A DNA stretch of 63,999 bases, filler included, from an uncultured bacterium (GTDB taxonomy: Bacteria; DAOPZR01), in the NCBI GenBank assembly GCA_964637655.1. It is 17 parts of 17 records of this genome, joined end to end, with 100 filler letters (N's around TTAATTAATTAA, not from the genome) between each part and the next. Parts side by side here need not be neighbours in the genome. Positions count along the whole stretch, not along the records: positions 53,384 to 56,923 come from CAZWUZ010000343.1; 16 more parts are not named here. The stretch is one strand, 5' to 3'. The notes beneath the pieces were generated by a model, which did not search any database, was not told the origin of the DNA, and saw only the letters and a program-made list of their open reading frames with translations. A program made the translations under genes and the position numbers. Below, piece after piece: positions 1 through 63,999 of this stretch (positions are counted from its first letter, which is position 1; each line of letters starts with the position of its first letter).

Positions 1-485
1 AGATCCTGATCGGCCTGGCCATGTTTCTGACTTTCTTCATCATGGCGCCGACCTTCGGGGCGATCAACCGCGAGGGGATGCAGCCCTACCTGCAGCAGCA
101 GATCGACCAGCCGACCGCGCTGGCGGTGGCGGTGAAGCACACCCGCGCCTTCATGTTCCGGCACACGTTCGAGAAGGACATCGCGCTCTTCGTGCAGATC
201 GGCAAGCTGCCGCGCCCCGCGACGCGCGAGCAGGTGCCCACCTACGTGCTTATTCCCGCGTTTATGATCAGCGAACTGAAAACGGCGTTCACCATGGGGG
301 TGCTGCTCTTCATCCCGTTCATGGTCATCGACATGGTGGTCGCTTCCGTGCTCATGTCGATGGGCATGATGATGCTGCCGCCGGTGATGATCTCGCTCCC
401 CTGCAAGATCCTGCTCTTTGTCATGATCGACGGGTGGAACCTGCTGGTCGGGCAGATTGTCGCCAGCTACCACCCGGGGGCGTAG
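1..485 (+). CDS. fliP: Flagellar export protein FliP (5' partial)
   Basis: Motifs LIPAFMISELKTAF and MGMMMLPPVMISLPCK..FVMIDGW; lies upstream of fliQ. Confidence 0.95.
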   Translation, partial: ILIGLAMFLTFFIMAPTFGAINREGMQPYLQQQIDQPTALAVAVKHTRAFMFRHTFEKDIALFVQIGKLPRPATREQVPTYVLIPAFMISELKTAFTMGVLLFIPFMVIDMVVASVLMSMGMMMLPPVMISLPCKILLFVMIDGWNLLVGQIVASYHPGA

Positions 486-488
486 GGC

Positions 489-758
489 ATGGACCAGTCC
501 ACCGCCACGCAGATCGTGCAGCAGGCGCTGCTTGTCGCCGTGCTCATCTCGCTGCCGATGATCGGGCTGTCACTTATCGTCGGGCTGTTCATCGCCATTT
601 TCCAGGCGACCACCTCGATCCAGGAGCAGACGCTGACCTTCGTGCCGAAGATCATCGCCACGCTGCTGGCCGCGGCGTTTTTCGGCAACTGGATGCTGTC
701 GTACACGATGGACTATACCATCCGCCTGTGGGGCATGTTCCCCACGCTGGGCCCGTGA
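489..758 (+). CDS. fliQ: Flagellar export protein FliQ
   Basis: 89 aa; FQATTSIQEQTLTFVPK motif. Confidence 0.95.
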   Translation: MDQSTATQIVQQALLVAVLISLPMIGLSLIVGLFIAIFQATTSIQEQTLTFVPKIIATLLAAAFFGNWMLSYTMDYTIRLWGMFPTLGP

Positions 759-768
759 GGCGCGCCGC

Positions 769-1563
769 ATGACCACGGTGATGACGCTCGAGCGGCTGGT
801 CGACCACGTGCAGCTCTTTTTCCTCGTGCTGCTGCGCGTCGGCGCGCTCTTTGTCGAGATGCCGTTCCTCGGCAGCAACCTCATCCCGGTGCGCGTGCGC
901 ACCGGCCTGGCCGCCTGCATCGCGCTGGCGGTCTTTCCCCCCGTGCAGGCGGCGGGCTACGCCTACGCCGGGGGTGACGCCTGGGCGCTGGCCTGGGCGG
1001 CGCTCAACGAGGTGGCCATCGGCCTGGCGCTCGGCTTTCTCGCCAACCTCTACCTCATGGCCTTCCAGCTGGCGGGGCAGTTCGCCGCCAACCAGATGGG
1101 GCTCAGTTTCATCGAGGTGATCGACCCGATGGCGGAGATCTCGGTGCCCATCATCGGGCAGCTGCAGGGGCTGTTCGCCACGCTGATCTTCATCGCCATC
1201 GACGGGCACCGCTTCCTGCTCGACGCCGTCGTGCGCAGCTTTGCCGTCTGTCCCGCCCTGTCGCTCGGCACCGCCGGGGGGATGCTGACGCAGGTGGCGG
1301 CCGCGCTCGGGATGCTCTTCGAACTGTCGTTTATCATCGCCGCGCCCGTGGTCGGCACGGTGTTTGTCGTCGACATCGCGCTCTGCCTGCTCGGACGCGC
1401 GGCGCCGCAGCTCAACGTCATGATGCTCGGCTTTTCGGTCAAGATTGTTTTCGGCATGCTCGTGCTGATCACCATCGTGCCGCCGCTCGGGCTGGCGACG
1501 GAAAAGGTCTTCGCGCTGCTGTTCCGCGATGCCGGGCGCTTCCTCACGGTGGCGGGCGGATGA
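769..1563 (+). CDS. fliR: Flagellar export protein FliR
   Basis: Hydrophobic 264 aa; AGQFAANQMGLSF, IDGHRFLL, RAAPQLNV; synteny. Confidence 0.93.
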   Translation: MTTVMTLERLVDHVQLFFLVLLRVGALFVEMPFLGSNLIPVRVRTGLAACIALAVFPPVQAAGYAYAGGDAWALAWAALNEVAIGLALGFLANLYLMAFQLAGQFAANQMGLSFIEVIDPMAEISVPIIGQLQGLFATLIFIAIDGHRFLLDAVVRSFAVCPALSLGTAGGMLTQVAAALGMLFELSFIIAAPVVGTVFVVDIALCLLGRAAPQLNVMMLGFSVKIVFGMLVLITIVPPLGLATEKVFALLFRDAGRFLTVAGG

Positions 1564-2741
1564 GCGTGCTGCTGCCGGTCCGCCCCTGGCCGCCGTCGCC
1601 CGCCGCCGCGGCGCTGGCCGCGCGCCTGCAGGCGACGTTCGACCTGCAGCGGTTCGCCGCCGAGGACGAGGGGCGCACCGAGGACCCGACCGCGCGCAAG
1701 TACCAGAAGGCGCGCGAGCGCGGGCAGGTGGCCAAGTCGCAGGAACTGCCGCTGGCCGCCGGCATCCTCGCGGGCTTCATCGGGCTGTACTTCTACCTGC
1801 CGTGGGTCTGGATGGAGCTGGCGGGGCTGATGCGCTGGTGCCTCTCCCCGGCCGTGCTGCATGCGCTCGACCCGGGCAGCGAGCCGCTGCTGCTGCTGCA
1901 GGTGCTCTGGCAGTTTCTGCGCCTGTCGGCCCCCGCCTTCGCCATTGCGGTGCTGACCGGTATCGCGGTCAACCTCGCGCAGGTCGGGTTTCTGTTCACC
2001 CTCGAGCCGCTGCGCCCGCGGCCCGAGAACCTGCTGCCGAGCCCGAAAAAACTCATGCAGCGCATGATCTTCTCGAAACAGGTGGCGATGAATCTGCTCA
2101 AATCGCTGTTCAAACTGGTGGTCATCACCTGGCTGGCCTACGCCGAGATCAGCGGGTCGCTCGCGCCGATGCTCGACACCATCAACAGCGGGGTGATGAG
2201 CGGCACGCTGCTGTTTCTCGACGCGATCATGCGCTTCGCGCTCAAGACGGGCGTCTTCCTGCTGCTGCTCGCGTTCTTCGACCTGTGGTTCCAGAAGCGC
2301 GAGCACAAGGAACAGTTGAAGATGACGAAGCAGGAGACCAAGGACGAGATGCGCTCGCAGGACGGGGACCCGCAGATCAAGCAGCACATCCGCAAGCGGG
2401 CGCGGGAGATCGCCATGACCAAGCGGATGTTCGAGGCGCTGCCGACCGCGGACGTGGTCATCACCAACCCGACGCACTATGCGGTGGCGCTCGCCTACCT
2501 CAAGCTTGACCCGCAGCCGTCGGCCCCGACGGTGGTGGCCAAGGGGCATGACGCGCTGGCGTTGCGTTTGCGCGAAGTGGCACAGTCAGCCGGGGTCCCG
2601 GTCTGTGAAAACCCGCCGCTGGCGCGGGCGCTGTACGCCGAGGTCGACCTCGGCGCCACCATTCCCGAACAGCATTTCGGGGCGGTGGTGGATATCCTGA
2701 GAACACTGCAGGCGGCGGCGCCACGCGCGGCGGCCGGCTGA
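1560..2741 (+). CDS. flhB: Flagellar export protein FlhB
   Basis: RTEDPT..K..KARERGQVAKS, KMTKQETKDE..DGDP and the NPTH autocleavage site; true start may be slightly downstream. Confidence 0.95.
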   Translation: MSVLLPVRPWPPSPAAAALAARLQATFDLQRFAAEDEGRTEDPTARKYQKARERGQVAKSQELPLAAGILAGFIGLYFYLPWVWMELAGLMRWCLSPAVLHALDPGSEPLLLLQVLWQFLRLSAPAFAIAVLTGIAVNLAQVGFLFTLEPLRPRPENLLPSPKKLMQRMIFSKQVAMNLLKSLFKLVVITWLAYAEISGSLAPMLDTINSGVMSGTLLFLDAIMRFALKTGVFLLLLAFFDLWFQKREHKEQLKMTKQETKDEMRSQDGDPQIKQHIRKRAREIAMTKRMFEALPTADVVITNPTHYAVALAYLKLDPQPSAPTVVAKGHDALALRLREVAQSAGVPVCENPPLARALYAEVDLGATIPEQHFGAVVDILRTLQAAAPRAAAG

Positions 2742-2759
2742 CGGAAGGGGAACTGAACG

Positions 2760-3878
2760 ATGACGAACGAGAGCGACGCGGCGGCACCGGGCCTGCTGGG
2801 CGGCCTGCTGCGCAACAGCGATCTGCTGCTGGCGCTGGGCATCATCCTCGTGCTGGCGATGATGGTGCTCCCGGTCTGGACCTGGACGCTGAACCTGGGG
2901 ATCGCGGCGAGCGTCACCGTCGCCCTGCTCATCCTGCTCACCGTGGTCTACAGCCCGCGGGCGGTCGACTTCGCCGTCTTCCCCTCGGTGCTGCTCATGA
3001 CCACCGCGCTGCGCCTGGCGCTCAACGTCGCCTCGACGCGCAAGATCCTGCTCGAGGGGAAGAGCGGGGTCGAGGGGATCATCACCGCCTTCGGGGATTT
3101 CGTCGTCGGCGGCAACTACGTCGTCGGCATCATCATCTTCCTCGTGCTGGTCATTATCCAGATCATGGTCATCACCAAGGGGGCGACCCGCATCGCCGAG
3201 GTGGCGGCCCGCTTCACCCTCGACGCCATGCCGCTCAAGCAGATGGCCATCGACGGCGAGGTGCAGCGCGGGGACATCACGCAGGAGGAGGCGGCGCAGA
3301 AGCGGCTCGACATCCAGCGCGAGTCGAACTTCTACGGGGCGATGGACGGCGCCGCCAAGTTCGTGCAGGGTGATGTCTACGCCGGGCTGATCATTGCCGG
3401 CGTCAATATCGCCGGCGGGCTGATCATCGGCATGTGGATGCGCGGCGAGGGGCTGGTCGAGGCGCTGCAGACCTACACGCTGCTGACCATCGGTGACGGG
3501 CTGGCGGCGCAGATCCCGTCGCTGCTCATCGCCGTGGCGGCCGGCCTCATCGTCACCCGTTCGACCAGCGACGAGAACCTCTCGCGCGACCTGACCAGGG
3601 AGATGCTGCGCCAGCCCAAGGCGCTCTATATCGCGGGGAGCGTGCTGTTCGTGCTCGGCATCGTGCCGGGGATGCCGCTGCTGCCGCTCTGGGCGCTGGC
3701 CGGATTCCTCGGCGCGCTCGCCCGCTCGATCAACCTGCGCACGGCGGACGCGGCGGCGGCGGCGGCGCGCGCGGCGGCGGCGCCCGAACCGGCGGCCAAA
3801 CCGCCGGAGAAACCGCTGGCGCTGCTGCAGGTCGACCCGCTCGAAATCGTGATCGGCTACGGGCAGAAGGCCCTGGTC
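2760..3878 (+). CDS. flhA: Flagellar export protein FlhA, N-terminal part (cut by contig end)
   Basis: RLALNVASTR, ITKGATRIAEVAARFTLDAMP.KQMAID, FYGAMDGAAKFV. Confidence 0.95.
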
Positions 3879-3978
3879 NNNNNNNNNNNNNNNNNNNNNN
3901 NNNNNNNNNNNNNNNNNNNNNNTTAATTAATTAANNNNNNNNNNNNNNNNNNNNNNNNNNNNNNNNNNNNNNNNNNNN
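3879..3978. other. Artificial contig linker N44-TTAATTAATTAA-N44. It also occurs at 7816-7915, 11707-11806, 15557-15656, 19404-19503, 23248-23347, 27066-27165, 30869-30968, 34660-34759, 38431-38530, 42191-42290, 45935-46034, 49632-49731, 53284-53383, 56924-57023 and 60503-60602
   Basis: Identical 100-nt spacer with stops in all frames; the complete contigs shrink monotonically from 3837 to 3479 nt. Confidence 0.98.
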
Positions 3979-4217
3979 CGCGTCCGTCAGATCGGCGAAC
4001 TCGGGGGACGCCCTACGCATTTCGGTGGGCTTGGCGGCTTTTGAACTCCGCAAGACCGATCGGAAGAGGCAGGTGGGCTACGTTCCTACGGGCTCGAGCG
4101 TCTGGACTCGCGGCGGCTTCTGCTCGGCTCTCCAGAAGCCTTGGGATTGATGGTTTTCGATTGATGATGGATGATTCGGAGGCGGAAGGCCGCGTCGCGG
4201 CCGGGCAGCGCCGAAAT

Positions 4218-4324
4218 CCCAGCCGAGGGCGGCTGGGCCACATAATCAACTTCGCACAGGCGAGGGCGCCTGTGCCACATGGGCCACATAATCAACTTCG
4301 CACAGGCGGGGGCGCCTGTGCCAC
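4218..4324 (-). repeat. Tandem cluster of three REP-like hairpins (GTGG + palindrome)
   Basis: Minus strand reads GTGGCCCAGCCGCCCTCGGCTGGG once and GTGGCACAGGCGCCC(T/C)CGCCTGTGC twice; the spacer ataatcaacttc is repeated. Confidence 0.8.
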
Positions 4325-4342
4325 ATAGGCCACATAACAACA

Positions 4343-5194
4343 TCACACCCCGCGGGGGCCGTCGGGCTGCAGGTCGCTGCCGGTCACCTGCCTGACCGCC
4401 TGCGCGAAGGCCGCGTCGTCGTCCTGCACCACCCCATCGGCACGCAGCCGCGCGGCGAAGCGGGCGATATTCAGCCCGTCGCGCATCGACAGTTCCTGCT
4501 CGCGCCGGTGCGCGCGCTGCAGCAAATCCACCACCCTGCCGATGAGTTCATCGCCCGGGCCGGGCAACTGCCCGCGGATGATGCGGAATTCCTCCTCGCG
4601 CGAGGGATAGTCCATGCTGATGCCCGGCTGCAGCCGCGAGATGATGTATTCCGGCACCTCGAAGGTCGAGGCGTCCTCGTTCATGGTGACACAGACGCGA
4701 AAGGCGGGGTCGGCCGTGATCTCCACGCCCGCCACCAGCGAGAACACGCTGCGCCGCATATCGAGCAGCGGCGCCACCGACGCCCAGCTCTTCTCGCTCA
4801 TGCGGTTGCCCTCGTCGAGCAGGCAGATGCCGCCACGCAACATGGCCGACACCAGCGGCGAGGCGACATAGCGGATTTTCCCGCTGTCAGCGATGACCGG
4901 CGAGATGATGAGGTCCTCGGGTTTGGTGTCCACGGTGCACTGGAATATGTAGAGGGCCTGCTGGCGCGCATGCGCGGCGGCGATGGCGAGCGAGGTCTTG
5001 CCCACGCCCGGCCGACCGAGGATGCGCGGCTGCATCGGCGGGTCGTCCCCATCCTCGCGCCACGCGGCCAGTAATTGTTCCAGCGGCTCGCGCATCCCCA
5101 CCCACTCCACCTTCAACTGCGGCGGATCAACGAGGTGGATTTCAACTCCCCTGATGCTGACGGTTTCGCCTATGGTCTTCCCGGTCCGGCTCAT
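4343..5194 (-). CDS. MoxR/CbbQ-NorQ-like AAA+ ATPase
   Basis: Walker A GRPGVGKT, Walker B CLLDEGNR, sensor motif TMN. Confidence 0.85.
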   Translation of the reverse strand: MSRTGKTIGETVSIRGVEIHLVDPPQLKVEWVGMREPLEQLLAAWREDGDDPPMQPRILGRPGVGKTSLAIAAAHARQQALYIFQCTVDTKPEDLIISPVIADSGKIRYVASPLVSAMLRGGICLLDEGNRMSEKSWASVAPLLDMRRSVFSLVAGVEITADPAFRVCVTMNEDASTFEVPEYIISRLQPGISMDYPSREEEFRIIRGQLPGPGDELIGRVVDLLQRAHRREQELSMRDGLNIARFAARLRADGVVQDDDAAFAQAVRQVTGSDLQPDGPRGV

Positions 5195-5283
5195 AACGCC
5201 CCCTTACCCGACGATGCGAGTATGGCATACCACCTGCCGCGGCAGCAAGCCGTTGACGCTACCGTCGCACATCAGGCGATCTG

Positions 5284-6489
5284 TCAGGTAGCGCCTTCGA
5301 GGAACCCCGCCATGAACAGCGGACGGTGCAGGCCGGTATTCAGCGCTGCGTGACTGAGAATCAGTTTTTTGCTGCTGCGCATGCCCTTGAACTGCTCGCG
5401 TCCTTTGCCCTTACCGCCGATTTCAATGACCATATCCTCGTCGGCATGGCGGATCAGGTAATCAGGGGTCTTCCCGCCGCGCGTGGTTTTGAGGTAGGTG
5501 ATGGTCAGTCCGGCCAGGCGTGCGGTCTCGACAAAAAAATCCTCGCGCAGTTCACCGAGCACCCCGGCATACTCACGGAAGAGCAACCGGAACGGCAGGC
5601 ACATAAGGACCTTGGGCTCCTTGAGCACGTTAGTCCCCGACGGGAAAATCATGTTGATGACATAGGCCTGATGCAGGAGTGAGAGGTATTGCTCGGCCTT
5701 GTATTTCGTGATGCCGGTGTTTTTCGCCAGTGAAGTGAAATTTATGCCATCCACCGGCGAGCGGCCGATAAACTCGAGGCACTTCCTGATGAGCCCCGTT
5801 TCTTCCGTATACAGGCGGGCCACGGCCGGGATATCATGTTCGATGATTTTGGCGAGGATGTTCCCGCAGAGCGTGAGGGGTTCCGGTTCTTCGAGCGCAA
5901 ACGGCATGAGTCCGCCCTGGAGATACTCCGCGAAACGGTGTTCAGTGCGCAGATGTTCCGGACTGAACCGGCCGGCGATTATGTCGTCAAGCGTCAGCGC
6001 CGCCGGGGCGATGCCGTCGCGGAACAACAGATATTCGCGGAAGGAAAACGGCGGGAGTTGCAGCAGTTTGACCCGCCGGGAGAGGTCGGTAGCGGTCGCC
6101 GTCAATGACAGCGCCATCGAACTGGTGAAGACCACCGCAAGGTCAAGAAAGTCGTAGATTTTTTTCAGTGTCGCAGCATAGTCCGGAGCGTGATGGATTT
6201 CATCAATCAGCAGCGTGCGGATGCCATAGCGCGTGACCAGCGACTCGGCCACAGCGAACAGCTCCACCTCGCGCATGGTGTCCAGCGAGAGGTAGAAGGA
6301 ATGCTCTGTCGTCAGCGCGAGTTGGCGCAGGATGGTTGACTTCCCCACGCCACGCGGACCGATTATGCCGCAAAAATGGCGGCCTTTTTCCGACTGGAGC
6401 CGGTTGAACAATTCCCGTTTCCGCCAGGCCTTGCGCTTTGTTTCCGTTCGCGCCATCTCGTCCAGGCGGAATAATTCATGCAGTACCAT
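5284..6489 (-). CDS. AAA_14 / DUF4143 family ATP-binding protein
   Basis: GPRGVGKS, LLIDEIH, FTSS, LPPFSFREYL; C-terminal PD-(D/E)xK-like PDYLI..IEIG; RBS AGGAGG. Confidence 0.85.
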   Translation of the reverse strand: MVLHELFRLDEMARTETKRKAWRKRELFNRLQSEKGRHFCGIIGPRGVGKSTILRQLALTTEHSFYLSLDTMREVELFAVAESLVTRYGIRTLLIDEIHHAPDYAATLKKIYDFLDLAVVFTSSMALSLTATATDLSRRVKLLQLPPFSFREYLLFRDGIAPAALTLDDIIAGRFSPEHLRTEHRFAEYLQGGLMPFALEEPEPLTLCGNILAKIIEHDIPAVARLYTEETGLIRKCLEFIGRSPVDGINFTSLAKNTGITKYKAEQYLSLLHQAYVINMIFPSGTNVLKEPKVLMCLPFRLLFREYAGVLGELREDFFVETARLAGLTITYLKTTRGGKTPDYLIRHADEDMVIEIGGKGKGREQFKGMRSSKKLILSHAALNTGLHRPLFMAGFLEGAT

Positions 6490-6690
6490 ATCGTTCCTCC
6501 TGTAAAACTATTATACAAGATGATATGCATATTGTCAAATGATTTATCAATATGCAGTTTAGTTTGCTGAGGTTTTTCATGGGCAACATCCAGCATAACA
6601 ACATGTTACGGCTGCGTTAGGATGCTATGTATACTTTTACAACCAGGGGTAAAAGCTGGTGGCCGGGCGTGCTGTCCACACAGCGCGCCG

Positions 6691-7662
6691 TTATCTGCCG
6701 CTTTTCTTCAGGCAGAATTCCTTCTCGTTGCAGTTGAGGTCGCAGGTCAGGCCGTGATGCTCGTACATCGCGCAGAGGCGATGCTTGTAGATGTTCACCG
6801 GCGCGAGACGCTGCACCTGCCCGGCAAACTCGTGCAGAAAGCCGCTGTCGAGATGCGCTTCCGTGTCGCGATAGTCGCCCTGCGGCACGGGGTGGCCGGC
6901 CGCCTGCAGATTCTGCACGATGGCAGGCGCCAGTTTCAACCCGCCGACCACCAGTTCCTGCGCTCCGTCGGTCACCTCACGCAGCAGCGGCTGCGCGGCC
7001 TGCGCGTCGTACCATTCCGGCACCAGCGGCTTGCAGAGCGGCACCGCGTGGATGCCCGCGTCGCGGCAGATGCGCAGGAAGGCGACCGCGGCCGGCAGGT
7101 CGCCGTCGAGCCGCGGATTGAGCGACCCGACACTGACAAAGACGGTCAGGCGGCAGTCCCGCGCGAGGTCGCGCAGCCAGGCGGGCACATAGGACGCGCG
7201 CCGGGTGGGGCGCACGGTAAGCATGACCAGATGCTGACTGGCCTCGCGCTGCACGAAGCGCAGCAGGCGGCGCAGGCGGGCATGCCCGCGCGCGTCCTCG
7301 GCCAGCAGCAGGGCGTCGGTGGTGTCGAACAGCGAGAGGACCAGCGGCTTGCGCTGGATGAGGACGAGGCGCACGTTGCCCAGCGAAAGTGCGGGCACCG
7401 CAGGCACACTGCGCGCATCCGTACCGGTGGGCAGGGCCTGATACCAGGTATCCTTCTCCTGCACGCAGTAGGCGCAGCCGCGCGTGCAGCCGGCCGGCAG
7501 GTTGACTGACAGCCGCCGTTTCTTGGCGTCATGCATGAGCGGCGCGAACCGCGGCGGCGCCTCGCGGTACTCGAGGTAGACACCCTGCTGCTCGAGTCGC
7601 GCCATCTGCTCGGGCATGGTCAGCGGCGGCGGGCCGTCGTCACTGCAGAAACCCTTGCACAT
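6691..7662 (-). CDS. Radical SAM-like protein (possibly SPL-like)
   Basis: CxxxCxxC (GCTRGCAYC); Cys-rich C-terminus; GGAGGT RBS before ATG 7662. Confidence 0.6.
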   Translation of the reverse strand: MCKGFCSDDGPPPLTMPEQMARLEQQGVYLEYREAPPRFAPLMHDAKKRRLSVNLPAGCTRGCAYCVQEKDTWYQALPTGTDARSVPAVPALSLGNVRLVLIQRKPLVLSLFDTTDALLLAEDARGHARLRRLLRFVQREASQHLVMLTVRPTRRASYVPAWLRDLARDCRLTVFVSVGSLNPRLDGDLPAAVAFLRICRDAGIHAVPLCKPLVPEWYDAQAAQPLLREVTDGAQELVVGGLKLAPAIVQNLQAAGHPVPQGDYRDTEAHLDSGFLHEFAGQVQRLAPVNIYKHRLCAMYEHHGLTCDLNCNEKEFCLKKSGR

Positions 7663-7663
7663 G

Positions 7664-7815
7664 TCAGGCACCTCCCTCCGTGCGGAACAGGTGCACGGTT
7701 CCGTCCGCGCTGCCGACCGCATACCGTCCGTCGCCGCCGGCGGCGGCGCACCACGCTTCGCCCGGCAGGGCATAGGCCGCGTCGGGCAGCGTCGTCTCCG
7801 CCGTCGCGCGCCCGG
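7664..7815 (-). CDS. C-terminal fragment of a WD40-like protein
   Basis: Reads ...AWCAAAGGDGRYAVGSADGTVHLFRTEGGA*, resembling a WD40 repeat end. Confidence 0.45.
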
Positions 7816-7915
7816 NNNNNNNNNNNNNNNNNNNNNNNNNNNNNNNNNNNNNNNNNNNNTTAATTAATTAANNNNNNNNNNNNNNNNNNNNNNNNNNNNN
7901 NNNNNNNNNNNNNNN

Positions 7916-8450
7916 CAAGACCTTCCGCCGTCCCGGCACCTTCTACGGCGACGGGGTGGTCGCGCACGTTGCCTTCGCCCACCCGTTCTGCGACCGCCTG
8001 CGGCGGGCGGCAGTGGCGGCGGCGAAGGCGGAAAAGATTGCCGTGACGGCCGGGGGCACCTACGTCTGCATGGAGGGTCCGCAGTTCTCGACCCGCGCGG
8101 AGTCGAACCTGCACCGCGCCTGGGGCGCGTCACTCATCGGCATGACCTGCATGCCCGAGGCAAAACTGGCGCGCGAGGCGGAGATGTGCTACGCGGTCAT
8201 CGCCCTGGTGACGGATTTCGACTGCTGGAAAGAGGACGAGGAGCATGTTACCGCGGACGCGGTGGTGGCGACGATGACGCACAACGTGCAGGCGGCGAAG
8301 CGCATGCTGCCGCGCCTCATCGCCGCACTCGACAGTGCTGATTGCGCCTGCCGGCACGCGCTGGCCGGGGCGATTATGTCCGACCCGAAGAAGGTGCCGC
8401 CCCTGACGCGGAAAAAGCTGGCCCTGCTGGCGGGAACGTACCTGCAGTAG
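7916..8450 (+). CDS. mtnP: S-methyl-5'-thioadenosine phosphorylase (5' partial)
   Basis: GTYVCMEGPQFSTRAES, IGMT..PEAKLAREAE.CY, VTDFDCW. Confidence 0.92.
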
Positions 8451-8492
8451 CGACGACAACTTGCCGCGCACGGCGCGGACGGAGGAAACGCG

Positions 8493-9905
8493 ATGAAGAG
8501 GGGAATGATGGTACTGGTGGCGGCGCTGGCCGCGGGGCTGATGCTGCTGGGCGGCTGCAGTTGCGGCGGCGGTGACACGGAAACCAGCGGCACGGCAACG
8601 GGCGGCGGGGTGGCGCAGCTGCAGGGGAGTCCGAGTTTCACGGTGACGGCCTGCGATGCGGATGGCGACAACTACAACGTGACCGTCAACAACACACTGG
8701 TGGTCAGCGGCATTACCTGCGATAACGGCGCGGTGGAGATGCCCGCCTACAAGCCGCGCACGGGCAGCCCGAAGCCGTATCTCGAGGCGGCCGGCCCGGA
8801 CGGCGAAACGCTGCTCAGTGACATCGAGGCGGCAGTCACGGCGGTGGCGGGCGGCGGTTCCATCCCGGCTCCGGCGGGCGAGATTGCTCCGCTCGCATAC
8901 GGCGGCATTGAAATCACGGTCATCCAGCCGCGTGACAACAGCGGCAGCCGCTCCGGCAGCGGCAGCAGCCGGCAGTCGCGCGAGCGCAACGACCGGGCGC
9001 AGGCGCGTGACGCGGAAGGCGGCAGCAGCAGCACGCCGCGTGCGCCCACCATTCTCGCCACGCTGGTGCTCAATGACAACCTGAAAATCACCGGCATCCG
9101 CCTCATGGCTGACCGCAACGCGGACAAGACGTTCTTTGTGTCATGGCCGAGCCGGCAGGTCAACCGCAAGTATATCCCATCGGTGACCATCAGCGACGAC
9201 ACACTGCTGGTCAAAATCGAGGAGGAACTGCTCAAGGCCTACGCCCTGCAGGAGGGGCTGGAACCGGATGCGGTCAAACTGTCGCAGCGCGGCAGCAGCA
9301 GCAGCGGCAGCGGCGACGGCGCGGGGACGGAAGGCGGCCGCCCGGCCGGCGACGTGTTCATCAGTGCCATTGCCAAGGACGGCAATAACTATACCGCCAC
9401 GCTGTGGAACGAGATCGTTGTCAGCGGGATCAGCATCGGTGACGGGGTGAAGTTCCCCGGCAGCGAGAGCCGCCCGCGCGACGGTGGCGAGTCGCGCTTC
9501 TTCCCGCATGTCAAGGCGCCGTTCCGCACGGCGGCGACGGCAGTCGAACGCCTGCAGACGGCCATCGAGGCGTTCGCGGAGGACGGGACGTTCGACAAGG
9601 GCACGGCGGCTGACCTGGAAGTCACCAACGTCTACATCAATCGCAGTTTCGCCGATGTCACCTTCAACAATGCCGTGGCCATCGGCGGGTTCCATATCAG
9701 CGGGCGCGGGACGGAGGCGACGGTCTCGCTGCCGTCGGTGAAGCAGGGAAGCAATTTTGTGCCGGTCATCAGTTTCCGCACGGAGTCGGTCTGGCAGCAG
9801 GTGCAGGAACAGATTCTCGACAAGTACCGCGCCACGGCACAGCGCAGCGGCAGCGGTGCGCGGTCCGGCGGCAGCCGCAATAGTGACCGCAGCTACGACG
9901 AATAA
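8493..9905 (+). CDS. Lipoprotein with multiple SpoVG-like domains
   Basis: Signal peptide and lipobox LLGG-C; two clear SpoVG-like segments (ATLVLNDNLKITGIRL..FVSWPSR..IEEELLKAY; FADVTFNNAVAIGGFHI..VSLPS..VQEQILDKY) plus two degenerate ones. Confidence 0.7.
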   Translation: MKRGMMVLVAALAAGLMLLGGCSCGGGDTETSGTATGGGVAQLQGSPSFTVTACDADGDNYNVTVNNTLVVSGITCDNGAVEMPAYKPRTGSPKPYLEAAGPDGETLLSDIEAAVTAVAGGGSIPAPAGEIAPLAYGGIEITVIQPRDNSGSRSGSGSSRQSRERNDRAQARDAEGGSSSTPRAPTILATLVLNDNLKITGIRLMADRNADKTFFVSWPSRQVNRKYIPSVTISDDTLLVKIEEELLKAYALQEGLEPDAVKLSQRGSSSSGSGDGAGTEGGRPAGDVFISAIAKDGNNYTATLWNEIVVSGISIGDGVKFPGSESRPRDGGESRFFPHVKAPFRTAATAVERLQTAIEAFAEDGTFDKGTAADLEVTNVYINRSFADVTFNNAVAIGGFHISGRGTEATVSLPSVKQGSNFVPVISFRTESVWQQVQEQILDKYRATAQRSGSGARSGGSRNSDRSYDE

Positions 9906-9929
9906 AAAAACGCAGGGAAAGGGATACGC

Positions 9930-10913
9930 ATGCGACTGGGACGGAATTTCACCAATCTGCTGGAGTACGATTACATGCCGGAGGCGGACAAGGAGCGTTT
10001 CCGTGCCGGGACGCTGACGGTGCCCGATATGGACGCCACCTACCAGACGAAGTTCAAGGAGGACATCCGGCGGCAGGTGGACGCGGCCATCGCGTGCGGC
10101 ATGACCCATGTCGAACTCGACGGGGGGATTCCCAACCCGTACCTCGGCATGCCGGCGGCGCTGCGGGCGGAACTGGCGGCCTACGCGAAGGCGAAGGATA
10201 TCACCCTGTCGCTGCACCTGCCCTACACCTTCACCGCCATCGGCACCTGCGGGTTCCAGGAGGAGGACCGGGTGGCGGCCTGCGCCATGCTCAAGCACTA
10301 CCTTGATTTCGCCGCCGACCTCGGCTGCGTCAGCGCGGTGATGCATCCCGGCTCCATTCCCTATTACCAGGCGACGGGTCGCTACCTCGAGATCAGTGAC
10401 GAGCATCTCTTCCGCTCGCTGGTCGAACTGGGGCGCTACGCCAACGGCAAACAGATCGCCCTGCACCTCGAAAACAACACCAAGTGGGACCCGACGCATG
10501 TGCGGCCCGAGGAGTCGCTGCCGCTGCTTGACCGCGTGCGCGCGGAAGGAGTCGAGATCTACTACTGTTTCGACCTGGCGCACACCTTCACCCTCGTGGC
10601 GAAAACGGCCGACATCCCCTATCCGCCCGACGCGGCGTACGAGGCCATCCCGGCGCACTACTACCACGAGATCCACATCGGTGACTTCGTGCCGGAAAAG
10701 GTCCTCTTTCATCCCCCGCTGCACCAGGATGCCGGTCTGCTCAAAGCCGATGACTGGAAACGCATCTTCCGTATTTTCCGGAAGAAGGGGGTCAAAACCG
10801 TGGTGATCGAGACCGCGGTGCGGGAGAAGGACGACCTGATCAACGGCCGGCAGATCATGCTTGACGAGTCGCGCTACATCAAGGCGATTTTCGACAGCGT
10901 CATGGCGGAATAG
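9930..10913 (+). CDS. Xylose-isomerase/AP-endonuclease-2-like TIM-barrel protein
   Basis: LSLHLP, VMHPG, LHLENN, CFDLAH, EIHIGD, VVIET metal-ligand pattern. Confidence 0.85.
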   Translation: MRLGRNFTNLLEYDYMPEADKERFRAGTLTVPDMDATYQTKFKEDIRRQVDAAIACGMTHVELDGGIPNPYLGMPAALRAELAAYAKAKDITLSLHLPYTFTAIGTCGFQEEDRVAACAMLKHYLDFAADLGCVSAVMHPGSIPYYQATGRYLEISDEHLFRSLVELGRYANGKQIALHLENNTKWDPTHVRPEESLPLLDRVRAEGVEIYYCFDLAHTFTLVAKTADIPYPPDAAYEAIPAHYYHEIHIGDFVPEKVLFHPPLHQDAGLLKADDWKRIFRIFRKKGVKTVVIETAVREKDDLINGRQIMLDESRYIKAIFDSVMAE

Positions 10914-10923
10914 GAGAACACCC

Positions 10924-11580
10924 GTGAGCAAACCTTTCCAGGTATTCCTGCTGGGCACCCCGGGGTGCGGCAAGTCGGAAATCTATCGCCGGCTCGAACA
11001 GCGCCTCAAGGACGAGGGTATCGCGTCGCGGGTGCTGCGTATCGACGATTTCCCCAAACTGCACGCCTGCTTTGTTGCGGATGACGAGGCGGAGGCGGCG
11101 GGCAAACCGCGCACCTGGTCGCGCAAGTCGGGCGAACACGGCTGGCTCGTCACCAACCCGGCGGTGTGGGATAAACTGCTGACCATGGTCAACGAGGATG
11201 TGCTGCGCGAGCGGGCGGCGGACACGGCGGTGTTTATCGAGTTTGCCCGTCCCGACATGGTGCGCTCCATCCGTTCCTGTTTCAGCGAAGAGGTGCGGCA
11301 GTCGTCGCTGCTCCTGTATATCTTCTGTCCGTTTGCCATCTGCTGGGAGCGCAACGTGCGCCGGCACGAGGCGGCGGTGGCGGCGGGCGGTGACGACCAT
11401 CTCGTCTCGCGTGAGGAAATGGAAGCAACCTACCGTACCGATGACCACGACGACCTGCACACCCTCGGCATCCCCTTTGTCGTCGTGGACAACCATCTTG
11501 ACGGAACGGCGCAGCTCGAATTCGAAATCGGCAAGATTATGGCCGTGCTGAAACAGCAGCAGGCGGCACGGCAGGCGTAG
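10924..11580 (+). CDS. P-loop small-molecule/nucleotide kinase-like protein
   Basis: LLGTPGCGKS; lid-like CWERNVRR; GTG start after AGGAG. Confidence 0.7.
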   Translation: MSKPFQVFLLGTPGCGKSEIYRRLEQRLKDEGIASRVLRIDDFPKLHACFVADDEAEAAGKPRTWSRKSGEHGWLVTNPAVWDKLLTMVNEDVLRERAADTAVFIEFARPDMVRSIRSCFSEEVRQSSLLLYIFCPFAICWERNVRRHEAAVAAGGDDHLVSREEMEATYRTDDHDDLHTLGIPFVVVDNHLDGTAQLEFEIGKIMAVLKQQQAARQA

Positions 11581-11586
11581 CGCGTC

Positions 11587-11706
11587 ATGGGCGGGTTCCA
11601 GCGCAAGCGGCTCGGGGATATCCTTGTCGACGCGGGGATTATCACCCCCGAGCAGCTGACTGAGGCGCTCGAACGGCAGCGCGAGACGGGGGCGCGGCTC
11701 GGGCAG
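11587..11706 (+). CDS. MshEN-domain protein, probably a PilB/GspE ATPase (3' truncated)
   Basis: RKRLGDILVDAGIITPEQLTEALERQRETGARLG is the c-di-GMP-binding MshEN motif. Confidence 0.75.
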
Positions 11707-11910
11707 NNNNNNNNNNNNNNNNNNNNNNNNNNNNNNNNNNNNNNNNNNNNTTAATTAATTAANNNNNNNNNNNNNNNNNNNNNNNNNNNNNNNNNNNNNN
11801 NNNNNNGACCAACGCCCCGGGGACGGTGGCGCCCGAGCAGGTGCGCGACCTGCACCTGCGGGTGCGTGTGCCGGAAGCGCCGGCGGCGCCGGCGGGCGGG
11901 CAGGCGTAGC

Positions 11911-14133
11911 ATGTTCTTCACCGCGCCGGACCGCGACGCTGCCGACCCGCAGCGCCCGGTCCCGGAACGCTCCTCGTGGCAGGCGGTGCTCTTCTCGCGC
12001 CGCGCGCTCTACCTGGCGCTGCTGGTGGTGCTGCTGACGGCGATGAGTTCGCTGCGGGCGCCGCAGTGGCCTGACGTCCAGACGGGTGAGCGGGCGCCGG
12101 AGACGATTATCGTGCCGACCGCACTGGAGTTTACCGACCATGAGCTGACGGCGGCGCAGCGGCGGCTGGCGGCGGAGAACGCGCCGCGGGTTTTCCGGCT
12201 CGAGCTGACGCGTGACGCGGAACTGCGGGACGGATTGACGCAGGCGCTGACGGCACTGCAGGCGGAAACGGCGGCGGCGGCGGCACTCGGCACCCCGGCA
12301 CGGCAGCGGCAGCTGCTGGCGGCAGCGGAGGAAACCGGGCGCCGGCTGCTGCTGCGCGGCGTGGTGGCCACGGAGGAGGAGGCGGCGCGCCTGGCGGCGG
12401 CGCGGCGCGTGCGCCTGCTGCGCCTGACTGCCACCGGGGACACGCTGGTCGAGGAGTATCCCGCCGGCGGCCTGCCGCCGGTCATCGTGCGCAGCGCCCC
12501 GGTCGATTCCTTTGTCGCGCTGGCGACGCTGGCGCGCACGCCGTCCCCGGAAACGGTCGGACGGCTGCTGGCGGCATCCCTGCCGGTCAACCTGACCTTC
12601 GTGGCGGCCGCGACGCGTCAGCAGGAGCAGGAGGCGGAGCGCCGGGTGCAACCGGTGCTGATCAACGTCCCGGAGGGTGAAATCCTCATCCACAAGGGGG
12701 CGCGGCTGACGGCGGCGCAGAGCCGGGTGCTGAACGAACTGCGGCAGACGCAGGCGCGGTTCGACGGCATGGCGGTGGTCGGCTTCGCGCTGCTTTTTTC
12801 GGTCACCCTCATGGCCTTCCTGATGTTCCTCTACAAGTTCTACCCGGAGACCTATGCGGACGAGCGCGGCCTGCTGCTGCTGGCGCTGCTCTTCATCCTG
12901 CCGCTGGCCATCTGCAAACTGCTGCAATTAGTGACGACGCTCCCCGCCAACCTCATCTACCTGATGCCGGTGCCCGCGGTCAGCGCGCTGGTGGCGCTGC
13001 TCTTCCACCCGCGCCTCGCGGTCTACTTCAACGTGTTTGCCGCGCTGGCGCTGGCGGTCTTCGCCGGCACCGCGCTGGTCCCGTTCATTGTGCACTGGGG
13101 CGCGGGGATGGTGGCGATCTTCGCCGTGGCGCGCATCCAGCGCCGCTCGCACGTCGTGCGCGCCGGGTTGTGGGTGGCGGCGGCGATGATCGTCCTGCTG
13201 CTGAGCGGGTCGCTGCTGGCGGTGGAACCGGGGGAGACGCGCGTGCTGGTGCAGGCGCTGCTGGCGGCGCTGTTCAACGGCGTGTTTATCACCCCGGTGG
13301 CGATTATCGGGCTGCTCGTGTTCTGCGAGGATTTGTTCAACCGCACGACCAATTTCCGGCTGCTGGAACTGGCAGACCTCGGCACGGACGTGCTGCGCGA
13401 ACTGCTGCTCAAAGCGGCGGGCACCTACCAGCACTCGCTGACGGTGGGGATGCTGGCGGAGAACGCGGCGGAGGAGATCGGGGCGCGGGCGCTGCTCGCG
13501 CGCGTCGGCGCCTACTACCACGACATCGGCAAACTCGAGCGCCCGGAGTATTTCGCCGAGAACCAGAACTACATGGAGCAGGGGCGGCACAACAACCTCA
13601 AGCCGTCGCTGTCGGCGGCCATTCTCAAGGCGCATGTCAAGGAGGGGGTGACGCGGGCGAAGGCCAAGCGCCTGCCGCCGGCGATCATCGACATCATCCG
13701 CCAGCACCACGGCACCGGGGTGATGCAGTTTTTCTACTGCCGCGCGCTCGAGGAGGAGGAGGACGGGGCGGTCAACCGCGAGGACTACCAGTACCCGGGC
13801 CCGAAACCGCAGACGCGCGAAGCGGCCATCGTCATGCTCGCCGACAGCGTCGAGGCGGCGTCGCGGACGATGAAGAACCCGACGCCGGTGAACATCGAGG
13901 AACTGGTCAAGAAAATCGTCAACGCGCGGTTCACCGAGGGTGAACTCGAGGAGTGCGACCTGACCCTGCGCGACCTGCAGCATATCGTCGGCACCTTCAC
14001 CCGGCTGCTGACCAGCATGTACCACTCGCGGGTGGAGTATCCCGACGAGCAGAAGGTGCAGGCGCTGGAGCAGGCGAAGCAGGAGGCGCGCGAGGACGAG
14101 GCCCCGGCGGCGGATGATGACCGCCCGGCCTGA
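11911..14133 (+). CDS. 7TM-HD membrane phosphohydrolase (PgpH-like c-di-AMP phosphodiesterase)
   Basis: Extracellular domain, 7 TM, then GTYQHS, GAYYHDIGK..PEYFAENQ, QHHGT, YPGPKPQTRE..MLADSVEAA; typical position upstream of ybeY. Confidence 0.9.
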   Translation: MFFTAPDRDAADPQRPVPERSSWQAVLFSRRALYLALLVVLLTAMSSLRAPQWPDVQTGERAPETIIVPTALEFTDHELTAAQRRLAAENAPRVFRLELTRDAELRDGLTQALTALQAETAAAAALGTPARQRQLLAAAEETGRRLLLRGVVATEEEAARLAAARRVRLLRLTATGDTLVEEYPAGGLPPVIVRSAPVDSFVALATLARTPSPETVGRLLAASLPVNLTFVAAATRQQEQEAERRVQPVLINVPEGEILIHKGARLTAAQSRVLNELRQTQARFDGMAVVGFALLFSVTLMAFLMFLYKFYPETYADERGLLLLALLFILPLAICKLLQLVTTLPANLIYLMPVPAVSALVALLFHPRLAVYFNVFAALALAVFAGTALVPFIVHWGAGMVAIFAVARIQRRSHVVRAGLWVAAAMIVLLLSGSLLAVEPGETRVLVQALLAALFNGVFITPVAIIGLLVFCEDLFNRTTNFRLLELADLGTDVLRELLLKAAGTYQHSLTVGMLAENAAEEIGARALLARVGAYYHDIGKLERPEYFAENQNYMEQGRHNNLKPSLSAAILKAHVKEGVTRAKAKRLPPAIIDIIRQHHGTGVMQFFYCRALEEEEDGAVNREDYQYPGPKPQTREAAIVMLADSVEAASRTMKNPTPVNIEELVKKIVNARFTEGELEECDLTLRDLQHIVGTFTRLLTSMYHSRVEYPDEQKVQALEQAKQEAREDEAPAADDDRPA

Positions 14134-14572
14134 GCGCGCGCCGCTGCGGCTGACGCTGCAGGTCCCGGGCGCCCCGCTGACGGCAGCGACCCTGCGCGCG
14201 CTGGCGCGGCGGGTGCTGACGGCGGAGGGGGTGGACGGGCGGGTCGGCATCTACGCGGTGGATGCGCGGACCATGGCGCAGCTCAATACGCGGCTGCGCG
14301 GGAAGCGCGGGGCGACGGATGTGCTGACGCTGTGCTATACTGAGGGCGCCGCCATCATCGACCCGCAGGACTGGCGCGGCGAGATCTGGCTGTGCGGCCC
14401 GGTGCTGGCGCGGCAGGCGCGCGCGTACGGGGTCAGCGTGGCGGCGGAGTGGCGCCGCTGCCTGGTGCACGGCCTGCTGCACCTGGCGGGCTACGAACAT
14501 GAGGGGGTGCGCGCGGCGGCAGCCCGTCGCATGCGCGCCCGCGAAGACCATCACCTGGGGACGGAACGATGA
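14114..14572 (+). CDS. ybeY: rRNA maturation RNase YbeY
   Basis: LNTRLRGK..ATDVLT; HGLLHLAGYEH. Confidence 0.9.
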   Translation: MMTARPERAPLRLTLQVPGAPLTAATLRALARRVLTAEGVDGRVGIYAVDARTMAQLNTRLRGKRGATDVLTLCYTEGAAIIDPQDWRGEIWLCGPVLARQARAYGVSVAAEWRRCLVHGLLHLAGYEHEGVRAAAARRMRAREDHHLGTER

Positions 14573-15246
14573 AACTGTCAGTGATCATCCCGACGTACAA
14601 CGAGGAGCAGACCATCGAGGAGATCGTGCGCCGCGTGCGCGCGGTGCCGCTGGAGAAGGAGCTCATCGCGGTCAACGACGCGTCGACCGACCGCTCCGGC
14701 GCCATCCTCGATTCCCTCGCGGCGCCCGATTTCAAGGTGCTGCACCACGAGCGCAATCAGGGGAAGGGGGCGGCCATCCGCACCGGGCTGACCGCGGTGA
14801 CGGGTGACATCGTCGTCATCCAGGACGCCGACCTCGAGTACGACCCGGGCGAGTTCCCGAAACTGATCGAGCCGATTATCAAGGGGCATGCGGACGTGGT
14901 TTACGGGTCGCGCTTTCTCGGCTCGCACAGCGCGATGTTCTTCTGGCATTACGTCGGCAACCGCTTCCTCTCGCTGATGACCAACATCCTCTACAATACC
15001 GTGATCACCGACATGGAAACCTGCTACAAGGCGTTCCGCGCCCCGGTGATCACCGGCATCACCATCAAGGCCAACCGCTTTGATTTCGAACCGGAGATCA
15101 CCGCGAAGGTGCTCAAGCAGGGGTGTCGCGTCTTCGAGGTGCCCATCGTCTACATCGGGCGCGATTTCTCGGCGGGGAAGAAAATCACCTGGCGCGACGG
15201 GTTTGCCGCGCTCTGGACCCTGCTCAAGTACCGGGTGGTGAACTGA
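14569..15246 (+). CDS. Glycosyltransferase family 2 (DPM-synthase-like)
   Basis: IIPTYNE, NQGKGAA, IQDADLEYDP, TDMETCYK. Confidence 0.92.
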   Translation: MKLSVIIPTYNEEQTIEEIVRRVRAVPLEKELIAVNDASTDRSGAILDSLAAPDFKVLHHERNQGKGAAIRTGLTAVTGDIVVIQDADLEYDPGEFPKLIEPIIKGHADVVYGSRFLGSHSAMFFWHYVGNRFLSLMTNILYNTVITDMETCYKAFRAPVITGITIKANRFDFEPEITAKVLKQGCRVFEVPIVYIGRDFSAGKKITWRDGFAALWTLLKYRVVN

Positions 15247-15247
15247 C

Positions 15248-15556
15248 ATGGCCCGCTACCTGGTTACCGGCGGCGCCGGGTTCATCGGGTCGAACATCGT
15301 CGACGAACTGCTGCGGCGCGGCGAGTCCGTTACGGTGCTCGACAACTTCACCACCGGCAGCGTGGCCAACCTGCGCGCGGTCGAGGACCGCATCCGCGTG
15401 GTGGCGGGCGACATCTGCGACCTGTCGCTGGTCAAGCAGCTGGCGCGCGAGGCGGACTATATCCTGCACCAGGCGGCGCTGCCGTCGGTGCCGCGCTCGG
15501 TGGCCGACCCGCTCTCCACCAACCGCCACAACGTCGAGGGGTCGCTCAACGTGCTC
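15248..15556 (+). CDS. NAD-dependent epimerase/dehydratase (3' truncated)
   Basis: VTGGAGFIGS; HQAALPSVPRSV.DP. Confidence 0.9.
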
Positions 15557-15656
15557 NNNNNNNNNNNNNNNNNNNNNNNNNNNNNNNNNNNNNNNNNNNN
15601 TTAATTAATTAANNNNNNNNNNNNNNNNNNNNNNNNNNNNNNNNNNNNNNNNNNNN

Positions 15657-16034
15657 CTGGCCGGGAGCGGCACTGGCGTGCGGCACCTGCCGGCTGACGA
15701 TGACGGCAGTGCGCTTGCCGCGGCGCTGTTCGACCCGCTGCCCGCCGGGGCGGAAGCGATGCCGCAGACGGTTGTGGCGCTGCGCCGGCTCTGTGCGGCG
15801 CTTGCCCTGCGGGCCGCACGGGCGACCCCGCCGCTGGTTATCGGGCAGCTGCAGCAGGCGCTGGCGGCCGACCCGCTGCTCGCGGTGGCGCATCTGCTGG
15901 CGGCGGAACAGTGGCTCGCCTGTGACGAAACCGGCGAGGCGACGGCCGCTGTCGCGCGGGCTGCCGCGCTGGCCCCGGGTGCCGCCGGCGTGCTCGCCCT
16001 GCAGGCGAAGCTTTCCCGCCGCCCCGCCCGGTAG
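15657..16034 (+). CDS. C-terminal fragment of a TPR-like protein
   Basis: LQQALAADP and ARAAALAP helical repeats. Confidence 0.4.
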   Translation: MAGSGTGVRHLPADDDGSALAAALFDPLPAGAEAMPQTVVALRRLCAALALRAARATPPLVIGQLQQALAADPLLAVAHLLAAEQWLACDETGEATAAVARAAALAPGAAGVLALQAKLSRRPAR

Positions 16035-16043
16035 CAGGGGAGC

Positions 16044-16305
16044 AGGGGGCCATACTGACACATTGACACATATTATCAACAATTCTATCCACAATCGGCA
16101 ATAGAAGGGGGCCATACTAGCACATTGACACATGTTATCCACAATTCTATCCACAATCGGCAAATTGCACATCTGTTCGATAAATAATACGATATACAAC
16201 AGGCGAGCGGTATGGGTATGTTTAAATGTGTCAATAATGTGACAGACCGCGATTTATGTGGATACTTTGTGGATAACATGTGTCAATGTGTCAGTATGGC
16301 CCCCT
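16044..16305. repeat. AT-rich cluster: two direct 62-bp-period repeats plus one inverted copy, containing six DnaA-box-like 9-mers
   Basis: AGGGGGCCATACT..CACATTGACACAT..TTATC(C/A)ACAATTCTATCCACAATCGGCAA at 16044 and 16106; inverted copy at about 16256-16305. Confidence 0.85.
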
Positions 16306-18348
16306 CCTTGTCAGGGCGCCTGTGGGGCAGGTTGCGACACATTTGTTGCAGTCGGAGCAGCCGGCGTGCTGCAGGGAGAGGCCGAAGGGGGGGGCGACGG
16401 TGACGGCGAAACCGCGCTGCTGGAAGCCGAAGACGGTGAGTTTTTCGAGTTCGGCGCAGGCACGGACACAGCGGCCGCACTTGATGCATTTGTTGGGATC
16501 GCGTTCGATGTGCGGATGACGGCTGTCGACGGGGACCATGATGCGTTCGCCGGCCAGCGGATTGACGGCATCGGCATGAAGGGTGGCCAGGTCGCGCAGG
16601 CGACAGTCGTCAGCCACGCTGCATGAGCAGGAGAGGCAGCGCCCGGCTTCCTGCCGCGCCTGGGTCGCGGCGTAGGTGGCATCGACGGGGAACATGTCCC
16701 GCACCCGCTGCTGCGGATTGCGTTCCGCCATCGGCAGCCGCGGTACGCTTTCGCGGTCGGCATAGATACTGCGTGGAATGGCGGCATTGTCACCGCGTGA
16801 CGAGTTGTACGGTGCGCGCGGCGCGACGACCGGCATGCCCTGCAGAAAGAGATCGATGGCGCGCGCAGCACGTCCACCGGCGCCAATGGCGGCAATCACG
16901 GTAGCCGGCCCGGAGACCGCATCACCACAGGCAAAGACACCGGGGAGTGCGGTAGTCCCGAGCCGCTCGTCGGCATTGACCCATGATTTCGCGGCAATGG
17001 TCTTACCGTCATCGCCCAGCACTTGCAGGTCGATGCTCTGCCCGATGGCGGAGATGATAAGGTCGGCGGGAATGAGGAATTCTGAGCCGGGAACCTCGAC
17101 GGGACGGCGACGGCCCGAGGCGTCAGGCTCGCCCAGCGCCATGCGCACGACGCGCAGCCCGCTGGCGCATCCGTCGCTGAGTTCCACGGCCTGCGGCCCG
17201 GTGAGCAGTTCGAGCACCACACCCTCGTCTTCCGCCTGCTGCACTTCGGCGGCGTGACAGGGCATCTCGGCTTTGCCGCGGCGATAGGAGATGATGACGG
17301 AGGCGGCGCCCAGGCGCAGGGCGGTACGCGCGGCATCGATGGCGGTATTGCCCCCCCCGACGACGACCACCCGTTGTCCGGCCAGCGAGCCGGCGGCGCG
17401 ACCGCCTTCCTGCACCTCGCGCAGGAAACCAATCCCGGAAACAACCCCGGCAGCGTCTTCGCCCGGCACGCGCATCGGGTTGTGCCGCCACGCGCCATGC
17501 GCGATGAGCACGGCGTCATGTTCCGCGCGGAGCTGCGCCAGCGTCAGGTCGCGCCCGAGCGTCACGCCGCAGCGGATGGTAAACCCGCTGCGCTGCAGCA
17601 GGGCGATTTCGAAATCCAGTATCTTGTTCGGCAGGCGGTACTCGGGGATGCCGTAGCGGAGCATGCCGCCCGCTTTAGGCATCTGCTCGCAGACGGTCAC
17701 TGCGTGCCCGAGCAGTGAGAGATAGTAGGCGGCGGTGAGACCGCCCGGCCCGGCCCCGATGACAGCCACGCGCTTTCCCGACGGTGTGCCCGGGGCGATG
17801 TCCGGCGGCGCGATGCGCCCCGCCTGTTCCTCGTCGGCGGCGTAGCGCTTGCAGTTGTCGATGGCGACGGGTGACTCGAGCACCACGCGGCGGCATTCGT
17901 CCTCACACGGGTGCGGGCAGACATAGCCGCAGACGGCGGGGAAGGGATTGACGCGGCGGATAATCGCCAGCGCCACGCACGGATCATCCGCGGCGACAGC
18001 GGCGAGATATGCGGGAATATCGATGCCTGCCGGGCAGGCGCGCGTGCAGGGGGCGACGCAGTCGCCGGTATGCTCGGACATGAGCAGGTTGAGGCAGGTG
18101 CGGCGCGACGCGGCAATGCGCCCGCCGCGGGTGATGACGACCATGTTGTCGAAGACCGGGGTGGAGCAGGAGGGAACGAGGCGGCCGATCCCCTGCACCT
18201 CGACGGCGCAGACGAAGCAGGAGGTGAAATGCGTCAGCTGGTCGTCATGGCAGAGGGTGGGGATGCCGATGCCGTGGCGGCGCGCGACCTGCAGGATGGT
18301 CTCGCCCGGCTGGGCGACGAGCGCGCGCCCGTCGATGGTGACGTTCAT
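16291..18348 (-). CDS. Fe-S flavoprotein: NuoG/HydA-type N-terminal 2Fe-2S domain + GltD-like NAD(P)/FAD domain + 2x[4Fe-4S]
   Basis: GIPTLC..SCFVCAVE..PSC; CTRACP..CPHPCE.ECRR; GAGPGG; GGGNTA.D.AR; KCIKCGRCVRAC; CSDCNKCVATCP; ATGA overlap with the upstream gene. Confidence 0.85.
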   Translation of the reverse strand: MNVTIDGRALVAQPGETILQVARRHGIGIPTLCHDDQLTHFTSCFVCAVEVQGIGRLVPSCSTPVFDNMVVITRGGRIAASRRTCLNLLMSEHTGDCVAPCTRACPAGIDIPAYLAAVAADDPCVALAIIRRVNPFPAVCGYVCPHPCEDECRRVVLESPVAIDNCKRYAADEEQAGRIAPPDIAPGTPSGKRVAVIGAGPGGLTAAYYLSLLGHAVTVCEQMPKAGGMLRYGIPEYRLPNKILDFEIALLQRSGFTIRCGVTLGRDLTLAQLRAEHDAVLIAHGAWRHNPMRVPGEDAAGVVSGIGFLREVQEGGRAAGSLAGQRVVVVGGGNTAIDAARTALRLGAASVIISYRRGKAEMPCHAAEVQQAEDEGVVLELLTGPQAVELSDGCASGLRVVRMALGEPDASGRRRPVEVPGSEFLIPADLIISAIGQSIDLQVLGDDGKTIAAKSWVNADERLGTTALPGVFACGDAVSGPATVIAAIGAGGRAARAIDLFLQGMPVVAPRAPYNSSRGDNAAIPRSIYADRESVPRLPMAERNPQQRVRDMFPVDATYAATQARQEAGRCLSCSCSVADDCRLRDLATLHADAVNPLAGERIMVPVDSRHPHIERDPNKCIKCGRCVRACAELEKLTVFGFQQRGFAVTVAPPFGLSLQHAGCSDCNKCVATCPTGALTRRGPY

Positions 18349-19403
18349 GCGCGGCCCACCGCGTCGACGGGGCAGACCGCGCGGCATTTCCCGCATTTGA
18401 CGCAGCGGGACTGGTCGATGCCATGCGGCTGCTTGACGCTGCCGCTGATGCAGTTGACCGGGCAGGCGCGCGCGCATCTCGTGCAGCCGATGCAGCGCTG
18501 CGGGTCGATGGTATAGGTGAGGAGCGCGCGGCAGACCCCGGCGGGACAGCGCCTGTCGCGCACATGCGCCTCGTACTCGCCGCGGAAATAGCGGAGCGTG
18601 GTGAGCACCGGGTTGGGGGCCGCCTGGCCCAGCCCGCAGAGCGACGCCTCGCGGATGCGCTGCGCCAGTTCCTCGAGGCGCGGCAGGTCGTCGGGGGTGC
18701 CCTGCCCGGCGCCGATGCGCTCGAGGATCTCGAGCATGCGGCGGGTACCGACGCGGCAGAAGGTGCACTTGCCGCACGATTCCTTCTGCGTGAAGGAGAG
18801 GAAGTAGCGGGCGACATCGACCATGCAGGTCCTGTCGTCCATGACGACCATGCCGCCCGAACCGACGATGGCGCCGGTGGCGGTGAGCGCCTCGTAGTCG
18901 ACCGGCGTGTCGAGCAGCGATTCCGGCAGGCAGCCGCCGGCGGGACCGCCGAGCTGCACCGCCTTGAAGGCGCGGCCGCCGGCGATACCGTCGCCGATGC
19001 CGAAGATAACCTCGCGCAGCGTGGTGCCCATCGCCACCTCGACGAGGCCGCCGCGCACGACGCGCCCGGCGAGGGCGAAGACCTTGGTCCCCCTGCTGCG
19101 TTCCGTGCCGCGCGCGGCGTAGGCCTCCGGCCCGTGCGTGATGATGTACGGCACCGCGGCGAGGGTCTCGACATTGTTGATGGTGGTCGGCTTGTCGTGC
19201 AGCCCGCGCACGGCGGGATAGGGGGGACGCAGGCGCGGCATGCCGCGGCGCCCCTCGATGGAGGCGATGAGCGCGGTCTCCTCGCCGCAGACGAAGGCGC
19301 CCGCCCCCTCCTTGATGCGCACCTGCAGGGAGTACCCGCTGCCGAGGATGTCGTCACCGAGGAGGTGTTCCTGCTCCGCGGCGGCGATGGCGGCGCGCAG
19401 GCG
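18345..19403 (-). CDS. NuoF/HydB-like NADH-binding subunit with C-terminal 2x[4Fe-4S] (5' partial)
   Basis: GAGAFVCGEETALIASIEG, ESCGKCTFCRVG, SLCGLG, CIGCTRCARACP. Confidence 0.92.
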   Translation of the reverse strand, partial: RLRAAIAAAEQEHLLGDDILGSGYSLQVRIKEGAGAFVCGEETALIASIEGRRGMPRLRPPYPAVRGLHDKPTTINNVETLAAVPYIITHGPEAYAARGTERSRGTKVFALAGRVVRGGLVEVAMGTTLREVIFGIGDGIAGGRAFKAVQLGGPAGGCLPESLLDTPVDYEALTATGAIVGSGGMVVMDDRTCMVDVARYFLSFTQKESCGKCTFCRVGTRRMLEILERIGAGQGTPDDLPRLEELAQRIREASLCGLGQAAPNPVLTTLRYFRGEYEAHVRDRRCPAGVCRALLTYTIDPQRCIGCTRCARACPVNCISGSVKQPHGIDQSRCVKCGKCRAVCPVDAVGRA

Positions 19404-19503
19404 NNNNNNNNNNNNNNNNNNNNNNNNNNNNNNNNNNNNNNNNNNNNTTAATTAATTAANNNNNNNNNNNNNNNNNNNNNNNNNNNNNNNNNNNNNNNNN
19501 NNN

Positions 19504-20966
19504 GTGCGCTCCGCCACCCGCTGCTCGAGTTGCGCGCGCGCTTCCTCGAGCGCGGTCAGTGCCTCGCGCCGTTCCTGCTGCGCGCGCAGCGCCATGATAC
19601 CGTGCGCGAGGGTCTCGCCCAGTTCGGCGAGCAGCGCGATTTCCGCCGCATCGAAGGCGCATTCTTCTCCTGTGCCCAGCGTGAACGCCCCGATAACGTC
19701 GCCATGCGCCGCCAGCGGCACGGCGCAGAGCGCGGCGATACCGTGCGCCTGCAGCGCCGCCTGCCACGCTGCGTCGAGGTGCCGGCATTCCGGCGCGCGC
19801 AGCACCACCGCCTCACCCGAGCGGATGGCGCGCCCGGCCGCACAGCAGCCCGCGGGACTGTCACTCCACGACAGGGGCAGCCCTTCGAGCATCCGGCTGG
19901 ACGGGCCGGCGACCGCTGCCTTGCGGATGGTGCGTTCCGTGTCGGGCATGGCAAGCCCCACCCACGCGAGCCGGTAACCGCCCTCGTCGGCCGCCAGCGC
20001 GCAGACGCGGTCGAGCAGTTTCTGCTCCTCCTCCGCGTGCACTACCACCGTGCTGCAGCGCGACTGCAGGCGCAGGGCGCGATTCGCCGCGGACAGATGC
20101 GCGGTAGCGCGGCGCACCTGCCGGCGCAACACGTAGAGGCCGAACAGCAGCGTGGCAAGCAACAACAGCACGGTGAGAATCGCGCCGTCGAGCCATTCCG
20201 GGCGTACCTCTTCCACCATCCCGCCGCCGAAGTAACGGTTGATGGTCCGGTAGTAGAACGAATGCTGCTGCGCCTTGAGTGCGCGCAGGTGCCGGTCAAT
20301 GGCGGGCAGCAGCACGGCCGTGCGCCGGCCGTTTTTCGGGAAGGCGAAGTGCAGGCGCGACGGCCCGAAGACGATACTCGTCGCCTCGACCGCAAACTCG
20401 CGCTCGTTCCCCATGCCGAAGAGGCGGTTGACGACGCCAGCATCCGCCTGCCCGGACGCGAGCAGCGTGAAGACGCCGGCCAGCGAATCGGTCTCGATGA
20501 ACGTGCAGGTGATGCCGAAGCGCGACGCGAGATTGTAGATGCCGTCTTCGCCGCTGGTGAGAATGTTGCCGCGCATCACCGCCACGCGTTTCCCGTTGAG
20601 TTCGAGCAGCGACTCGGGGCGCCTCACCCCGCGCGGGACATAGACCGTCCCCCAGTTGACGAGAACATTTTCTTCACCGAAGGTATACTGCTCCGCACGC
20701 TCACGCGACCAGGCGACATCGGGCATGACATCGATCTCGCCCCGCTCGAGGCGCTGCAGGCATTCCGTCCAGGTGCCGGGCACCCAGACCACCTGCCAAC
20801 CCTCCTGCTGCGCGATGTGCATGACCAGATCGGGAAAGAGCCCGGCGTACTCCCCGTCCTGCGTAAAGAGTTTCGGCTTGTTCTCGTAGAAGCCGACGCG
20901 CACCACTTCGGCGGCAGCAGCGGAGGCCAGCAGCAGCGTCAGCAGCGCGGCTGCCAGCAGGCGCAT
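19504..20966 (-). CDS. Sensor protein: periplasmic SBP (family 3) + TM + GAF, probably a histidine kinase (3' truncated)
   Basis: Signal peptide; VRVGFYENKP..LERGEIDV; GAF-like YRLAWVG..AVPL; LEQRVAER coiled coil. Confidence 0.8.
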
Positions 20967-22234
20967 CAGAACTGCGCCCCCAGCGCCAGCGCGAAGATAT
21001 CGTCGTCAGGTTCGGCGGCGGGGTTGAGACGGTACTGACCGGCAATGAGTGCCGGGTCGTAGGCGTTGAGGAAGGAGTAATCGCTCATCACCCGGCTGTA
21101 CTCCGCACGCAGTTGCGTGGCGTTGGCGAACAGGTAGCCGATGGCGAACGACACCTTGCGTTCGCAGGAATAGCCGGCGAGCAGTTCAGCCTCGAAGCTT
21201 TTCGGGTCGATGACGCTGTAGCGCACCCCGCATTCCCAGCCGGGAAGTCCGTGCCAGATGGCCTTGACGATATACTCGTTGACCGTTACCGCCGTCAACT
21301 GCGTGCGGGCGGGATTGCCGACCAGCCCGGCATCGCCCTCGAGCGCCATCTTGTCGTGACGCACCGTGGCGTATTCCGCCGAGAGACGGAGCGCCTGCGC
21401 GATATCCCAGGCGCCGTGGATATCGCGCGCGCTGAACCGCGAGCGCCCGACCGCCACCCCGTCGAGCGTATTGGTGTTGCGCATGTCACCCGCAACATAG
21501 CCGCCGCCGATAAAGGCACCGCTGACGACATTCCAGCGCAGGTTGGCGTTGAACTGCTTGGCGTCGTCGATATCGGGCGTCACCGAGGCGTTGTTCGCCA
21601 TCGACGCGCTGTCCGCCACTGTGCGCGCCACGCCATTCCCCGCGTACAGCGAATAGTCGAACATGCCGTCGGCGACTTTGCCCGAGAGCATGATGCCGAT
21701 ATCGGTCTTGTTGTTGAGCAGCGACCGCGCATCCTGCGCGTACTCACTGACGAAACACTCGCAGCCGCAGGCATCGGGGCGGCGCTCACCCTCGAGCCCG
21801 AAGGGGCGCGAGAACATCCCGATGCGCACCCCCGCCTGCGGCAGCGGCGTCCACGCGGCGTAGAGCAGTCGCGCGGTGATGCCTGCGGTGCCGTCACGGT
21901 AGCGGAAACAGCCGTAGGCCTTGAGCGTATCGGTCAGCGGACAGTCGGCGACGAGGCGGAAGCCGTAGCCCGCCTGCGCCGGTGTCTGGCGATTCCCGCC
22001 ATAACGCCCGGCCGACAGCAGGAATGTTTTGCGCATCGCGGTCGGGGCCGGCACGCGCCACGACGCGCCCGTCACCTGCACGCCCGCATCCTGCCACCCG
22101 GTGGCCGTGGCAAGTTGATAGGCGTCGTCACCTGCCTGCTGCTGCGCCCAGTAGGTTATCCACAGCCCGCCCGACAGGTTGATTTTTGCCGTGGCCGGCG
22201 CGGACAGCAGGCATAAAAAAAACGCCGTCAGCAT
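20966..22234 (-). CDS. Putative outer-membrane beta-barrel porin (phosphate porin O/P-like); start uncertain
   Basis: Signal-like N-terminus; RIGMFSRPFGLE; alternating aromatic strands; C-terminal Phe. Confidence 0.6.
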   Translation of the reverse strand: MLTAFFLCLLSAPATAKINLSGGLWITYWAQQQAGDDAYQLATATGWQDAGVQVTGASWRVPAPTAMRKTFLLSAGRYGGNRQTPAQAGYGFRLVADCPLTDTLKAYGCFRYRDGTAGITARLLYAAWTPLPQAGVRIGMFSRPFGLEGERRPDACGCECFVSEYAQDARSLLNNKTDIGIMLSGKVADGMFDYSLYAGNGVARTVADSASMANNASVTPDIDDAKQFNANLRWNVVSGAFIGGGYVAGDMRNTNTLDGVAVGRSRFSARDIHGAWDIAQALRLSAEYATVRHDKMALEGDAGLVGNPARTQLTAVTVNEYIVKAIWHGLPGWECGVRYSVIDPKSFEAELLAGYSCERKVSFAIGYLFANATQLRAEYSRVMSDYSFLNAYDPALIAGQYRLNPAAEPDDDIFALALGAQF

Positions 22235-22414
22235 GACGGCATTGCTGGTGGCGTTATGTAGAATTTCCGGAAGCGGGCGCCCGGTGAGCGGGTCAGCCGC
22301 CGTTGCCAGTGCGGTACGTTGTCGCTGCCATTCCCTCGGCATCAACGTCCTCGCTTTTCCGCGACTGCTGCCGGCATGATAGCAAACAGTTCCCCGTAGT
22401 GTCAATAACCGAGC

Positions 22415-22780
22415 TCAGCCCCCCGGCAGCAGGTCGCGCACGACGTTGCGCACGTCGCCGAGATTGAACGGCTTGGTGAAGTAGGCTGCCACCCCGAGCG
22501 CGCGGCACTCCGCTTCGGTATCCGCCTTGCTGTAAGCGGTGATCATGACCCAGCGGGCGGGCGGGGTGGTGGCGCTGGCCTCGCGCAACAAATCGATACC
22601 GCTCTCACCGGGCAGACAGATGTCGCTGACCACAGCGTCGTAGCTGCGTTCCGCGAGTCTGGCACGCGCCTGCTGCGGGCTGGTCACCCCGTCGATGCGC
22701 TCCGCGTCGTCGCAAAGGAGCAGTTTCAGCATCTGCACCACCTGCATTTCATCGTCGATGATCAGGATTGACGCGCCCAT
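22415..22780 (-). CDS. Single-domain response regulator
   Basis: ILIIDDE, VVSD, MITAY, FTKPF; RBS GGAGGAG. Confidence 0.9.
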   Translation of the reverse strand: MGASILIIDDEMQVVQMLKLLLCDDAERIDGVTSPQQARARLAERSYDAVVSDICLPGESGIDLLREASATTPPARWVMITAYSKADTEAECRALGVAAYFTKPFNLGDVRNVVRDLLPGG

Positions 22781-22867
22781 GGTCTCCTCCGTTACGCCGG
22801 TTCCTGCGCGGAGCGTAGCACTAAGCGCGCTTTCCGTCAACCCTGCTGATTATGCTATACTGCACGC

Positions 22868-23247
22868 ATGGAACGGGACATCATGGTCTATGTTGCCGCT
22901 GCTGCCAACCGCGACCTGATTGCCGCCGCCTGCGCGCGCCTGGACCTCGTCCCCCGCGCCGCCGCCACTACGGCGGAGGCGGATACCGTCCTGCACGACC
23001 ATGCGCCGGCCGGTGCCATTGTCGACTACCGGTTGCCGCGCCTCGTGCTCCCCGACGGGCTGCGCGTGGTCGTCATCGGCGCGGTGCATGCCGGTACCGT
23101 GCTGCAGATTATGCCCTACCACCCGCTCATGTTCATGCCGCTGCCGCTGCTGCCGTCGTCGCTCCTCGTCGCCCTGCTCACGCTGGCGGGCAGGACCGCC
23201 GCTGCCGCCACCGCGCCGGCGCGGGGGGCGGGAACGCGTGCCGTGCT
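22868..23247 (+). CDS. Hypothetical protein, degenerate receiver-like (3' truncated)
   Basis: ORF following a TG-TATACT -10 element; PAGAIVDYRLP resembles receiver beta3. Confidence 0.4.
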
Positions 23248-23347
23248 NNNNNNNNNNNNNNNNNNNNNNNNNNNNNNNNNNNNNNNNNNNNTTAATTAAT
23301 TAANNNNNNNNNNNNNNNNNNNNNNNNNNNNNNNNNNNNNNNNNNNN

Positions 23348-25944
23348 GCAATTCTTCACCCAGCCAGTGTCCGTGTGCTGCCAGGGGCATCGAGCAGCTG
23401 CTGCGCGGCAGCATCGCGCAGGTGCGCGACCTGTTCACCGCGCTGGCCGCGGCGCTGCCGGGCGAGGCGGCGCGCTGCACGGCGGCGGCGCAGTACACGG
23501 CTGCCGTGGAGGAGTTTCTCGGCAACCTGCCGCAGTACGTGGCGCTGGAGCGCGAGACGGGAACGGTGCGCGTGCTGCGTGCCATGCTCGTCGAGGAGGC
23601 GAGCGGGGCGCCGGTGGCGGGCATCGCGGTGCGCTTCCGGCTCGAGCGCGGCGACGGCGAACTGGCGGTCAACGGCATTCCCTGCGGGGCGCAGGCGGAG
23701 GTGGTGAGCGGCGACGACGGCGGGGTGACGGTGGAACTGCGCCTCCCCGCGCCCGACGCGCGCTACGAGGTGTTCGCCACGCATGACGACATGGTGCTGC
23801 TGCCGTGGCGCGACAGCGCGACGCTCTACGAACTGAGCGGGGGGGCCGACGACACCGGCAGATATCAGCCCGACCACGTGTCGAGCGCGACGGTGAGCGA
23901 CGAGGCGGACGACGATGACGACGAGGGGGGGACGCACGCGGGCGACCTGGCGGTCGGCATGGCCTGCCGGCTGATCGAGCGCGACATCAGGAACCTGGCG
24001 GCGGGAGATGTGCGTCTCGTGCGCATCGACGACCACCACCCCTACACGCCCGAGATTCTTGCCACCCTGCAGCGGCTGCAGGGCGAGGGGCTGCTGGAGA
24101 AGGTCAATCTCTGCTCGCTGCCGCGCGGGGAGGAACAGCCGAAAGAGCAGCAGCAGTGCGGGGCCGACCTGATCTACGCGAACTTCGTGAAGGGGCAGGC
24201 GGGTGACAACCCCGGGCTGGCGCTGCTGTGCGAGCTGGCGCATGTGCAGGACCTGCATATCCGCGTCGACGACCTCGCCATCGACCTGTCGAAACTGCTC
24301 GGGTCCAAGGTGGACAAGATCGCCATGACGCGCGCGCTGATGCGCGTGCGCACGGTCGACGATTTGCAAACGGTGATGGCGCGCGAAGGGTGGGCGCAGC
24401 GCGTGGCGGAGTACGAGGCGGCACTGGAAAAAATCTGCCCGCGGCTCGACGCGACGCTGTCGTGCATCCAGTTCCTCATCCCGCCGCCCGACGGCAACTA
24501 CGGGAAGGACCTCGGCTGGAAGTCGGTGCTCAAGCCCTTCGTCGGCATGGGTAAGGACGAGGCGGCCAAACAGCGCGAACTCAAAAAACTCTACGCGGCG
24601 AAACCGGAACACAGCGTGCGCATCTTCACCGCGCTCGCCCCGTTCTGCGACGGCAAGAAGGGTGAACCGCAGATCAACGTCGCCTCGGTGATCAACTACC
24701 TCAAGCCGCGCTACAGCCCCGACTATTTTTTCTACCATTACGGCGGCTTCCTGATGACGACGCGGCGGGTCAACGGCGAGAGTCACAAAATCGACCTCAA
24801 CCGCGTGGTCTCGACCATCGGCAGCAAGGCGGACGGCGGCCATGCCGAGGCGGCCTCGGGCCGCCCGTCGAGCAACCCCGCCTTCCCGCTGCACCGGTTC
24901 GAAGACGTGAAGGACAAGAACTACCAGGAGTACCTCTGCTACCTCGCGGCGAAGCTGCAGCCGCTGACGGGGCTCGAACTCTACCGTGTCGGCCCGGTGG
25001 CCGCGGAAAAGCTCCCGGAGGAGACACGGCAGGCGGTGATGCGCGCGGCGCGCTGCTGCTCCCTGCTGACGGTCAAGGGCAAAACGGTGCTCTTCGTGCT
25101 GCACCAGTATCCCGCGACGGGTGAGCCGCCGACGGGGCTGCCGCTGGTGCGCGACTACCTGACGCGCGTCATCCCCTGCGACTACCTCGTCTATGCCTAC
25201 GGGGTCAACCAGTGGGTCTTCATCAACCACGACGACGCCGACCAGGCGCTGGCGCTGGACGAACTGGCGCGCGCGCTGGGGACGTACCGCGACGGCGGCA
25301 GCCGCGTGGCGGCCGACTGCCAGCCGAAATACCATCCCGATTTCCCGTTCCGCGACTTCAAGTATGCCAATGCCAAGGCGTTCGCGCTGCTGGCGGGCTA
25401 CTTCGCGGCGTGCGTGCAGCGGCACTACCCGGAGGAAAAGGTGGTGCTGTCGGTGCCGGCAGTTGCCTTCGACGCGCAGCTGCAGCCGATTGCGGCGCGC
25501 GCGGAGAAGAACCTCGCCTTCATCGACTTCCACACCGCGGCGGGGGTGTCGCCCCGGCGGTCGTTCCGCGTCTTCTGCGCGCTGGCCCCGTTCACCGACC
25601 GCGCCAAGGGTGAGCCCGACCTCGGGGCGCTGACCGCGGCCTCCTCTTTGCGCAGCACGGGGAAGGATTTCGACTTCTTTCTCTACGCGGAGGGGAGCTA
25701 TCGCGGCACTTTAGTGGCGATGAAGAATGAACCGGCGCTCGATATGGCGGCCATCCTGCAGCGTATCGAGGCATCCATTCGTGTGCACCACGGCCCGGTC
25801 ATCCACTTCGCGCCCACCGTGCCGGCAGCCATGGGGAAGGTCAATTACAAGAATTTCCACGACTACCTCAAATGGCTGGGGGCGGCCATCGGCGAAGCGG
25901 GCGGGTTTGGCCTGCAGACGGTGACGGCACTCGACCGGCGCTGA
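23348..25944 (+). CDS. Large DHH-family phosphoesterase-like protein with three tandem DHHA1-like domains (5' partial)
   Basis: IDDHHP, CGADLIY, HVQDL; DGGHAEAASG; internal repeats of about 115 aa. Confidence 0.6.
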
Positions 25945-26063
25945 ACCGGGGAAAACGGCCGAAATCCTCCCACTGAGGCCCTCAAAACGGCCTCCTGTTC
26001 CCACTTTATTCTGCGCCGGATGCGCGACAGCGCTGGGGGCAGAGGTGTGGTGCGGGCACGGAC

Positions 26064-26093
26064 TTGCATTAGGGATACAATCCATGTTATACT
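26064..26093 (+). promoter_or_regulatory. Sigma70-type promoter of rimP-nusA
   Basis: TTGCAT-N18-TATACT with extended -10 TG. Confidence 0.55.
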
Positions 26094-26125
26094 CAGCGAC
26101 ACTTTGGGCTGGCTGGAGCCGGATC

Positions 26126-26154
26126 AGAGTGGGCGTGCGTCCCACTCTTTTTTT
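26126..26154 (+). terminator. rimP leader hairpin/attenuator
   Basis: AGAGTGGG-cgtgcgt-CCCACTCT followed by a T-run, between the promoter and rimP; this hairpin type is widely seen in rimP leaders. Confidence 0.7.
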
Positions 26155-26170
26155 ATGGCATGAGGTGCGT

Positions 26171-26656
26171 GTGCAGCAGGAAGTACTGGAGCAGTTGCTT
26201 GAACCGATTCTGGCGGAGGCCGGCTGCGGGCTGGTGGCGGTCGAGGTGCGTCCGCACGGGCACGGCGTGCTGCTGCAGGTCTTCATTGACCGGGCCGGCG
26301 GCATCGGGGTGAAGGATTGCGCGCTGGTGAACCGGCGGCTGCAGGCGCGGCTGGAACTCAACCATCCGGACCTGGTCTACACGCTGGAGGTGTCGTCGCC
26401 GGGCATCGACCGCAAGCTGCGCGGCGCGCGCGATGCGGCGCTGGCGGTGGGGCGCAGGGTGCGCGTCTGGACGGCGCAGCCGGTGGCGGGAGCGCTGGAG
26501 CATGGCGGCACGCTGACGGCGGCGGATGACGCGGCACTGACGCTGGCGGGTGCGGGCGGTGCGTCCGTGGTGATTCCATGGAGCGAGGTTACCGTCGCGC
26601 GGCTGGATCCCGACCTGTTCGGGGCGGCCGGGGCGGCGAAAGGGAGAAAACGCTGA
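26171..26656 (+). CDS. rimP: Ribosome maturation factor RimP
   Basis: LQVFIDRAGGIGVKDC; YTLEVSSPGIDRKL. Confidence 0.93.
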   Translation: MQQEVLEQLLEPILAEAGCGLVAVEVRPHGHGVLLQVFIDRAGGIGVKDCALVNRRLQARLELNHPDLVYTLEVSSPGIDRKLRGARDAALAVGRRVRVWTAQPVAGALEHGGTLTAADDAALTLAGAGGASVVIPWSEVTVARLDPDLFGAAGAAKGRKR

Positions 26657-27065
26657 TGAGCAAGAATCTGATCGCGGCGCTCGACGAGATCGAGCAGGAG
26701 AAGGGGATCAGCCGCGAGGTGATGCGCGGGGCGATCGAGGCCGCGCTGGTCTCGGCCTATCGCCGCCATTACGGCGGCGAGTACGACGTCGAGGCGCACC
26801 TGGACCTGCGCAACGGGCGCATCCGCATGCAGGCGCACAAGAAAGTGGTGGATGGGGTGCTCGATCCGCTCGACGAGGTGTCGCTCGAGGACGCGCGCAC
26901 CATCGACCCGCAGGTGGAACTGGGCGGCACCATCACCGTGGCGGTGAATATCGAGGAGTTCGGGCGGATCGCGGCGCAGACGGCGATGCAGGTGGTGATG
27001 CAGCGCATGCGCGAGGCGGAGCGCGACCTGCTCTACGAGGAGTAATTCAGCAAGAAGGGGGAGAT
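26656..27065 (+). CDS. nusA: Transcription factor NusA, N-terminal part (in-frame TAA at 27043-27045, close to the contig end)
   Basis: IEQEKGISRE..AIEAALVSAYRR; FGRIAAQTAMQV..QRMREAER. Confidence 0.9.
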
Positions 27066-27165
27066 NNNNNNNNNNNNNNNNNNNNNNNNNNNNNNNNNNN
27101 NNNNNNNNNTTAATTAATTAANNNNNNNNNNNNNNNNNNNNNNNNNNNNNNNNNNNNNNNNNNNN

Positions 27166-27241
27166 CGGCAATGACCGGAACGGTAAACAGCACAAGCAAC
27201 ATTACGTACAGCAGCGTAACCATCCATGCCCATTTTTTCAC
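27166..27241 (-). CDS. Start of a membrane protein (truncated)
   Basis: GTG start after GGGGAG; KKWAWMVTLLYVMLLVLF. Confidence 0.35.
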
Positions 27242-27334
27242 CTGGTTTCTCCCCTGGCAAACGTATTGTGCGGCGTCGGCGCTAAAGCACGCCATCCCGA
27301 CGGCGTCAGGGCAAAGACATGCACCGTCAGCACT

Positions 27335-27919
27335 TCATTCCAGGCGGCGGAAATCGCCGAGATGGTCGAGGCGACGCCGCGGGTTGCGCCCGTCGTAGTC
27401 CGCGTCGCTCAGCGGCAGCAGGTAGGACAGCAGCGGGCGCGGGTCGGCAACCCGCAGCCCCATTTTCCCGCGCTGCACCGCAACCGGCGCGCTGTCACCC
27501 AGACGGCCAAGCCAGCGGTCACGCACCCACCAGAGACGCAGCCGCTGTTCATCGACCGTATAGCACACATAGCCGTAGGCGCCGGTATCGGCTGTGAGAA
27601 TCATCCCCTCGGGGTCAAGGAAACTGAGCAACCAGACGCCGTCATGTTCACTGGCATAGCACGGCGTGCGGTAGGATGCGACCTGGCGCCCGGAATTGTC
27701 GTGCATCACCCAGACCGCCTGCATCAGCCCGGAATCATGATGGTGGTCGGTGACGCCGAAATGCACCCAGGTTGCGGCCCCCGTATCGCTGTGCCGCCAG
27801 GCACCGAAGAGCCGCGAGTCGGATGGCGTGCTCCCCGGTTCCACCAGCGGCCGGTCGCCCAGCAGCATGCACCCGCTCAAAACGAGTGCCATCGTCAGCA
27901 GCAGCACTGTTCTCAGCAT
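27335..27919 (-). CDS. Hypothetical lipoprotein
   Basis: MLRTVLLLTMALVLSG-C lipobox; DSRLFGAW; RBS GGAGG. Confidence 0.65.
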   Translation of the reverse strand: MLRTVLLLTMALVLSGCMLLGDRPLVEPGSTPSDSRLFGAWRHSDTGAATWVHFGVTDHHHDSGLMQAVWVMHDNSGRQVASYRTPCYASEHDGVWLLSFLDPEGMILTADTGAYGYVCYTVDEQRLRLWWVRDRWLGRLGDSAPVAVQRGKMGLRVADPRPLLSYLLPLSDADYDGRNPRRRLDHLGDFRRLE

Positions 27920-28093
27920 CGTCGCCTCCCTGCCAAACTATTGCCATCCGGCTCGCGTACCATGTCCGGCAATCACTATACCTTTTCGCCCGCGGCAAGG
28001 CACGCACCGGCCGGCGGTATCATGGCCGAGAATCCTGTGCCCTTCCGTTCCATACCGGAGCCCTCGCCGGCAGGCAGCAGACCAGCACCATCC

Positions 28094-28882
28094 TCATGCG
28101 GCGCCCGGTCCTCCCGGAGCAAGGCGGTTGACGAGTTGCAAACGCTTCTGCCAGTGCTCAGCCACCACCACCTGCTGCCGGAAATGCGCGGATACCCACT
28201 TGGCGCGCGCCACCACCCGCCCCTCCTCCTCGACCTTGCAGTAAAGTCCCTCCATGCGACCGCTCACATCGGTCTCCTGCGCGGCCTGCGCCGCATCCAC
28301 GCCGGCAGCACGGCAGGCCAGCGCGAACGCGGGGCGCGGGTCGGCACTGCAGCAGCGTGACTGCCCGTGCCAGCACAGCAGTTCGTCAGTCGAGTTGACC
28401 GTACCGGCAAAGAGCAGCGGCACGCTCTGCAGCGGTAGCCCGGCAAGCAGTTCCCGCCGGCGCGGTGTATCGAGGAAGTGCTCCGTGCCGGTGTCGAGCA
28501 CGTCGAATTCCAGCAGGTAGCCGGGAAGCATATCGTAGAACACCGTATGCTTGGCATACAGCCATTCGCCATACATGATGTAGCGACTGCCGAGCGCCCG
28601 CCACAGCGCATCGCGCCATTGCGCTGCCCACGCCTTGAGCCGGGCGAACTGCCGCTCGTTGGGCCCGCCGGTCAGGTAATGTCCGCGACTCTGCAGGCGC
28701 AGTGCGCCGTCACGGCCGAAACTGACCGCGCAGTTTGCGCCATCCACCTTTTCCTCGATGACGATATGCCGCCCCAGCAGTTCCCCGGCCGGGATGAGTG
28801 TGAGGTCCTCATCCCCGTCTTGCAGGCGCGAGCCCACGATATGCGGCGTGCGCGGATACTTGCGCAGGTCTTCACCGGCCAT
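28094..28882 (-). CDS. RNA ligase family (ATP-dependent nucleotidyltransferase)
   Basis: KYPRTPHI; motif I EEKVDGAN; LQSRGH; YGEW; FDV; motif IV EGLYCK; RAKWV. Confidence 0.85.
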   Translation of the reverse strand: MAGEDLRKYPRTPHIVGSRLQDGDEDLTLIPAGELLGRHIVIEEKVDGANCAVSFGRDGALRLQSRGHYLTGGPNERQFARLKAWAAQWRDALWRALGSRYIMYGEWLYAKHTVFYDMLPGYLLEFDVLDTGTEHFLDTPRRRELLAGLPLQSVPLLFAGTVNSTDELLCWHGQSRCCSADPRPAFALACRAAGVDAAQAAQETDVSGRMEGLYCKVEEEGRVVARAKWVSAHFRQQVVVAEHWQKRLQLVNRLAPGGPGAA

Positions 28883-28934
28883 GCGTCCCCCTCAGCATCG
28901 ATACGCTTATCGTTGCGCTTCCCTTGCGACTATA

Positions 28935-29237
28935 GCACAGGCGGGGGCGCCTGTGCTACATAATCAACTCCTTGCCTCTGCCTGTGTAGCACAGCCGCCC
29001 TCGGCTGTGCGTCTTTTCCAGCCGCCCCGGCTGTGCAGATACAAGCGGCACACCACAACTTTCACCGCGGAGCACACAGAGCACACGGAGAGGTTGCGAT
29101 TTATCGACGGCGATGCTCTCCGGCAATCCGTCATGCCCGATTTGTTCATCGGGCATCCACATCATTTCCTGATTTTGATTCATGTGGCACAGCCGCCACC
29201 CATCTTTCCAGAGGGCGTCTTCCGGACACGGCTGTGC
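28935..29237. repeat. Mosaic of REP-like hairpins (GTAG/GTGG type), a TTCACCGCGGAGCACACAGAG element and a GTCATGCCCGA..TCGGGCATCCA palindrome
   Basis: Inverted REP pair 28935-29010; element 29061-29091; palindrome about 29130-29159; interrupted REP 29184-29237. Confidence 0.8.
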
Positions 29238-29309
29238 AGGCAGGCAACACCTCAACATCTTTGCTACGGGTGTCGGGAACACGCAGCGCGATGACGCTCT
29301 GCCATGCCC

Positions 29310-30587
29310 TCATTCCCCCGTCAATAACCAGCGCCAGGCCGGAATCACCCGTACCGCAATCCGCGCCCGGCCCGTGCCAATGACAAATTCCTCCGTCTCA
29401 TCCTCAGTTATAATCAGACCATGCTTCAAACCATGTTCGGCGCAGGCCTCAGCCAGGCCGCGCACTTCACGTTCGCGGGTATCCGGCCGGGAAAGCGACA
29501 GGCAAACCTGAACGGCTTCGATCGCGCGGCCATTCCGTACGACGATAAAATCGCATTCCGCCTTACCCTGATGGTAGTACACCTCCCGGCCCCGGCGGCG
29601 AAATTCGAGAAAAACCGTGTTTTCCAGCATTCGCCCGGTTTCCTCGGTCGCCCGGAACCCGGTCTGCCGGGCCAGTGCGCTGTCGATGGCGTAAACCTTC
29701 TTCCCGCCACGCAGTTGCTTGCCCGGCGACTTCTGGTAGCGTTTGACTATGAATAGCAGGTAGGCATTCTCAAGGTAGCCGATATAATCCGCGACCGTCG
29801 TGGCATTCCCGAACTGCAGAAGGTTCTTCAGCCGGTTGAACGACAGTTCCCTGCCCACATTGCCGGCCAGGTACCAGGCCAGTTCCTTGAGCGGCCTTTC
29901 CTGCGGCAGGCGGTAGCGAACCAGAATATCGCGATAGATGAGCCCCTCGTAGAGCAATCGGAGATAATCCGGTTCACCGGTCCGGAGATATTCCGGGAAG
30001 CCACCTTCGCGCTGGAACGCGGCAAACTGCCGTTTCAGTCCGCCCCGCGCCCGCGAACCCGCGCTATCGGTTGAAACTTTCCGCAGTTTCAGGAATTCCC
30101 GGAAGGAAAACGGGAACAATTCACAGCGAGTATGCCGGCCGGTCAGGTGCGTGCCCAGTTCACGGCTCAAGAGCGTGGCGTTCGAGCCGGTCAGCCAAAT
30201 TTTGTGCCCTTGATCCTGCAACCGCCGGACGAATCGCTCCCAGCCGGCAACATTCTGGATTTCGTCAAAGAAATAATGATGCTGCTCGCCGTAGCGTTCG
30301 ATAAACAGTTCCAGCAACGCCTGGAAATCGCCGGCGCTAAATCGAACCAACCGGTCGTCGTCGAACGACAGGCGACAGCCGACGGTCCCGAGGCGACGCT
30401 GGACCTGCCCGAGCAGAACCGACTTACCGCAACGCCGTACCCCGGTGATAATCACGACCTGCGGCGAGCGGGCCCGTTTTACCAGTCCGGGCAGCACCTC
30501 GCGAGCGACAAACTCCGCACCGGCTGCCGACTGCCGTTCCTGGTCGGCGACAATATCGAGCAGTTCACTACGCGCCATCGCGGCCAT
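29310..30587 (-). CDS. AAA_14 / DUF4143 family ATP-binding protein
   Basis: ITGVRRCGKS, FFDEIQ, LTGSNA, LFPFSFREF, GGFPE, KKVYAID, ENTVF, ECDFIV..AVQVC. Confidence 0.9.
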   Translation of the reverse strand: MAAMARSELLDIVADQERQSAAGAEFVAREVLPGLVKRARSPQVVIITGVRRCGKSVLLGQVQRRLGTVGCRLSFDDDRLVRFSAGDFQALLELFIERYGEQHHYFFDEIQNVAGWERFVRRLQDQGHKIWLTGSNATLLSRELGTHLTGRHTRCELFPFSFREFLKLRKVSTDSAGSRARGGLKRQFAAFQREGGFPEYLRTGEPDYLRLLYEGLIYRDILVRYRLPQERPLKELAWYLAGNVGRELSFNRLKNLLQFGNATTVADYIGYLENAYLLFIVKRYQKSPGKQLRGGKKVYAIDSALARQTGFRATEETGRMLENTVFLEFRRRGREVYYHQGKAECDFIVVRNGRAIEAVQVCLSLSRPDTREREVRGLAEACAEHGLKHGLIITEDETEEFVIGTGRARIAVRVIPAWRWLLTGE

Positions 30588-30701
30588 TATCATTACCTCT
30601 GTTATCGCTATTATAGCACATTTATTACTTTTGTCAATAGTAATAGTACCGCACGGGGTGTACGGCAACACCCCTCCCGAGCACCCGCAGCGGTAGGAGA
30701 C

Positions 30702-30868
30702 CGACGGCGATGCTCTCTGACAATCCGCCGTGCCCGAATTGTGTCATCGGGCATCCACATCATTTCCTGATTTTGATTCATGTGGCACAGCCGCCCCGGC
30801 TGTGCGCATACCTGCACAGGCGGGGGCGCCTGTGCTACATAATCAACTCCTTGCCTCTGCCTGTGTAG
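30702..30868. repeat. Second copy of the repeat mosaic, running into the contig end
   Basis: 30702-30795 matches 29105-29197; 30814-30868 matches 28935-28989. Confidence 0.85.
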
Positions 30869-30968
30869 NNNNNNNNNNNNNNNNNNNNNNNNNNNNNNNN
30901 NNNNNNNNNNNNTTAATTAATTAANNNNNNNNNNNNNNNNNNNNNNNNNNNNNNNNNNNNNNNNNNNN

Positions 30969-33900
30969 CGAAATGAACCAGTAGCCGATGTTCTGCGCCG
31001 ACCAGCCGCCGCCGTTCCAGGTCAGGGTGTCCATGAACGCATCGCCACTGTCCCACGTTCCGGTGGTGGTGCCCGAATCGCGCCACAATTTCAGCGTGAA
31101 GGTCGTTTCCGTCGCCGTACCGGCGTTCTGCACGCCAAAATACGCGAGCGAGTCACCGCTCCCCTTGCCGAAGACCGTCAGTGCCAGCACCGGGATGGTC
31201 GTATCCCCCGCTGCCGCGATGACCGCCGGGGTATGCCCGTTCTGGATGACCAGCAATTCCGCCGCCACCACGGTCTTCGCGTAGGCGTTGGCCACCTGCA
31301 CCGCCGGGCCGCTGTCAGCCATCAGCGTGGTACGCGCCCCCAGCGCCGGCACCGCGCCCTGGAAGGTGTCGCCGATGGTCGCCGTATCTGCCACGTCAAC
31401 GGTCACCAGCACATTTGCCGACGCCGTCCACCATGACAGCAGCGAGGCTTCCGTGTCCCACACCGTGCCGTTCCAACGCAGCACCGCAAGACAGGAATCC
31501 GCTGCGTCCCAGACGTTGGCGGTGCCATAGTCGAGCCACAGTTTCACCGCGTTGATACCGCTATTGGCCAGCGTCCCGAGGTTGGCCAGCGAGAAGTAGG
31601 CAAGCGAGTCGCCCGTTGTCTGCCCGCGCACGGTCAGCGACATGACCGGGACGTTGAGGTCCCCCTGCCGCATCGTGCCGGCGGCGATATCCGCGCGCGT
31701 ATCGACATCGGTAGACGTGAGTTGCACGTTGACCGAATCAAAGGAACTGGTGAACCCGGCATTGCCCGCCGGGTCGAGCCCGTACACCGCGTAGAGGTTC
31801 GACCCGCTCGACTGCCCGGTGAGCAGCGCCTGCGTCTCGGTCACCGTCGCCACCGTCAGCGGGGCATCACTCGCCCAGACGAAGATGTCGTCCGCCCCGA
31901 GCGCTTCGAACTGGAAATCATCGTTGTTATTGCTCTGCGCCAGGCGCAGGTGGAGATTGCCGCCGGCAAAGGCACTGGCATCGATGATGCGCGAGTACTC
32001 GCGGTTCATCCCGGTCAGTGAGGCGAGTGACGTCCATGGCCCGGCAGCGTTATCGGCCGCGAGGATGGCGCCGCTGTCGCCGCCGCTGAACATATGGTAG
32101 AGATTGAGCCGCACGTAGATGTTGCGCCCTGCCGGGCAGGCGATGGCCGGCGACTGCGCGTAGCCGGACTGGTTGTTGACGTTGCCACTGACCAGGCCGG
32201 CGCTCCCCGTGGCGTGCACCGTACCGTCGAGCGCAAAGTTGCTCAGCGTCCAGCCCGCCGCCCCCGCCTCAAACCCTTCCGTAAAGAGGACGCTGGCCGC
32301 CGGGTAGGAGCGTACCGTCCAGGTGTCGATGCCCTGCGCATCATAGGCACCGCCCCAGGTGAGCGTAAAGGCACCGTCGCTGTCTGTGCCGTTGCCAGGG
32401 TCGGCCAGCACCGGATCGGTCGGGCCGAACCCGGTAATCCCCGTATTGAGGCGCTGTACCAGTGCATCCCACGCCGTCTGCTGCGACGACTGCACCACGA
32501 ACTGGTAATAGGGATTCAGGTAGTTGGTGTTCGCGTTGGCAAGGTTGGGCAGGTAGATCGACATGCCCCCGACGTCAGTCAGCGTAACGTAGCCGCTGCC
32601 GTCCTCGTTGAAATGGCTGGAGATGACCGCGTTCTGCACCGCGGTTTTGACCGCGGCGGCGGCCGCCTTGACCCCGGCGCTCGCTGCTCCCGCGGCGATA
32701 TTGTCACAGAAATCGATGAGGTCAGCATAGCCGTAGAAGCCGTCGTACTCGGGTTCGTCGCCGGCATCGAACTGCTGCGTCGCGGCGCGTGCAGTGCGCA
32801 ACGCGGTCAGGTCAGCAGCCGTTGTCGCCGACAGGGCCAAGGCATCGACCGCCGTTGCCAGCGCCGCGAACTTGCTCACGTCCCACGCCGCTTTGGTAAC
32901 CGTTGCCGTGGCGTAGATGCCGCCCGCGGAGTACTCGCGCACGAACACGTAGGCCGTGGTCGCCGCGAACGATGCGGCGTCGGTGTCAGGGTCGGCACTG
33001 AGCGGGGCCAGCGTCTCGGTGTAGGGGTTGCCATCACCCGGTTCCGTCAGTTCCGAGGCAACGATGTAGCGCGCGTTGTTTCGCAATTCGTAGCCGACCT
33101 CGAACATCCCGGCCAGGCAGACATCGAAGTCAACGATATCAAACACGGTGCCCGCTTCGGTCAGCGCCTCCCGCACCTCGCTCATGTAGAGGCAGTCGCC
33201 GCCATTGCCGTCATCCCAGCAGACCGCACGTACCACCCGCTTTTCCACGGTCGGGGCGCGCCAGCCGCCGCCATGGTCCCACAGCACGAGCACGTGGCTG
33301 TCCGCCGCGTAGGTCGAGTTCGCCCACTGGATGAATGCCGCCAGGGTGGCGGAATCGCCCATGTTCGCCTCGCCCATCGTCATCAGCGCGGTCGCGGAAT
33401 CGGGGATATCCCCGCTCTCCACGTAGTAGCGTTTGCAGTCGGTCCAGTCGCCATGCAGCGTGCTGTAGCCGGCGGCGCGGTCCATCTGCACGATAATGTT
33501 GAGCGAATCGCCCGACCCGACCGCCGCCATCTCGATGAAGTCACTGATCGCATCCGGCTCCAGGTTGTTGTCGGCGTCAAGGTAGACGAGGTAATTCCAG
33601 TACTTGCGAATATGCACCGCGCCGGTGTCCACCCCCGTCAGTACGTTCACCCCGGCGTAGGAACCGACCTGCGAGACGTAGGTGCTGTCGGGCACGAAGA
33701 GCCAGTTGACCAGCGCCGTGTCGCCGTAGGTGGTGCCATAACTCTTGACGCGGAAATAGAGCCAGGCCACACGGGTGTCACCCGTCACCGTGTCGCCCGT
33801 CACGGCATAGGCGATGGTATCGTTGCTGCTGCTGTTGCGAAACGGTGTGTCAGTAAATGCGGCGGTTGAACCGCTCATGGTGATGAATTCGAGGCGTGTG

Positions 33901-34154
33901 CTGTCGAACTGCCAGTACGCCTCGACGCCATTGACGATGGTGTCGGTGTTGACCCACAGTTCGAGGGCAAAGACCTCGCCGGGATGCCGCACGATGTCGC
34001 GCGAGATGTTCGCCCCGTTGTAGGCGGGATTGGACGGATCGATCAGGCGGAGCGTGGTGACCGCGGCAGCCGGGAAGGCGACACCGGTGACGATGCCTGC
34101 CGCAACGGCAAACAGCAGTATCCGCCTCAGGACCGTGTGTCGGTTCCGCTGCAA
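30969..34154 (-). CDS. Large secreted protein with a clostripain (peptidase C11) domain, an N-terminal cohesin-like domain and beta-rich repeats (3' truncated)
   Basis: Signal peptide; WNYLVYLDADNNLE, EANMGD, VLWDHGGGW (His), FDVCL (Cys), ASE..EPGDG. Confidence 0.85.
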
Positions 34155-34405
34155 CTGCTTCCCCCGGTATTTCGTTCAGAACGCAATATATGTATCCTAT
34201 TTATATGCACCTGTCAAGCCCCTGTCAACATTTCCGGCAGGGCTGCACAGATATTTTACCTGCCGCCCCGGCCTGCACGCCGTCAGGTCAGCGCACCACA
34301 CCGCACAGCAGCGTCGGAACAGGCCGGTTCACGCGCAAACGATAAACGGATACAAGTCAGGAAATATGCAAGCGGCGTGCCACCGCCGCGTAGAGGATGG
34401 CCGGA

Positions 34406-34659
34406 CTACTGCTGTTCGAGCGAGCGGCTCTCCGCGCGCACCTTGTACTTGTAGGTGGTGGGCGGCGGATTCAGGAAAGAACCGCGGAAAGCCCGTGTCT
34501 CCCCCGGCTGCAGGTGCGGGGTGGTGCCGGGTACATAGAGCAGCGACGAGGTGAGCACGGAATCGCTTTCATCATGCAGGGTGATATGCAGCTGCACATA
34601 GCGCAGTTCGGCGGACGTGTTGTTGCGCACCTCGCCCTGCACCGTCAGCACGCCGCGGT
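34406..34659 (-). CDS. FxLYD-domain protein (5' partial)
   Basis: VQGEVRNNT..YVQLHITLHDESD..LQPGETRAF. Confidence 0.7.
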
Positions 34660-34759
34660 NNNNNNNNNNNNNNNNNNNNNNNNNNNNNNNNNNNNNNNNN
34701 NNNTTAATTAATTAANNNNNNNNNNNNNNNNNNNNNNNNNNNNNNNNNNNNNNNNNNNN

Positions 34760-36605
34760 AGGCCGCTTCGAAGCCGCGCTGGAACTTGATCAGGTTGGTC
34801 ATTTCCTCGTCGAGCGACACCCCGGAGACCGCGCTCTGCAGTTCCTTGAGGTTTTCCACCAGTTTCGCCTGGTTGGCCGCCGCCGCCTTCGCCGTCTGCG
34901 CGTCGGTGCCGAGCTTGGCCAGCAGCGCGTTGTAGAAGTCGTTGAACGAGGACGTCCCCTCCGACAGCACCTTGGCCGTTTTCAGCTGCGCCAGGTCGAG
35001 CGCGAGATCGCTGTTGCCCGGCCCCTTGCTCACGTCGGGAATGCCGTCGAGGTCGGTGTCGTCGCCCGCCGCCGCCGCGATGGCGTCAAGGTCGAGCCGC
35101 ACGTCGTCGCTGACCCGGAACCGCATCGCCGCATCCGCCGCGGGGGGACGCAGCATGGTCACGCCCGCCGCCAGCACCGCCTCGCCGGCCGTCGTGCCGT
35201 TGTACGCCTGCCCCGCCTGCAGCAGGCCGAGGCGGTCGAGCAGGTTGCCGGTATCGTCAAGCGAACTGATGGTGTAGTCAGCGCCCGCCGTCGCCGTCAG
35301 CGTCAGGCGCCCCGTCGGGTCGATTCCCGCCACCACCCCCGCACCCGCGAGGTTGATGCGCTCGACCACGTCGTTCAGTGAGTCAGTCGCCCCGTCGTAG
35401 TCGATGCCGAAGCCGTTGATGACCAGCCGGCCGGTGCTGATGGGATTCCCCTCATAGTTCTCGACCGCCGCCGTCGCCGGGTCGCCGTCGAGCGCCACGT
35501 CCGCCTGCATCAGGTAGGTGTTGGTCGGGGGCATCGTCTGCGGGTTGCCCGTCAGTTTGTACAACCCGGTGGTGTCCGTCTGCAGCGGGGCGAAGAAGTC
35601 GCGCCCCGTCCGCCCGTCCAGCCCGAAGCCGTTACGGTGCATTTCGTTGAACGTCTCCGCGAATACCGTCGCGAACTCGTTGAGCTTATCGAAATGGTCG
35701 GGGAGCACCTCGTCGCGCACGTTGAGCAGCGCCGCCATTCCCCCGTTGTTGATCTGCAGCTTTTCCTTGCCTTCCCAGTAGATATACTGCTTGTCGTCCA
35801 GCGGGTCGCGCTGCAGTTTCAGTTCGTGCGCAATCGCCCCCTGTGCCAGCACCAGACCGCCGATGCTCACCCGGTACTCGTCAGGATCGTTGTTGGTGAC
35901 CACCACATCGACCTGCTCATTGATCGACTTGACCAGCGTGTCGCGCCGGTCGTACAGGTCGTTCGGATTGTCCCCCGCCGCCTCCGCGTTCTTGATGGCG
36001 ACGTTGAGCGCGGCAATATCCTTCGCCCAGCCGTTGATGTTGATGACCTGTGTCGCCAGTTCGGCATCGATGGCGTTCTGCCCGCCCCCCGTGCCACCCG
36101 CCCCGCCCAGCGCCTGCAGCTGCGTATACATGTGCTGCAGCGTGCCGCTCAGCGCCTCGCCGCGCTCGCGCACCATGGCGCGCACCGCCTGGCTCTCGGG
36201 GTTGTTGCTCAGGTCCTCCAGCGACGTCCAGAACCGGTCGAGCGCCGAGCGCAGCGAGTTGTCCGACGGCTCGTTGTAGATCAGTTCGATCTGGTGGGTC
36301 AGCGACTCCTCTTTCTCCCAGCGCCCGAGCGTGGCCGACTCGTTGCTCACCCGCGCATCGATAAAGGCGTCGCGCACGCGGGTGATCGAGGTCACCTGCA
36401 CCCCCGTCCCCATCATCCCCGCCGTTACCTCGCGGTGGACGGATGGCGGGACCATCGGGTCCATGGCGCCCATGATCACCTGCTGGCGCGTGTAGTTCTC
36501 GTTGTTGGCGTTGGCGATGTTGTGGCCGGTCGTGTTCAGCGCCTGCTGATGCGCGTAGAGCGACGACTTGCCGATCTCGATGCCGCCGAACGTGGACGCG
36601 GGCAT
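34760..36605 (-). CDS. flgK: Flagellar hook-associated protein FlgK (3' truncated)
   Basis: STFGGIEIGKSSL.AHQQALNTTGHNIANAN..YTRQ; SGVSLDEEMTNLIKFQ. Confidence 0.95.
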
Positions 36606-36606
36606 G

Positions 36607-37095
36607 TCAGGCCGTCCCGTCCACGACCAGCGGGCGCACCGCCCGCTCGCCGCTGGCGGTGTAGACCTCGCGGCGCTGGCGCACCTGGCGGAAGGCGTTG
36701 AACGCCCCCTGCAGGCAGTCGATGTTCTCGCGCAGCCGCGCCGCGTTCTCCGCGTTCGCCTGCTGCAGCCGGCCGACGATGTCGCGCAGTTCCGCCGCCG
36801 TGCGCCGCAGCGGTTCCGCACATTCGCCCAGGTGGGCCACCAGCAGAGAGACATGTCCGCTGCTGTTGGCAAAGCCGCAGGCACCGCACAATTTCCGCAC
36901 CAGTTCCTGCCGCTGCGGCTCGAGGTCGCTTTCCACCCGCGCCGCCAGCTTGGCCTCGAACTGCTGCAGGTCGCGCACGTCGTTCATCCGCTTGTGCACG
37001 ATGGCCTCACCCTTGCGCCGCGCCAGTTCGAGCAGCTGCTCGTACACCGCCCGCTCGTCCGCGAGGATCTGTGCGAGTTCCGTGATGTAGGTCAT
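36607..37095 (-). CDS. flgN: Flagellar chaperone FlgN
   Basis: Helical 162 aa upstream of flgK; LQQANAEN..L; C-terminal YTASG. Confidence 0.75.
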   Translation of the reverse strand: MTYITELAQILADERAVYEQLLELARRKGEAIVHKRMNDVRDLQQFEAKLAARVESDLEPQRQELVRKLCGACGFANSSGHVSLLVAHLGECAEPLRRTAAELRDIVGRLQQANAENAARLRENIDCLQGAFNAFRQVRQRREVYTASGERAVRPLVVDGTA

Positions 37096-37125
37096 CTGCC
37101 GCTCTCCGTACGTGCCATACGGGGA

Positions 37126-37153
37126 GTATCGGCATAATCAGGGATACACTTGA
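37126..37153 (-). promoter_or_regulatory. Sigma28 (FliA)-type promoter of flgN-flgK
   Basis: Minus strand TCAAG-N15-GCCGATAC. Confidence 0.65.
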
Positions 37154-37262
37154 ATAGGCCTATTCTATATGGGCGGCCGGCTGCATCCGCACGCCGGTGT
37201 GATGGAGCGGCTTACACCATATGTGTTACGGTGAATTGCCGATACAATTACAATGTTCAGTA

Positions 37263-38312
37263 TTACTGTCTATTTATTGTCTTGTCAACCGCGGAAAGAA
37301 TCTGTGCTGCGGTAATCATCTCTAAGCACTCGCTTTTCTTACTCCCTTCGCAGCCGTCTTTCCCGCACGGCCTGCATCCCTTATCCGCTGATAATACAGT
37401 GTTTATGTTTTTCCATGGGCCCCAGTTATGCTCTCCGCTTGGCCCAAACAGTGCTACTGTCTTTTTGTTAGTCGCTGAAGCGATATGCATGGGGGCGCTG
37501 TCAACCCCAAGGAATATATCCGCATTCTGAATCAGCGCGGCCAGCTGCATCAGCGTCAGCGTGCCGCTGGCCACCACCACCCGCTCCTTTTCTGCCGCCG
37601 GCAGCAGAGCGAGAATCTCTGCCGCCCGCTCTTTTTCCGCAGCCGCCGGGCCCGCGGTCAGAATAACGCTCAGCTTGCGCTGCAACAGGCCGGAGATGGT
37701 CTGTGCACAGGAAGCCGCCGGCCATGACTTGAACATCCAGCGCGAGACGGGATGCACCACCGCCCGCGGGCGCGGGGCACGCGTCAGCAGCGGCTGCACC
37801 GCCGCTGCCGCGGCCGGGTCAATCGCGATTTCCAGCGCGCCTGCCGCTGCCGTGATGCCCAGCGGCGCAAGAATGTCGACAAAACTTTGCGCGTAATGCC
37901 CCGCACCCCACGCGGTCACCGCATGGAAGAGCAGGCGCCGCCCGGGAAAGCCCTTCGGGTCATCCGCCCCGACCCGCACCTTCGCCCCTGACAAAAAGGC
38001 ATACCACGCGCTGCGCTCCCCTCCCGTCAGGTCGACCGCGATATCGTAGCGCCGCGCCCGCAGCGTGCGCACAAACGCCCATTCCGCCAACGACCTGCCG
38101 CGCAGCGCGGCGCGGTCAACCTCGTGCAGCACACTAACGGTCGGCAAACCGCGCACCAGTTCGCCCATGCCTGTGCTGACCAGCAGTTCGATTTCCGCCT
38201 GCGGCCACCGCTCTTTGAGCGCGCGCAGTGCCGGCGTCGCGACAATAACATCGCCGATATGCTTGAGCGCGATAACCAGTATTCTCGACGGTGACAACCC
38301 ATTCGTGAGCAT
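37263..38312 (-). CDS. LPS heptosyltransferase (GT9, RfaQ/WaaQ-like)
   Basis: ILVIALKHIGDV..TP, HPVSRWMFKSWP, GVDSAPMHIA, ALFGPS. Confidence 0.88.
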   Translation of the reverse strand: MLTNGLSPSRILVIALKHIGDVIVATPALRALKERWPQAEIELLVSTGMGELVRGLPTVSVLHEVDRAALRGRSLAEWAFVRTLRARRYDIAVDLTGGERSAWYAFLSGAKVRVGADDPKGFPGRRLLFHAVTAWGAGHYAQSFVDILAPLGITAAAGALEIAIDPAAAAAVQPLLTRAPRPRAVVHPVSRWMFKSWPAASCAQTISGLLQRKLSVILTAGPAAAEKERAAEILALLPAAEKERVVVASGTLTLMQLAALIQNADIFLGVDSAPMHIASATNKKTVALFGPSGEHNWGPWKNINTVLSADKGCRPCGKDGCEGSKKSECLEMITAAQILSAVDKTINRQ

Positions 38313-38530
38313 GTTCACCCGTTACCGTTTATGCAGATTTGCCTTCCGCTTGCACATGTACATAGTACCGCTTGCCAGACCGATACCGTCCTCACCGGGC
38401 GCGCAGGGAGGAAAGCCCCCCTCTCCCGCCNNNNNNNNNNNNNNNNNNNNNNNNNNNNNNNNNNNNNNNNNNNNTTAATTAATTAANNNNNNNNNNNNNN
38501 NNNNNNNNNNNNNNNNNNNNNNNNNNNNNN

Positions 38531-38931
38531 CGGCTGAGCGTGGCGCGCGTGAGGCCGGTGGCAGCAATACCGCGCGGGAAACCGGCAGTGATGACGCCGC
38601 CGGCACCGTCGCGCAGCGCGCAGAGGATACGCTGCAGCAGCTCGTCAGGCAGGAGCAGGTTGTCCGTGGTCAGACAGACGGCGGCCGTGAGCCGGGCGCA
38701 GCGCAGTGCGGCGGCATGGGCGGTGTGTGGCGCGTCCATGCTGCGCACCACCTGCCAGCCGCAGCCAGGCGGAAGGCGCAGTGCCGGCGGGACGAGCAAC
38801 AGACAGGTGGTAAGGCCGAAACGCGGCTGACGCCAGTGTGTTGCGAGTGCGCGCAGCAGCTGTGCATCATGCAGCAGGGGCTCGCGGGTTGTGCAGGAAA
38901 TGATGAGGCCGTAACGCGACGGTCGGCTCAT
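38531..38931 (-). CDS. Hypothetical protein (3' truncated)
   Basis: ORF starting 7 nt after a TG-TACGCT -10 element; weak resemblance to the nucleotidyltransferase fold. Confidence 0.35.
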
Positions 38932-38971
38932 TAGGTGCAGCGTAGCATACCCGGAATGTGGCGGCAAGCCG

Positions 38972-40453
38972 TCAGCGCGAAAGGAGGGTGTGGTAGAGGC
39001 CGGCGACAGCAGCGGCGTGGCGGTCCCATGACCAGGTGCGGGCACGGCGGCGGCCGCGACGGATGAGCGTGGCCCGCAGCCGCGCGTCGCCGGCGAGTGC
39101 CAGCACGGCCTGCGCCAGCGCGCGCGGGCGGGTGACATCGACCGTGAGTGCGGCATCGGCCGCGGTTTCCGCCAGCGCCGCGGAAGTACCGGTAATGACG
39201 GGCACACCCAGAGCAAAAGCGTTGGCGACGGGGAGTCCGAAGCCTTCGTACAGGGACGGGTAGATGAGCAGATGTGCGCCGGCGAGCAGTGCCGGCAGGT
39301 CGGCTTCGGGAACATACCCGGGCCAGAATATGTGGCTGCCGGCCTGCTGCAGCAGGCGCAGAGTGTCGTCGCAGAGCCAGCCACGGCGTCCGACCACGAC
39401 CAGCGGCAGGCGCAGCCGGCCGCTGCGCCAGAGCGGCAGCAGGGCGCGCAGCAGCGCAGCAAGATTCTTGCGCGGCTCGATGGTACCGAGAAAGAGCAGG
39501 TAGCGTACGGGGAGCGCATGACGCCGGCGGATGGCAGCCGCATGGCGTGCGGGCGTGACGGTCGGGGCGAGCGGCGCGGCGACTATCGGCGCGGCAAGAC
39601 GGGGAAAGGTGGCGCGCAGTTCTCCGGCCACCGTTTCGCTGATGGCCACGAGCCCGTCAGCAGCGCGCAGCCCGGGGGTGAAAAAACGTCGGTGCGCAGC
39701 GATGGCAACCGGGTGAAACCACTGCGGAAAGCGGTGCATGGCGAGGTCGTAGACCGTCTGCACGTTGCGCTGACTCCCCGCCACCTGCCCGAAGGGACCG
39801 AGCGCGTGGAACAGGTCGAGGCGCGCTGCGGTCACGCGCCGCTGAAAGCGCGCTTCCTCGTCGGGGACGAGACGCTGTTCCGGGCAGGGGAGCCAGTGCG
39901 CATGGCGCGCGCGCGGCAGCGACTGCTGCTGCGGCAGATGCCAGAGGAAAAAGTCGCACTCCGGCAGCAGGCGCAGCAGGCGGGGTACGACCTGCGCGGT
40001 GTAATCGCCGAGGCCGGCGCGGCGCGGGGCAAACGCGCGGCAATCGAGGCCGATACGCGGCGCGGTTGCGCGGTACTGCAGGCGCGGTTGCGGCGGGCGC
40101 GGCACGGGCCAGGTGCAGCGGCGTCCGTCGGCAAAGACGATGTCCACCTGACGGCAGCAGCGGCGGCAGAAACGCACCACGGGCGCATACCCGCTGCCGT
40201 CGCTGTTGTTGGCGAGGATGACGGCGCGGGCGAAACGGCCGCGGCGGAGCGTGGCGGCGAGCGCGGTGCGGCTGGCGGCCGTTGCAAGTGTAGTGCCGTC
40301 CCACGTATGCACGGCGGCGAAGTGCGCGGCCGCGGCGGAGACGCGCCCGGCGCGAACCAGCAGGTGACGCGCGGCGCGTGGCGCGGGAAATTCGTGCAGG
40401 AAGGCGCGCAGCAGGTCGTCGGGTGACGCGGCAACGACAAGTTCGGGAGGCAT
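38972..40453 (-). CDS. Glycosyltransferase family 4 with N-terminal extension
   Basis: FLGTIEPRKNL; YPSLYEGFGLPV. Confidence 0.88.
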   Translation of the reverse strand: MPPELVVAASPDDLLRAFLHEFPAPRAARHLLVRAGRVSAAAAHFAAVHTWDGTTLATAASRTALAATLRRGRFARAVILANNSDGSGYAPVVRFCRRCCRQVDIVFADGRRCTWPVPRPPQPRLQYRATAPRIGLDCRAFAPRRAGLGDYTAQVVPRLLRLLPECDFFLWHLPQQQSLPRARHAHWLPCPEQRLVPDEEARFQRRVTAARLDLFHALGPFGQVAGSQRNVQTVYDLAMHRFPQWFHPVAIAAHRRFFTPGLRAADGLVAISETVAGELRATFPRLAAPIVAAPLAPTVTPARHAAAIRRRHALPVRYLLFLGTIEPRKNLAALLRALLPLWRSGRLRLPLVVVGRRGWLCDDTLRLLQQAGSHIFWPGYVPEADLPALLAGAHLLIYPSLYEGFGLPVANAFALGVPVITGTSAALAETAADAALTVDVTRPRALAQAVLALAGDARLRATLIRRGRRRARTWSWDRHAAAVAGLYHTLLSR

Positions 40454-41211
40454 CAGGGCATCAGGCGCCAGGCGAGTTTGTCGTCGAGTTCGGGGAGGCG
40501 CATGATCTTGTCCATGGTCGTGCCGACCTCGTAGGCGACGCGGCGGAAATGCAGCACCGGCCCGTCCACCTCGACATAGCAGGCGCGCCAATTGCCGTCG
40601 CGCGGCTGTCCGACGCTCCCGTCATTGACAATGACCTGGTCGATATCAGGGGTGAGGGTGAAAGACACTTCGCCGCGCATGCGCAGGAATTCGACCGCCT
40701 CGCCGCGGCGGGTAAACAGCGCGGGATGATGCGTGTGCCCGCAGAAACAGAGACGCACCCCCCGCATCTCCGGCATGGCGAAGACCGCGCGCGCCGCCAC
40801 GGCATCGACGGTGTAGATGCAGTTGCTCTGCGGCGTGCCGTGGCAGAACAATATGTCGCCTTCACGGTGCGTGCGCGGCAGCGTGCGCAGGCAGTCGAGG
40901 CGGTGCCCGCCGCGGTAGAAGGTGCGCAGTGACGGGCTGAGCTGGTCGCGCGTCCACTCGATGGCGCGGCGCGCGGCAGGATTGAAGGTGAACTGCAGCG
41001 GCTCGTTCCAGACCGCTTCGTCATGGTTGCCGAGTACGCAGGCGGAAAACGCGGTGGCCAGGTCGATGACGGCCGCCGGGTCGGGCCCGTAGCCGACGAG
41101 GTCACCGAGGCAGTAGATCGTGCGGATGCCGCGCTCGCCGATATCGGCCAGCACCGCGGTCAGCGCTTCCAGGTTGCCATGAATGTCGGAAAGAACCGCG
41201 TAATGCTCCAT
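40453..41211 (-). CDS. Calcineurin-like metallophosphoesterase
   Basis: SDIHGN, LGDLVGYG, GNHD, CHGTP, GHTH, GSVGQPRDG. Confidence 0.92.
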   Translation of the reverse strand: MEHYAVLSDIHGNLEALTAVLADIGERGIRTIYCLGDLVGYGPDPAAVIDLATAFSACVLGNHDEAVWNEPLQFTFNPAARRAIEWTRDQLSPSLRTFYRGGHRLDCLRTLPRTHREGDILFCHGTPQSNCIYTVDAVAARAVFAMPEMRGVRLCFCGHTHHPALFTRRGEAVEFLRMRGEVSFTLTPDIDQVIVNDGSVGQPRDGNWRACYVEVDGPVLHFRRVAYEVGTTMDKIMRLPELDDKLAWRLMP

Positions 41212-41352
41212 GCGGTACTTATACCATCCGTCGCGCGGCCGGTAAAGCGGTTTTCTGCTATGATGCAACCCGCTGGCCGGCGGAATAATGCACCGGCCGG
41301 TAACCTCTTCCCTGCGACTGCGTCTACGGGGCGGAGGGAAAGGAGGAACGGC

Positions 41353-41988
41353 ATGATAGCCATACTGCTGAACCTGCTGGAAGAGCAGGAATGTCATACC
41401 GTACCGCTGCCGCACGCTGACAGTGCACTGTCGGCTGCTGAGGCGGGCGGATTCCGCGCGGGTGATGAGCAGGCGACGGAAAAGGTGTTCAACGTGATGT
41501 GGCCACGGCTGTATCGCGCCGCGTACCGGCTGCTGCTCGACCGGGACGAGGCGGAGGAGGCGGCGCAGCACGGGTTCGTGCGCGCCTACCATGCGCGGGC
41601 GGATTTTCGCGGCACGGAGGGTGGGCAACTCGCGCTCTGGCTGCTCACCGCGGTCAGGCGCAACGCGCTCGACCGGTTGCGGACGAAAAAGCGGTTCGCA
41701 CCGCTGGCGGATGACCTCGCTTCTGAGGCGGACGGGCCGCAGGCGCTGGCGGAGCAGCAGGAGACCTGCCGGCAGGTGCGCGCAGCCATGGCGCGGCTGG
41801 AGACGGGCGACCGCGCGGTGCTGGTGCTGTTCGAGGTGGAGCAGTTGCCGCAGGCGGAGATTGCCGCGGATATGGGGATTACGGTCAATGCGCTCAAGGT
41901 GCGGCTGCACCGGGCGCGGCGCCGCTTTCGCGAGGCGTACCTGCGCCTCGGCGGCGAAGTGACGGAAGGAGGCAACGACAATGGCTGA
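41353..41988 (+). CDS. ECF RNA polymerase sigma factor
   Basis: EAEEAAQ..FVRAY, WLLT..RRNALD; region 4 EIAADMGITVNALKVRLHRAR. Confidence 0.9.
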   Translation: MIAILLNLLEEQECHTVPLPHADSALSAAEAGGFRAGDEQATEKVFNVMWPRLYRAAYRLLLDRDEAEEAAQHGFVRAYHARADFRGTEGGQLALWLLTAVRRNALDRLRTKKRFAPLADDLASEADGPQALAEQQETCRQVRAAMARLETGDRAVLVLFEVEQLPQAEIAADMGITVNALKVRLHRARRRFREAYLRLGGEVTEGGNDNG

Positions 41989-42190
41989 ACCTATCTGCGC
42001 GCGGGCGGCGATGCTCGAGCAGGGGTTGTGGGACAAGACGCTGACGGAGGCGCAACTGGCGGAACTGAAGGTGCATGCGCAGGAGTGTGCGGAATGCGCA
42101 AAGGTGCTGGCAGGCGTGGCACAGGCGCAGCAGGGGCTGCAGGCGTGGCGCGAGGAGGCGATGTCCGCGCCGTCGACCGCGGCGGCCTGG
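41981..42190 (+). CDS. Zinc-finger (HxxxCxxC) anti-sigma factor (truncated)
   Basis: HAQECAEC directly downstream of the ECF sigma gene. Confidence 0.8.
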
Positions 42191-42290
42191 NNNNNNNNNN
42201 NNNNNNNNNNNNNNNNNNNNNNNNNNNNNNNNNNTTAATTAATTAANNNNNNNNNNNNNNNNNNNNNNNNNNNNNNNNNNNNNNNNNNNN

Positions 42291-43053
42291 AGGCGCGGCG
42301 CACGGGCGCGATGCCGAAATGCCCGATGTCGGCATACAGCGCCTCGCAGCCGGTTACGGTGAGGAAGACGGCGCCGAGCACGGAAAAACTCTGCCAGCCG
42401 TTGCTGAACAGAAAGCGCAGTCCGTGCAGCGGGTTGAGCGCGGCCAGCACGGACAGGTTGCCCAGCAAATGCCATACCCCGAGTCCGGCGAGCACGGTGA
42501 ACCACAGGAGCATGACCGGCCCGAACAGTTTGGCGACGCCCGCCGTGCCGCGTTTCTGGAAAAGGAAGAGGGCGAGCAGGATGCCCACGGTCAGCGGCAC
42601 AACGGCGGGGCGCAGCGCGGGGACCGCGACTTCGAGCCCCTCGACGGCGCTGAGCACGGAGATGGCGGGAGTGATGACCCCGTCACCGTAGAGCAGCGCC
42701 GCCCCGAAAATGACGACGCCCGCCACCCAGCCGCCGACCTTGCGCCCCGCTGCCGCCTCGCGCAGCAGCCCGAGCAGGGCGAGAATCCCCCCTTCGCCGT
42801 GGTTGCTGGCGCGCAGAATGAAAATGACGTACTTGATGGTGACCACGAAGAAGAGCGCCCAGACGATGAGCGACAGCACCCCGAGCACGCTGGCGGGGGT
42901 GATGGCGGTGGCATGGGCGCCGGTAACGCTTTCGCGGAAGGCATAGAGTGGACTGGTCCCGATATCGCCGAAGACGACGCCCAGCGCCACCAGTACCAGG
43001 CCGGCTTTCGCCGGATGGGCCGGTTGCCCGGCCGTGGTTACCGCAGATTCCAA
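42291..43053 (-). CDS. kup: KUP/HAK/KT potassium transporter (3' truncated)
   Basis: ALGVVFGDIGTSPLYA, GEGGILAL, YGDGVITPAISVLSAVEG, TGCEALYAD; TTG start after AGGAGG. Confidence 0.93.
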
Positions 43054-43244
43054 CGTGTGCTGCCTCCTGGGCCAGGCGCCTGCGCAACGCAGTACGGCTG
43101 ACCGCATTAGTATGCGGGAAACAACTGTTCCCGACGAATGTCAGTGCGGCTGGCTGAATGCAGCCACGGGTCAAACCTCGCGCTGGTGAACCGACTGCCG
43201 GCAGCACGCATGCTCCGCCGGAGGCACCGCAACGCGGAATGGAT

Positions 43245-43355
43245 ACCGCAACTGACGGGGTGGGAGGGCCAAATCCCCCCCCTGCCGCGGCTGCGGCATT
43301 CCCCCCCTGCTGCCCGGGGCCCCCGCTCCCGCCCGGCGGCGGGATTCGGCGATTG
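43245..43355 (-). ncRNA. c-di-AMP (ydaO/yuaA)-like riboswitch in the kup leader
   Basis: Minus strand CGCCGAATCCC..GGGAGCGGGGGCCCCG..GGGGGGAAT..AGGG..CCCCGTCAGT follows the order of the ydaO consensus blocks; it sits downstream of a strong promoter. Confidence 0.65.
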
Positions 43356-43361
43356 CTGCGA

Positions 43362-43424
43362 ATCCTATACCTCCCGCCGGCACTTGTCAAGCGCGTTGAC
43401 AGTTCCGCGGCCCTGAAGTATTAT
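43362..43424. promoter_or_regulatory. Back-to-back divergent sigma70 promoters (kup on minus strand; paaK on plus strand)
   Basis: Minus strand TTGACA-N17-TAGGAT; plus strand TTGACA(43396)-N17-TATTAT(43419). Confidence 0.7.
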
Positions 43425-43430
43425 TCGTGC

Positions 43431-44741
43431 ATGGCCATGCTCCACCCGCAGCAGGAAACCCTGCCGCGCCCCGAACTCGAACAGTTGCAGGCCGAGCGCC
43501 TGCAGGTGACGCTGAACCGCGTGCAGCGCAGCGTGCCGTTCTACCGGCAGCAGTTTGCCGCGGCCAACGTCGACCCCGACCGCATCCGCACGGTGGCCGA
43601 CCTGCGCCGCCTCCCGTTCACCACCAAGGAGGACCTGCGCGCCGCCTACCCCTACGCGATGTTCGCGGTGCCGCTGCGCGACATCGTGCGCCTGCACTCG
43701 ACCTCGGGGACGACGGGGAGCCCGGTGGTGGTCGGCTACACGCGCAACGACGTGCGCACCTGGTCGGAGCTGAACGCGCGACTGCTCGTCGCGGCCGGCC
43801 TGACCGACCATGACATCGCGCATATCGCCTTCACCTACGGGTTGTTCACCGGGGGACTCGGCTTCCACTACGGGGCTGAGCGGGTCGGCGCCTCGGTCAT
43901 CCCGGCCTCGGCCATCGACAACCTCGTCAAGCAGCTGACCATCATGCGCGACTACAAGGCGACCGCGCTGCTCTGCACCCCGAACTACGCGGTGCAGCTG
44001 GCGCGCGCGCTGCAGGAACTCGGCTGGCACCCCGAAACGCTGGCGCTGCGGCGCGGCATCTTCGGCGCGGAGCCGTGGAGCGACAGCCTGCGCACCCGCC
44101 TGCAGGAGGAGTTGCACCTCGAAGCGTTCGACACCTACGGCCTGAGTGAGATCTGCGGGCCCGGGGTGGCGGGCGAATGCACCGCGCATGACGGGCTGCA
44201 CATCAACGAGGACCATTTCCTGGTCGAGGTGATCGACCCGGCGACGGGCGACCCGCTGCCGGACGGCAGTTCCGGCGAACTGGTCTTCACCACGCTGACC
44301 AAGGAGGGGTTCCCGGTCATCCGCTACCGCACCGGCGACATCGCCGCGCTGCTTGACGGGCCCTGCCCGTGCGGGCGCACGCTGCGGCGCATGACCCGCG
44401 TCTCGGGGCGCACCGACGACCTGATCTTTTTCCGCGAGCAGAAAATTTTCCCGTCGCAGATCGAGCAGGTGCTGCTGGCGGTCGAGGGGGCACCCCCGCT
44501 CTTCCAGGTGGTGCTCGACACGCTGGACGGGGCCGACACGTTTGAGGTGCACGTCGCCATCCCCGCGACGCTGGCGGACAGCGACGAGATGCGCGGACTC
44601 GAGGAGTTCCGGCAGCGGGTCGCGCGCGCGCTGCAGCGCGAACTGGAACTGGCGGCGAAGGTGGTCCTGGTCGAGCCCAAGTCGCTCGTCCCCGCGGACG
44701 GCGGCAAGATGCGCCGCGTGCGCGACAACCGTCCGCACTGA
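43431..44741 (+). CDS. paaK: Phenylacetate--CoA ligase
   Basis: LPFTTKEDLR, HSTSGTTG, YGLFTGGLGFHYGAE, DTYGLSE, RYRTGD, GRTDD. Confidence 0.88.
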   Translation: MAMLHPQQETLPRPELEQLQAERLQVTLNRVQRSVPFYRQQFAAANVDPDRIRTVADLRRLPFTTKEDLRAAYPYAMFAVPLRDIVRLHSTSGTTGSPVVVGYTRNDVRTWSELNARLLVAAGLTDHDIAHIAFTYGLFTGGLGFHYGAERVGASVIPASAIDNLVKQLTIMRDYKATALLCTPNYAVQLARALQELGWHPETLALRRGIFGAEPWSDSLRTRLQEELHLEAFDTYGLSEICGPGVAGECTAHDGLHINEDHFLVEVIDPATGDPLPDGSSGELVFTTLTKEGFPVIRYRTGDIAALLDGPCPCGRTLRRMTRVSGRTDDLIFFREQKIFPSQIEQVLLAVEGAPPLFQVVLDTLDGADTFEVHVAIPATLADSDEMRGLEEFRQRVARALQRELELAAKVVLVEPKSLVPADGGKMRRVRDNRPH

Positions 44742-44811
44742 TTTTCCGCTTGCAATTCAGCTGTGCGCATGCTATAAGTGTTCGTCGTTTTACTCACAGG
44801 AGAGGTGTGTT

Positions 44812-45934
44812 ATGAAACTGGGCTGGCGGTTCGGGCTGATCGCCCTGGTGCTGGGCGTGGCGGTCTACTACTGGGTGGTCAACGGGGTAACCCTCGGGCT
44901 TGACCTCAAGGGGGGCACCTACCTGTCGCTCGAAGTCGACCTCGAGCAGCTGCGCCTGCTGTCGCCGGGCGCCAACGAGGATGACGCGGTCAACCGCGCG
45001 CTGGAGATCATCCGCGCGCGCGTCGACGAGTTCGGCGTGGCGGAGCCGCTCATCGCGCGCGAGGGGGCGAACCGCATCATCGTGCAGCTCCCCGGCATGC
45101 GCAATGTCGAGACCGCCAAGCAGCTCATCCGCGACGCGGCCACGCTCGAGTTCCGGCTGGTCAGCGAGGATATCCAGCCGCGCGCCGACGGCACCGTGCC
45201 GGCCGGCTACGAGGTGCTGTACATGCAGCGCCCGACGCCTGACGGCCGCGGCTACGAGCGGGGCGAGGCGGTGGTGGTGCGCAGCACGCCGGAACTGACC
45301 GGCGAGCACCTGACCCGCGCGCGGGCGCGGCGCGACGACCAGAGTTTGGGCGGCGGGCGCTGGGCCATCGACATCGAGTTCGACGAGGAGGGCGCGGAAA
45401 AGTTCCGCGATGTCACCACCGCCAACATCCGCCGCCGGCTGGCCATCGTGCTCGACGGCAAGGTCATGTCGGCCCCGGTCATCAACGAACCGATCACCCA
45501 GGGGCGGGCGCAGATCACCGGCGGCTTCACGTCGGATGACGCCCACCGCCTGCGCATCATCCTCGAGTCGGGCTCGCTCCCCGCGCCGGTCAAGATCGTC
45601 GAGGAGCGCACCATCGGCCCGACGCTCGGCGCCGACTCGATCCGCCGCGGCGTCTATGCCGCCGCGGTCGGCCTGGCGATCATCGCCCTCTTCATGATCA
45701 TCTACTACCGCTTCGGCGGGTTCGTTGCCGACCTGGCGGTGCTGCTCAACCTGGTCATCCTGCTGGGCGGCATGGCGATGCTCGGCGGCACGCTGACCCT
45801 GCCGGGGATCGCCGGCATCATCCTCACCATCGGCATGGCGGTGGACGCCAACGTGCTGATCTTCGAGCGCATGCGCGAGGAGTTGCGCGCGAACAAGACG
45901 GTGCGGGCCGCGGTCGAGGCGGGCTACGCCAAGG
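44812..45934 (+). CDS. secD: Protein translocase subunit SecD, N-terminal part
   Basis: LGLDLKGG, RVDEFGVAEP, IIVQLPG, GSLPAP, IGPTLG, LTLPGIAG..IGMAVDANVLIFER. Confidence 0.95.
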
Positions 45935-46034
45935 NNNNNNNNNNNNNNNNNNNNNNNNNNNNNNNNNNNNNNNNNNNNTTAATTAATTAANNNNNNNNNN
46001 NNNNNNNNNNNNNNNNNNNNNNNNNNNNNNNNNN

Positions 46035-46893
46035 ACTGGGTGATAACCGAGCAGCGGTCACTTTCGGTGCGCGTCAGTTCCTTGATGGGGACGAGTATGG
46101 GCTGGGCCACGGGTGCGTCCCCCTTGAGCAGATTGGCGATGTAGCGTCCCTGCGGCGAATTGTCGGTGATCTTGACGTAAATCTTGTCGCCGATGCGCAG
46201 TTCGCGCACCGGGCGCCCGCTGATGGGGGAGAGGATGATGTCGGTCTTGAGGACGAGGATCTTTTCCGTCGCCTCCGCCGGTTTCTCCCCCTCCGCCGTG
46301 CCGGCTTCTCCCGCCGCATCCGCCGCCGGTGCCTGCGCCTGCTGCAGCTGCTTCTCCAGTTTTTCGAACTTGACCCGGCTCAGTTTCTCGACATTGACCA
46401 GCAGGTCGAGCTCGCGGTCCGCCATTTCCGCGGAGAGGATGAGGCGGAGGATCTCGATGATCGCCGGCAGTTCGCCGTTGACCATCGCCGCGACCAGCCG
46501 CTTGAGCGTGTCGAACTTGAGTTTTTCCTTGCAGCGGTCGTTGACATCCTTGGTGAGGCCGGGAATGGTCTTGATGCGGAACTCGGTATTGTAGATAAAA
46601 TCCTCGAATTCCATGACCGGCTGGTTGAGGTCGGTGTTGTAGAGCCACTGTTCGTGGGTGAGCACGGCGTGCAGGCGGAGCACGCTCTCCTTCTCGCCGT
46701 CGATAAAGACAAAGAACAGCCCGCAGACCCTGCGCAGTTCACTGCGGAACTTCGCCTTGAGGCCGAAGATCGAGCGCCGCAGCAGGGCGAGCGCCTGCTC
46801 ATGGTTGCCCTGCGCCGCGAGCAGGGCGGCCTGCGCCTCGCTCTCGGTACACTGCATCCGGGTAATCAGGTCAGCAACGACATCGCCGTCCAT
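46035..46893 (-). CDS. Hypothetical protein with a UBA-like N-terminus (DUF4899-like; 3' truncated)
   Basis: CTESEAQAALLAAQGNHEQALALL; ILSPISGRPVRELRIGDKIYVKI. Confidence 0.5.
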
Positions 46894-46904
46894 CCGTCAC
46901 CCCG

Positions 46905-47231
46905 TCACGTTTTCAGCATCCGGGACACCGCGCGCGCCGCTTCCTGCGCCGAGATCTCCGGTTCCTGCGCTTCCTGTTTCGCCTCGTCGGCCATCGCCGC
47001 GGTCAGCGGCTGTTCCGCGAGGTCAATGACCGCCGCCGGCTGCGTCAGCCGCCGCGCCTGCGTCAGCAGTGCGCGCGCCAGCACCGTCAGCAGCCAGGCA
47101 GCGGCCGCGCCCAGCAGCGCGCGCACCAGCGCCTGCGGCGCCTCGCAGCGCGCGACCACGGCCGCGGTCAGGCCGCAGGCAAGTCCGACCGCCAGCGCCA
47201 GCAGCAACGGGTACTCCGCCCCTCGTTTCAT
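46905..47231 (-). CDS. Small two-TM hypothetical protein
   Basis: Two hydrophobic segments; C-terminal EAARAVSRML. Confidence 0.5.
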   Translation of the reverse strand: MKRGAEYPLLLALAVGLACGLTAAVVARCEAPQALVRALLGAAAAWLLTVLARALLTQARRLTQPAAVIDLAEQPLTAAMADEAKQEAQEPEISAQEAARAVSRMLKT

Positions 47232-47279
47232 AACACCGTTCGAGTATACCACATCGGCGTCATGGCAACAACTCCCCGG

Positions 47280-48659
47280 CTACCAGCGCGGCAGGTCGCG
47301 GCAGAGGCCGCGGACCAGTTTCTGCGGGCAGAGCAGGTCGAGGTGCCCGGAGACCTCCTGCCCGGTCGCCACGTAGAGCGCGGGCACCCCGGTCCGCCGC
47401 AGCAGCCCGTACATGTTCCCCAGGCTCGACGTCTGGTCGAGCTTGGTGAAGACGAAATGGTCATAGCGCACGGCGCGGTAGGATTCCGCCGCCCGCTGCA
47501 GGTCGCGCGCCTTGCCGGTGGCGCTCATCACCAGCAGGCGGGTCTGCGTGATGCCGTCGAGCGCATCGAGCGCGAGGCGCAGTTCGGCAAGACGCTCCGC
47601 CTCCTTCGGCGGGCAGCCGGCGGTATCGATAATCACCACGTCGTGCGCGCGCAGGTCCTGCCATGCCGCCGCCAGCGAGCCCGTCGTCACCGGCACATAG
47701 GGAATGCGCAGCGCCTCGCTGCCGCGGCGCAGTTTCGCCCCGCCCCCCCAGCCCCCGGCGTCATGGTCGATGATGGCGACCTCCTTGAACCCGTTGACCC
47801 GGAAGCGCGCGGCGAGTTTGACCGCGGTCGTCGTCTTCCCCTCGCCCGGCGGCCCGATAAGCACCAGCGCGCAGCAGGCGCGCGCCAGGGGTTCCGCCGC
47901 GCGCAGTCCGCGCAATCCCTGTTCGAGCACCTCGCGCAGGCGGGTGCGGACCAGTTCGCAGTCATGCTGCTGTCCGGTCGGCAGCGTGCCGTGCAGGGCG
48001 TGACAGATCTCCCGGGCCAGGTGCGGGGTGACATCCTGCTCCGCGAGGAACGCCAGCAGGCGTTCCGTCAGTTCCATCTGCCCGGCCGCCGGGGCCACCG
48101 GCGCCGCCGCGCTGCGTTCGGCCATCGGGCCGGCCGGCCGGGGCGGGGCGGCCACCGGAAGCGGCGGCGGTTCCGTCGGCGCCACCGTCCCGGGAATGAT
48201 CCCCGTCTGCGCCTTCGCCCCGGCGGGACGGCCTCCGGCCCCGTAGGTGATGCTGCGGGTCGGCGGCGGTTCCACCCCGGCCACCGGCGGCAGCACCCGG
48301 TCGTCGGCAATCAGGTCGATCACCCGCTGGTCGGGGCGCGTGACCACCGGCTGCTTCGGGGCGAACGCCTGTCCCGGCTGCCGCCGGCGCAGCATCTCCG
48401 TCAGCTGCTGCCGCGCCGCCCCGTGCGCCGCGGTGCGGTCAGCCGGCGGAGCCGGGACCGGCGCGGCGGGCGTTTCCTCCCCGCTGAGCGGCAGTTCCGG
48501 CTCGGGCGCGCGCACCGCCCGCGTCCGCCGGACAATCACCTCGTAGCCCGCGTTGCCGGGGAGGCGGCGCTGCTGGGCGATCTCCGCGTCCGGCCCGAGT
48601 TCCTCTTTGACCTGCCGCAGGATCCCCTGCATATCCTCACCCTGGTACGTTTTCACCAT
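47280..48659 (-). CDS. flhF: Flagellar SRP-type GTPase FlhF
   Basis: MVKTY..M..ILRQVKEELGPDA; GPPGEGKTTT, DTAG, TKLD, TGQEV; follows flhA. Confidence 0.88.
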   Translation of the reverse strand: MVKTYQGEDMQGILRQVKEELGPDAEIAQQRRLPGNAGYEVIVRRTRAVRAPEPELPLSGEETPAAPVPAPPADRTAAHGAARQQLTEMLRRRQPGQAFAPKQPVVTRPDQRVIDLIADDRVLPPVAGVEPPPTRSITYGAGGRPAGAKAQTGIIPGTVAPTEPPPLPVAAPPRPAGPMAERSAAAPVAPAAGQMELTERLLAFLAEQDVTPHLAREICHALHGTLPTGQQHDCELVRTRLREVLEQGLRGLRAAEPLARACCALVLIGPPGEGKTTTAVKLAARFRVNGFKEVAIIDHDAGGWGGGAKLRRGSEALRIPYVPVTTGSLAAAWQDLRAHDVVIIDTAGCPPKEAERLAELRLALDALDGITQTRLLVMSATGKARDLQRAAESYRAVRYDHFVFTKLDQTSSLGNMYGLLRRTGVPALYVATGQEVSGHLDLLCPQKLVRGLCRDLPRW

Positions 48660-48660
48660 G

Positions 48661-49631
48661 TCACACCTCGGCGTCGATCATGCCCTGTGACTCGATGCTG
48701 ATGTTCACCGGGAGAATTTCCTCATAGGCCAGCACGGCCGGGCACGGGCGGCGGCGTTCCAGCAGCCGCCGCACCGGGACGCGCAGTTTGGACTGGACCA
48801 TCACCGTCGGCTGCCCGCCGCTCCCCGCCGCCCCGTCAAGCGTCTGCTGCAGCGCCTCGAGCACCTTCTGCGCCTTGTCCGGCGGCAGGCGCAGGTCGCC
48901 GTCGCGCAGCCCGGCGAGCAGCGCCTGCTCGACCCGCGGCGAGAAGGTCAGCACCTTGAGCGCCCCGTTGTCCGCCACATGCTGCGCGCAGAGCTGCGGG
49001 GCGAGCGCGAGGCGCACGCACTCGGTCAGCCACTGCGGGTCGCTGCTGACGGGGAACTGCGCGCAGATCACCTCGATGATCGTCACGAGGTTGCGGATGG
49101 AGACCTTCTCCTTGAGCAGCAGGCGCAGCACCTGCAGCAGGGTCATCGGCGGCACCTTCTGCACGGTCAGCAGTTCGTCGACCACCGCCGGGAAATCCTG
49201 CTTGAGATGGTCGAGCAGTTCGCGCACGTCCTGCAGGGTGATGAGCTCGTGCGCGTGCAGCTTGATCACCTCGGTGAGGTGGGTGGCGATGATGGTCGGC
49301 GGATCGACGACGGAATAGCCCGCCTGCTCGGCGGCGTCGCGCTGCTCGGGATTCAGCCAGACCCCGGGAATGCCGAAGGCCGGGTCGCGCGCCGGCTCCC
49401 CGCGCAGCGGCTGCGTCACCTGCCCCGTCTCGAGGGCGAGGAACTTGCCGGCGCGCAGCGCACTCCCCGCCACCTCGACGTTGTTGACCTTGATCTGGTA
49501 GTTCTCGGGGGCGAGCTTGATGTTGTCGCGCATGCGCACCGCCGGGACGATGATGCCGTAGTCGAGCGCGCACTGGCGGCGCAGCAGGACGATGCGGTCG
49601 AGCAGATCCCCCCCCTCCTGCGGGTTGACCA
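48661..49631 (-). CDS. flhA: FlhA C-terminal cytoplasmic domain
   Basis: GIIVPAVRMRDN, DPAFGIPGVW, GYSVVDPPTIIATHLTE, LLKEKVSIRNL, VLAYEEI. Confidence 0.93.
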
Positions 49632-49731
49632 NNNNNNNNNNNNNNNNNNNNNNNNNNNNNNNNNNNNNNNNNNNNTTAATTAATTAANNNNNNNNNNNNN
49701 NNNNNNNNNNNNNNNNNNNNNNNNNNNNNNN

Positions 49732-50151
49732 CCCGACCTGCCGCCGGAGGAGGCGGCCCCGCTGCGCGCGGCGCTTGCCCCGCACGGCATCGCCACCATC
49801 GTCATGCTGACCCCGACGACGCCGCCGGCGCGCGCGGCCCGCCTTGTCGCGGGGGCCGGCGGGTTCATCTACTACGTGGCGGTGGCGGGCGTCACCGGCG
49901 CCCGCCGCGCGCTGCGCGGCGAATTGCGGGACGAGGTGGCGGCGGCGCGCGCGCACGGCCTGCCGGTCTGTGTCGGCTTCGGGGTCTCACGTCCGGAACA
50001 TGTGGCGGCCCTGTCGGCCTTCGCCGACGGGATTATCGTCGGCAGCGCGCTGCTGCAGCGGCTGGATGGCGGGACGGACCGCGCGGCAAAACTCGCCGCC
50101 GCCCGCGACTACTGCGCTGCGCTGGCCGCGGCCCGGGGGGAACTTGACTGA
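49732..50151 (+). CDS. trpA: Tryptophan synthase alpha chain (5' partial)
   Basis: PDLPPEE, GFIYYVAVAGVTG, PVCVGFGV, ADGIIVGSA. Confidence 0.92.
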   Translation, partial: PDLPPEEAAPLRAALAPHGIATIVMLTPTTPPARAARLVAGAGGFIYYVAVAGVTGARRALRGELRDEVAAARAHGLPVCVGFGVSRPEHVAALSAFADGIIVGSALLQRLDGGTDRAAKLAAARDYCAALAAARGELD

Positions 50152-50525
50152 TGCAGGACCATGTGACGACGGTGGCGGAACTCAAGCATCTGGTGGGCGA
50201 TTTCATCCGCGAGCGCGAATGGGAACGCTACCATTCACCCAAGAACCTGGCGATGTCCATTGCCATCGAGGCGGCGGAAGTGCTCGAACTCTGCCAGTGG
50301 CTCGACCCGGAGGAGGCGCAGCAGAAGGCGATGCATGATCCGGCCTTCCGCCAGCAGCTGCAGGAGGAACTGGCGGATGTGACCGCCTACATCCTCTCGC
50401 TCTGCCGGCAGACGGACATCGACCTGGCGGCGGCACTCGAGGCGAAAATGGTCAAGAACCGGGCCAAGTATCCCGCGGCGCAGGTGCGCGGGGTCGACTA
50501 TCGCAAGCCCGGCAGCGCGGACTGA
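50151..50525 (+). CDS. MazG-like dCTP pyrophosphatase
   Basis: REWERYHSPKNLAMSIAIEAAEVLE..EELADV..KMVKNRAKYP. Confidence 0.9.
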   Translation: MQDHVTTVAELKHLVGDFIREREWERYHSPKNLAMSIAIEAAEVLELCQWLDPEEAQQKAMHDPAFRQQLQEELADVTAYILSLCRQTDIDLAAALEAKMVKNRAKYPAAQVRGVDYRKPGSAD

Positions 50526-50626
50526 CGCAGCCCGTTTGACACAGATACAATAATCATATACCATCGCCTTACTAAATTGACTACGGGGGAGGGGAGGGCA
50601 GGTGTCTGCCTTCCCCTTTGTGCTTG

Positions 50627-53254
50627 ATGCTCAAGACGCTGGTAAAACAGATAGGGCGTGTGCCCCTTGTGCAGGTTGCGGGCGAATTGACCGCAGAACG
50701 CACGCGTGAGTTCTCCCAGCTCCTCGACCAGGTGCTGGGCGATGGCAGTGATGCCTTCATCGTCAACCTCGAACATGTCCCGGCCATCGACCAGCCCGCG
50801 CTGCAACTGCTCGGCGAGGCGGTGGCGACGGCCCGCGCCCATGGCGGCCGGGTCACCCTGCTGCGCCCCCATCCGGCCATCGAAAAAGAGGTTTCCCGCC
50901 TGGTACTCGACCATCGCGTCGAGGTCTTCTATCAGGAGGAAGCGGCGGTCAGCGACATGGAGACGGCGCTGCGGACGCGTCTGCTGCGTGCGTTCCGCGG
51001 CAAGAGCATGTTCAAGCGGGGCGAACGTCTGCCTGCCGATGAACCGCCGGCGGATCCGGCTGCACCGCCCGCACCGCCGGCGGATATCCGCTCGCTGCTG
51101 GCGGGGATCGACCCCTGTCCGCGCTGCGGGGCGATGCTCGAAGTCGACGGGGCCTGCCCGCACTGCGGCGCGGGGGTGACCGGCAAACCGCCCGCACCGC
51201 CGCGCCGCGAAGCGCCGGCAGCCAGGCCGGCGGCGCTGTTGCCGGTGCCCGTACCGGTCCCGGCGGACGACCGGCGGTGGCAGGACCTGCGCCGGGCGCG
51301 GCGGGTGGAACAGGCGGCACTCCGTGAAACCAGGACGCTGCTGCGCACGCTGCAGCGGCAACTGCAGCGGACGCGCGACGAGGCGGCTGGTGCGGCGACG
51401 CGACAGCAGCGGGCGGAGCGGCAGGCCCGGGACCGGCGTCAGCGGCAGCGCGCGGTGCAGGTGCTGCGGCAGCGCGAAGCACAGCTCGCGGCACAGACGC
51501 GCGCGCTGCGGACCGAGGCGGACGAACTCGCGGCGAAGTGCGCGCGCGGCCGCGAGGAACTGCGCCGGCTGCTCGAAGAGGAATTGCGGCAGGAGCATGA
51601 GCGGCTGCAGGCGGTGCAGGGTGAACTGCGGGGAGCGACCGGCAGCCGTGACGCGGCGCAGACGGAACTGGCGGCGCTGACCGCGGCGGTGACCGCGTCG
51701 CGTGCGGAGCAGCGCACGCTCGAGGCGGCGCTCACGGCGCTGCGCGCGGAGGAGGAGCGGCTGCGCGGCATCGATGCCAGCTGCGCGGCGCGTGAACAGG
51801 AGGCGGCGCGCCTGCTGGCACGCCGGCAGCGGCTGGGGCGGGAGGTCGCGGCGGCGGAACAGCAGCTGGTCGCGCTGCGCGAAGAGCGCGCCGGGATACA
51901 GCGTGACCGGGACGAGGTGGCGGCCGCGGCCGCGGACCTGGCACGCACCCTGGCGGATGAGCAGGCGGCCCTGGCCGCCCTGCATGCGGAACAGCACGAA
52001 CTGCGCGCCGCCTGCGCGTCCCTGGAACAGGAGACCGCGGCCGCCCGCGCCACGCTGGCGTCAGCGGCGGTCCAGGCGGCGGAGAGCGGGCGGCTGGCGG
52101 CGCGGATCGCGGAGCAGGAGGAGGAACTGCGCCGGCTGGAACACCGCCGGGCGCAGCTGCAGCGCGAACACGACCGCCTGCAGGCGCAACTGGGTGACCT
52201 GCGCGGCGACTGCCGGCGGCTCAGTTCCGAGGTGGCTTCGGCCCTGACCCAGATGCAGGATGCCCGGCGGCAGGAGCAGGAGGCGGCGCGGGCGGCGGCG
52301 GCGCTGCGCCAGGCCGAGGAACAGACGCGCACCCGCGTGCTGGCCCTGCAGCGGCAGCATGAGGAACTGGAAGTTGCGCAGCACGCGCTGACGGGCCAGG
52401 CGGCGCAGCTGACCCAGCAGCTGGCGGAACATGAGCGTGAGCGGGCGTTGTTGCAGACGCGGCAGCAGGAACTGACGGAGGCATGCGCCGCGCGCGGTGC
52501 GGAGCGTGACGCGCTGGCCGCTGACTGCCGGCGGTGGCGGGCGGAGGCGGAAACGCAGCAGGCGGCAGCAGCAACCGCGGCCGCGGCTGCGACTGAGCGG
52601 CAGCAGGAACTCGCGGCACTGACGCGGGCGCGGACTGAGGCGGAACGCGCGCTGAGCGCGCTGACCCGCGAACAGGAGGAGTGTGCGGCGGCGGTGGCGG
52701 CGCTGGGTGACCAGCATGCCGCGCTGCTGCAGGCCGCGGCGCAGCGGCTGGCCGAGGAACAGGCGGCGACGGCGGCGCGGGAGGAAGCGGCGCAGGCGCG
52801 GATGCAGCAGGAGGCGGCGCGGCGCGAAACAGCGAAGGCGCGGGCGGCGCTGACCCGGTGTGAACGGACGCTGGCTGCCCGGCGGGCCGAGCAGGAAGAA
52901 GCGGTGGCGGCAGTGGCGGCGGCGACGGCCGCGCTGACGGCCGTGCGGGCGGAAACGGAGCAGCAGGCGGCGGCGGGTCGCGCGGCCGCGGATGAACTGC
53001 GGGCGTGCACGGAGCGCCTGCAGGCGACGGCGGTGCAACAGGCGGCGGCGACGGCCGCGCTGCTGGCAGACGAGGCGGCGCAGCGGGAGCTGGCTGCGGC
53101 CGCGGCGGCACTGACGGAACGGCGCACGACCCTGCAGACGGAATTGGCGGCGCTGCAGGCACAGCAGGAGGCGGTGCGGCAGCAGACCGCGGCCGCGGCC
53201 GCGCGCCTGGCGGAACTGACCGCACAGCAGCAGGCGGCGGTGCAGCAGCTGTGA
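50627..53254 (+). CDS. STAS domain + zinc ribbon + long coiled-coil protein (3' end uncertain)
   Basis: STAS-like QVAGEL..IVNLEHVPAID; CPRC..CPHC; more than 600 aa of Ala/Glu/Gln/Arg heptads. Confidence 0.65.
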   Translation: MLKTLVKQIGRVPLVQVAGELTAERTREFSQLLDQVLGDGSDAFIVNLEHVPAIDQPALQLLGEAVATARAHGGRVTLLRPHPAIEKEVSRLVLDHRVEVFYQEEAAVSDMETALRTRLLRAFRGKSMFKRGERLPADEPPADPAAPPAPPADIRSLLAGIDPCPRCGAMLEVDGACPHCGAGVTGKPPAPPRREAPAARPAALLPVPVPVPADDRRWQDLRRARRVEQAALRETRTLLRTLQRQLQRTRDEAAGAATRQQRAERQARDRRQRQRAVQVLRQREAQLAAQTRALRTEADELAAKCARGREELRRLLEEELRQEHERLQAVQGELRGATGSRDAAQTELAALTAAVTASRAEQRTLEAALTALRAEEERLRGIDASCAAREQEAARLLARRQRLGREVAAAEQQLVALREERAGIQRDRDEVAAAAADLARTLADEQAALAALHAEQHELRAACASLEQETAAARATLASAAVQAAESGRLAARIAEQEEELRRLEHRRAQLQREHDRLQAQLGDLRGDCRRLSSEVASALTQMQDARRQEQEAARAAAALRQAEEQTRTRVLALQRQHEELEVAQHALTGQAAQLTQQLAEHERERALLQTRQQELTEACAARGAERDALAADCRRWRAEAETQQAAAATAAAAATERQQELAALTRARTEAERALSALTREQEECAAAVAALGDQHAALLQAAAQRLAEEQAATAAREEAAQARMQQEAARRETAKARAALTRCERTLAARRAEQEEAVAAVAAATAALTAVRAETEQQAAAGRAAADELRACTERLQATAVQQAAATAALLADEAAQRELAAAAAALTERRTTLQTELAALQAQQEAVRQQTAAAAARLAELTAQQQAAVQQL

Positions 53255-53383
53255 TAGATGTGAAAAACGGCGAAGTGCTGGCCNNNNNNNNNNNNNNNNN
53301 NNNNNNNNNNNNNNNNNNNNNNNNNNNTTAATTAATTAANNNNNNNNNNNNNNNNNNNNNNNNNNNNNNNNNNNNNNNNNNNN

Positions 53384-53547
53384 TCGCCGCAATCATCCTC
53401 TACCCGTTCGGCACCGGCCCCATCAAGGGTTTTGCCGTCACGCTGTCGTGGGGCATCGCGGCCTCGATGTTCACCGCGATCTTCGCCACGCGCGCGCTCT
53501 ATGAACTCATCCTGCGGAACCCCAATGTCCGCTCGCTGTCGGTGTAG
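53384..53547 (+). CDS. secD: SecD C-terminal fragment
   Basis: AAIILYPFGTGPIKGFAVTL..SMFTAIFATR. Confidence 0.9.
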
Positions 53548-53559
53548 GAGAAGACGACC

Positions 53560-55137
53560 ATGAAGAATCCGCTTTACGGCTGCAACGTTGATTTTGTCGG
53601 GAAACGCGGCATCGCCGTGATGCTCAGCGCCCTGCTTATCGTCGCCAGTGTCAGCATTATCTTCTGGCGCGGCGGGCTCAATTACGCCATCGACTTCGTC
53701 GGCGGCACGCGCATCATCTTCAGCTTCGCGCAGCCGGTGACCGTTACCGAGGTCGAGACGGTACGCGCGACCCTCGCGGAGATGGGGCTGCAGGGACAGG
53801 TGCAGCAGTACCAGGAACGCGGCATCACCATCCAGGCCAAGGGCTCGGAGTATACCGACCGCATCCACCAGGCGCTGGTGCAGGCGAAAGCCGCGGCGGG
53901 CGGGAAGTTCGCCACGGAGCAGCAGGTGCGCGACGCGCTGGCGCCGTTCGCCCAGCTCGGGGTGGCGGACATCATGCTGCGCGATTTCGGCATCGTCGCG
54001 GACACCGCGGCGCGCCGGCTCGACCTCAACGCGGTGGCTGACGACAATCTCAAGTCGATGATCGAGAAGATGCTCGGCGAGCAGATCGCGGCGCGTGTGC
54101 AGGCGGCAGTCGGGGAGAAACTCGGCCTGGCCACGGATACCGCGGCGATCGGGGCGATTGCCCTCAATACGCTGCATGACAGCATCGCCATCCGCGCGGA
54201 ACTGGAACGCGGCGCCGTCACGCTGCTGGCTGACGCGCTGCAGGCGAAGCAGGGCGGCTACCGCACCTGGGCTGATGTCGACGCGGTGCTGGAACCCCTT
54301 GGCCTGAAGAGCGACCTGGTGAGCAGCGCGGCGCTCCTCACCAATCCCGGCATCGACGATGCCATCCGCCTCAACCTCAATACCGCCAGCCGTGACGAGC
54401 TCTCGCGGGTACTGACCGGGGCCCTGGCACAGGGCGCGCCGGCGGCGGAACTGGCCAACGGGGCCGCGGCGGTCGCCGCGGTGCGCGCACAGCATGACAT
54501 CCTGCCGTCCCTCGAGCCGGTACTGGCCGCCCCCGGGCTGACCCCGCTGGTGCGCGCGGTGGTCACCCGCTTCGGCAGCGCGGTTCCCTTTGTCATCGAC
54601 AGCGTCGAGATGGTCGGCCCGCGGGTCGGGCGCGACCTGCGCGACAAGGCGATGCAGGCCGTGGTTTACTGTATCATTGCCATGCTCGTCTACATCGGGT
54701 TCCGCTTCCAGTTCAAGTACGGGGTCGGGGCGGTAGCGGCGGTGGTGCACGATACCGTCATCACCATCGGCATCCTCGCGTTCTTCAACCGTGAGTTCGA
54801 CATGACGGTCATTGCCGCGCTGATGACCCTGGTCGGGTTCTCGCTCAACGACACGGTGGTCATTTTCGACCGCATCCGCGAGAAGTTGCGCCTGACGGGG
54901 AGCCGCGACTGGGCGGGCACGATCAACGCCGCAGTCAACGAGACGCTCAGCCGCACGGTCATCACCTCGCTGACCGTGCTCATCGCCTCGGTGGCGCTGC
55001 TGGTCTTCGGCAGTTCCGTGACCTTCGATTTCGCCCTGGTCATGACCATCGGCGTCTTCGTCGGCACCTACTCGTCCATCTTCATCGCCGCGCCCATCCT
55101 CATCGAGTGGCACAACTACTTCGAACGCGTCAGGTAA
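53560..55137 (+). CDS. secF: Protein translocase subunit SecF with a large periplasmic insertion
   Basis: GLNYAIDFVGGT; VGPRVG; HD; AALMTLVGFSLNDTVVIFDRIRE; TLSRTVITS; GTYSSIFIA. Confidence 0.92.
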   Translation: MKNPLYGCNVDFVGKRGIAVMLSALLIVASVSIIFWRGGLNYAIDFVGGTRIIFSFAQPVTVTEVETVRATLAEMGLQGQVQQYQERGITIQAKGSEYTDRIHQALVQAKAAAGGKFATEQQVRDALAPFAQLGVADIMLRDFGIVADTAARRLDLNAVADDNLKSMIEKMLGEQIAARVQAAVGEKLGLATDTAAIGAIALNTLHDSIAIRAELERGAVTLLADALQAKQGGYRTWADVDAVLEPLGLKSDLVSSAALLTNPGIDDAIRLNLNTASRDELSRVLTGALAQGAPAAELANGAAAVAAVRAQHDILPSLEPVLAAPGLTPLVRAVVTRFGSAVPFVIDSVEMVGPRVGRDLRDKAMQAVVYCIIAMLVYIGFRFQFKYGVGAVAAVVHDTVITIGILAFFNREFDMTVIAALMTLVGFSLNDTVVIFDRIREKLRLTGSRDWAGTINAAVNETLSRTVITSLTVLIASVALLVFGSSVTFDFALVMTIGVFVGTYSSIFIAAPILIEWHNYFERVR

Positions 55138-55152
55138 GTCTCGCCATGCACG

Positions 55153-55190
55153 GCGCCGCGGGGACTGTTCCCCGCGGCGCTTTTTTGTTT
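55153..55190 (+). terminator. Intrinsic terminator after secF
   Basis: GCGCCGCGGGGA-ctgt-TCCCCGCGGCGC-TTTTTTGTTT. Confidence 0.85.
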
Positions 55191-55253
55191 ATGGTGGACC
55201 GTGCGCCAGGTCAGTTCCCGCCTGTCCCATCTGACTTCCAGCACCGCACGCAG

Positions 55254-55541
55254 GTCATTCCCGAATTGTGCTATCGGGAATCCAGCACACACACTGCGCA
55301 CGTCAACGGCTTCACCGCAGAGCACACAGAGCACGCAGAGAACGGCAACGTCCTTGTACCGGGGCCGGTGGAAAGAGGCGGCACGGAGCAGCATACAGGC
55401 GGCACGTGGAGCATACTGGACTCCCGATTGAACAATTCGGGAGTGACAGCCGGCAGCAGATGGCAGCATAACCGGATGGTATGCCGGCACGGCAGCGGCA
55501 CTTCGAGCGCGATCCGTGTGCTCCGTGTGCTCCGTGGTGAA
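55254..55541. repeat. Interleaved inverted pairs of two palindromic repeat families
   Basis: GTCATTCCCGA..TCGGGAATCCA (55254-55284) with an inverted copy at 55417-55447; TTCACCGCAGAGCACACAGAG (55311-55341) with an inverted copy at 55514-55541. Confidence 0.75.
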
Positions 55542-55574
55542 GGTCGTAAGGATGCTGCGGCCTGCGGCCGGCGT

Positions 55575-55768
55575 TCCGGGAGCAGGACGCAGTGATGACT
55601 GCCGCCGACCGTCTCCGCGAACTGACCGCCGCACGCCCGGAGCGCGAACGCGCCCTGCACCCGGTGACGGAGCGAGGCCGGTGGTCCGGGAGCAGGGCGC
55701 AGCGATGACTGCCGCCGACCGTCTTCGCGAACTGACCGCCGCGCGCCCGGAGCGCGAACGCGCCCTGC
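55575..55768 (+). repeat. 110-bp-period direct duplication of the relA RBS and first ~21 codons
   Basis: TCCGGGAGCAGG.CGCAG.GATGACTGCCGCCGACCGTCT.CGCGAACTGACCGCCGC.CGCCCGGAGCGCGAACGCGCCCTGC occurs twice. Confidence 0.9.
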
Positions 55769-56923
55769 TCGACGCGGCGCTGCGCTTCGCCACCGAACGC
55801 CATCGCGGGCAGCAGCGCCTGTCGGGCGAGGACTACATCGCCCATCCCGTGGCGGTGGCGCTCACGCTGGCGGAACTCAACCTCGACACCCCGACCCTGG
55901 CGGCGGCGCTGCTGCATGACGTGCGCGAGGACTGTGGGGTGACCGACGAGGAACTGCGCGCCGCGTTCGGCGACGAGATCGCCTTCCTCGTCGCGGGGGT
56001 GAGCAAGCTCAGCACGCTCGACACGGGGGACCGCGTGGCGGTGATGGCGGACGCGCTGCGGCGCATGCTGCTCGCCATGGGGCGCGATATCCGGGTCATG
56101 CTGGTCAAGCTGGCGGACCGCCAGCACAACCTCGACACCATCGACGCGCTCCCCGCGGCGCGGCGTGAGCGGCTGGCGCGCGAAACGCTCGAACTCTACG
56201 CCCCGCTGGCCCACCGCCTCGGCATGGAGCGCGTGCGCCTGGCACTGCAGGAGGGGAGTTTCCGCATCCTCTACCCGGAGGCCCATGCCGCCCTGCTGGC
56301 GCAGGTGGCGGAACGCGAGCCGCTGCGCCAGGTGCGCGTGCTGGCGCTCATCGCGCGCACCGACGAACTGCTGCGCGCGCACGGCATCGTTGCGCAGCTG
56401 GCGGGACGCCCGAAGAGTTTGTTCTCGATTTACGAGAAGATGCAGCGGGAGCGCATCCCCTTCGACCGGGTGTTCGACCTGCTGGGCCTGCGCGTCGTCG
56501 TCGACACTCCGGCCGACTGCTACGCCGCGCTCGGCTACCTGCACCAGCAGTGGCCGCCGCTCCCTAACCGTTTCAAGGACTACCTCGCGCGCCCCAAGTC
56601 GAACGGCTACCAGTCGCTGCACACCGTGGTCACTACCGACGACGGCGCCATCGCCGAGTTCCAGATCCGCACGGCGGCGATGCACCGCCACGCGCTGGAA
56701 GGGGTCGCCGCGCACTGGCTGTACAAGGAAGGCGGGGAGGGGAAGTTCGATGCCATGCAGCAGCTCGGCTGGTACAAGCGGCTGCTCGACTCGCTCGGTG
56801 CGGAACAGGATGCCGGGCAGGTGGTGCGCGCGGTCAAGAACGCGGTGGCGCAGTCCGAGGTGCTGGTCGTCACTCCCGGCGGCGACGTCAAGGAACTGCC
56901 CGAGGGGAGCACACCCGTGGATT
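55705..56923 (+). CDS. Bifunctional RelA/SpoT (p)ppGpp synthetase/hydrolase (3' truncated)
   Basis: HRGQQRLSGEDYIAHP, ALLHDV, VKLADR.HN, YAPLAHRLG, GRPKS, FKDY..PKSNGYQSLH, EFQIRT, GVAAHW.YK. Confidence 0.95.
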
Positions 56924-57023
56924 NNNNNNNNNNNNNNNNNNNNNNNNNNNNNNNNNNNNNNNNNNNNTTAATTAATTAANNNNNNNNNNNNNNNNNNNNN
57001 NNNNNNNNNNNNNNNNNNNNNNN

Positions 57024-58115
57024 TCCTTCACCGATCTGCTCGCGCGCCGCAACTGGGACAGCGGCACGGATGAGAAGCCGGGCGTCGGCTACCGTTTCGG
57101 CGCGCAATATATGGTGGGGGTGGGGAACGGTCTGCGCACGCTGCTTGACCTGTACGGCAACACCGAGTCGGATGACACGCTCGACGGGCTGGCGCTCGGT
57201 TTCGAGTATCCACTCTACTACCGCAGCGCCGCCAGTCAGGAGCAGGGGCGGCTCGACCCGTATTTCTCCGATATGCAGGGACAAACGGACGAATCGGCGT
57301 ACAACCTCTCCCTGCGCGCCGGGCTCAACCATGCCTTTCAGGGCGACAACAAGAACCGCCTGACGCTGGGCGGGTCGTTCGGCATGGGGATGGCCGCGGT
57401 CGACTACGCGTTTGTGTATGACAAGGACAACCTCGGCAATACCCACGTCGTGTCGCTCGGGCTTGATTTCGGGCGCCCGTCGTGGCACCGCCAGGTGACG
57501 CAGGCACAGCCGGAACCGTCGCGCAACGTGCCGGCGGCGGCGCCGGTGGCGCCGGCCCCGGCGCCGCGCAGCGCGCCGGCCCCGTACACGCCGCCGGTGC
57601 AGCCGTATACCCCGCCGGCTCCGGTGCCGGCGCCCGCGCCGGCCGCACCGATTTACGTGCCGCCGCTGCCGCCGGCTACCGCGACCGCGCCGCAGACGGG
57701 GACGGTCAAGGTGGCCATCCTGCCGTTCGGCAACAACAGCCGCAACGAGCGGCTCTACTGGCTGAGCGAGGGGATGGTCGACATCCTCGGCAAGGAGATG
57801 GCGCCCTACCCGAACATCCAGGTCATTCCCAAGGCGACCATGCAGCGCGCGGCCGAGGGGCTCGGCCTGCGCTTCACCGGTGACAACGTGACGAGCCAGG
57901 ACATCCGCACGCTCGGCATGCTGCTCGGTGCCGACCAGGTGGTGGTCGGCAGCTTTGCCGAGGGGACGGGAACGACGCTCAACATCTACGCGCGCATCTA
58001 TGACACCGCTTCGGGGCAGATCAAGGGCTACGAGAACGTGTCGAACGATGTCATCAACATCTTCACCATGGCGCGCGACCTCGCGACGCGCATCCGCACC
58101 ACCGTCACCCGCTGA
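57024..58115 (+). CDS. Beta-barrel-like segment + Pro-rich linker + CsgG/TolB-N/FlgO-like domain (5' partial)
   Basis: VDYAFV..LGNTHVVSLGLDF; VAILPFGN..LSEGM.D..LGADQVVVGSF..ARIYDTASG. Confidence 0.6.
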   Translation, partial: SFTDLLARRNWDSGTDEKPGVGYRFGAQYMVGVGNGLRTLLDLYGNTESDDTLDGLALGFEYPLYYRSAASQEQGRLDPYFSDMQGQTDESAYNLSLRAGLNHAFQGDNKNRLTLGGSFGMGMAAVDYAFVYDKDNLGNTHVVSLGLDFGRPSWHRQVTQAQPEPSRNVPAAAPVAPAPAPRSAPAPYTPPVQPYTPPAPVPAPAPAAPIYVPPLPPATATAPQTGTVKVAILPFGNNSRNERLYWLSEGMVDILGKEMAPYPNIQVIPKATMQRAAEGLGLRFTGDNVTSQDIRTLGMLLGADQVVVGSFAEGTGTTLNIYARIYDTASGQIKGYENVSNDVINIFTMARDLATRIRTTVTR

Positions 58116-58130
58116 ACTGCTATCGGCTAT

Positions 58131-58157
58131 GCCCCCCCTGTACGGGGGGGCTTTTTG
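58131..58157 (+). terminator. Intrinsic terminator
   Basis: GCCCCCCC-tgtac-GGGGGGGC-TTTTT. Confidence 0.75.
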
Positions 58158-58212
58158 TGCCCGCGCGGATGACAATCACCGCCGGTGATGCTATACTCAT
58201 GACGGTGCGACC

Positions 58213-59343
58213 ATGAACCTGCAGAAAGCGCTCTGGCTGATCGGCATCCTGCTGTTTGTCACCCTCGCCTCGTGGCTGGTCTACACCCTGCGCTCGGTGC
58301 TGACTCCGTTCCTGCTCGCCTTTCTCATGGCCTACATTCTCAATCCGGTGATTCAGTTCGGGGTGCGCCGCAACCTGTCACGCGATTTCTGCATTGCCCT
58401 GCTCATGCTTGTCCTGCTCGTCGGGGTAGCCGTGGCAGGAGTCGGTCTGGTGCCGCTGCTCATGCACCAGGTGGCGACGCTCGGTGACGACCTGCCGCGG
58501 CTCGGGGAACGGGTGACGGGGCTGCTGACGGAGATAGAACTGCGGCTCAACGCGATGCCGGTGGTGGCGCGCTTCTATCCGCATGGTATCTCGCTGCAGC
58601 CGCCGACGCTGGCGGGGGCTGCGTCCGGCATGCTGCCGCAGGCCTCGACGGTGGTCGGGGTGGCCGGTGACTGGTCGCTGGGCGTCTTCAGCGGCCTGTA
58701 CGAAGCGGGGATGTTCATCTTTTTCTCGGGGCTGTTTGTCATCTCGACCATTTACCTGCTCCGAGATTATGACCGCATCGTGCTGCAGGCGCGCACCCTG
58801 GTGCCGCGGCGGCAGGAGGCGCTGGTGCTGCAGCTGCTCAGCGACATCGACCGCAACCTGCGCAATTTCTTCCGCGGCCAGCTGCTCGTCTGCCTGATCA
58901 ACTCGAGCGTCCTCTCGCTGGTGCTTTATCTCGCCGGGGTGCCCTACGCGCTGCTCATCGGGTTTCTCACCGGGTTTCTCAACATTATCCCCTACCTCGG
59001 GGTGTCGCTCGGGCTGCTGCTGGCGCTGATGGTCAACTGGCTGACCTACGGCGACGCGGCGCATGTCATCTATGTGCTCGCCGCGTTCGCGGTGCAGCAG
59101 GCGCTCGATGCCGGGTTCGTCACGCCGCGCCTGCTCGGTGATACCGTTGGCCTGCACCCGGTCGCGGTCATCGCCAGTTTTCTCATTTTCGGCAAGCTGT
59201 TCGGCTTTTTCGGCGTGCTGCTGGCCGTGCCGCTGAGCACCGTCGCCAAGGTGCTGCTCGGCTACGGCCTGCGCCTGTACAAGACTTCGTGGGTCTATGG
59301 CGACCCCGTACCACCGACTATCTCAGGAGGAGAAGGACCATGA
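58213..59343 (+). CDS. AI-2E family transporter
   Basis: LTPFLLAFLMAYILNP; FRGQL; NIIPYLG; TPRLLG..VGLHP; GFFGVLLAVP. Confidence 0.9.
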   Translation: MNLQKALWLIGILLFVTLASWLVYTLRSVLTPFLLAFLMAYILNPVIQFGVRRNLSRDFCIALLMLVLLVGVAVAGVGLVPLLMHQVATLGDDLPRLGERVTGLLTEIELRLNAMPVVARFYPHGISLQPPTLAGAASGMLPQASTVVGVAGDWSLGVFSGLYEAGMFIFFSGLFVISTIYLLRDYDRIVLQARTLVPRRQEALVLQLLSDIDRNLRNFFRGQLLVCLINSSVLSLVLYLAGVPYALLIGFLTGFLNIIPYLGVSLGLLLALMVNWLTYGDAAHVIYVLAAFAVQQALDAGFVTPRLLGDTVGLHPVAVIASFLIFGKLFGFFGVLLAVPLSTVAKVLLGYGLRLYKTSWVYGDPVPPTISGGEGP

Positions 59344-60020
59344 AACAGATGATGCTGGCTGGAATGCTGGCGCTGCTGCTGACCGCGGCAGCGACGGCGG
59401 ACGACGTAGTGCTGCGCAGCGGGCAGGTGCTGCGCGGTGACATCGTGGCGTACGACCAGGAGGGGGTCATCATCCGCATGGGCGGCCCCGACCGCACCAC
59501 GGGTATCGACTACCGGGTGGCGGGCTATGCCATCGACCGTATCCTGCTGCAGCAGGTCTACGACCCGGCGCTGACCACCGTGGCGCCGCAGCAGACGTGG
59601 GCGGCGGGCTGGGCGGCGAGCGAGCCGTATGCCTATGCCGGGCTGGCCGGGGTGGGCGAACTGCGCCGCCAATTGGAAGTGACGGGTGCGGTGGTCAATC
59701 TGCGCAACGGCCCCGGCCTGCGCTACGCGGTGATCGACCGTGTGGCCAAGGGGGACTTCCTCACCGCGATCGCGGCGCAGGACAACTGGTTCCGCATCCT
59801 GCGCGGCGACGGCACGACGGCATGGATCAGCGGCGACCTCGTGCGCCCGCTCAACGTCGAGCAGGGTGTGCTGATGGGGAGCGTCGGCTACGGCACGGCG
59901 GTGACTGCGCCGGTGACGTATATGCCGGTGGCACCGGCGCCGGCACCGGATATGAACTACTGGCGGCAGCAGTATCTCGAAGGGCTGGTGCAGGGCGTCG
60001 GCGCTGTGCCGGCGCGCTGA
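59340..60020 (+). CDS. Secreted SH3b-domain protein
   Basis: Signal peptide; DDVVLRSGQVLRG; VNLRNGPG..WFRI..AWISG. Confidence 0.75.
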   Translation: MKQMMLAGMLALLLTAAATADDVVLRSGQVLRGDIVAYDQEGVIIRMGGPDRTTGIDYRVAGYAIDRILLQQVYDPALTTVAPQQTWAAGWAASEPYAYAGLAGVGELRRQLEVTGAVVNLRNGPGLRYAVIDRVAKGDFLTAIAAQDNWFRILRGDGTTAWISGDLVRPLNVEQGVLMGSVGYGTAVTAPVTYMPVAPAPAPDMNYWRQQYLEGLVQGVGAVPAR

Positions 60021-60028
60021 ACATCACC

Positions 60029-60502
60029 ATGCTGCGGGTCGACGTGCTCCCCGGGTCGCCCGCAGCGCAGGCGGGCCTGCGCGGGCCGCTGCTGCTGCAT
60101 ACCCTTGACGGCAAAGCGGTAGCCGACGACCTCGACTACCGCTTTCTTTCCGCCGGTGAAGAACTGACCGCGGTGGTCGATGACGGCCGCGGGCGGCGGC
60201 GGGTTCGCATCAGCAAAACGTACAATGCCGACCCGGGGTTCCTCCTGCCGCCGCTGCGCCCGCGGGTCTGCGGCAACCACTGCGTCTTCTGTTTCGTCAG
60301 CCAGCACCCGCCCGGGGTGCGCGCCGCGCTGCGGCTGCGCGACGAGGACTACCGGCTGTCGTTTCTGCTCGGCAACTATGTCACCCTGACCAATCTCACC
60401 GCCGCCGACTGGCGGCGGATAGCGCGCCTGCGCCTGTCGCCGCTCTCTGTCTCGGTGCTTGCCACCGATGAGCGGGTGCGGCGGACGCTGCTCGGCAACC
60501 CG
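60029..60502 (+). CDS. PDZ + radical SAM DUF512 family protein (3' truncated)
   Basis: VLPGSPA; CGNHCVFCFV.Q.P; DEDYRLSFL.GNYVTLTNL. Confidence 0.85.
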
Positions 60503-60602
60503 NNNNNNNNNNNNNNNNNNNNNNNNNNNNNNNNNNNNNNNNNNNNTTAATTAATTAANNNNNNNNNNNNNNNNNNNNNNNNNNNNNNNNNNNNNNNNNN
60601 NN

Positions 60603-60815
60603 CCGGTCCGGAGCCCACTCCCGCACCCGCTCCGGCAGGAGCGCATCGGCGGCGGGCTCGGCCGCAAGGTCGATGAGGTGCGGGACATGCCCGGCCCGGC
60701 GGAGATAGGCGGCAAGCGCGGCAAGCCCGAGCGGCGGCAGGGAACGGTCTATCCCCTTCCACACGCTGCCGGACGCAGGGCGCTGCGGCGGGTTGAGCAG
60801 CAGAACGCGCGCCAT
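60603..60815 (-). CDS. Cobalamin-binding radical SAM protein, N-terminus (truncated)
   Basis: MARVLLLNPP..PPLGLAALAAYLRRAGH..LID. Confidence 0.8.
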
Positions 60816-60817
60816 GG

Positions 60818-61561
60818 TCAGCGCCGCAAACCGAGCTTGAGATAGAACAGCGGCTTGAGGATATTCCACCAGTCAAGGAACGGCACCATCTTGGTATAGC
60901 CGATGGATTTGTGATAGACCTTGGTGGTCTGCACTTCGCGCACGCGATAGCCAAGATGCACCGCATGATACAGCAGGTAGGGTTCGAGTTCGTAGGTGTT
61001 GAGCCACGGCTGGTCGAGATTGAGTCGTGTGTCGCCGGCAAAGGCGGTGGTGAAGGCGCGGAAGCCGTTGGTCCCGTCGGTGCAGGGAAAGCCGGTGAGC
61101 AGCCGGAAAATCAGCGAATAGGTCATGGTGGTGACGCGGCGGAACAGGGGCATATCCACGGTCTGTACGCGGTTGAGCCGCCGCGACCCCTGGACAAAAT
61201 CGCAGGCGCCGGCGAGGATGGGCGCCACCACCGCCGGCAGCTCGGACGGCATGTCCTGGTCGTCGCCGGCCATCACCACGACGATCTCGCCCCCGCGCTG
61301 CTGGACGTGGCGGATGCCGGTGCGGATGGCCGCGCCGACCCCCTCGTTGTGCTCCTGGCTGATGACCGTGGCACCCGCCGCCCGCGCTTCGGCCGCCGTC
61401 CCGTCACGGGAGCCGTCGTCAACCACCACCACCTCCTCAAGCAAACCGGGAGGCACGTCGCGCCGCAGTTTGCTCACGGTGACGCCGATCTTGTGCTGTT
61501 CGTTGTAGGCGGGCAGCACGACAAATATCCGCCGGCTGCACGATACGGGTTGGCTGATCAC
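60818..61561 (-). CDS. Glycosyltransferase family 2
   Basis: VLPAYNE, VVDDGSRD, GVGAAIRTG, MAGDDQD, TDGTNGFRA. Confidence 0.9.
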   Translation of the reverse strand: MISQPVSCSRRIFVVLPAYNEQHKIGVTVSKLRRDVPPGLLEEVVVVDDGSRDGTAAEARAAGATVISQEHNEGVGAAIRTGIRHVQQRGGEIVVVMAGDDQDMPSELPAVVAPILAGACDFVQGSRRLNRVQTVDMPLFRRVTTMTYSLIFRLLTGFPCTDGTNGFRAFTTAFAGDTRLNLDQPWLNTYELEPYLLYHAVHLGYRVREVQTTKVYHKSIGYTKMVPFLDWWNILKPLFYLKLGLRR

Positions 61562-61877
61562 GGCGCAATTGTAGCAAGGTTGGCACACAGCGTCAACAGA
61601 TAGGTAGTGATCCATCGTCACCGGCACACCACGCCGGCGGCGGTCAAAGCGCGCATCGACAGGATCCACACGGAGACCGGAAAATCAACCTCGGATCCTG
61701 AGGGGCGGAACAGCGCCAGCCAGCATCTGTTCCGTCACCCATTCGCTCACCACAATGCTCCCGCGTGCAATCGCCGGGCGAACTCCGCAAACGGCAGCAC
61801 CGTCAACCGGTCGAACTGCCATATCCTCTCCCCGGCATGAATACCGAACATGTTTTGTAGCAACTCAGCCAATCAGT

Positions 61878-61978
61878 CCCCTCTCCTTGGGGAGAGGGCG
61901 ACGCGCAGCGAGGGGATACGTCCGCCGTGTCCGCCCTCACCTGCCGCTCCGCGGCTTCCTCTCCCGTCGGGAGAGGAA
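61878..61978. repeat. Paired CCTCTCC..GGAGAGG hairpins
   Basis: CCCTCTCCttggGGAGAGGG and TCCTCTCCCgtcGGGAGAGGA; a related hairpin is at about 63931-63950. Confidence 0.55.
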
Positions 61979-62099
61979 AACATGAAACCAGCTGAACCGA
62001 TACCATTTTTCAACTTTCAGGTGGGGCCGGTGCGCCACGGCCCGCAACGATTTTTCCCAGCTGCGATTCCACTGCTCCGCACGCTTGACCTCCACCAGC

Positions 62100-62390
62100 A
62101 CCACACGCGCGGGGCGCGGTCTGGACGGAAGGCAGTTGTCCGTCGTTCACGGCGCGATTGAGGGCAAAATCGTTTCCCCGTTCCGCGGCGGAAAAACCTT
62201 CAAGCGTGCGGGTCAGCGCCCGGCCGGCAAGCAGGTCCGCCCCGCCCCGGCACAGCTTGCGGACCGACGAACCGCACAGGGCGAAACGCCAGCGCCGGTC
62301 CGCCATCAGGCGGTGCACTTCGTGCCGCAGCGCCGGCACGCGTTGAATCTCATCGGGCACCACCCAGGTCCCGGCCGGCACGCACGTGCG
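62100..62390 (-). pseudogene. Internal remnant of an AAA_14/DUF4143 ATPase gene
   Basis: WVVPDEIQRVPAL..VHRLM..FALCGSSVRKL.RGGADLLAGRA is present, but Walker A and the DUF4143 part are missing. Confidence 0.75.
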
Positions 62391-62515
62391 TAATTCCCCC
62401 GCCCTGCCGGAAGGGCTGACCCCGGAGATGATGCAGCAGTACGGGATCACGCCCGAAATGCTGCAGTACAACACTGAGCGTGGTACCGGTGACGAGTAGC
62501 GCGGTCGTGGCTCCG

Positions 62516-63844
62516 TTATGCGTGCGGCGGTGGCGCGTTTGGCGCGGTGCGGCCGCGCCTGACGGCAAAGAGCGCGATGGCCACCAGCGAAACGATACCG
62601 GCCCGCTGCCAGGCCGCAAGCGCCGTTTGCGCGAAGAGCAATCCGCAGAAAACGATCCCGATATACGGTGTCAGCCACGGCACCCGCAGCGTTCCCGCCA
62701 CCGCCTGGTTGCCTTCGCGGCGGCGGATGACGATAAGCCCGACATGCACGAAGAGAAACACCAGCACCAGCAGGAGCGAAGTCGTCTGGGCCATGACCTT
62801 GACACCGCCGGAGATGACCAGCGCCGCGCACAGGAGCATGGCCACGACAACGGCGACCCACGGGGTCCGGCGCCCCTGATGTACGCGCGCGAGCACGCGG
62901 GGGAGCAGCGCATCCGTCGCCATGCCGTACAGCAGGCGTGAGGCCATGACCAGATTCGCCAGTCCCGTATTGACGATGGCGAAGAGCGCGATGAGCGAGA
63001 AGGCCCAGGCCGGGAACGCCAGGCCGGACCGCGTGAGAACTTCGAGGAGCGGCCGTTCGCTCCTCGCGGCTTCAGCCGGCGTCATCACCGCCATGACGAC
63101 AAAGAGCACCGCGAGGTAGACAACCGTGCAGACGCCAATCGAGACCAGCATGGCGCGCGGAATGTCCCGGCTTGGATTCTTTGCCTCCTCGGACAGGTTG
63201 GCCAGATCCTCGAACCCGATAAAAGCATAGAACGCGATTGAGGCACCGGCGAGAACGCCCACCCATTCACCGCGTGGCGGCTCGATATTCGCGAAAAGAT
63301 CGATTCCGTTCCCGAAGACATGCAGGTACCCGGCGCCGACGACCAGCAGCAGTCCCGAGGCCTCGATGCAGGTGAACAGGATATTGACGCCGGAGGTTTC
63401 CCTGATGCCGAGGAAACTGACGAGGCTCATGGCGGCAATCAGCCACAGCGCCGCGGCGAGTTCCGGCACGGCAAAAATAACCTTGAGGTAGCCGTGAATG
63501 GCGATGGCGACCGTGGCGGCCGAGGTGACGCCGCTGGCCAGAACCAGAATGCCGACATAGAACGGAATGAACCGCCAGCGGAAGGCGGCGGCACAGTAGG
63601 CGGCCGCGCCGGCGGCGCGGGGAATGCGCGCCGCCAGTTCGGCATAGCTGAGCCCGGTCACAATGGCCAGGATGGCGGCAAGTGTGAACGACAGCCATAC
63701 GGCCGTGCCGGCCTCACCCGCGACCTTGCCCACGAGGGCGTAGATGCCGGCCCCGAGAATATCGCCGACGCCGTAGAAGATGAGTGCCGCGAGCCCGAGG
63801 CGGGGCGCGAGTCTGGTCAGGCGCTGGTCACTCAATGAATTCAC
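62516..63844 (-). CDS. APC family amino acid permease
   Basis: YGVGDILGAGIYALVG; SYAELAARIP.A; FYAFIGFE..ANLSEEAKNP; ASRLLYGMA. Confidence 0.9.
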   Translation of the reverse strand: MNSLSDQRLTRLAPRLGLAALIFYGVGDILGAGIYALVGKVAGEAGTAVWLSFTLAAILAIVTGLSYAELAARIPRAAGAAAYCAAAFRWRFIPFYVGILVLASGVTSAATVAIAIHGYLKVIFAVPELAAALWLIAAMSLVSFLGIRETSGVNILFTCIEASGLLLVVGAGYLHVFGNGIDLFANIEPPRGEWVGVLAGASIAFYAFIGFEDLANLSEEAKNPSRDIPRAMLVSIGVCTVVYLAVLFVVMAVMTPAEAARSERPLLEVLTRSGLAFPAWAFSLIALFAIVNTGLANLVMASRLLYGMATDALLPRVLARVHQGRRTPWVAVVVAMLLCAALVISGGVKVMAQTTSLLLVLVFLFVHVGLIVIRRREGNQAVAGTLRVPWLTPYIGIVFCGLLFAQTALAAWQRAGIVSLVAIALFAVRRGRTAPNAPPPHA

Positions 63845-63999
63845 TGCTCCGCCTCCGCCGCTGTCTGTTCTTCATGCGCATCGTAACACCATGGTGATCA
63901 GCCGTCAAGAGTATTGCCCCGTAACTATTCACCCTCCCCCGACGGGGAGAACGTGAAGTACCTGAATCGGCCTGATGCGTTGCGTTTGGTCACGGCAGC

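Follow-up and report, generated by a model that had tools for sequence, protein, structure and literature searches.

A predicted lipoprotein built from four SpoVG-like domains in an uncultured bacterium, and its possible role at the cell envelope

Introduction

What might a protein assembled from SpoVG-like domains do once it carries an export signal? SpoVG proteins bind DNA and RNA (PMC3688583, PMC4959528, PMC11086051). SpoVG itself is a cytoplasmic, single-domain protein of about 100 aa. In contrast, the gene described here, from an uncultured bacterium (GCA_964637655.1), encodes 470 aa with a signal, four domains and disordered segments rich in serine, glycine and arginine.

The gene was analyzed within a window, the whole stretch of 63,999 nucleotides, which consists of 17 joined contigs. 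The real contiguous context of the gene is limited to its own contig (7916..11706, 3791 bp, no strand assigned), delimited by flanking N-runs of 44 around TTAATTAATTAA. Contig joints in the window are built in this way, an N-run, TTAATTAATTAA and a second N-run, and the spacers at 7816-7915 and 11707-11806 adjoin unrelated contigs. All genes and domains described below lie on the + strand.

Results

The gene and its export signal

The lipoprotein gene spans 8493..9905, and its four SpoVG-like domains, arranged A1-B1-A2-B2, were delineated from the open reading frame, Pfam, an AF2 model and profile comparison. In the sequence, a Shine-Dalgarno-like GGAGG (8481..8485) lies 7 nt 5' of the ATG. 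The N-terminus shows an n-region with K/R, a hydrophobic core and a lipobox, L-L-G-G-C, that ends at Cys22, the predicted lipidated residue (signal peptide at 8493..8558, pattern match at residues 12-22). The lipoprotein pattern, a PROSITE-style rule, also matches all four orthologues and the more distant members P0006 and P0008. Furthermore, none of Cys22, Cys24 and Cys54 varies among the four orthologues, and Cys24 and Cys54, a pair that would suit a disulfide, are also found in P0006 and P0007. At the sequence level, the lipoprotein export signal is strongly supported. Both the LLGG-C signal and the envelope anchoring proposed in the first-pass annotation are borne out by the conserved lipobox and the invariant cysteines.

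Four domains in two A-B units

Domain A1 (aa 46-122, 8628..8858) is a degenerate SpoVG-like domain of four strands and one helix, assigned by hhalign and by an AF2 pLDDT of 87-95 in the full model. Domain B1 is split. Its first strand (aa 133-146, 8889..8930; AF2 strand 136-144), which aligns with strand 1 of single-domain SpoVG proteins, is cut off from the rest of the domain by a disordered insertion rich in serine, glycine and arginine (aa 147-182, 8931..9038; pLDDT <50 for 146-181) that lies in the loop between strands 1 and 2. The B1 core (aa 183-262, 9039..9278) is a SpoVG domain with the motif W-P-S-R-Q, identified by Pfam, hhalign and alignment with single-domain SpoVG proteins. A disordered Ser/Gly-rich linker (aa 263-285, 9279..9347), recognized by composition and a pLDDT <50 for 266-286, separates the two A-B units.

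The second unit begins with A2 (aa 286-366, 9348..9590), a degenerate SpoVG-like domain according to the family alignment, AF2 and hhalign, with a loop (322-344) that is conserved yet of low confidence in the AF2 model. It is followed by B2 (aa 373-449, 9609..9839), the best-preserved SpoVG domain by Pfam, which carries P-S-V-K. The chain ends in a disordered tail rich in serine, glycine and arginine (aa 450-470, 9840..9902; alignment, AF2 and composition) with acidic residues at its end. The combined fraction of S, G, R and N reaches 0.65-0.71 in segments 147-182, 263-285 and 450-470.

Similarity between the units is evident from hhalign comparisons within the family alignment, in which A1 matches A2 with a probability of 96.4% (E 1.2e-9) and B1 matches B2 with 95.7% (E 9.9e-9), in agreement with the four similar blocks first described. 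The Ser/Gly/Arg-rich linkers once placed between these blocks were retained in part: segment 263-285 does link the A-B units, but 147-182 was rejected as an inter-domain linker. This segment sits between the first two strands of B1, varies from 20 to 63 aa among orthologues and is missing in P0006, where strand 1 is contiguous with B1.

Relation of the B and A domains to SpoVG

When the whole protein was scanned, Pfam PF04026 matched residues 384-446 with 37 bits against a cut-off of 29.6, a match that falls in B2. B1 scanned alone reached 18.1 bits (E 0.003), and A1 and A2, each scanned alone, gave no SpoVG match in Pfam. A Foldseek search of the full AF2 model against the PDB returned SpoVG chains at ranks 1-6 and 8 (target TM-scores 0.49-0.72, probabilities 0.93-1.00), though with weak E-values of 0.045-0.2, none being ≤0.001. 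In a viral structure library, the single meaningful match was a phage SpoVG (probability 0.99). A profile of B domains and single-domain relatives found 2i9z, 2i9x and 2ia9 in the PDB at E 2e-23 to 1e-21. Scans of the lipoprotein against Pfam, NCBIfam, PADLOC and PHROGs yielded nothing besides SpoVG. The B domains match SpoVG end to end in sequence and fold, with its Pro-Ser loop and C-terminal helix, and are clearly SpoVG, as had been suggested for blocks 2 and 4.

The proposal that blocks 1 and 3 are degenerate SpoVG domains fared less evenly. Profile-profile comparison of 41 A domains (strict set) with 19 single-domain SpoVG proteins gave an hhalign probability of 96.7% (E 3.7e-10, 68 columns) against 0.9% for a reversed control, and the conserved proline is aligned in 192 of 197 A and B domains. 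In contrast, a fold search with a model of A1 alone (pLDDT 70.6) placed SpoVG just at ranks 32 and 43, with E about 2, and an A-only profile found no SpoVG among PDB sequences. The profile-profile comparison supports the A domains as degenerate SpoVG domains and distant homologues.

Predicted pairing of A1 with B1

The first-pass annotation had also raised the idea of a single-chain assembly, which is consistent with the predicted complex of A1 and B1. The complex scored an ipSAE of 0.79 against 0.00 for the best control, a mark that 116 of 157 solved complexes attained, compared with 2 of 215 mismatched pairs. At least 98% of the contacts were common to three runs, with partner pLDDT of at least 89. 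The predicted contacts are reciprocal and pseudo-two-fold, with B1 192-201 meeting A1 94-104 and B1 228-235 meeting A1 64-73, as in a dimer. SpoVG dimers exist in the PDB, so that this score may reflect likeness rather than independent evidence. The model supports packing of A1 on B1 as a pseudo-dimer.

The basic doublet and a proposed ligand

According to PMC3688583, DNA binding by SpoVG requires a doublet of basic residues that follows Pro-Ser (K50-R51 in S. aureus and R53-R54 in B. burgdorferi), and each of the two residues is needed in the S. aureus protein. We located the doublet column by alignment to 2i9z and from the residues given in that paper. None of the four domains of the window protein has a full doublet (A1 P-A-Y-K, B1 P-S-R-Q, A2 P-G-S-E, B2 P-S-V-K); one basic residue is kept in A1, B1 and B2, and none in A2. 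In B1, the doublet is full in three of the four orthologues, with R-R, K-K and K-K in the other three against R-Q in the window protein. The A domains, two of the four in the lipoprotein, lack the hairpin that bears the doublet in SpoVG. Across the family, the exported-like relatives have the full doublet in 8 of 62 B domains, compared with 28 of 92 in signal-less relatives, and one basic residue is kept at this position in 48 of the 62. Once mature, the protein is acidic, with a net charge of -12 and a pI of 4.9, and the A domains have a pI of 4.1-5.2.

We tentatively favor a lipid-tethered protein of two A-B modules, each mimicking a SpoVG dimer, that would most likely bind nucleic acid or a similar polyanion at the surface. 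After export via the lipoprotein signal, the lipid at Cys22 would hold the protein at the outer surface of the cell membrane or at the periplasm-facing side of an envelope membrane. In each of the two copies of the module, the degenerate A domain would pack on the well-preserved B domain, so that one chain imitates the SpoVG dimer, and flexible Ser/Gly segments that contain arginine would carry the two modules. Given the SpoVG ancestry of the protein, its most likely activity would be multivalent, low-specificity binding of DNA or RNA outside the cell or in the periplasm, or of a comparable polyanion, and the bound polymer could be held at the cell surface for uptake or breakdown. Both the nucleic-acid binding and the ligand itself are what we infer for the lipoprotein.

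A competing explanation, which we consider a real possibility, is that the SpoVG-like modules of this envelope protein have been turned to binding something other than nucleic acid, such as a cell-wall or surface polymer or another envelope protein, with the chain serving as a scaffold or spacer. The incomplete doublets of all four domains, the greater rarity of the full doublet among exported-like relatives than among signal-less ones, the loss of the hairpin from the A domains and the acidity of the mature protein all point in this direction. So does the rapid divergence of the lipoprotein relative to its neighbors, as often seen in surface proteins, and inspection of N-termini found no exported product among the nucleic-acid-handling genes of the cluster. 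However, none of the domain matches in Pfam, NCBIfam, PADLOC or PHROGs points to an alternative ligand, a basic residue persists at the doublet position in most exported-like B domains, and nucleic-acid binding is the sole known activity of the SpoVG fold (PMC3688583).

Neighboring genes and the proposed link to a pilus motor

The contig carries, in order, an mtnP fragment and the lipoprotein gene, followed by genes for a TIM-barrel and a P-loop protein and by the opening 40 codons of a gene for a PilB/GspE-type ATPase. The contig ends truncate mtnP at its 5' side and the MshEN gene after these 40 codons. As initially claimed, the genes are co-oriented and closely spaced, with all five on the + strand and successive gaps of 42, 24, 10 and 6 nt. 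A search for internal promoter-like or terminator-like sites on the + strand of the array found none.

Locus L001, from a closely related genome, keeps the gene order and extends it with PNP, RecJ, a DHH protein and a total of two PilB/GspE ATPases. The neighboring genes are 83-95% identical between the two genomes, and the lipoprotein is 54% identical. This disparity would also fit a surface protein with quite a different role.

The 3' part of mtnP (7917..8450, 177 aa, S-methyl-5'-thioadenosine phosphorylase) matches Pfam PNP_UDP_1 (E 8e-25), with MTAP models as its best NCBIfam matches, and shares 95% identity with the L001 orthologue over residues 115-291 of the latter. Against TIGR01694 (equivalog cut-off 274.85), the truncated fragment scores 165.9 and the full L001 orthologue 330.6.

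The TIM-barrel protein (9930..10913, 327 aa) is xylose-isomerase-like, has no signal peptide and matches Pfam AP_endonuc_2 (E 1.3e-23). Its NCBIfam match to CbiR is sub-threshold (26.9 bits against a cut-off of 105), as is that of the L001 copy to deoxyribonuclease IV. The best PDB match is TTHB071 (E 0.004), and its relatives are named 'sugar phosphate isomerase/epimerase' in the source records.

The P-loop NTPase or kinase-like protein (10924..11580, 218 aa) starts at a GTG preceded by GGAG, and shows weak matches to Pfam AAA_33, AAA_18 and Zeta_toxin, all under cut-offs. It is 83% identical to a 218-aa L001 protein, starting at residue 1. A start at 10861 was rejected in favor of GTG 10924, from which the product matches the L001 protein from its first residue. 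Look-alikes in the atlas fall in unnamed AAA_18/AAA_33 clusters.

The last gene (11587..11706) had been read as an MshEN gene, which proved sound. Over its 40 residues it shares 88% identity with the beginning of a 603-aa L001 protein with MshEN (81.3 bits) and T2SSE (453 bits) in Pfam, and the 24-residue c-di-GMP motif of MshEN, taken from PMC5013675, is matched exactly at residues 8-31 in both the window and L001. Scanned alone in Pfam, the 40-aa piece gave no MshEN match. Compared with known PilB, GspE and MshE proteins, the L001 orthologue scores 66.5 with the c-di-GMP motif model of NCBIfam, above the cut-off of 38, but it falls just under the equivalog cut-offs for PilB (631 against 675.65) and GspE (626 against 630.25), and its second c-di-GMP motif departs from the strict pattern.

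This setting invites the more specific reading of the lipoprotein as a DNA receptor dedicated to a type IV pilus or competence-like uptake system, ComEA-like and co-expressed with the pilus ATPase and nucleotide-salvage enzymes, which we judge improbable. An operon-like array whose last gene encodes a PilB/GspE ATPase bearing a c-di-GMP motif, together with PNP, RecJ, a DHH phosphoesterase, MtnP and the second PilB/GspE in L001, would suit such a role, as would the faint similarity of the TIM barrel to the phosphodiesterases CbiR and Nfo. ComEA, a membrane-anchored or periplasmic competence DNA receptor, sets a precedent for a periplasmic DNA binder that can drive uptake (PMC3879209). By analogy, the lipoprotein, extracytoplasmic, possibly nucleic-acid-binding and encoded beside a PilB-type ATPase, may act alike. 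However, it has no helix-hairpin-helix domain or ComEA family match in Pfam and NCBIfam, and a Pfam scan found no pilin, PilC, PilQ, ComEC or ComEA gene on the contig or among the 44 window ORFs. RecJ, PNP and MtnP are housekeeping genes, and the matches that would hint at specific functions for the TIM-barrel and P-loop proteins lie below cut-off.

The claimed linkage to pilus and salvage genes, and the conservation of the five-gene neighborhood, stand as far as the same order in L001, the one other genome in which this adjacency was observed and a close relative. In a Caldiserica MAG, the locus tag of a TIM-barrel relative (DRI36_00315) is distant from that of an exported SpoVG protein of ABAB type (DRI36_04820), and the two lie on different contigs. 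Furthermore, judged by their N-termini, the neighboring gene products all lack signals, and therefore none would be able to contact the exported lipoprotein. The pilus link, which draws on one, perhaps two, close relatives, and cooperation of the lipoprotein with the neighboring pilus ATPase and nucleoside-salvage genes are at most weakly suggested.

A wider family of exported SpoVG-like proteins

A profile search identified 92 relatives, of which 34, from several candidate phyla, combine a signal-like N-terminus with two to four SpoVG-like domains (21 with two, 1 with three and 12 with four). No signal was seen in any of the 21 single-domain relatives. Pfam SpoVG was matched by 85 of the 90 relatives scanned. 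Exported examples include RLD17026.1 (Caldisericota), MGM0568761.1 and MDR2708575.1 (Elusimicrobiota), and MBP7654813.1 (Dependentiae).

Multi-domain SpoVG proteins without a signal also exist among the 92 (32 with two domains, 1 with three and 2 with four), yet it is very hard to credit that the hydrophobic N-terminus fails to work as a signal and that the lipoprotein stays in the cytoplasm as a multi-domain SpoVG regulator: its start codon is fixed by a good ribosome-binding site, the n-region, hydrophobic core and lipobox cysteine are kept in all four orthologues and distant members as the surrounding sequence diverges, the second and third cysteines are conserved, and type A domains number 39 in signal-bearing relatives against 4 in signal-less ones.

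Discussion

The evidence strongly supports membership of the lipoprotein in a wider family of exported SpoVG-like proteins of uncultured bacteria. Like the window protein, these proteins carry A-B or A-B-A-B domains behind a signal peptide or lipobox. In contrast to it, most of them (24 of 34) have a plain signal peptide in place of the lipobox, most (21 of 34) have two domains instead of four, and they lack the long B1 insertion. Family members are unnamed or annotated as 'septation protein SpoVG family protein', and our literature search found no paper on exported tandem SpoVG-like proteins; the family is apparently undescribed so far.

A broader, rather doubtful prospect is that the exported A-B modules are widespread, undescribed extracytoplasmic nucleic-acid receptors in Elusimicrobiota, Caldisericota, Dependentiae and the lineage of the window. 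Such receptors would act as single-chain SpoVG dimers that capture environmental DNA or RNA, as analogues of ComEA with an unrelated fold. In the window lineage, they would work together with a pilus motor under c-di-GMP control and with nucleoside salvage.

Export signal and conservation of the lipoprotein

The lipoprotein is encoded at 8493-9905 on the plus strand by an open reading frame of 470 aa, with GGAGG located 7 nt 5' of the start codon. Its N-terminus consists of basic residues followed by a hydrophobic core and the motif L-L-G-G-C ending at Cys22, where it matches a PROSITE-style lipoprotein pattern. A word-indexed search of 5.8 billion proteins (E ≤ 0.001) returned only four family members including the query, the other three being 76, 53 and 41% identical to it. 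All orthologues come from metagenome assemblies, and "hypothetical protein" is their sole annotation. The lipobox, Cys22, Cys24 and Cys54 are retained in all four, and counterparts of Cys24 and Cys54 are present in the more distant relatives P0006 and P0007. The lipoprotein signal described in the first-pass annotation is thus borne out, and the conservation of the lipobox and Cys22 supports the predicted anchoring in the envelope. A disulfide between Cys24 and Cys54 is possible and would fit an extracytoplasmic site.

We compared the lipoprotein with its counterpart in L001, a locus with the same gene order in a related genome. The two proteins (8493-9905 in the window, 10001-11485 in L001) are 54% identical, whereas the neighbouring products are far better conserved between the same genomes (mtnP 95%, TIM barrel 85%, P-loop protein 83%, start of PilB 88%). 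The least conserved part of the lipoprotein is a disordered insertion with 21% identity. This far greater divergence would suit a surface-exposed protein. Searches with the lipoprotein gave no usable match in the ESM Atlas and, by tblastn, no match among 50,697 phage records.

Arrangement of the four domains

The AlphaFold2 model, built from the four-sequence alignment (mean pLDDT 69.2, pTM 0.46), contains confident folded units at about residues 46-122, 133-146 with 183-262, 286-366 and 373-449, and low-confidence segments at 1-37, 146-181, 266-286, 326-348 and 451-470. In profile comparisons, the first and third units resemble each other (probability 96.4%, E 1.2e-9), as do the second and fourth (95.7%, 9.9e-9). 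The remaining pairs score far lower: first and fourth 32% (4.9e-4), first and second 9.5% (3.4e-3), third and fourth 1.1% (0.047), and second and third 0.3% (0.22). The order is therefore A1-B1-A2-B2, a duplicated two-domain unit. A recent duplication at the DNA level was rejected, as Tandem Repeats Finder detected nothing in 8400-10000 beyond short codon repeats of the GCA/GGC type, in the S/G-rich segments.

Ser/Gly/Arg-rich stretches exist as first described, but the first of them, residues 147-182, is not a linker between blocks. The model places a strand at 136-144, on the N-terminal side of the stretch; once 147-182 is deleted, residues 133-146 fall on strand 1 of single-domain SpoVG proteins in the alignment; and in P0006 both parts of B1 are contiguous and the stretch is absent. 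Residues 147-182 are an insertion in the B1 loop between strands 1 and 2, and its size varies from 20 to 63 residues among the orthologues.

Relationship of the domains to SpoVG

The type B domains are SpoVG domains. Within the whole protein, Pfam SpoVG matches residues 384-446 in B2 at 37 bits against a cut-off of 29.6, and when the regions are scanned alone B1 scores 18.1 and B2 23.9 bits. In a Foldseek search of the PDB with the full model, SpoVG chains (2ia9, 2i9x, 2i9z) occupy ranks 1-6 and 8, with target TM-scores of 0.49-0.72 and probabilities of 0.93-1.00, at E-values of only 0.045-0.2 and none ≤ 0.001. The sole meaningful match to the model in a viral structure library is a phage SpoVG. 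Plain searches of PDB sequences with the B1 core, B2 or the whole-family profile did not find SpoVG, so a bridging profile was needed; with single-domain relatives added, the profile matches 2i9z, 2i9x and 2ia9 at E 2.1e-23 to 9.5e-22.

The type A domains are harder to place. Pfam matched nothing in them, so that the block-by-block check gave SpoVG scores for blocks 2 and 4 but none for blocks 1 and 3, and an A-only profile found neither SpoVG nor anything else relevant among PDB sequences. The structural check was likewise divided: with A1 modeled alone (pLDDT 70.6), SpoVG comes no higher than ranks 32 and 43, at E of about 2, and short, spurious flavoenzyme matches take the top places. An HMM trained solely on A domains from the four orthologues yielded a strict set of 41 A-type domains from 32 relatives. 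Compared with 19 single-domain SpoVG proteins, this set gives a probability of 96.7% (E 3.7e-10) in an alignment of 68 columns that begins at the first strand and ends at the helix, versus 0.9% for a reversed control; an earlier, less strict A set had given 98.4%. The conserved Pro is aligned in 192 of 197 A and B domains. On this profile evidence, the type A domains are homologous to SpoVG but degenerate. The original description of blocks 2 and 4 as full SpoVG domains and of blocks 1 and 3 as degenerate ones holds, by Pfam and Foldseek for type B and by profile-profile comparison only for type A.

Predicted pairing of A and B domains

Complex prediction with A1 (44-125) as the partner of B1 (131-264) gave an ipSAE of 0.79, versus 0.00 for the best control. 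This mark is attained by 116 of 157 solved complexes and by 2 of 215 mismatched pairs, counts that are only roughly valid here because a self-made alignment was used. Three runs share at least 98% of contacts, with a partner pLDDT of at least 89. The contacts are reciprocal, joining the B1 strand-turn 192-201 to A1 94-104 and A1 64-73 to B1 228-235, and the Pro-containing loops of B1 (219/221) and A1 (84/86) also touch in the model. Consistent with pairing, A1 reaches a pLDDT of 87-95 in the full model versus 70.6 alone. SpoVG dimers are present in the PDB, and the success of the prediction may therefore partly reflect likeness to them. The arrangement is what a single-chain imitation of a dimer would look like, and the model supports the pairing but does not show it; the single-chain character proposed at first gains support as a predicted chain of SpoVG-like pairs.

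A family of exported SpoVG proteins

Among 1.84 billion cluster representatives, a profile search identified 92 relatives at E ≤ 0.001, 12 of them at ≤ 1e-10 and 4 at ≤ 1e-30. Pfam SpoVG is matched by 85 of the 90 relatives scanned, two very long ones having been excluded from the scan; DUF3849 is also matched by two of the 90. We called an N-terminus signal-like by a crude rule, either the PROSITE-style lipobox pattern or a hydrophobic 12-residue stretch before the first domain. A signal-like N-terminus combined with SpoVG-like domains occurs in 34 of the 92, 10 of these with a lipobox, and this is probably a lower bound because several two-domain proteins classed as signal-less look truncated or borderline. 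These exported relatives have two (21), four (12) or three (1) domains and never one, which fits the pairing of A and B. Named members come from MAGs of Caldisericota, Elusimicrobiota and Candidatus Dependentiae, annotated as "hypothetical protein" or "septation protein SpoVG family protein".

Relatives with no signal have one (21), two (32), three (1) or four (2) domains; P0014 and P0066 are the four-domain cases, and P0018, P0046, P0055, P0063, P0085 and P0091 are among those with two. Many are tandem SpoVG proteins of 165-390 aa, so tandem SpoVG is not limited to exported forms. Two further signal-bearing proteins contain no SpoVG-like domain by the A and B models: P0013 (3965 aa, 18 matched stretches) and P0027 (1053 aa, 8 stretches) match the N-terminal part of the family profile, at positions 41-82 and 22-70, and these matches may reflect a repeated hairpin motif or composition.

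Genomic context

The window consists of 17 contigs of 3.4-3.9 kb, sorted by decreasing size and joined by spacers of 44 N, TTAATTAATTAA and 44 N at 3879-3978, 7816-7915, 11707-11806 and then about every 3.6-3.9 kb until 60503-60602. Gene neighbourhoods that cross a spacer are artefacts. The lipoprotein gene lies on the third contig (7916-11706, 3791 bp), whose ends leave mtnP without its 5' part and only the first 40 codons of the last gene. Pfam shows a radical-SAM-like gene to the left of this contig and a 7TM-HD gene to its right, but both are on other contigs and therefore no neighbours. Neither the missing halves of mtnP and pilB nor the L001 neighbour genes were found on the other contigs of the window.

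Within the third contig, the genes were described as co-oriented and closely spaced, and indeed all lie on the plus strand, separated by 42, 24, 10 and 6 nt; the intervals contain no promoter-like or terminator-like site on this strand. The mtnP fragment shares 95% identity with a complete orthologue, which itself passes the MTAP equivalog model. The TIM barrel belongs to the xylose-isomerase-like/AP-endonuclease-2 superfamily by Pfam, and its resemblance to the phosphodiesterases CbiR and Nfo and to TTHB071 stays below threshold; its relatives are labelled sugar phosphate isomerases or epimerases in the source databases, and the closest named one is 72% identical (Candidatus Hydrogenedentota). 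The P-loop protein starts at GTG 10924, and neither Pfam nor ESM Atlas look-alikes gave it a secure family. The 40 residues of the last gene are 88% identical to the start of the 603-aa MshEN and T2SSE protein of L001 and hold an exact copy of the 24-residue c-di-GMP motif, supporting the MshEN (PilB/GspE-like) assignment; Pfam does not match MshEN in this piece because it is too short. The L001 protein itself scores just below both the PilB and GspE equivalog cut-offs. No signals were found at the N-termini of the neighbour products, and the lipoprotein is the only predicted exported product of the array.

A genome-contig scan gave 85 pattern matches, of which one was confirmed, L001. Its order is leuA, leuC, PNP, recJ, DHH protein, mtnP, lipoprotein, TIM barrel, P-loop protein, PilB/GspE and second PilB/GspE, the last cut by the contig end. 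In this array PNP (purine-nucleoside phosphorylase), RecJ and another DHH-family protein occupy 4728-9076, upstream of mtnP, and the paralogue that follows the first PilB/GspE, at 15064-16278, does not have the strict c-di-GMP motif. The L001 array extends the shared order by nucleic-acid and nucleoside enzymes. The five-gene order is thus shared, but this says little about conservation because L001 comes from a close relative, with neighbours 83-95% identical. A possible third case is formed by P0004, the 41%-identical orthologue, and P0222, a 77%-identical TIM barrel, each from a 2582-bp contig of the same source, a length that would accommodate these two genes and no more. Against a conserved linkage, a TIM-barrel relative (48% identical, DRI36_00315) and an exported ABAB SpoVG protein (DRI36_04820) of one Caldiserica MAG are on different contigs.

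Elsewhere in the window, FlhA is encoded in two pieces: the part at 2760-3878 (plus strand, profile positions 1-344) is cut off by the end of contig 1, and the part at 48661-49629 (minus strand, positions 346-653) starts directly at the edge of contig 13; the two contigs are probably neighbours in the genome. The window further encodes FliP, FliR, FlhB and FlgK, so the organism is flagellated. A SecD/SecF-like protein (53560-55137, plus strand) has only five near-full-length matches among 5.8 billion proteins, 43-76% identical, the next-best covering 32-59% and spread over many diderm phyla, and the organism seems to come from a deep, thinly sampled lineage. An RNA-ligase-family protein of 262 aa (28094-28882, minus strand) and a protein of 1062 aa that includes a clostripain (C11) peptidase domain (30969-34154, minus strand) are present as well. 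Four long open reading frames of 364-865 aa with high third-position GC, at 20966-22405 (minus), 23350-25944, 39272-40426 and 57024-58115 (all plus), matched no Pfam family at E ≤ 1e-5.

Possible ligands and significance

To our knowledge, SpoVG has been described only as a small regulator in the cytoplasm that binds DNA and RNA, and this binding is the only activity we know of for its fold. For S. aureus and B. burgdorferi SpoVG, DNA binding is reported to require each of two neighbouring basic residues that follow Pro-Ser (PMC3688583). We located this doublet by alignment to 2i9z. In B1 it reads R-Q in the window protein and R-R, K-K and K-K in the other three orthologues; in B2, V-K, and V-K, V-K and E-K; in A1, Y-K, and Y-K and F-E, with the conserved Pro not aligned in the third; and in A2, S-E, and S-E, S-E and S-K. 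Exported-like proteins have the full doublet in 8 of 62 B domains and 4 of 39 A domains, versus 28 of 92 B domains in signal-less proteins. The mature lipoprotein is acidic (net charge -12, pI 4.9); its disordered insertion and C-terminal tail are mildly basic.

The best lead is a putative weaker interaction with nucleic acid or another polyanion, and a ligand other than nucleic acid is nearly as likely. Canonical sequence-specific DNA binding looks unlikely. The interpretation given at first is thus partly supported, in its envelope anchoring and its single chain of SpoVG-like pairs, whereas a role as nucleic-acid receptor and a coupling to the pilus motor and to salvage stay at the level of proposals. 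A role in a defence system was dropped: of the lipoprotein, the TIM barrel and the P-loop protein, PADLOC and PHROGs matched only the last, once and weakly, below threshold.

The lipoprotein is a known fold in a new location and architecture, a SpoVG fold predicted to lie outside the cytoplasm, in tandem and lipid-anchored. No exported or tandem SpoVG protein, and thus not this family, was found described in the full-text literature searched, whose coverage leaves out most subscription journals. It is one of a family, with 34 of 92 relatives carrying a signal and 2-4 SpoVG-like domains across several candidate phyla. Should these proteins not bind nucleic acids, a nucleic-acid-binding fold would have been re-used for a role in the envelope. 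If they do, the exported family would represent a novel type of cell-surface receptor, with environmental DNA or RNA as its ligand, and, as many of its lineages depend on scavenging, such a receptor could be important to them.

Follow-up and report, generated by a model that had tools for sequence, protein, structure and literature searches.

Current models of the SecDF motor treat P4 as a small static base and give movement and substrate contact entirely to the P1 head of SecD. According to the review PMC5974789, the periplasmic regions of SecDF are P1 and P4, with P1 being much larger, and the strands of the P1 base and of P4 form one sheet. Solved representatives include SecDF of Thermus thermophilus and Deinococcus radiodurans (3aqp, 5xan, 5yhf) and SecF of E. 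coli (5mg3 chain F). Helix-hairpin-helix (HhH) folds are also found outside the cytoplasm. The minor pseudopilins GspK (3ci0 chain K) and XcpX (5vtm chain X) of type II secretion carry a periplasmic HhH-like domain that is not known to bind DNA. ComEA (PF12836; 8dss and the related 2duy), a DNA receptor that is either free or anchored in the membrane, has G-I-G hairpins and a conserved lysine that transformation requires (PMC9747964; PMC3879209). According to PMC9747964, G-h-G is the hairpin consensus of HhH, DNA contacts are made mainly via backbone amides, and ComEA needs a conserved HhH1 lysine for DNA contact (K164 in B. subtilis, K63 in V. cholerae).

The SecF described here belongs to an uncultured bacterium (GCA_964637655.1) and is like the solved SecDF proteins in its 6-helix membrane domain, GG motif, P4 core and upstream secD, but no solved SecDF has anything equivalent to its 248 extra P4 residues. 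The evidence leans, if not heavily, toward a P4 enlarged by about 248 residues in the form of three degenerate (HhH)2-type modules that would act as a structural or protein-contact second head without DNA binding. The window, by which we mean the whole 63,999-nucleotide stretch that was analyzed, is made up of 17 contigs from a single genome bin with N linkers between them, and neighbors across these linkers are therefore meaningless. The genes concerned are as follows:

44812 to 45934, plus strand: secD, N-terminal part, 374 codons with TM1, P1 base and head, and TM2-4, cut at the end of contig C339 (translation, contig mapping).
53386 to 53547, plus strand: secD, C-terminal end, the last 53 codons and stop, opening contig C343 (from the sequence and its reading frame).
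53560 to 55137, plus strand: secF, 525 codons and stop (translation, Pfam, NCBIfam).

Approximately 14 SecD codons are missing between C339 and C343, as gauged on the continuous frame of protein P0006, and the secD stop lies 12 bases before the secF start, which places secD directly upstream. A RelA/SpoT-like gene lies downstream of secF, and the contig with secF has no Rfam match. The secF gene most likely encodes the working SecF of the cell, and it is the sole SecF located in a bin that is 90.6% complete (one SecF and one SecD match). A second, normal paralogue that does the real work was considered and rejected, none being found in this genome (G000). The protein scores 279.1 bits against the NCBIfam SecF model TIGR00966 (cut-off 160), with the match split in two stretches, and contains Pfam Sec_GG (PF07549; aa 39-60, 24 bits, cut-off 20.3) and SecD_SecF_C (PF02355; aa 345-519, 203 bits), between which no family model rises above threshold. 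The AlphaFold2 model of the whole protein resembles SecDF structures (Foldseek E 2.9e-10 to 6e-8, with 5xan at 2.9e-10) and the arrangement of strands and helices along P4 can be followed in it. The original prediction gave this SecF 525 aa, more than a typical SecF, and its translated open reading frame indeed has this length, which is unusual because the unfused SecF frames of 40 other genomes mostly span 294-377 aa.

The additional length is concentrated in P4, which at about 310 residues rivals P1 in size. An insert of ~250 aa had been placed after TM1 at 53850-54600, and we locate it at 53845-54588 (aa 96-343). All six motifs that had been quoted for it are present, namely AAGGKFATEQQV (aa 112-123), LDLNAVADDNL (154-164), IALNTL (200-205), KQGGYRTWADV (230-240), LNLNTASRDEL (271-281) and AVAAVRAQHDILPSLEPVLAAPGL (304-327). 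The protein can be divided as follows:

53605 to 53844, plus strand: TM1 (aa 16-36) and the P4 core with strand 1, helix 1, strand 2 and strand 3 (aa 49-95), from AlphaFold2 secondary structure, with Sec_GG at aa 39-60.
53845 to 54588, plus strand: the whole P4 insert, aa 96-343, ~248 residues, predicted to be mostly helical, between strand 3 (RGITIQAKG) and strand 4 (FVIDSVEMVGP).
53863 to 54129, plus strand: module 1/2, aa 102-190, a putative permuted HhH pair threaded into P4 helix 2, reading helix, GGKF, HhH, linker, LDLN, HhH, helix (hhalign against the G037-type insert of another phylum).
54154 to 54345, plus strand: module 3, aa 199-262, degenerate (HhH)2-like in canonical order, IALNTL ... 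KQGGYRTWADVDAV ... PLGLK (hhalign; model range matched by HhH2 structures).
54364 to 54585, plus strand: module 4, aa 269-342, degenerate (HhH)2-like in canonical order, in which the first hairpin is longer by ~10 residues, LNLNTASRDEL ... AVAAVRAQHDILPSLEPVL ... PGLTP (Pfam, hhalign, VIA-align).
54589 to 55134, plus strand: P4 strand 4 and TM2-TM6 (aa 344-525), from SecD_SecF_C (aa 345-519) and model helices.

The insert model has a mean pLDDT of 79, and approximately 90 for modules 3 and 4, in structure models that were built on alignments of 5 sequences only. Small strand bridges appear at both ends of each module, and ComEA-type units likewise have small strand bridges at their ends. The permuted order of module 1/2 is suggested by two separate hhalign matches.

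The link to HhH domains comes from both fold and profile comparisons. When the insert model was searched against 48,161 chains with VIA-align, five of the six best rows were HhH domains, namely Tex (residues 496-564, Z 7.0), ComEA (8dss, 6.7), GspK (6.3), XcpX (6.0) and ComEA-related 2duy (5.6), values that fall in the range (Z up to 7) which, according to the note that accompanies VIA-align, chance often yields for helical models. These HhH rows align 62-73 residues at an rmsd of 2.6-3.4, spread over a 146-residue range of the second half of the insert. VIA-align returned no HhH fold match for the first half, as would be expected if it is permuted, and the permutation is thereby left unproven. 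Foldseek returned nothing for the insert model at E ≤ 0.001. In profile comparisons, Pfam HHH_3 (PF12836) reaches only 12.7 bits in the window SecF (cut-off 27, E 0.14, aa 270-290 only), is matched at E ≤ 10 in two of eight insert homologues (best 0.041), and a scan of the genome at E ≤ 0.01 found 16 places, secF not being among these. Modules 3 and 4 match HHH_3 weakly with hhalign (P 6.3e-4 and 4.5e-4 to 5.1e-4, respectively), the score for module 4 being 22.6 against a shuffle maximum of 15.4. The two modules, when cut out, also match each other (P 1.2e-4 over 56 columns), and no internal repeats were found in the whole insert by self-BLAST or by hhalign of its alignment against itself. The window insert has no match to Pfam T2SSK (PF03934) at E ≤ 10, and the sub-threshold scores in relatives are 15.4 bits (L015) and 19.1 bits (G037; cut-off 24.2).

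Shorter SecF inserts in at least two other lineages have an HhH form. The 369-aa SecF of G037, from another phylum, has its P4 helix 2 interrupted by an insert of 68-70 aa. This insert passes HHH_3 (36.7 bits, cut-off 27, E 4.5e-9), leaves a clean alignment gap at its site in four insert-free relatives and matches the HHH_3 domains of the window genome itself with hhalign (probability 97.5%, P 5e-12). This type includes proteins P0008 and P0009 and shows the Pfam pair PF12836 and PF02355. The first ~95 residues of the window-type insert are colinear with it at the same site (hhalign 87%, P 4e-6, 94 columns with P4 flanks included), and over the insert columns only the match is P 5.7e-4 with a score of 22.7, where 40 column shuffles gave at most 13.5. 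The second lineage, G074, carries an HhH2 in canonical order, placed after helix 2 and before strand 4 (hhalign 93.5% vs. HHH_3; 23.7 bits in Pfam, just short of the cut-off), and module 4 matches it with P 0.0025 over 54 columns. Both types are like the window SecF in host protein, loop, insertion sites, ancestry and acidity (the pI being measured for G037). The G037 site lies inside P4 helix 2 and the G074 site between helix 2 and strand 4, and the window SecF uses both. However, the two short types consist of one 68-75-aa unit, whereas the window SecF holds three that are far more diverged (12.7 bits).

Descent of the modules from a ComEA/Tex-type HHH_3 domain is largely supported by fold and profile. 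The original prediction of ComEA/GspK-like HhH repeats largely holds as a statement of ancestry and fold, given the top VIA-align rows, the G037 insert that passes HHH_3 and the weak profile matches in the right register, but the window protein stays below the HHH_3 cut-off (12.7 vs. 27). With ComEA, the insert shares the fold-level match, an extracytoplasmic location and a motif pattern (LNLNTA..EL, helix, G.F....L, hairpin). GspK and XcpX likewise match at fold level, but the window domain sits inside SecF rather than in a pilin, lacks secretion-system neighbors and has no T2SSK match. An alternative is that the insert is some other or new helical fold, in which HhH-like motifs and Z values of 6-7 arose by convergence or chance in alanine-rich helical sequence. 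In its favor, the window protein reaches no curated threshold, the fold scores lie inside the chance range for helical models, Foldseek and the ESM Atlas returned nothing and sequence and profile searches of the Protein Data Bank gave only weak, unrelated matches. We nonetheless consider this improbable, as the best fold rows are of one domain kind and not a mixture, the G037 and G074 inserts provide an independent link at the same two sites, column-shuffle scores lie well under the observed hhalign scores and the strand bridges at the module ends are as in ComEA-type units.

The long form is found in two small uncultured families, in both genomes of the first and all four of the second (four genera), and in two metagenome proteins. 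A search for SecF homologues with the same insert, which had been proposed earlier, recovered the architecture in P0003, P0004, P0006/G001 and the four second-family genera. An assembly chimera was rejected, the architecture being common to four independent assemblies. Searches with the insert only found two proteins with a word index, four with a profile and, in an exhaustive scan of 1.84 billion representatives, two matches of which one was a spurious repeat adhesin (P0005). A related-locus search with the single SecF protein gave one locus, which is unrelated.

It has to be asked whether such an insert is simply tolerated baggage, with helix 2 of P4 and the loop that leads into strand 4 freely accepting insertions that have no function beyond folding aside. 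P4 does appear to be an insertion hot spot, as eight of the nine other long SecFs that were fetched carry unrelated, non-HhH expansions of ~80 aa in the same place. Moreover, in the phylum of G037 the short insert has been gained and lost repeatedly (four changes are needed on the tree, and one genus has two genomes that differ in it). However, the long insert is retained at full length across the two families despite only 15-31% identity per module, and its rate of evolution does not exceed that of the P4 core. Its identity to P0003 is 73% vs. 67% for the N-terminal region with P4 core, and to P0004 it is 52% vs. 54%. Module 1/2 is the best-conserved part of the insert (83%) and is more conserved than the core, and the folding confidence predicted for the insert is high. 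Taken with these observations, the baggage reading appears unlikely to us. Nor is the insert an ordinary expanded P4 domain, since the ~80-aa P4 expansions of eight other families are non-HhH and unlike it.

In the reading that we prefer, a second head without DNA binding, the array has two parts. Module 1/2, in permuted form, would be threaded into P4 helix 2 and is shared with the shorter SecF inserts of another phylum. Modules 3 and 4 would form a tandem pair placed between helix 2 and strand 4. As descendants of a ComEA/Tex-type HHH_3 domain that have probably lost their DNA-holding features, the modules would together equip the proton-driven SecDF motor with a second periplasmic head that is rigid and belongs to SecF. 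Its surface might contact, for example, an envelope partner, substrates as they emerge, or SecD through its mobile P1 head. Use of the HhH modules as a scaffold, the second option of the original prediction, is the one we favor. A more active role, in which the three-module array would work as a platform for ligands on the proton-driven SecDF motor, gripping DNA, some other polymer of the periplasm or a partner protein dedicated to it, is distinctly doubtful, although, if true, P4 would be a second active head and SecDF would have a job beyond pulling preproteins.

We found no paper on an HhH insert in SecF. A large conserved P4 built from reused DNA-binding folds in two uncultured lineages suggests that SecF, too, can bear an elaborate module in the periplasm. 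Considered with the short HhH forms and the unrelated expansions in other phyla, helix 2 of P4 and the loop that leads into strand 4 look like an evolutionary docking site for accessory domains. The insert would also be a clear case of an HhH pair shedding its DNA-binding marks after moving to a new host protein, possibly with circular permutation, and aa 96-343 offer a concrete construct for studying such heads.

The first option of the original prediction, that SecDF is coupled to DNA binding, was not supported. The six hairpins read QLGVA, MLGEQ, ERGAV, PLGLK, AQGAP and APGLT, with one Gly each and G-h-G in none, and in the second family Gly is absent at most hairpin places. Where the ComEA HhH1 lysine would fall, the hhalign alignments show Q, N or A. 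Acidic pI values (4.7-5.8; 5.3 in the window) characterize all eight long inserts and that of G037, although some true HHH_3 domains of this genome are likewise acidic. Unlike ComEA, then, the window unit is embedded in SecF, acidic and devoid of G-I-G and the lysine. The columns invariant across both families hold G, L, A, N, P or F, among which we count no polar residue. Judged from sequence, DNA binding is unlikely and has probably been lost, because G-h-G and the ComEA lysine are missing, every insert has an acidic pI and ComEA and ComEC have genes of their own in this genome. Continued binding of nucleic acid or another polyanion by the HhH array in the periplasm, with SecDF holding, ratcheting or being tethered to DNA, is very improbable on these grounds and with no DNA-uptake genes as neighbors of secF, even though the modules are of ComEA/Tex-type descent, side-chain loss is not decisive where contacts run mainly via backbone amides (PMC9747964) and module 4 alone is mildly basic (pI 9.4, zero Lys). 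Exported HHH_3 repeats, which could be taken to favor such binding, are widely used in this genome. HHH_3 lies above cut-off in 15 places, including lipoprotein and membrane-anchored repeat proteins by ComEC, and the genome has a ComEA adjoining ComEC as well as exported multi-HHH_3 proteins adjoining a second ComEC.

The 525-aa protein of the window is a true SecF, and this identity is firm. It scores 279 bits against TIGR00966 (cut-off 160), carries Pfam Sec_GG (aa 39-60) and SecD_SecF_C (aa 345-519), and its whole-protein AlphaFold2 model matches solved SecDF structures (Foldseek, 5xan, E 2.9e-10). It is the only SecF copy found in the genome bin (3.99 Mb, 485 contigs, 90.6% complete), and unfused SecF frames in 40 other genomes are mostly 294-377 aa. 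The original prediction described an insert of about 250 aa with helix-hairpin-helix (HhH) repeats in this protein; the translation and the model bear out its size and coordinates, and the six motifs quoted are all in the SecF translation (aa 112-327). In the model, the periplasmic P4 domain and the proposed modules are arranged as follows:

aa 49-56, P4 strand 1
aa 62-74, P4 helix 1
aa 79-84, P4 strand 2
aa 88-94, P4 strand 3
between strand 3 and strand 4, the insert, ~248 mostly helical residues
aa 102-190, module 1/2, proposed permuted HhH pair inside P4 helix 2
aa 199-262, module 3, proposed tandem unit in canonical order, before strand 4
aa 269-342, module 4, proposed tandem unit in canonical order, before strand 4
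aa 344-352, P4 strand 4, followed by TM2

The window consists of 17 size-ordered contigs (C327-C350) of a single genome bin, with N runs around 'ttaattaattaa' between them, and gene neighbourhood is meaningless across these linkers (e.g., 53284-53383). The coiled-coil ORF that precedes the linker does not neighbour secF. The secF locus is laid out as follows:

44812-45934, first 374 codons of secD, contig C339
53384-56923, contig C343, carrying secF
53386-53547, last 53 codons of secD, at the start of C343
53560-55137, secF, 525 aa, starting 12 bases after the end of secD
after secF, beyond a 560-base spacer, RelA/SpoT-like gene

Judged against the continuous frame of its relative P0006, a homologue from the sister genus, secD lacks only ~14 codons between C339 and C343. 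In P0006 no stop separates SecD from SecF, and both are read in one frame (...NPNVRTLSVGGKELMRLY...), whereas the window genome has a stop and the 12-base spacer; the sister genus has either a genuine SecDF fusion or an error in its sequence here.

Direct sequence evidence for HhH in the window protein is weak. Against Pfam HHH_3 it yields only a sub-threshold match on LNLNTASRDEL (E 0.14, 12.7 bits), and a whole-genome HHH_3 scan returned 16 places (15 above cut-off), none of them in secF. Evidence from the predicted fold is better. The insert model has a mean pLDDT of 79, rising to ~90 across aa 200-345, and forms two-residue strand bridges at both ends of each unit; in ComEA-type units the N- and C-terminal ends pair via such bridges. 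Foldseek found nothing with the insert model, whereas in an exhaustive VIA-align search of 48,161 chains the top rows fell on model residues 110-259 and five of the six best were HhH domains: the Tex HhH domain (Z 7.0), ComEA 8dss (Z 6.7), GspK (Z 6.3), XcpX (Z 6.0) and the ComEA-related 2duy (Z 5.6). Lower rows included the KIF22 C-terminal and TEFM N-terminal domains, together with what, by chain identity, we take to be Spt6, PsbU and Pol mu. As Z values below 8 can arise by chance for helical models, the weight rests on the sameness of the matches and not on the scores. For the N-terminal 108 residues of this model, VIA-align gave no such HhH match.

The strongest evidence for HhH comes from SecFs of other lineages. 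An unrelated genome, G037, matched query residues 8-189, and its SecF (P0008, 369 aa) passes Pfam HHH_3 (36.7 bits vs. 27, E 4.5e-9, profile positions 19-62). In the phylum of G037, the match ran unbroken through the insert in 22 of 31 genomes and fell into two abutting matches that leave the insert out in four; the other five gave fragments or no SecF match. When 13 insert-bearing and four insert-free SecFs are aligned, the latter lack 68-70 residues as one clean gap within P4 helix 2. Against an alignment of 12 of the HHH_3 domains of the window genome itself, this short insert reached an hhalign probability of 97.5% (P 5e-12, profile positions 21-65), with a second, weak match of the following VNLN...L to profile positions 4-19 (P 0.0067). 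By these two matches the insert halves have traded places, and each half of P4 helix 2 supplies a long HhH helix; we infer a circular permutation. The window-type insert (alignment of eight sequences) is colinear with the G037 type over 94 columns (probability 87%, P 4e-6); with the inserted columns only, the match has P 5.7e-4 and a score of 22.7, against a maximum of 13.5 in 40 column shuffles. In the same phylum, genome G071 holds a SecF with an HhH insert and a second SecD/SecF pair without one, while the closest SecF of its congener G072 has no insert; the two are sisters on the tree (support 99).

Continuous SecF matches were found in 12 of the 301 genomes scanned. Nine of the 11 other than G037 were examined, G240 and G307 being left out as close kin of these, and of these only G074 has an HhH insert, which at 23.7 bits stays under the Pfam HHH_3 cut-off. 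It is in canonical order between helix 2 and strand 4 (vs. HHH_3, probability 93.5%, P 2.4e-7), which is the site of modules 3 and 4 in the window protein. Over 54 columns it can be aligned with module 4 (P 0.0025), and the two share an extra segment at the first hairpin. Module 4 also matches HHH_3 with P 5.1e-4 (score 22.6, shuffle maximum 15.4). Module 3 matches HHH_3 (P 6.3e-4) and module 4 (56 columns, P 1.2e-4); no repeat emerged when the whole insert was compared with itself in hhalign. The remaining eight genomes, from other families, have unrelated, non-HhH expansions of ~80 aa in the same place, and P4 seems to be a general insertion hot spot. These SecFs (loci L048 and L050-L056, from G148, G081, G139, G295, G154, G246, G105 and G133) are 376-393 aa long, and several of the expansions look like an extra strand-helix-strand unit. 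By the Pfam threshold the window insert is not an HHH_3 member; the most fitting label for it is a degenerate descendant of an HHH_3/ComEA-type domain.

Literature searches turned up no description of an HhH insert in SecF or SecDF; precomputed annotations of the short form do list the domain pair PF12836+PF02355. The three-module long form is new, as are its occupation of both insertion sites and the probable permutation in its first module. An insert-only scan of 1.84 billion representative proteins returned one true relative, P0004 (53% identity), and a second match that was rejected as a spurious repeat protein. Word-index searches added P0003 (73%), P0006 and P0007, the last from genome G039, which shares only domain rank with the window genome. 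A homologous insert, 238-244 aa long, is present in each of the four genera that make up G039's family. The known occurrences of the long form are thus in two small uncultured families, plus two proteins from metagenomes. A SecF tree from which the insert columns were left out allows the eight long-form proteins to be a single clade (SH-aLRT 74, quick method).

The suggestion that the insert might couple SecDF to DNA binding is not supported, and the insert probably does not bind DNA. In the translated sequence a single glycine remains in each of its six hairpins, and G-h-G in none of them; in the second family even these glycines are absent at most places. According to PMC9747964, ComEA needs a lysine (K164 in B. 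subtilis, K63 in V. cholerae). This lysine is replaced in the insert and module 4 has none, a comparison to be read with the fact that HhH domains contact DNA largely by backbone amides. Judged from its residues, the insert is without the DNA-binding marks of ComEA. All eight long-form inserts and that of G037 are acidic (pI 4.7-5.8), as are some true HHH_3 domains of the window genome. Every column that is invariant in both families holds G, L, A, N, P or F, a pattern that fits a fold core but not a binding site. The window genome has an outer membrane (BamA); a ComEA-like gene adjoins ComEC and a second ComEC adjoins two exported proteins with 3 and 4-5 HHH_3 repeats, so DNA uptake is served by separate parts.

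Outside the window, this genome encodes many exported HHH_3 repeat proteins (contigs C71, at 6578-10022 and 10940-11920, C389 and C278). Among them are a three-repeat lipoprotein, a protein with 4-5 repeats that is anchored in the membrane and adjoins a ComEC gene, and a 4-repeat protein on C389; a classical ComEA adjoins another ComEC, which has one in-frame TGA.

The insert is conserved to the same degree as the N-terminal and P4 core (73% vs. 67% in P0003, 52% vs. 54% in P0004), with module 1/2 the best-kept part (83% and 59%, respectively). Each module is 15-31% identical between the two families, with insert length and order preserved. The short form was gained or lost several times in G037's phylum (four changes on the tree), and two genomes of one genus differ in it, which counts against a strict need for the insert. 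In the published SecDF model, as PMC5974789 describes it, the P1 head of SecD swings, and P4 and the P1 base form one sheet. Three rigid HhH pairs would grow out of P4 helix 2 and of the loop that leads into strand 4, and the array would stand beside the P1 head. The role favoured for it is that of a second, passive head, which would offer a structural or protein-contact surface toward the P1 head, substrates or an envelope partner.

The spacer between secF and the RelA/SpoT-like gene contains copies of a dispersed repeat of ~32-45 nt (55240-55460); this stretch gave 74 matches on many contigs of the bin, and Rfam gave none. Two 32-nt arms, 88% complementary and 130 nt apart, lie at 55254-55285 and 55416-55447. 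Through a 93-nt direct repeat (55566-55658 and 55676-55768, 94% identity, spacing 110) the start region of the RelA/SpoT-like gene, ATG included, is present twice. Either a genuine tandem duplication or faulty assembly could account for this. Contig C342 contains an 878-aa ORF (50618-53254, + strand) that is mostly Ala/Gln/Glu/Arg-rich and coiled-coil-like; GC content in this region is 75-78%, and several other frames also hold long ORFs.
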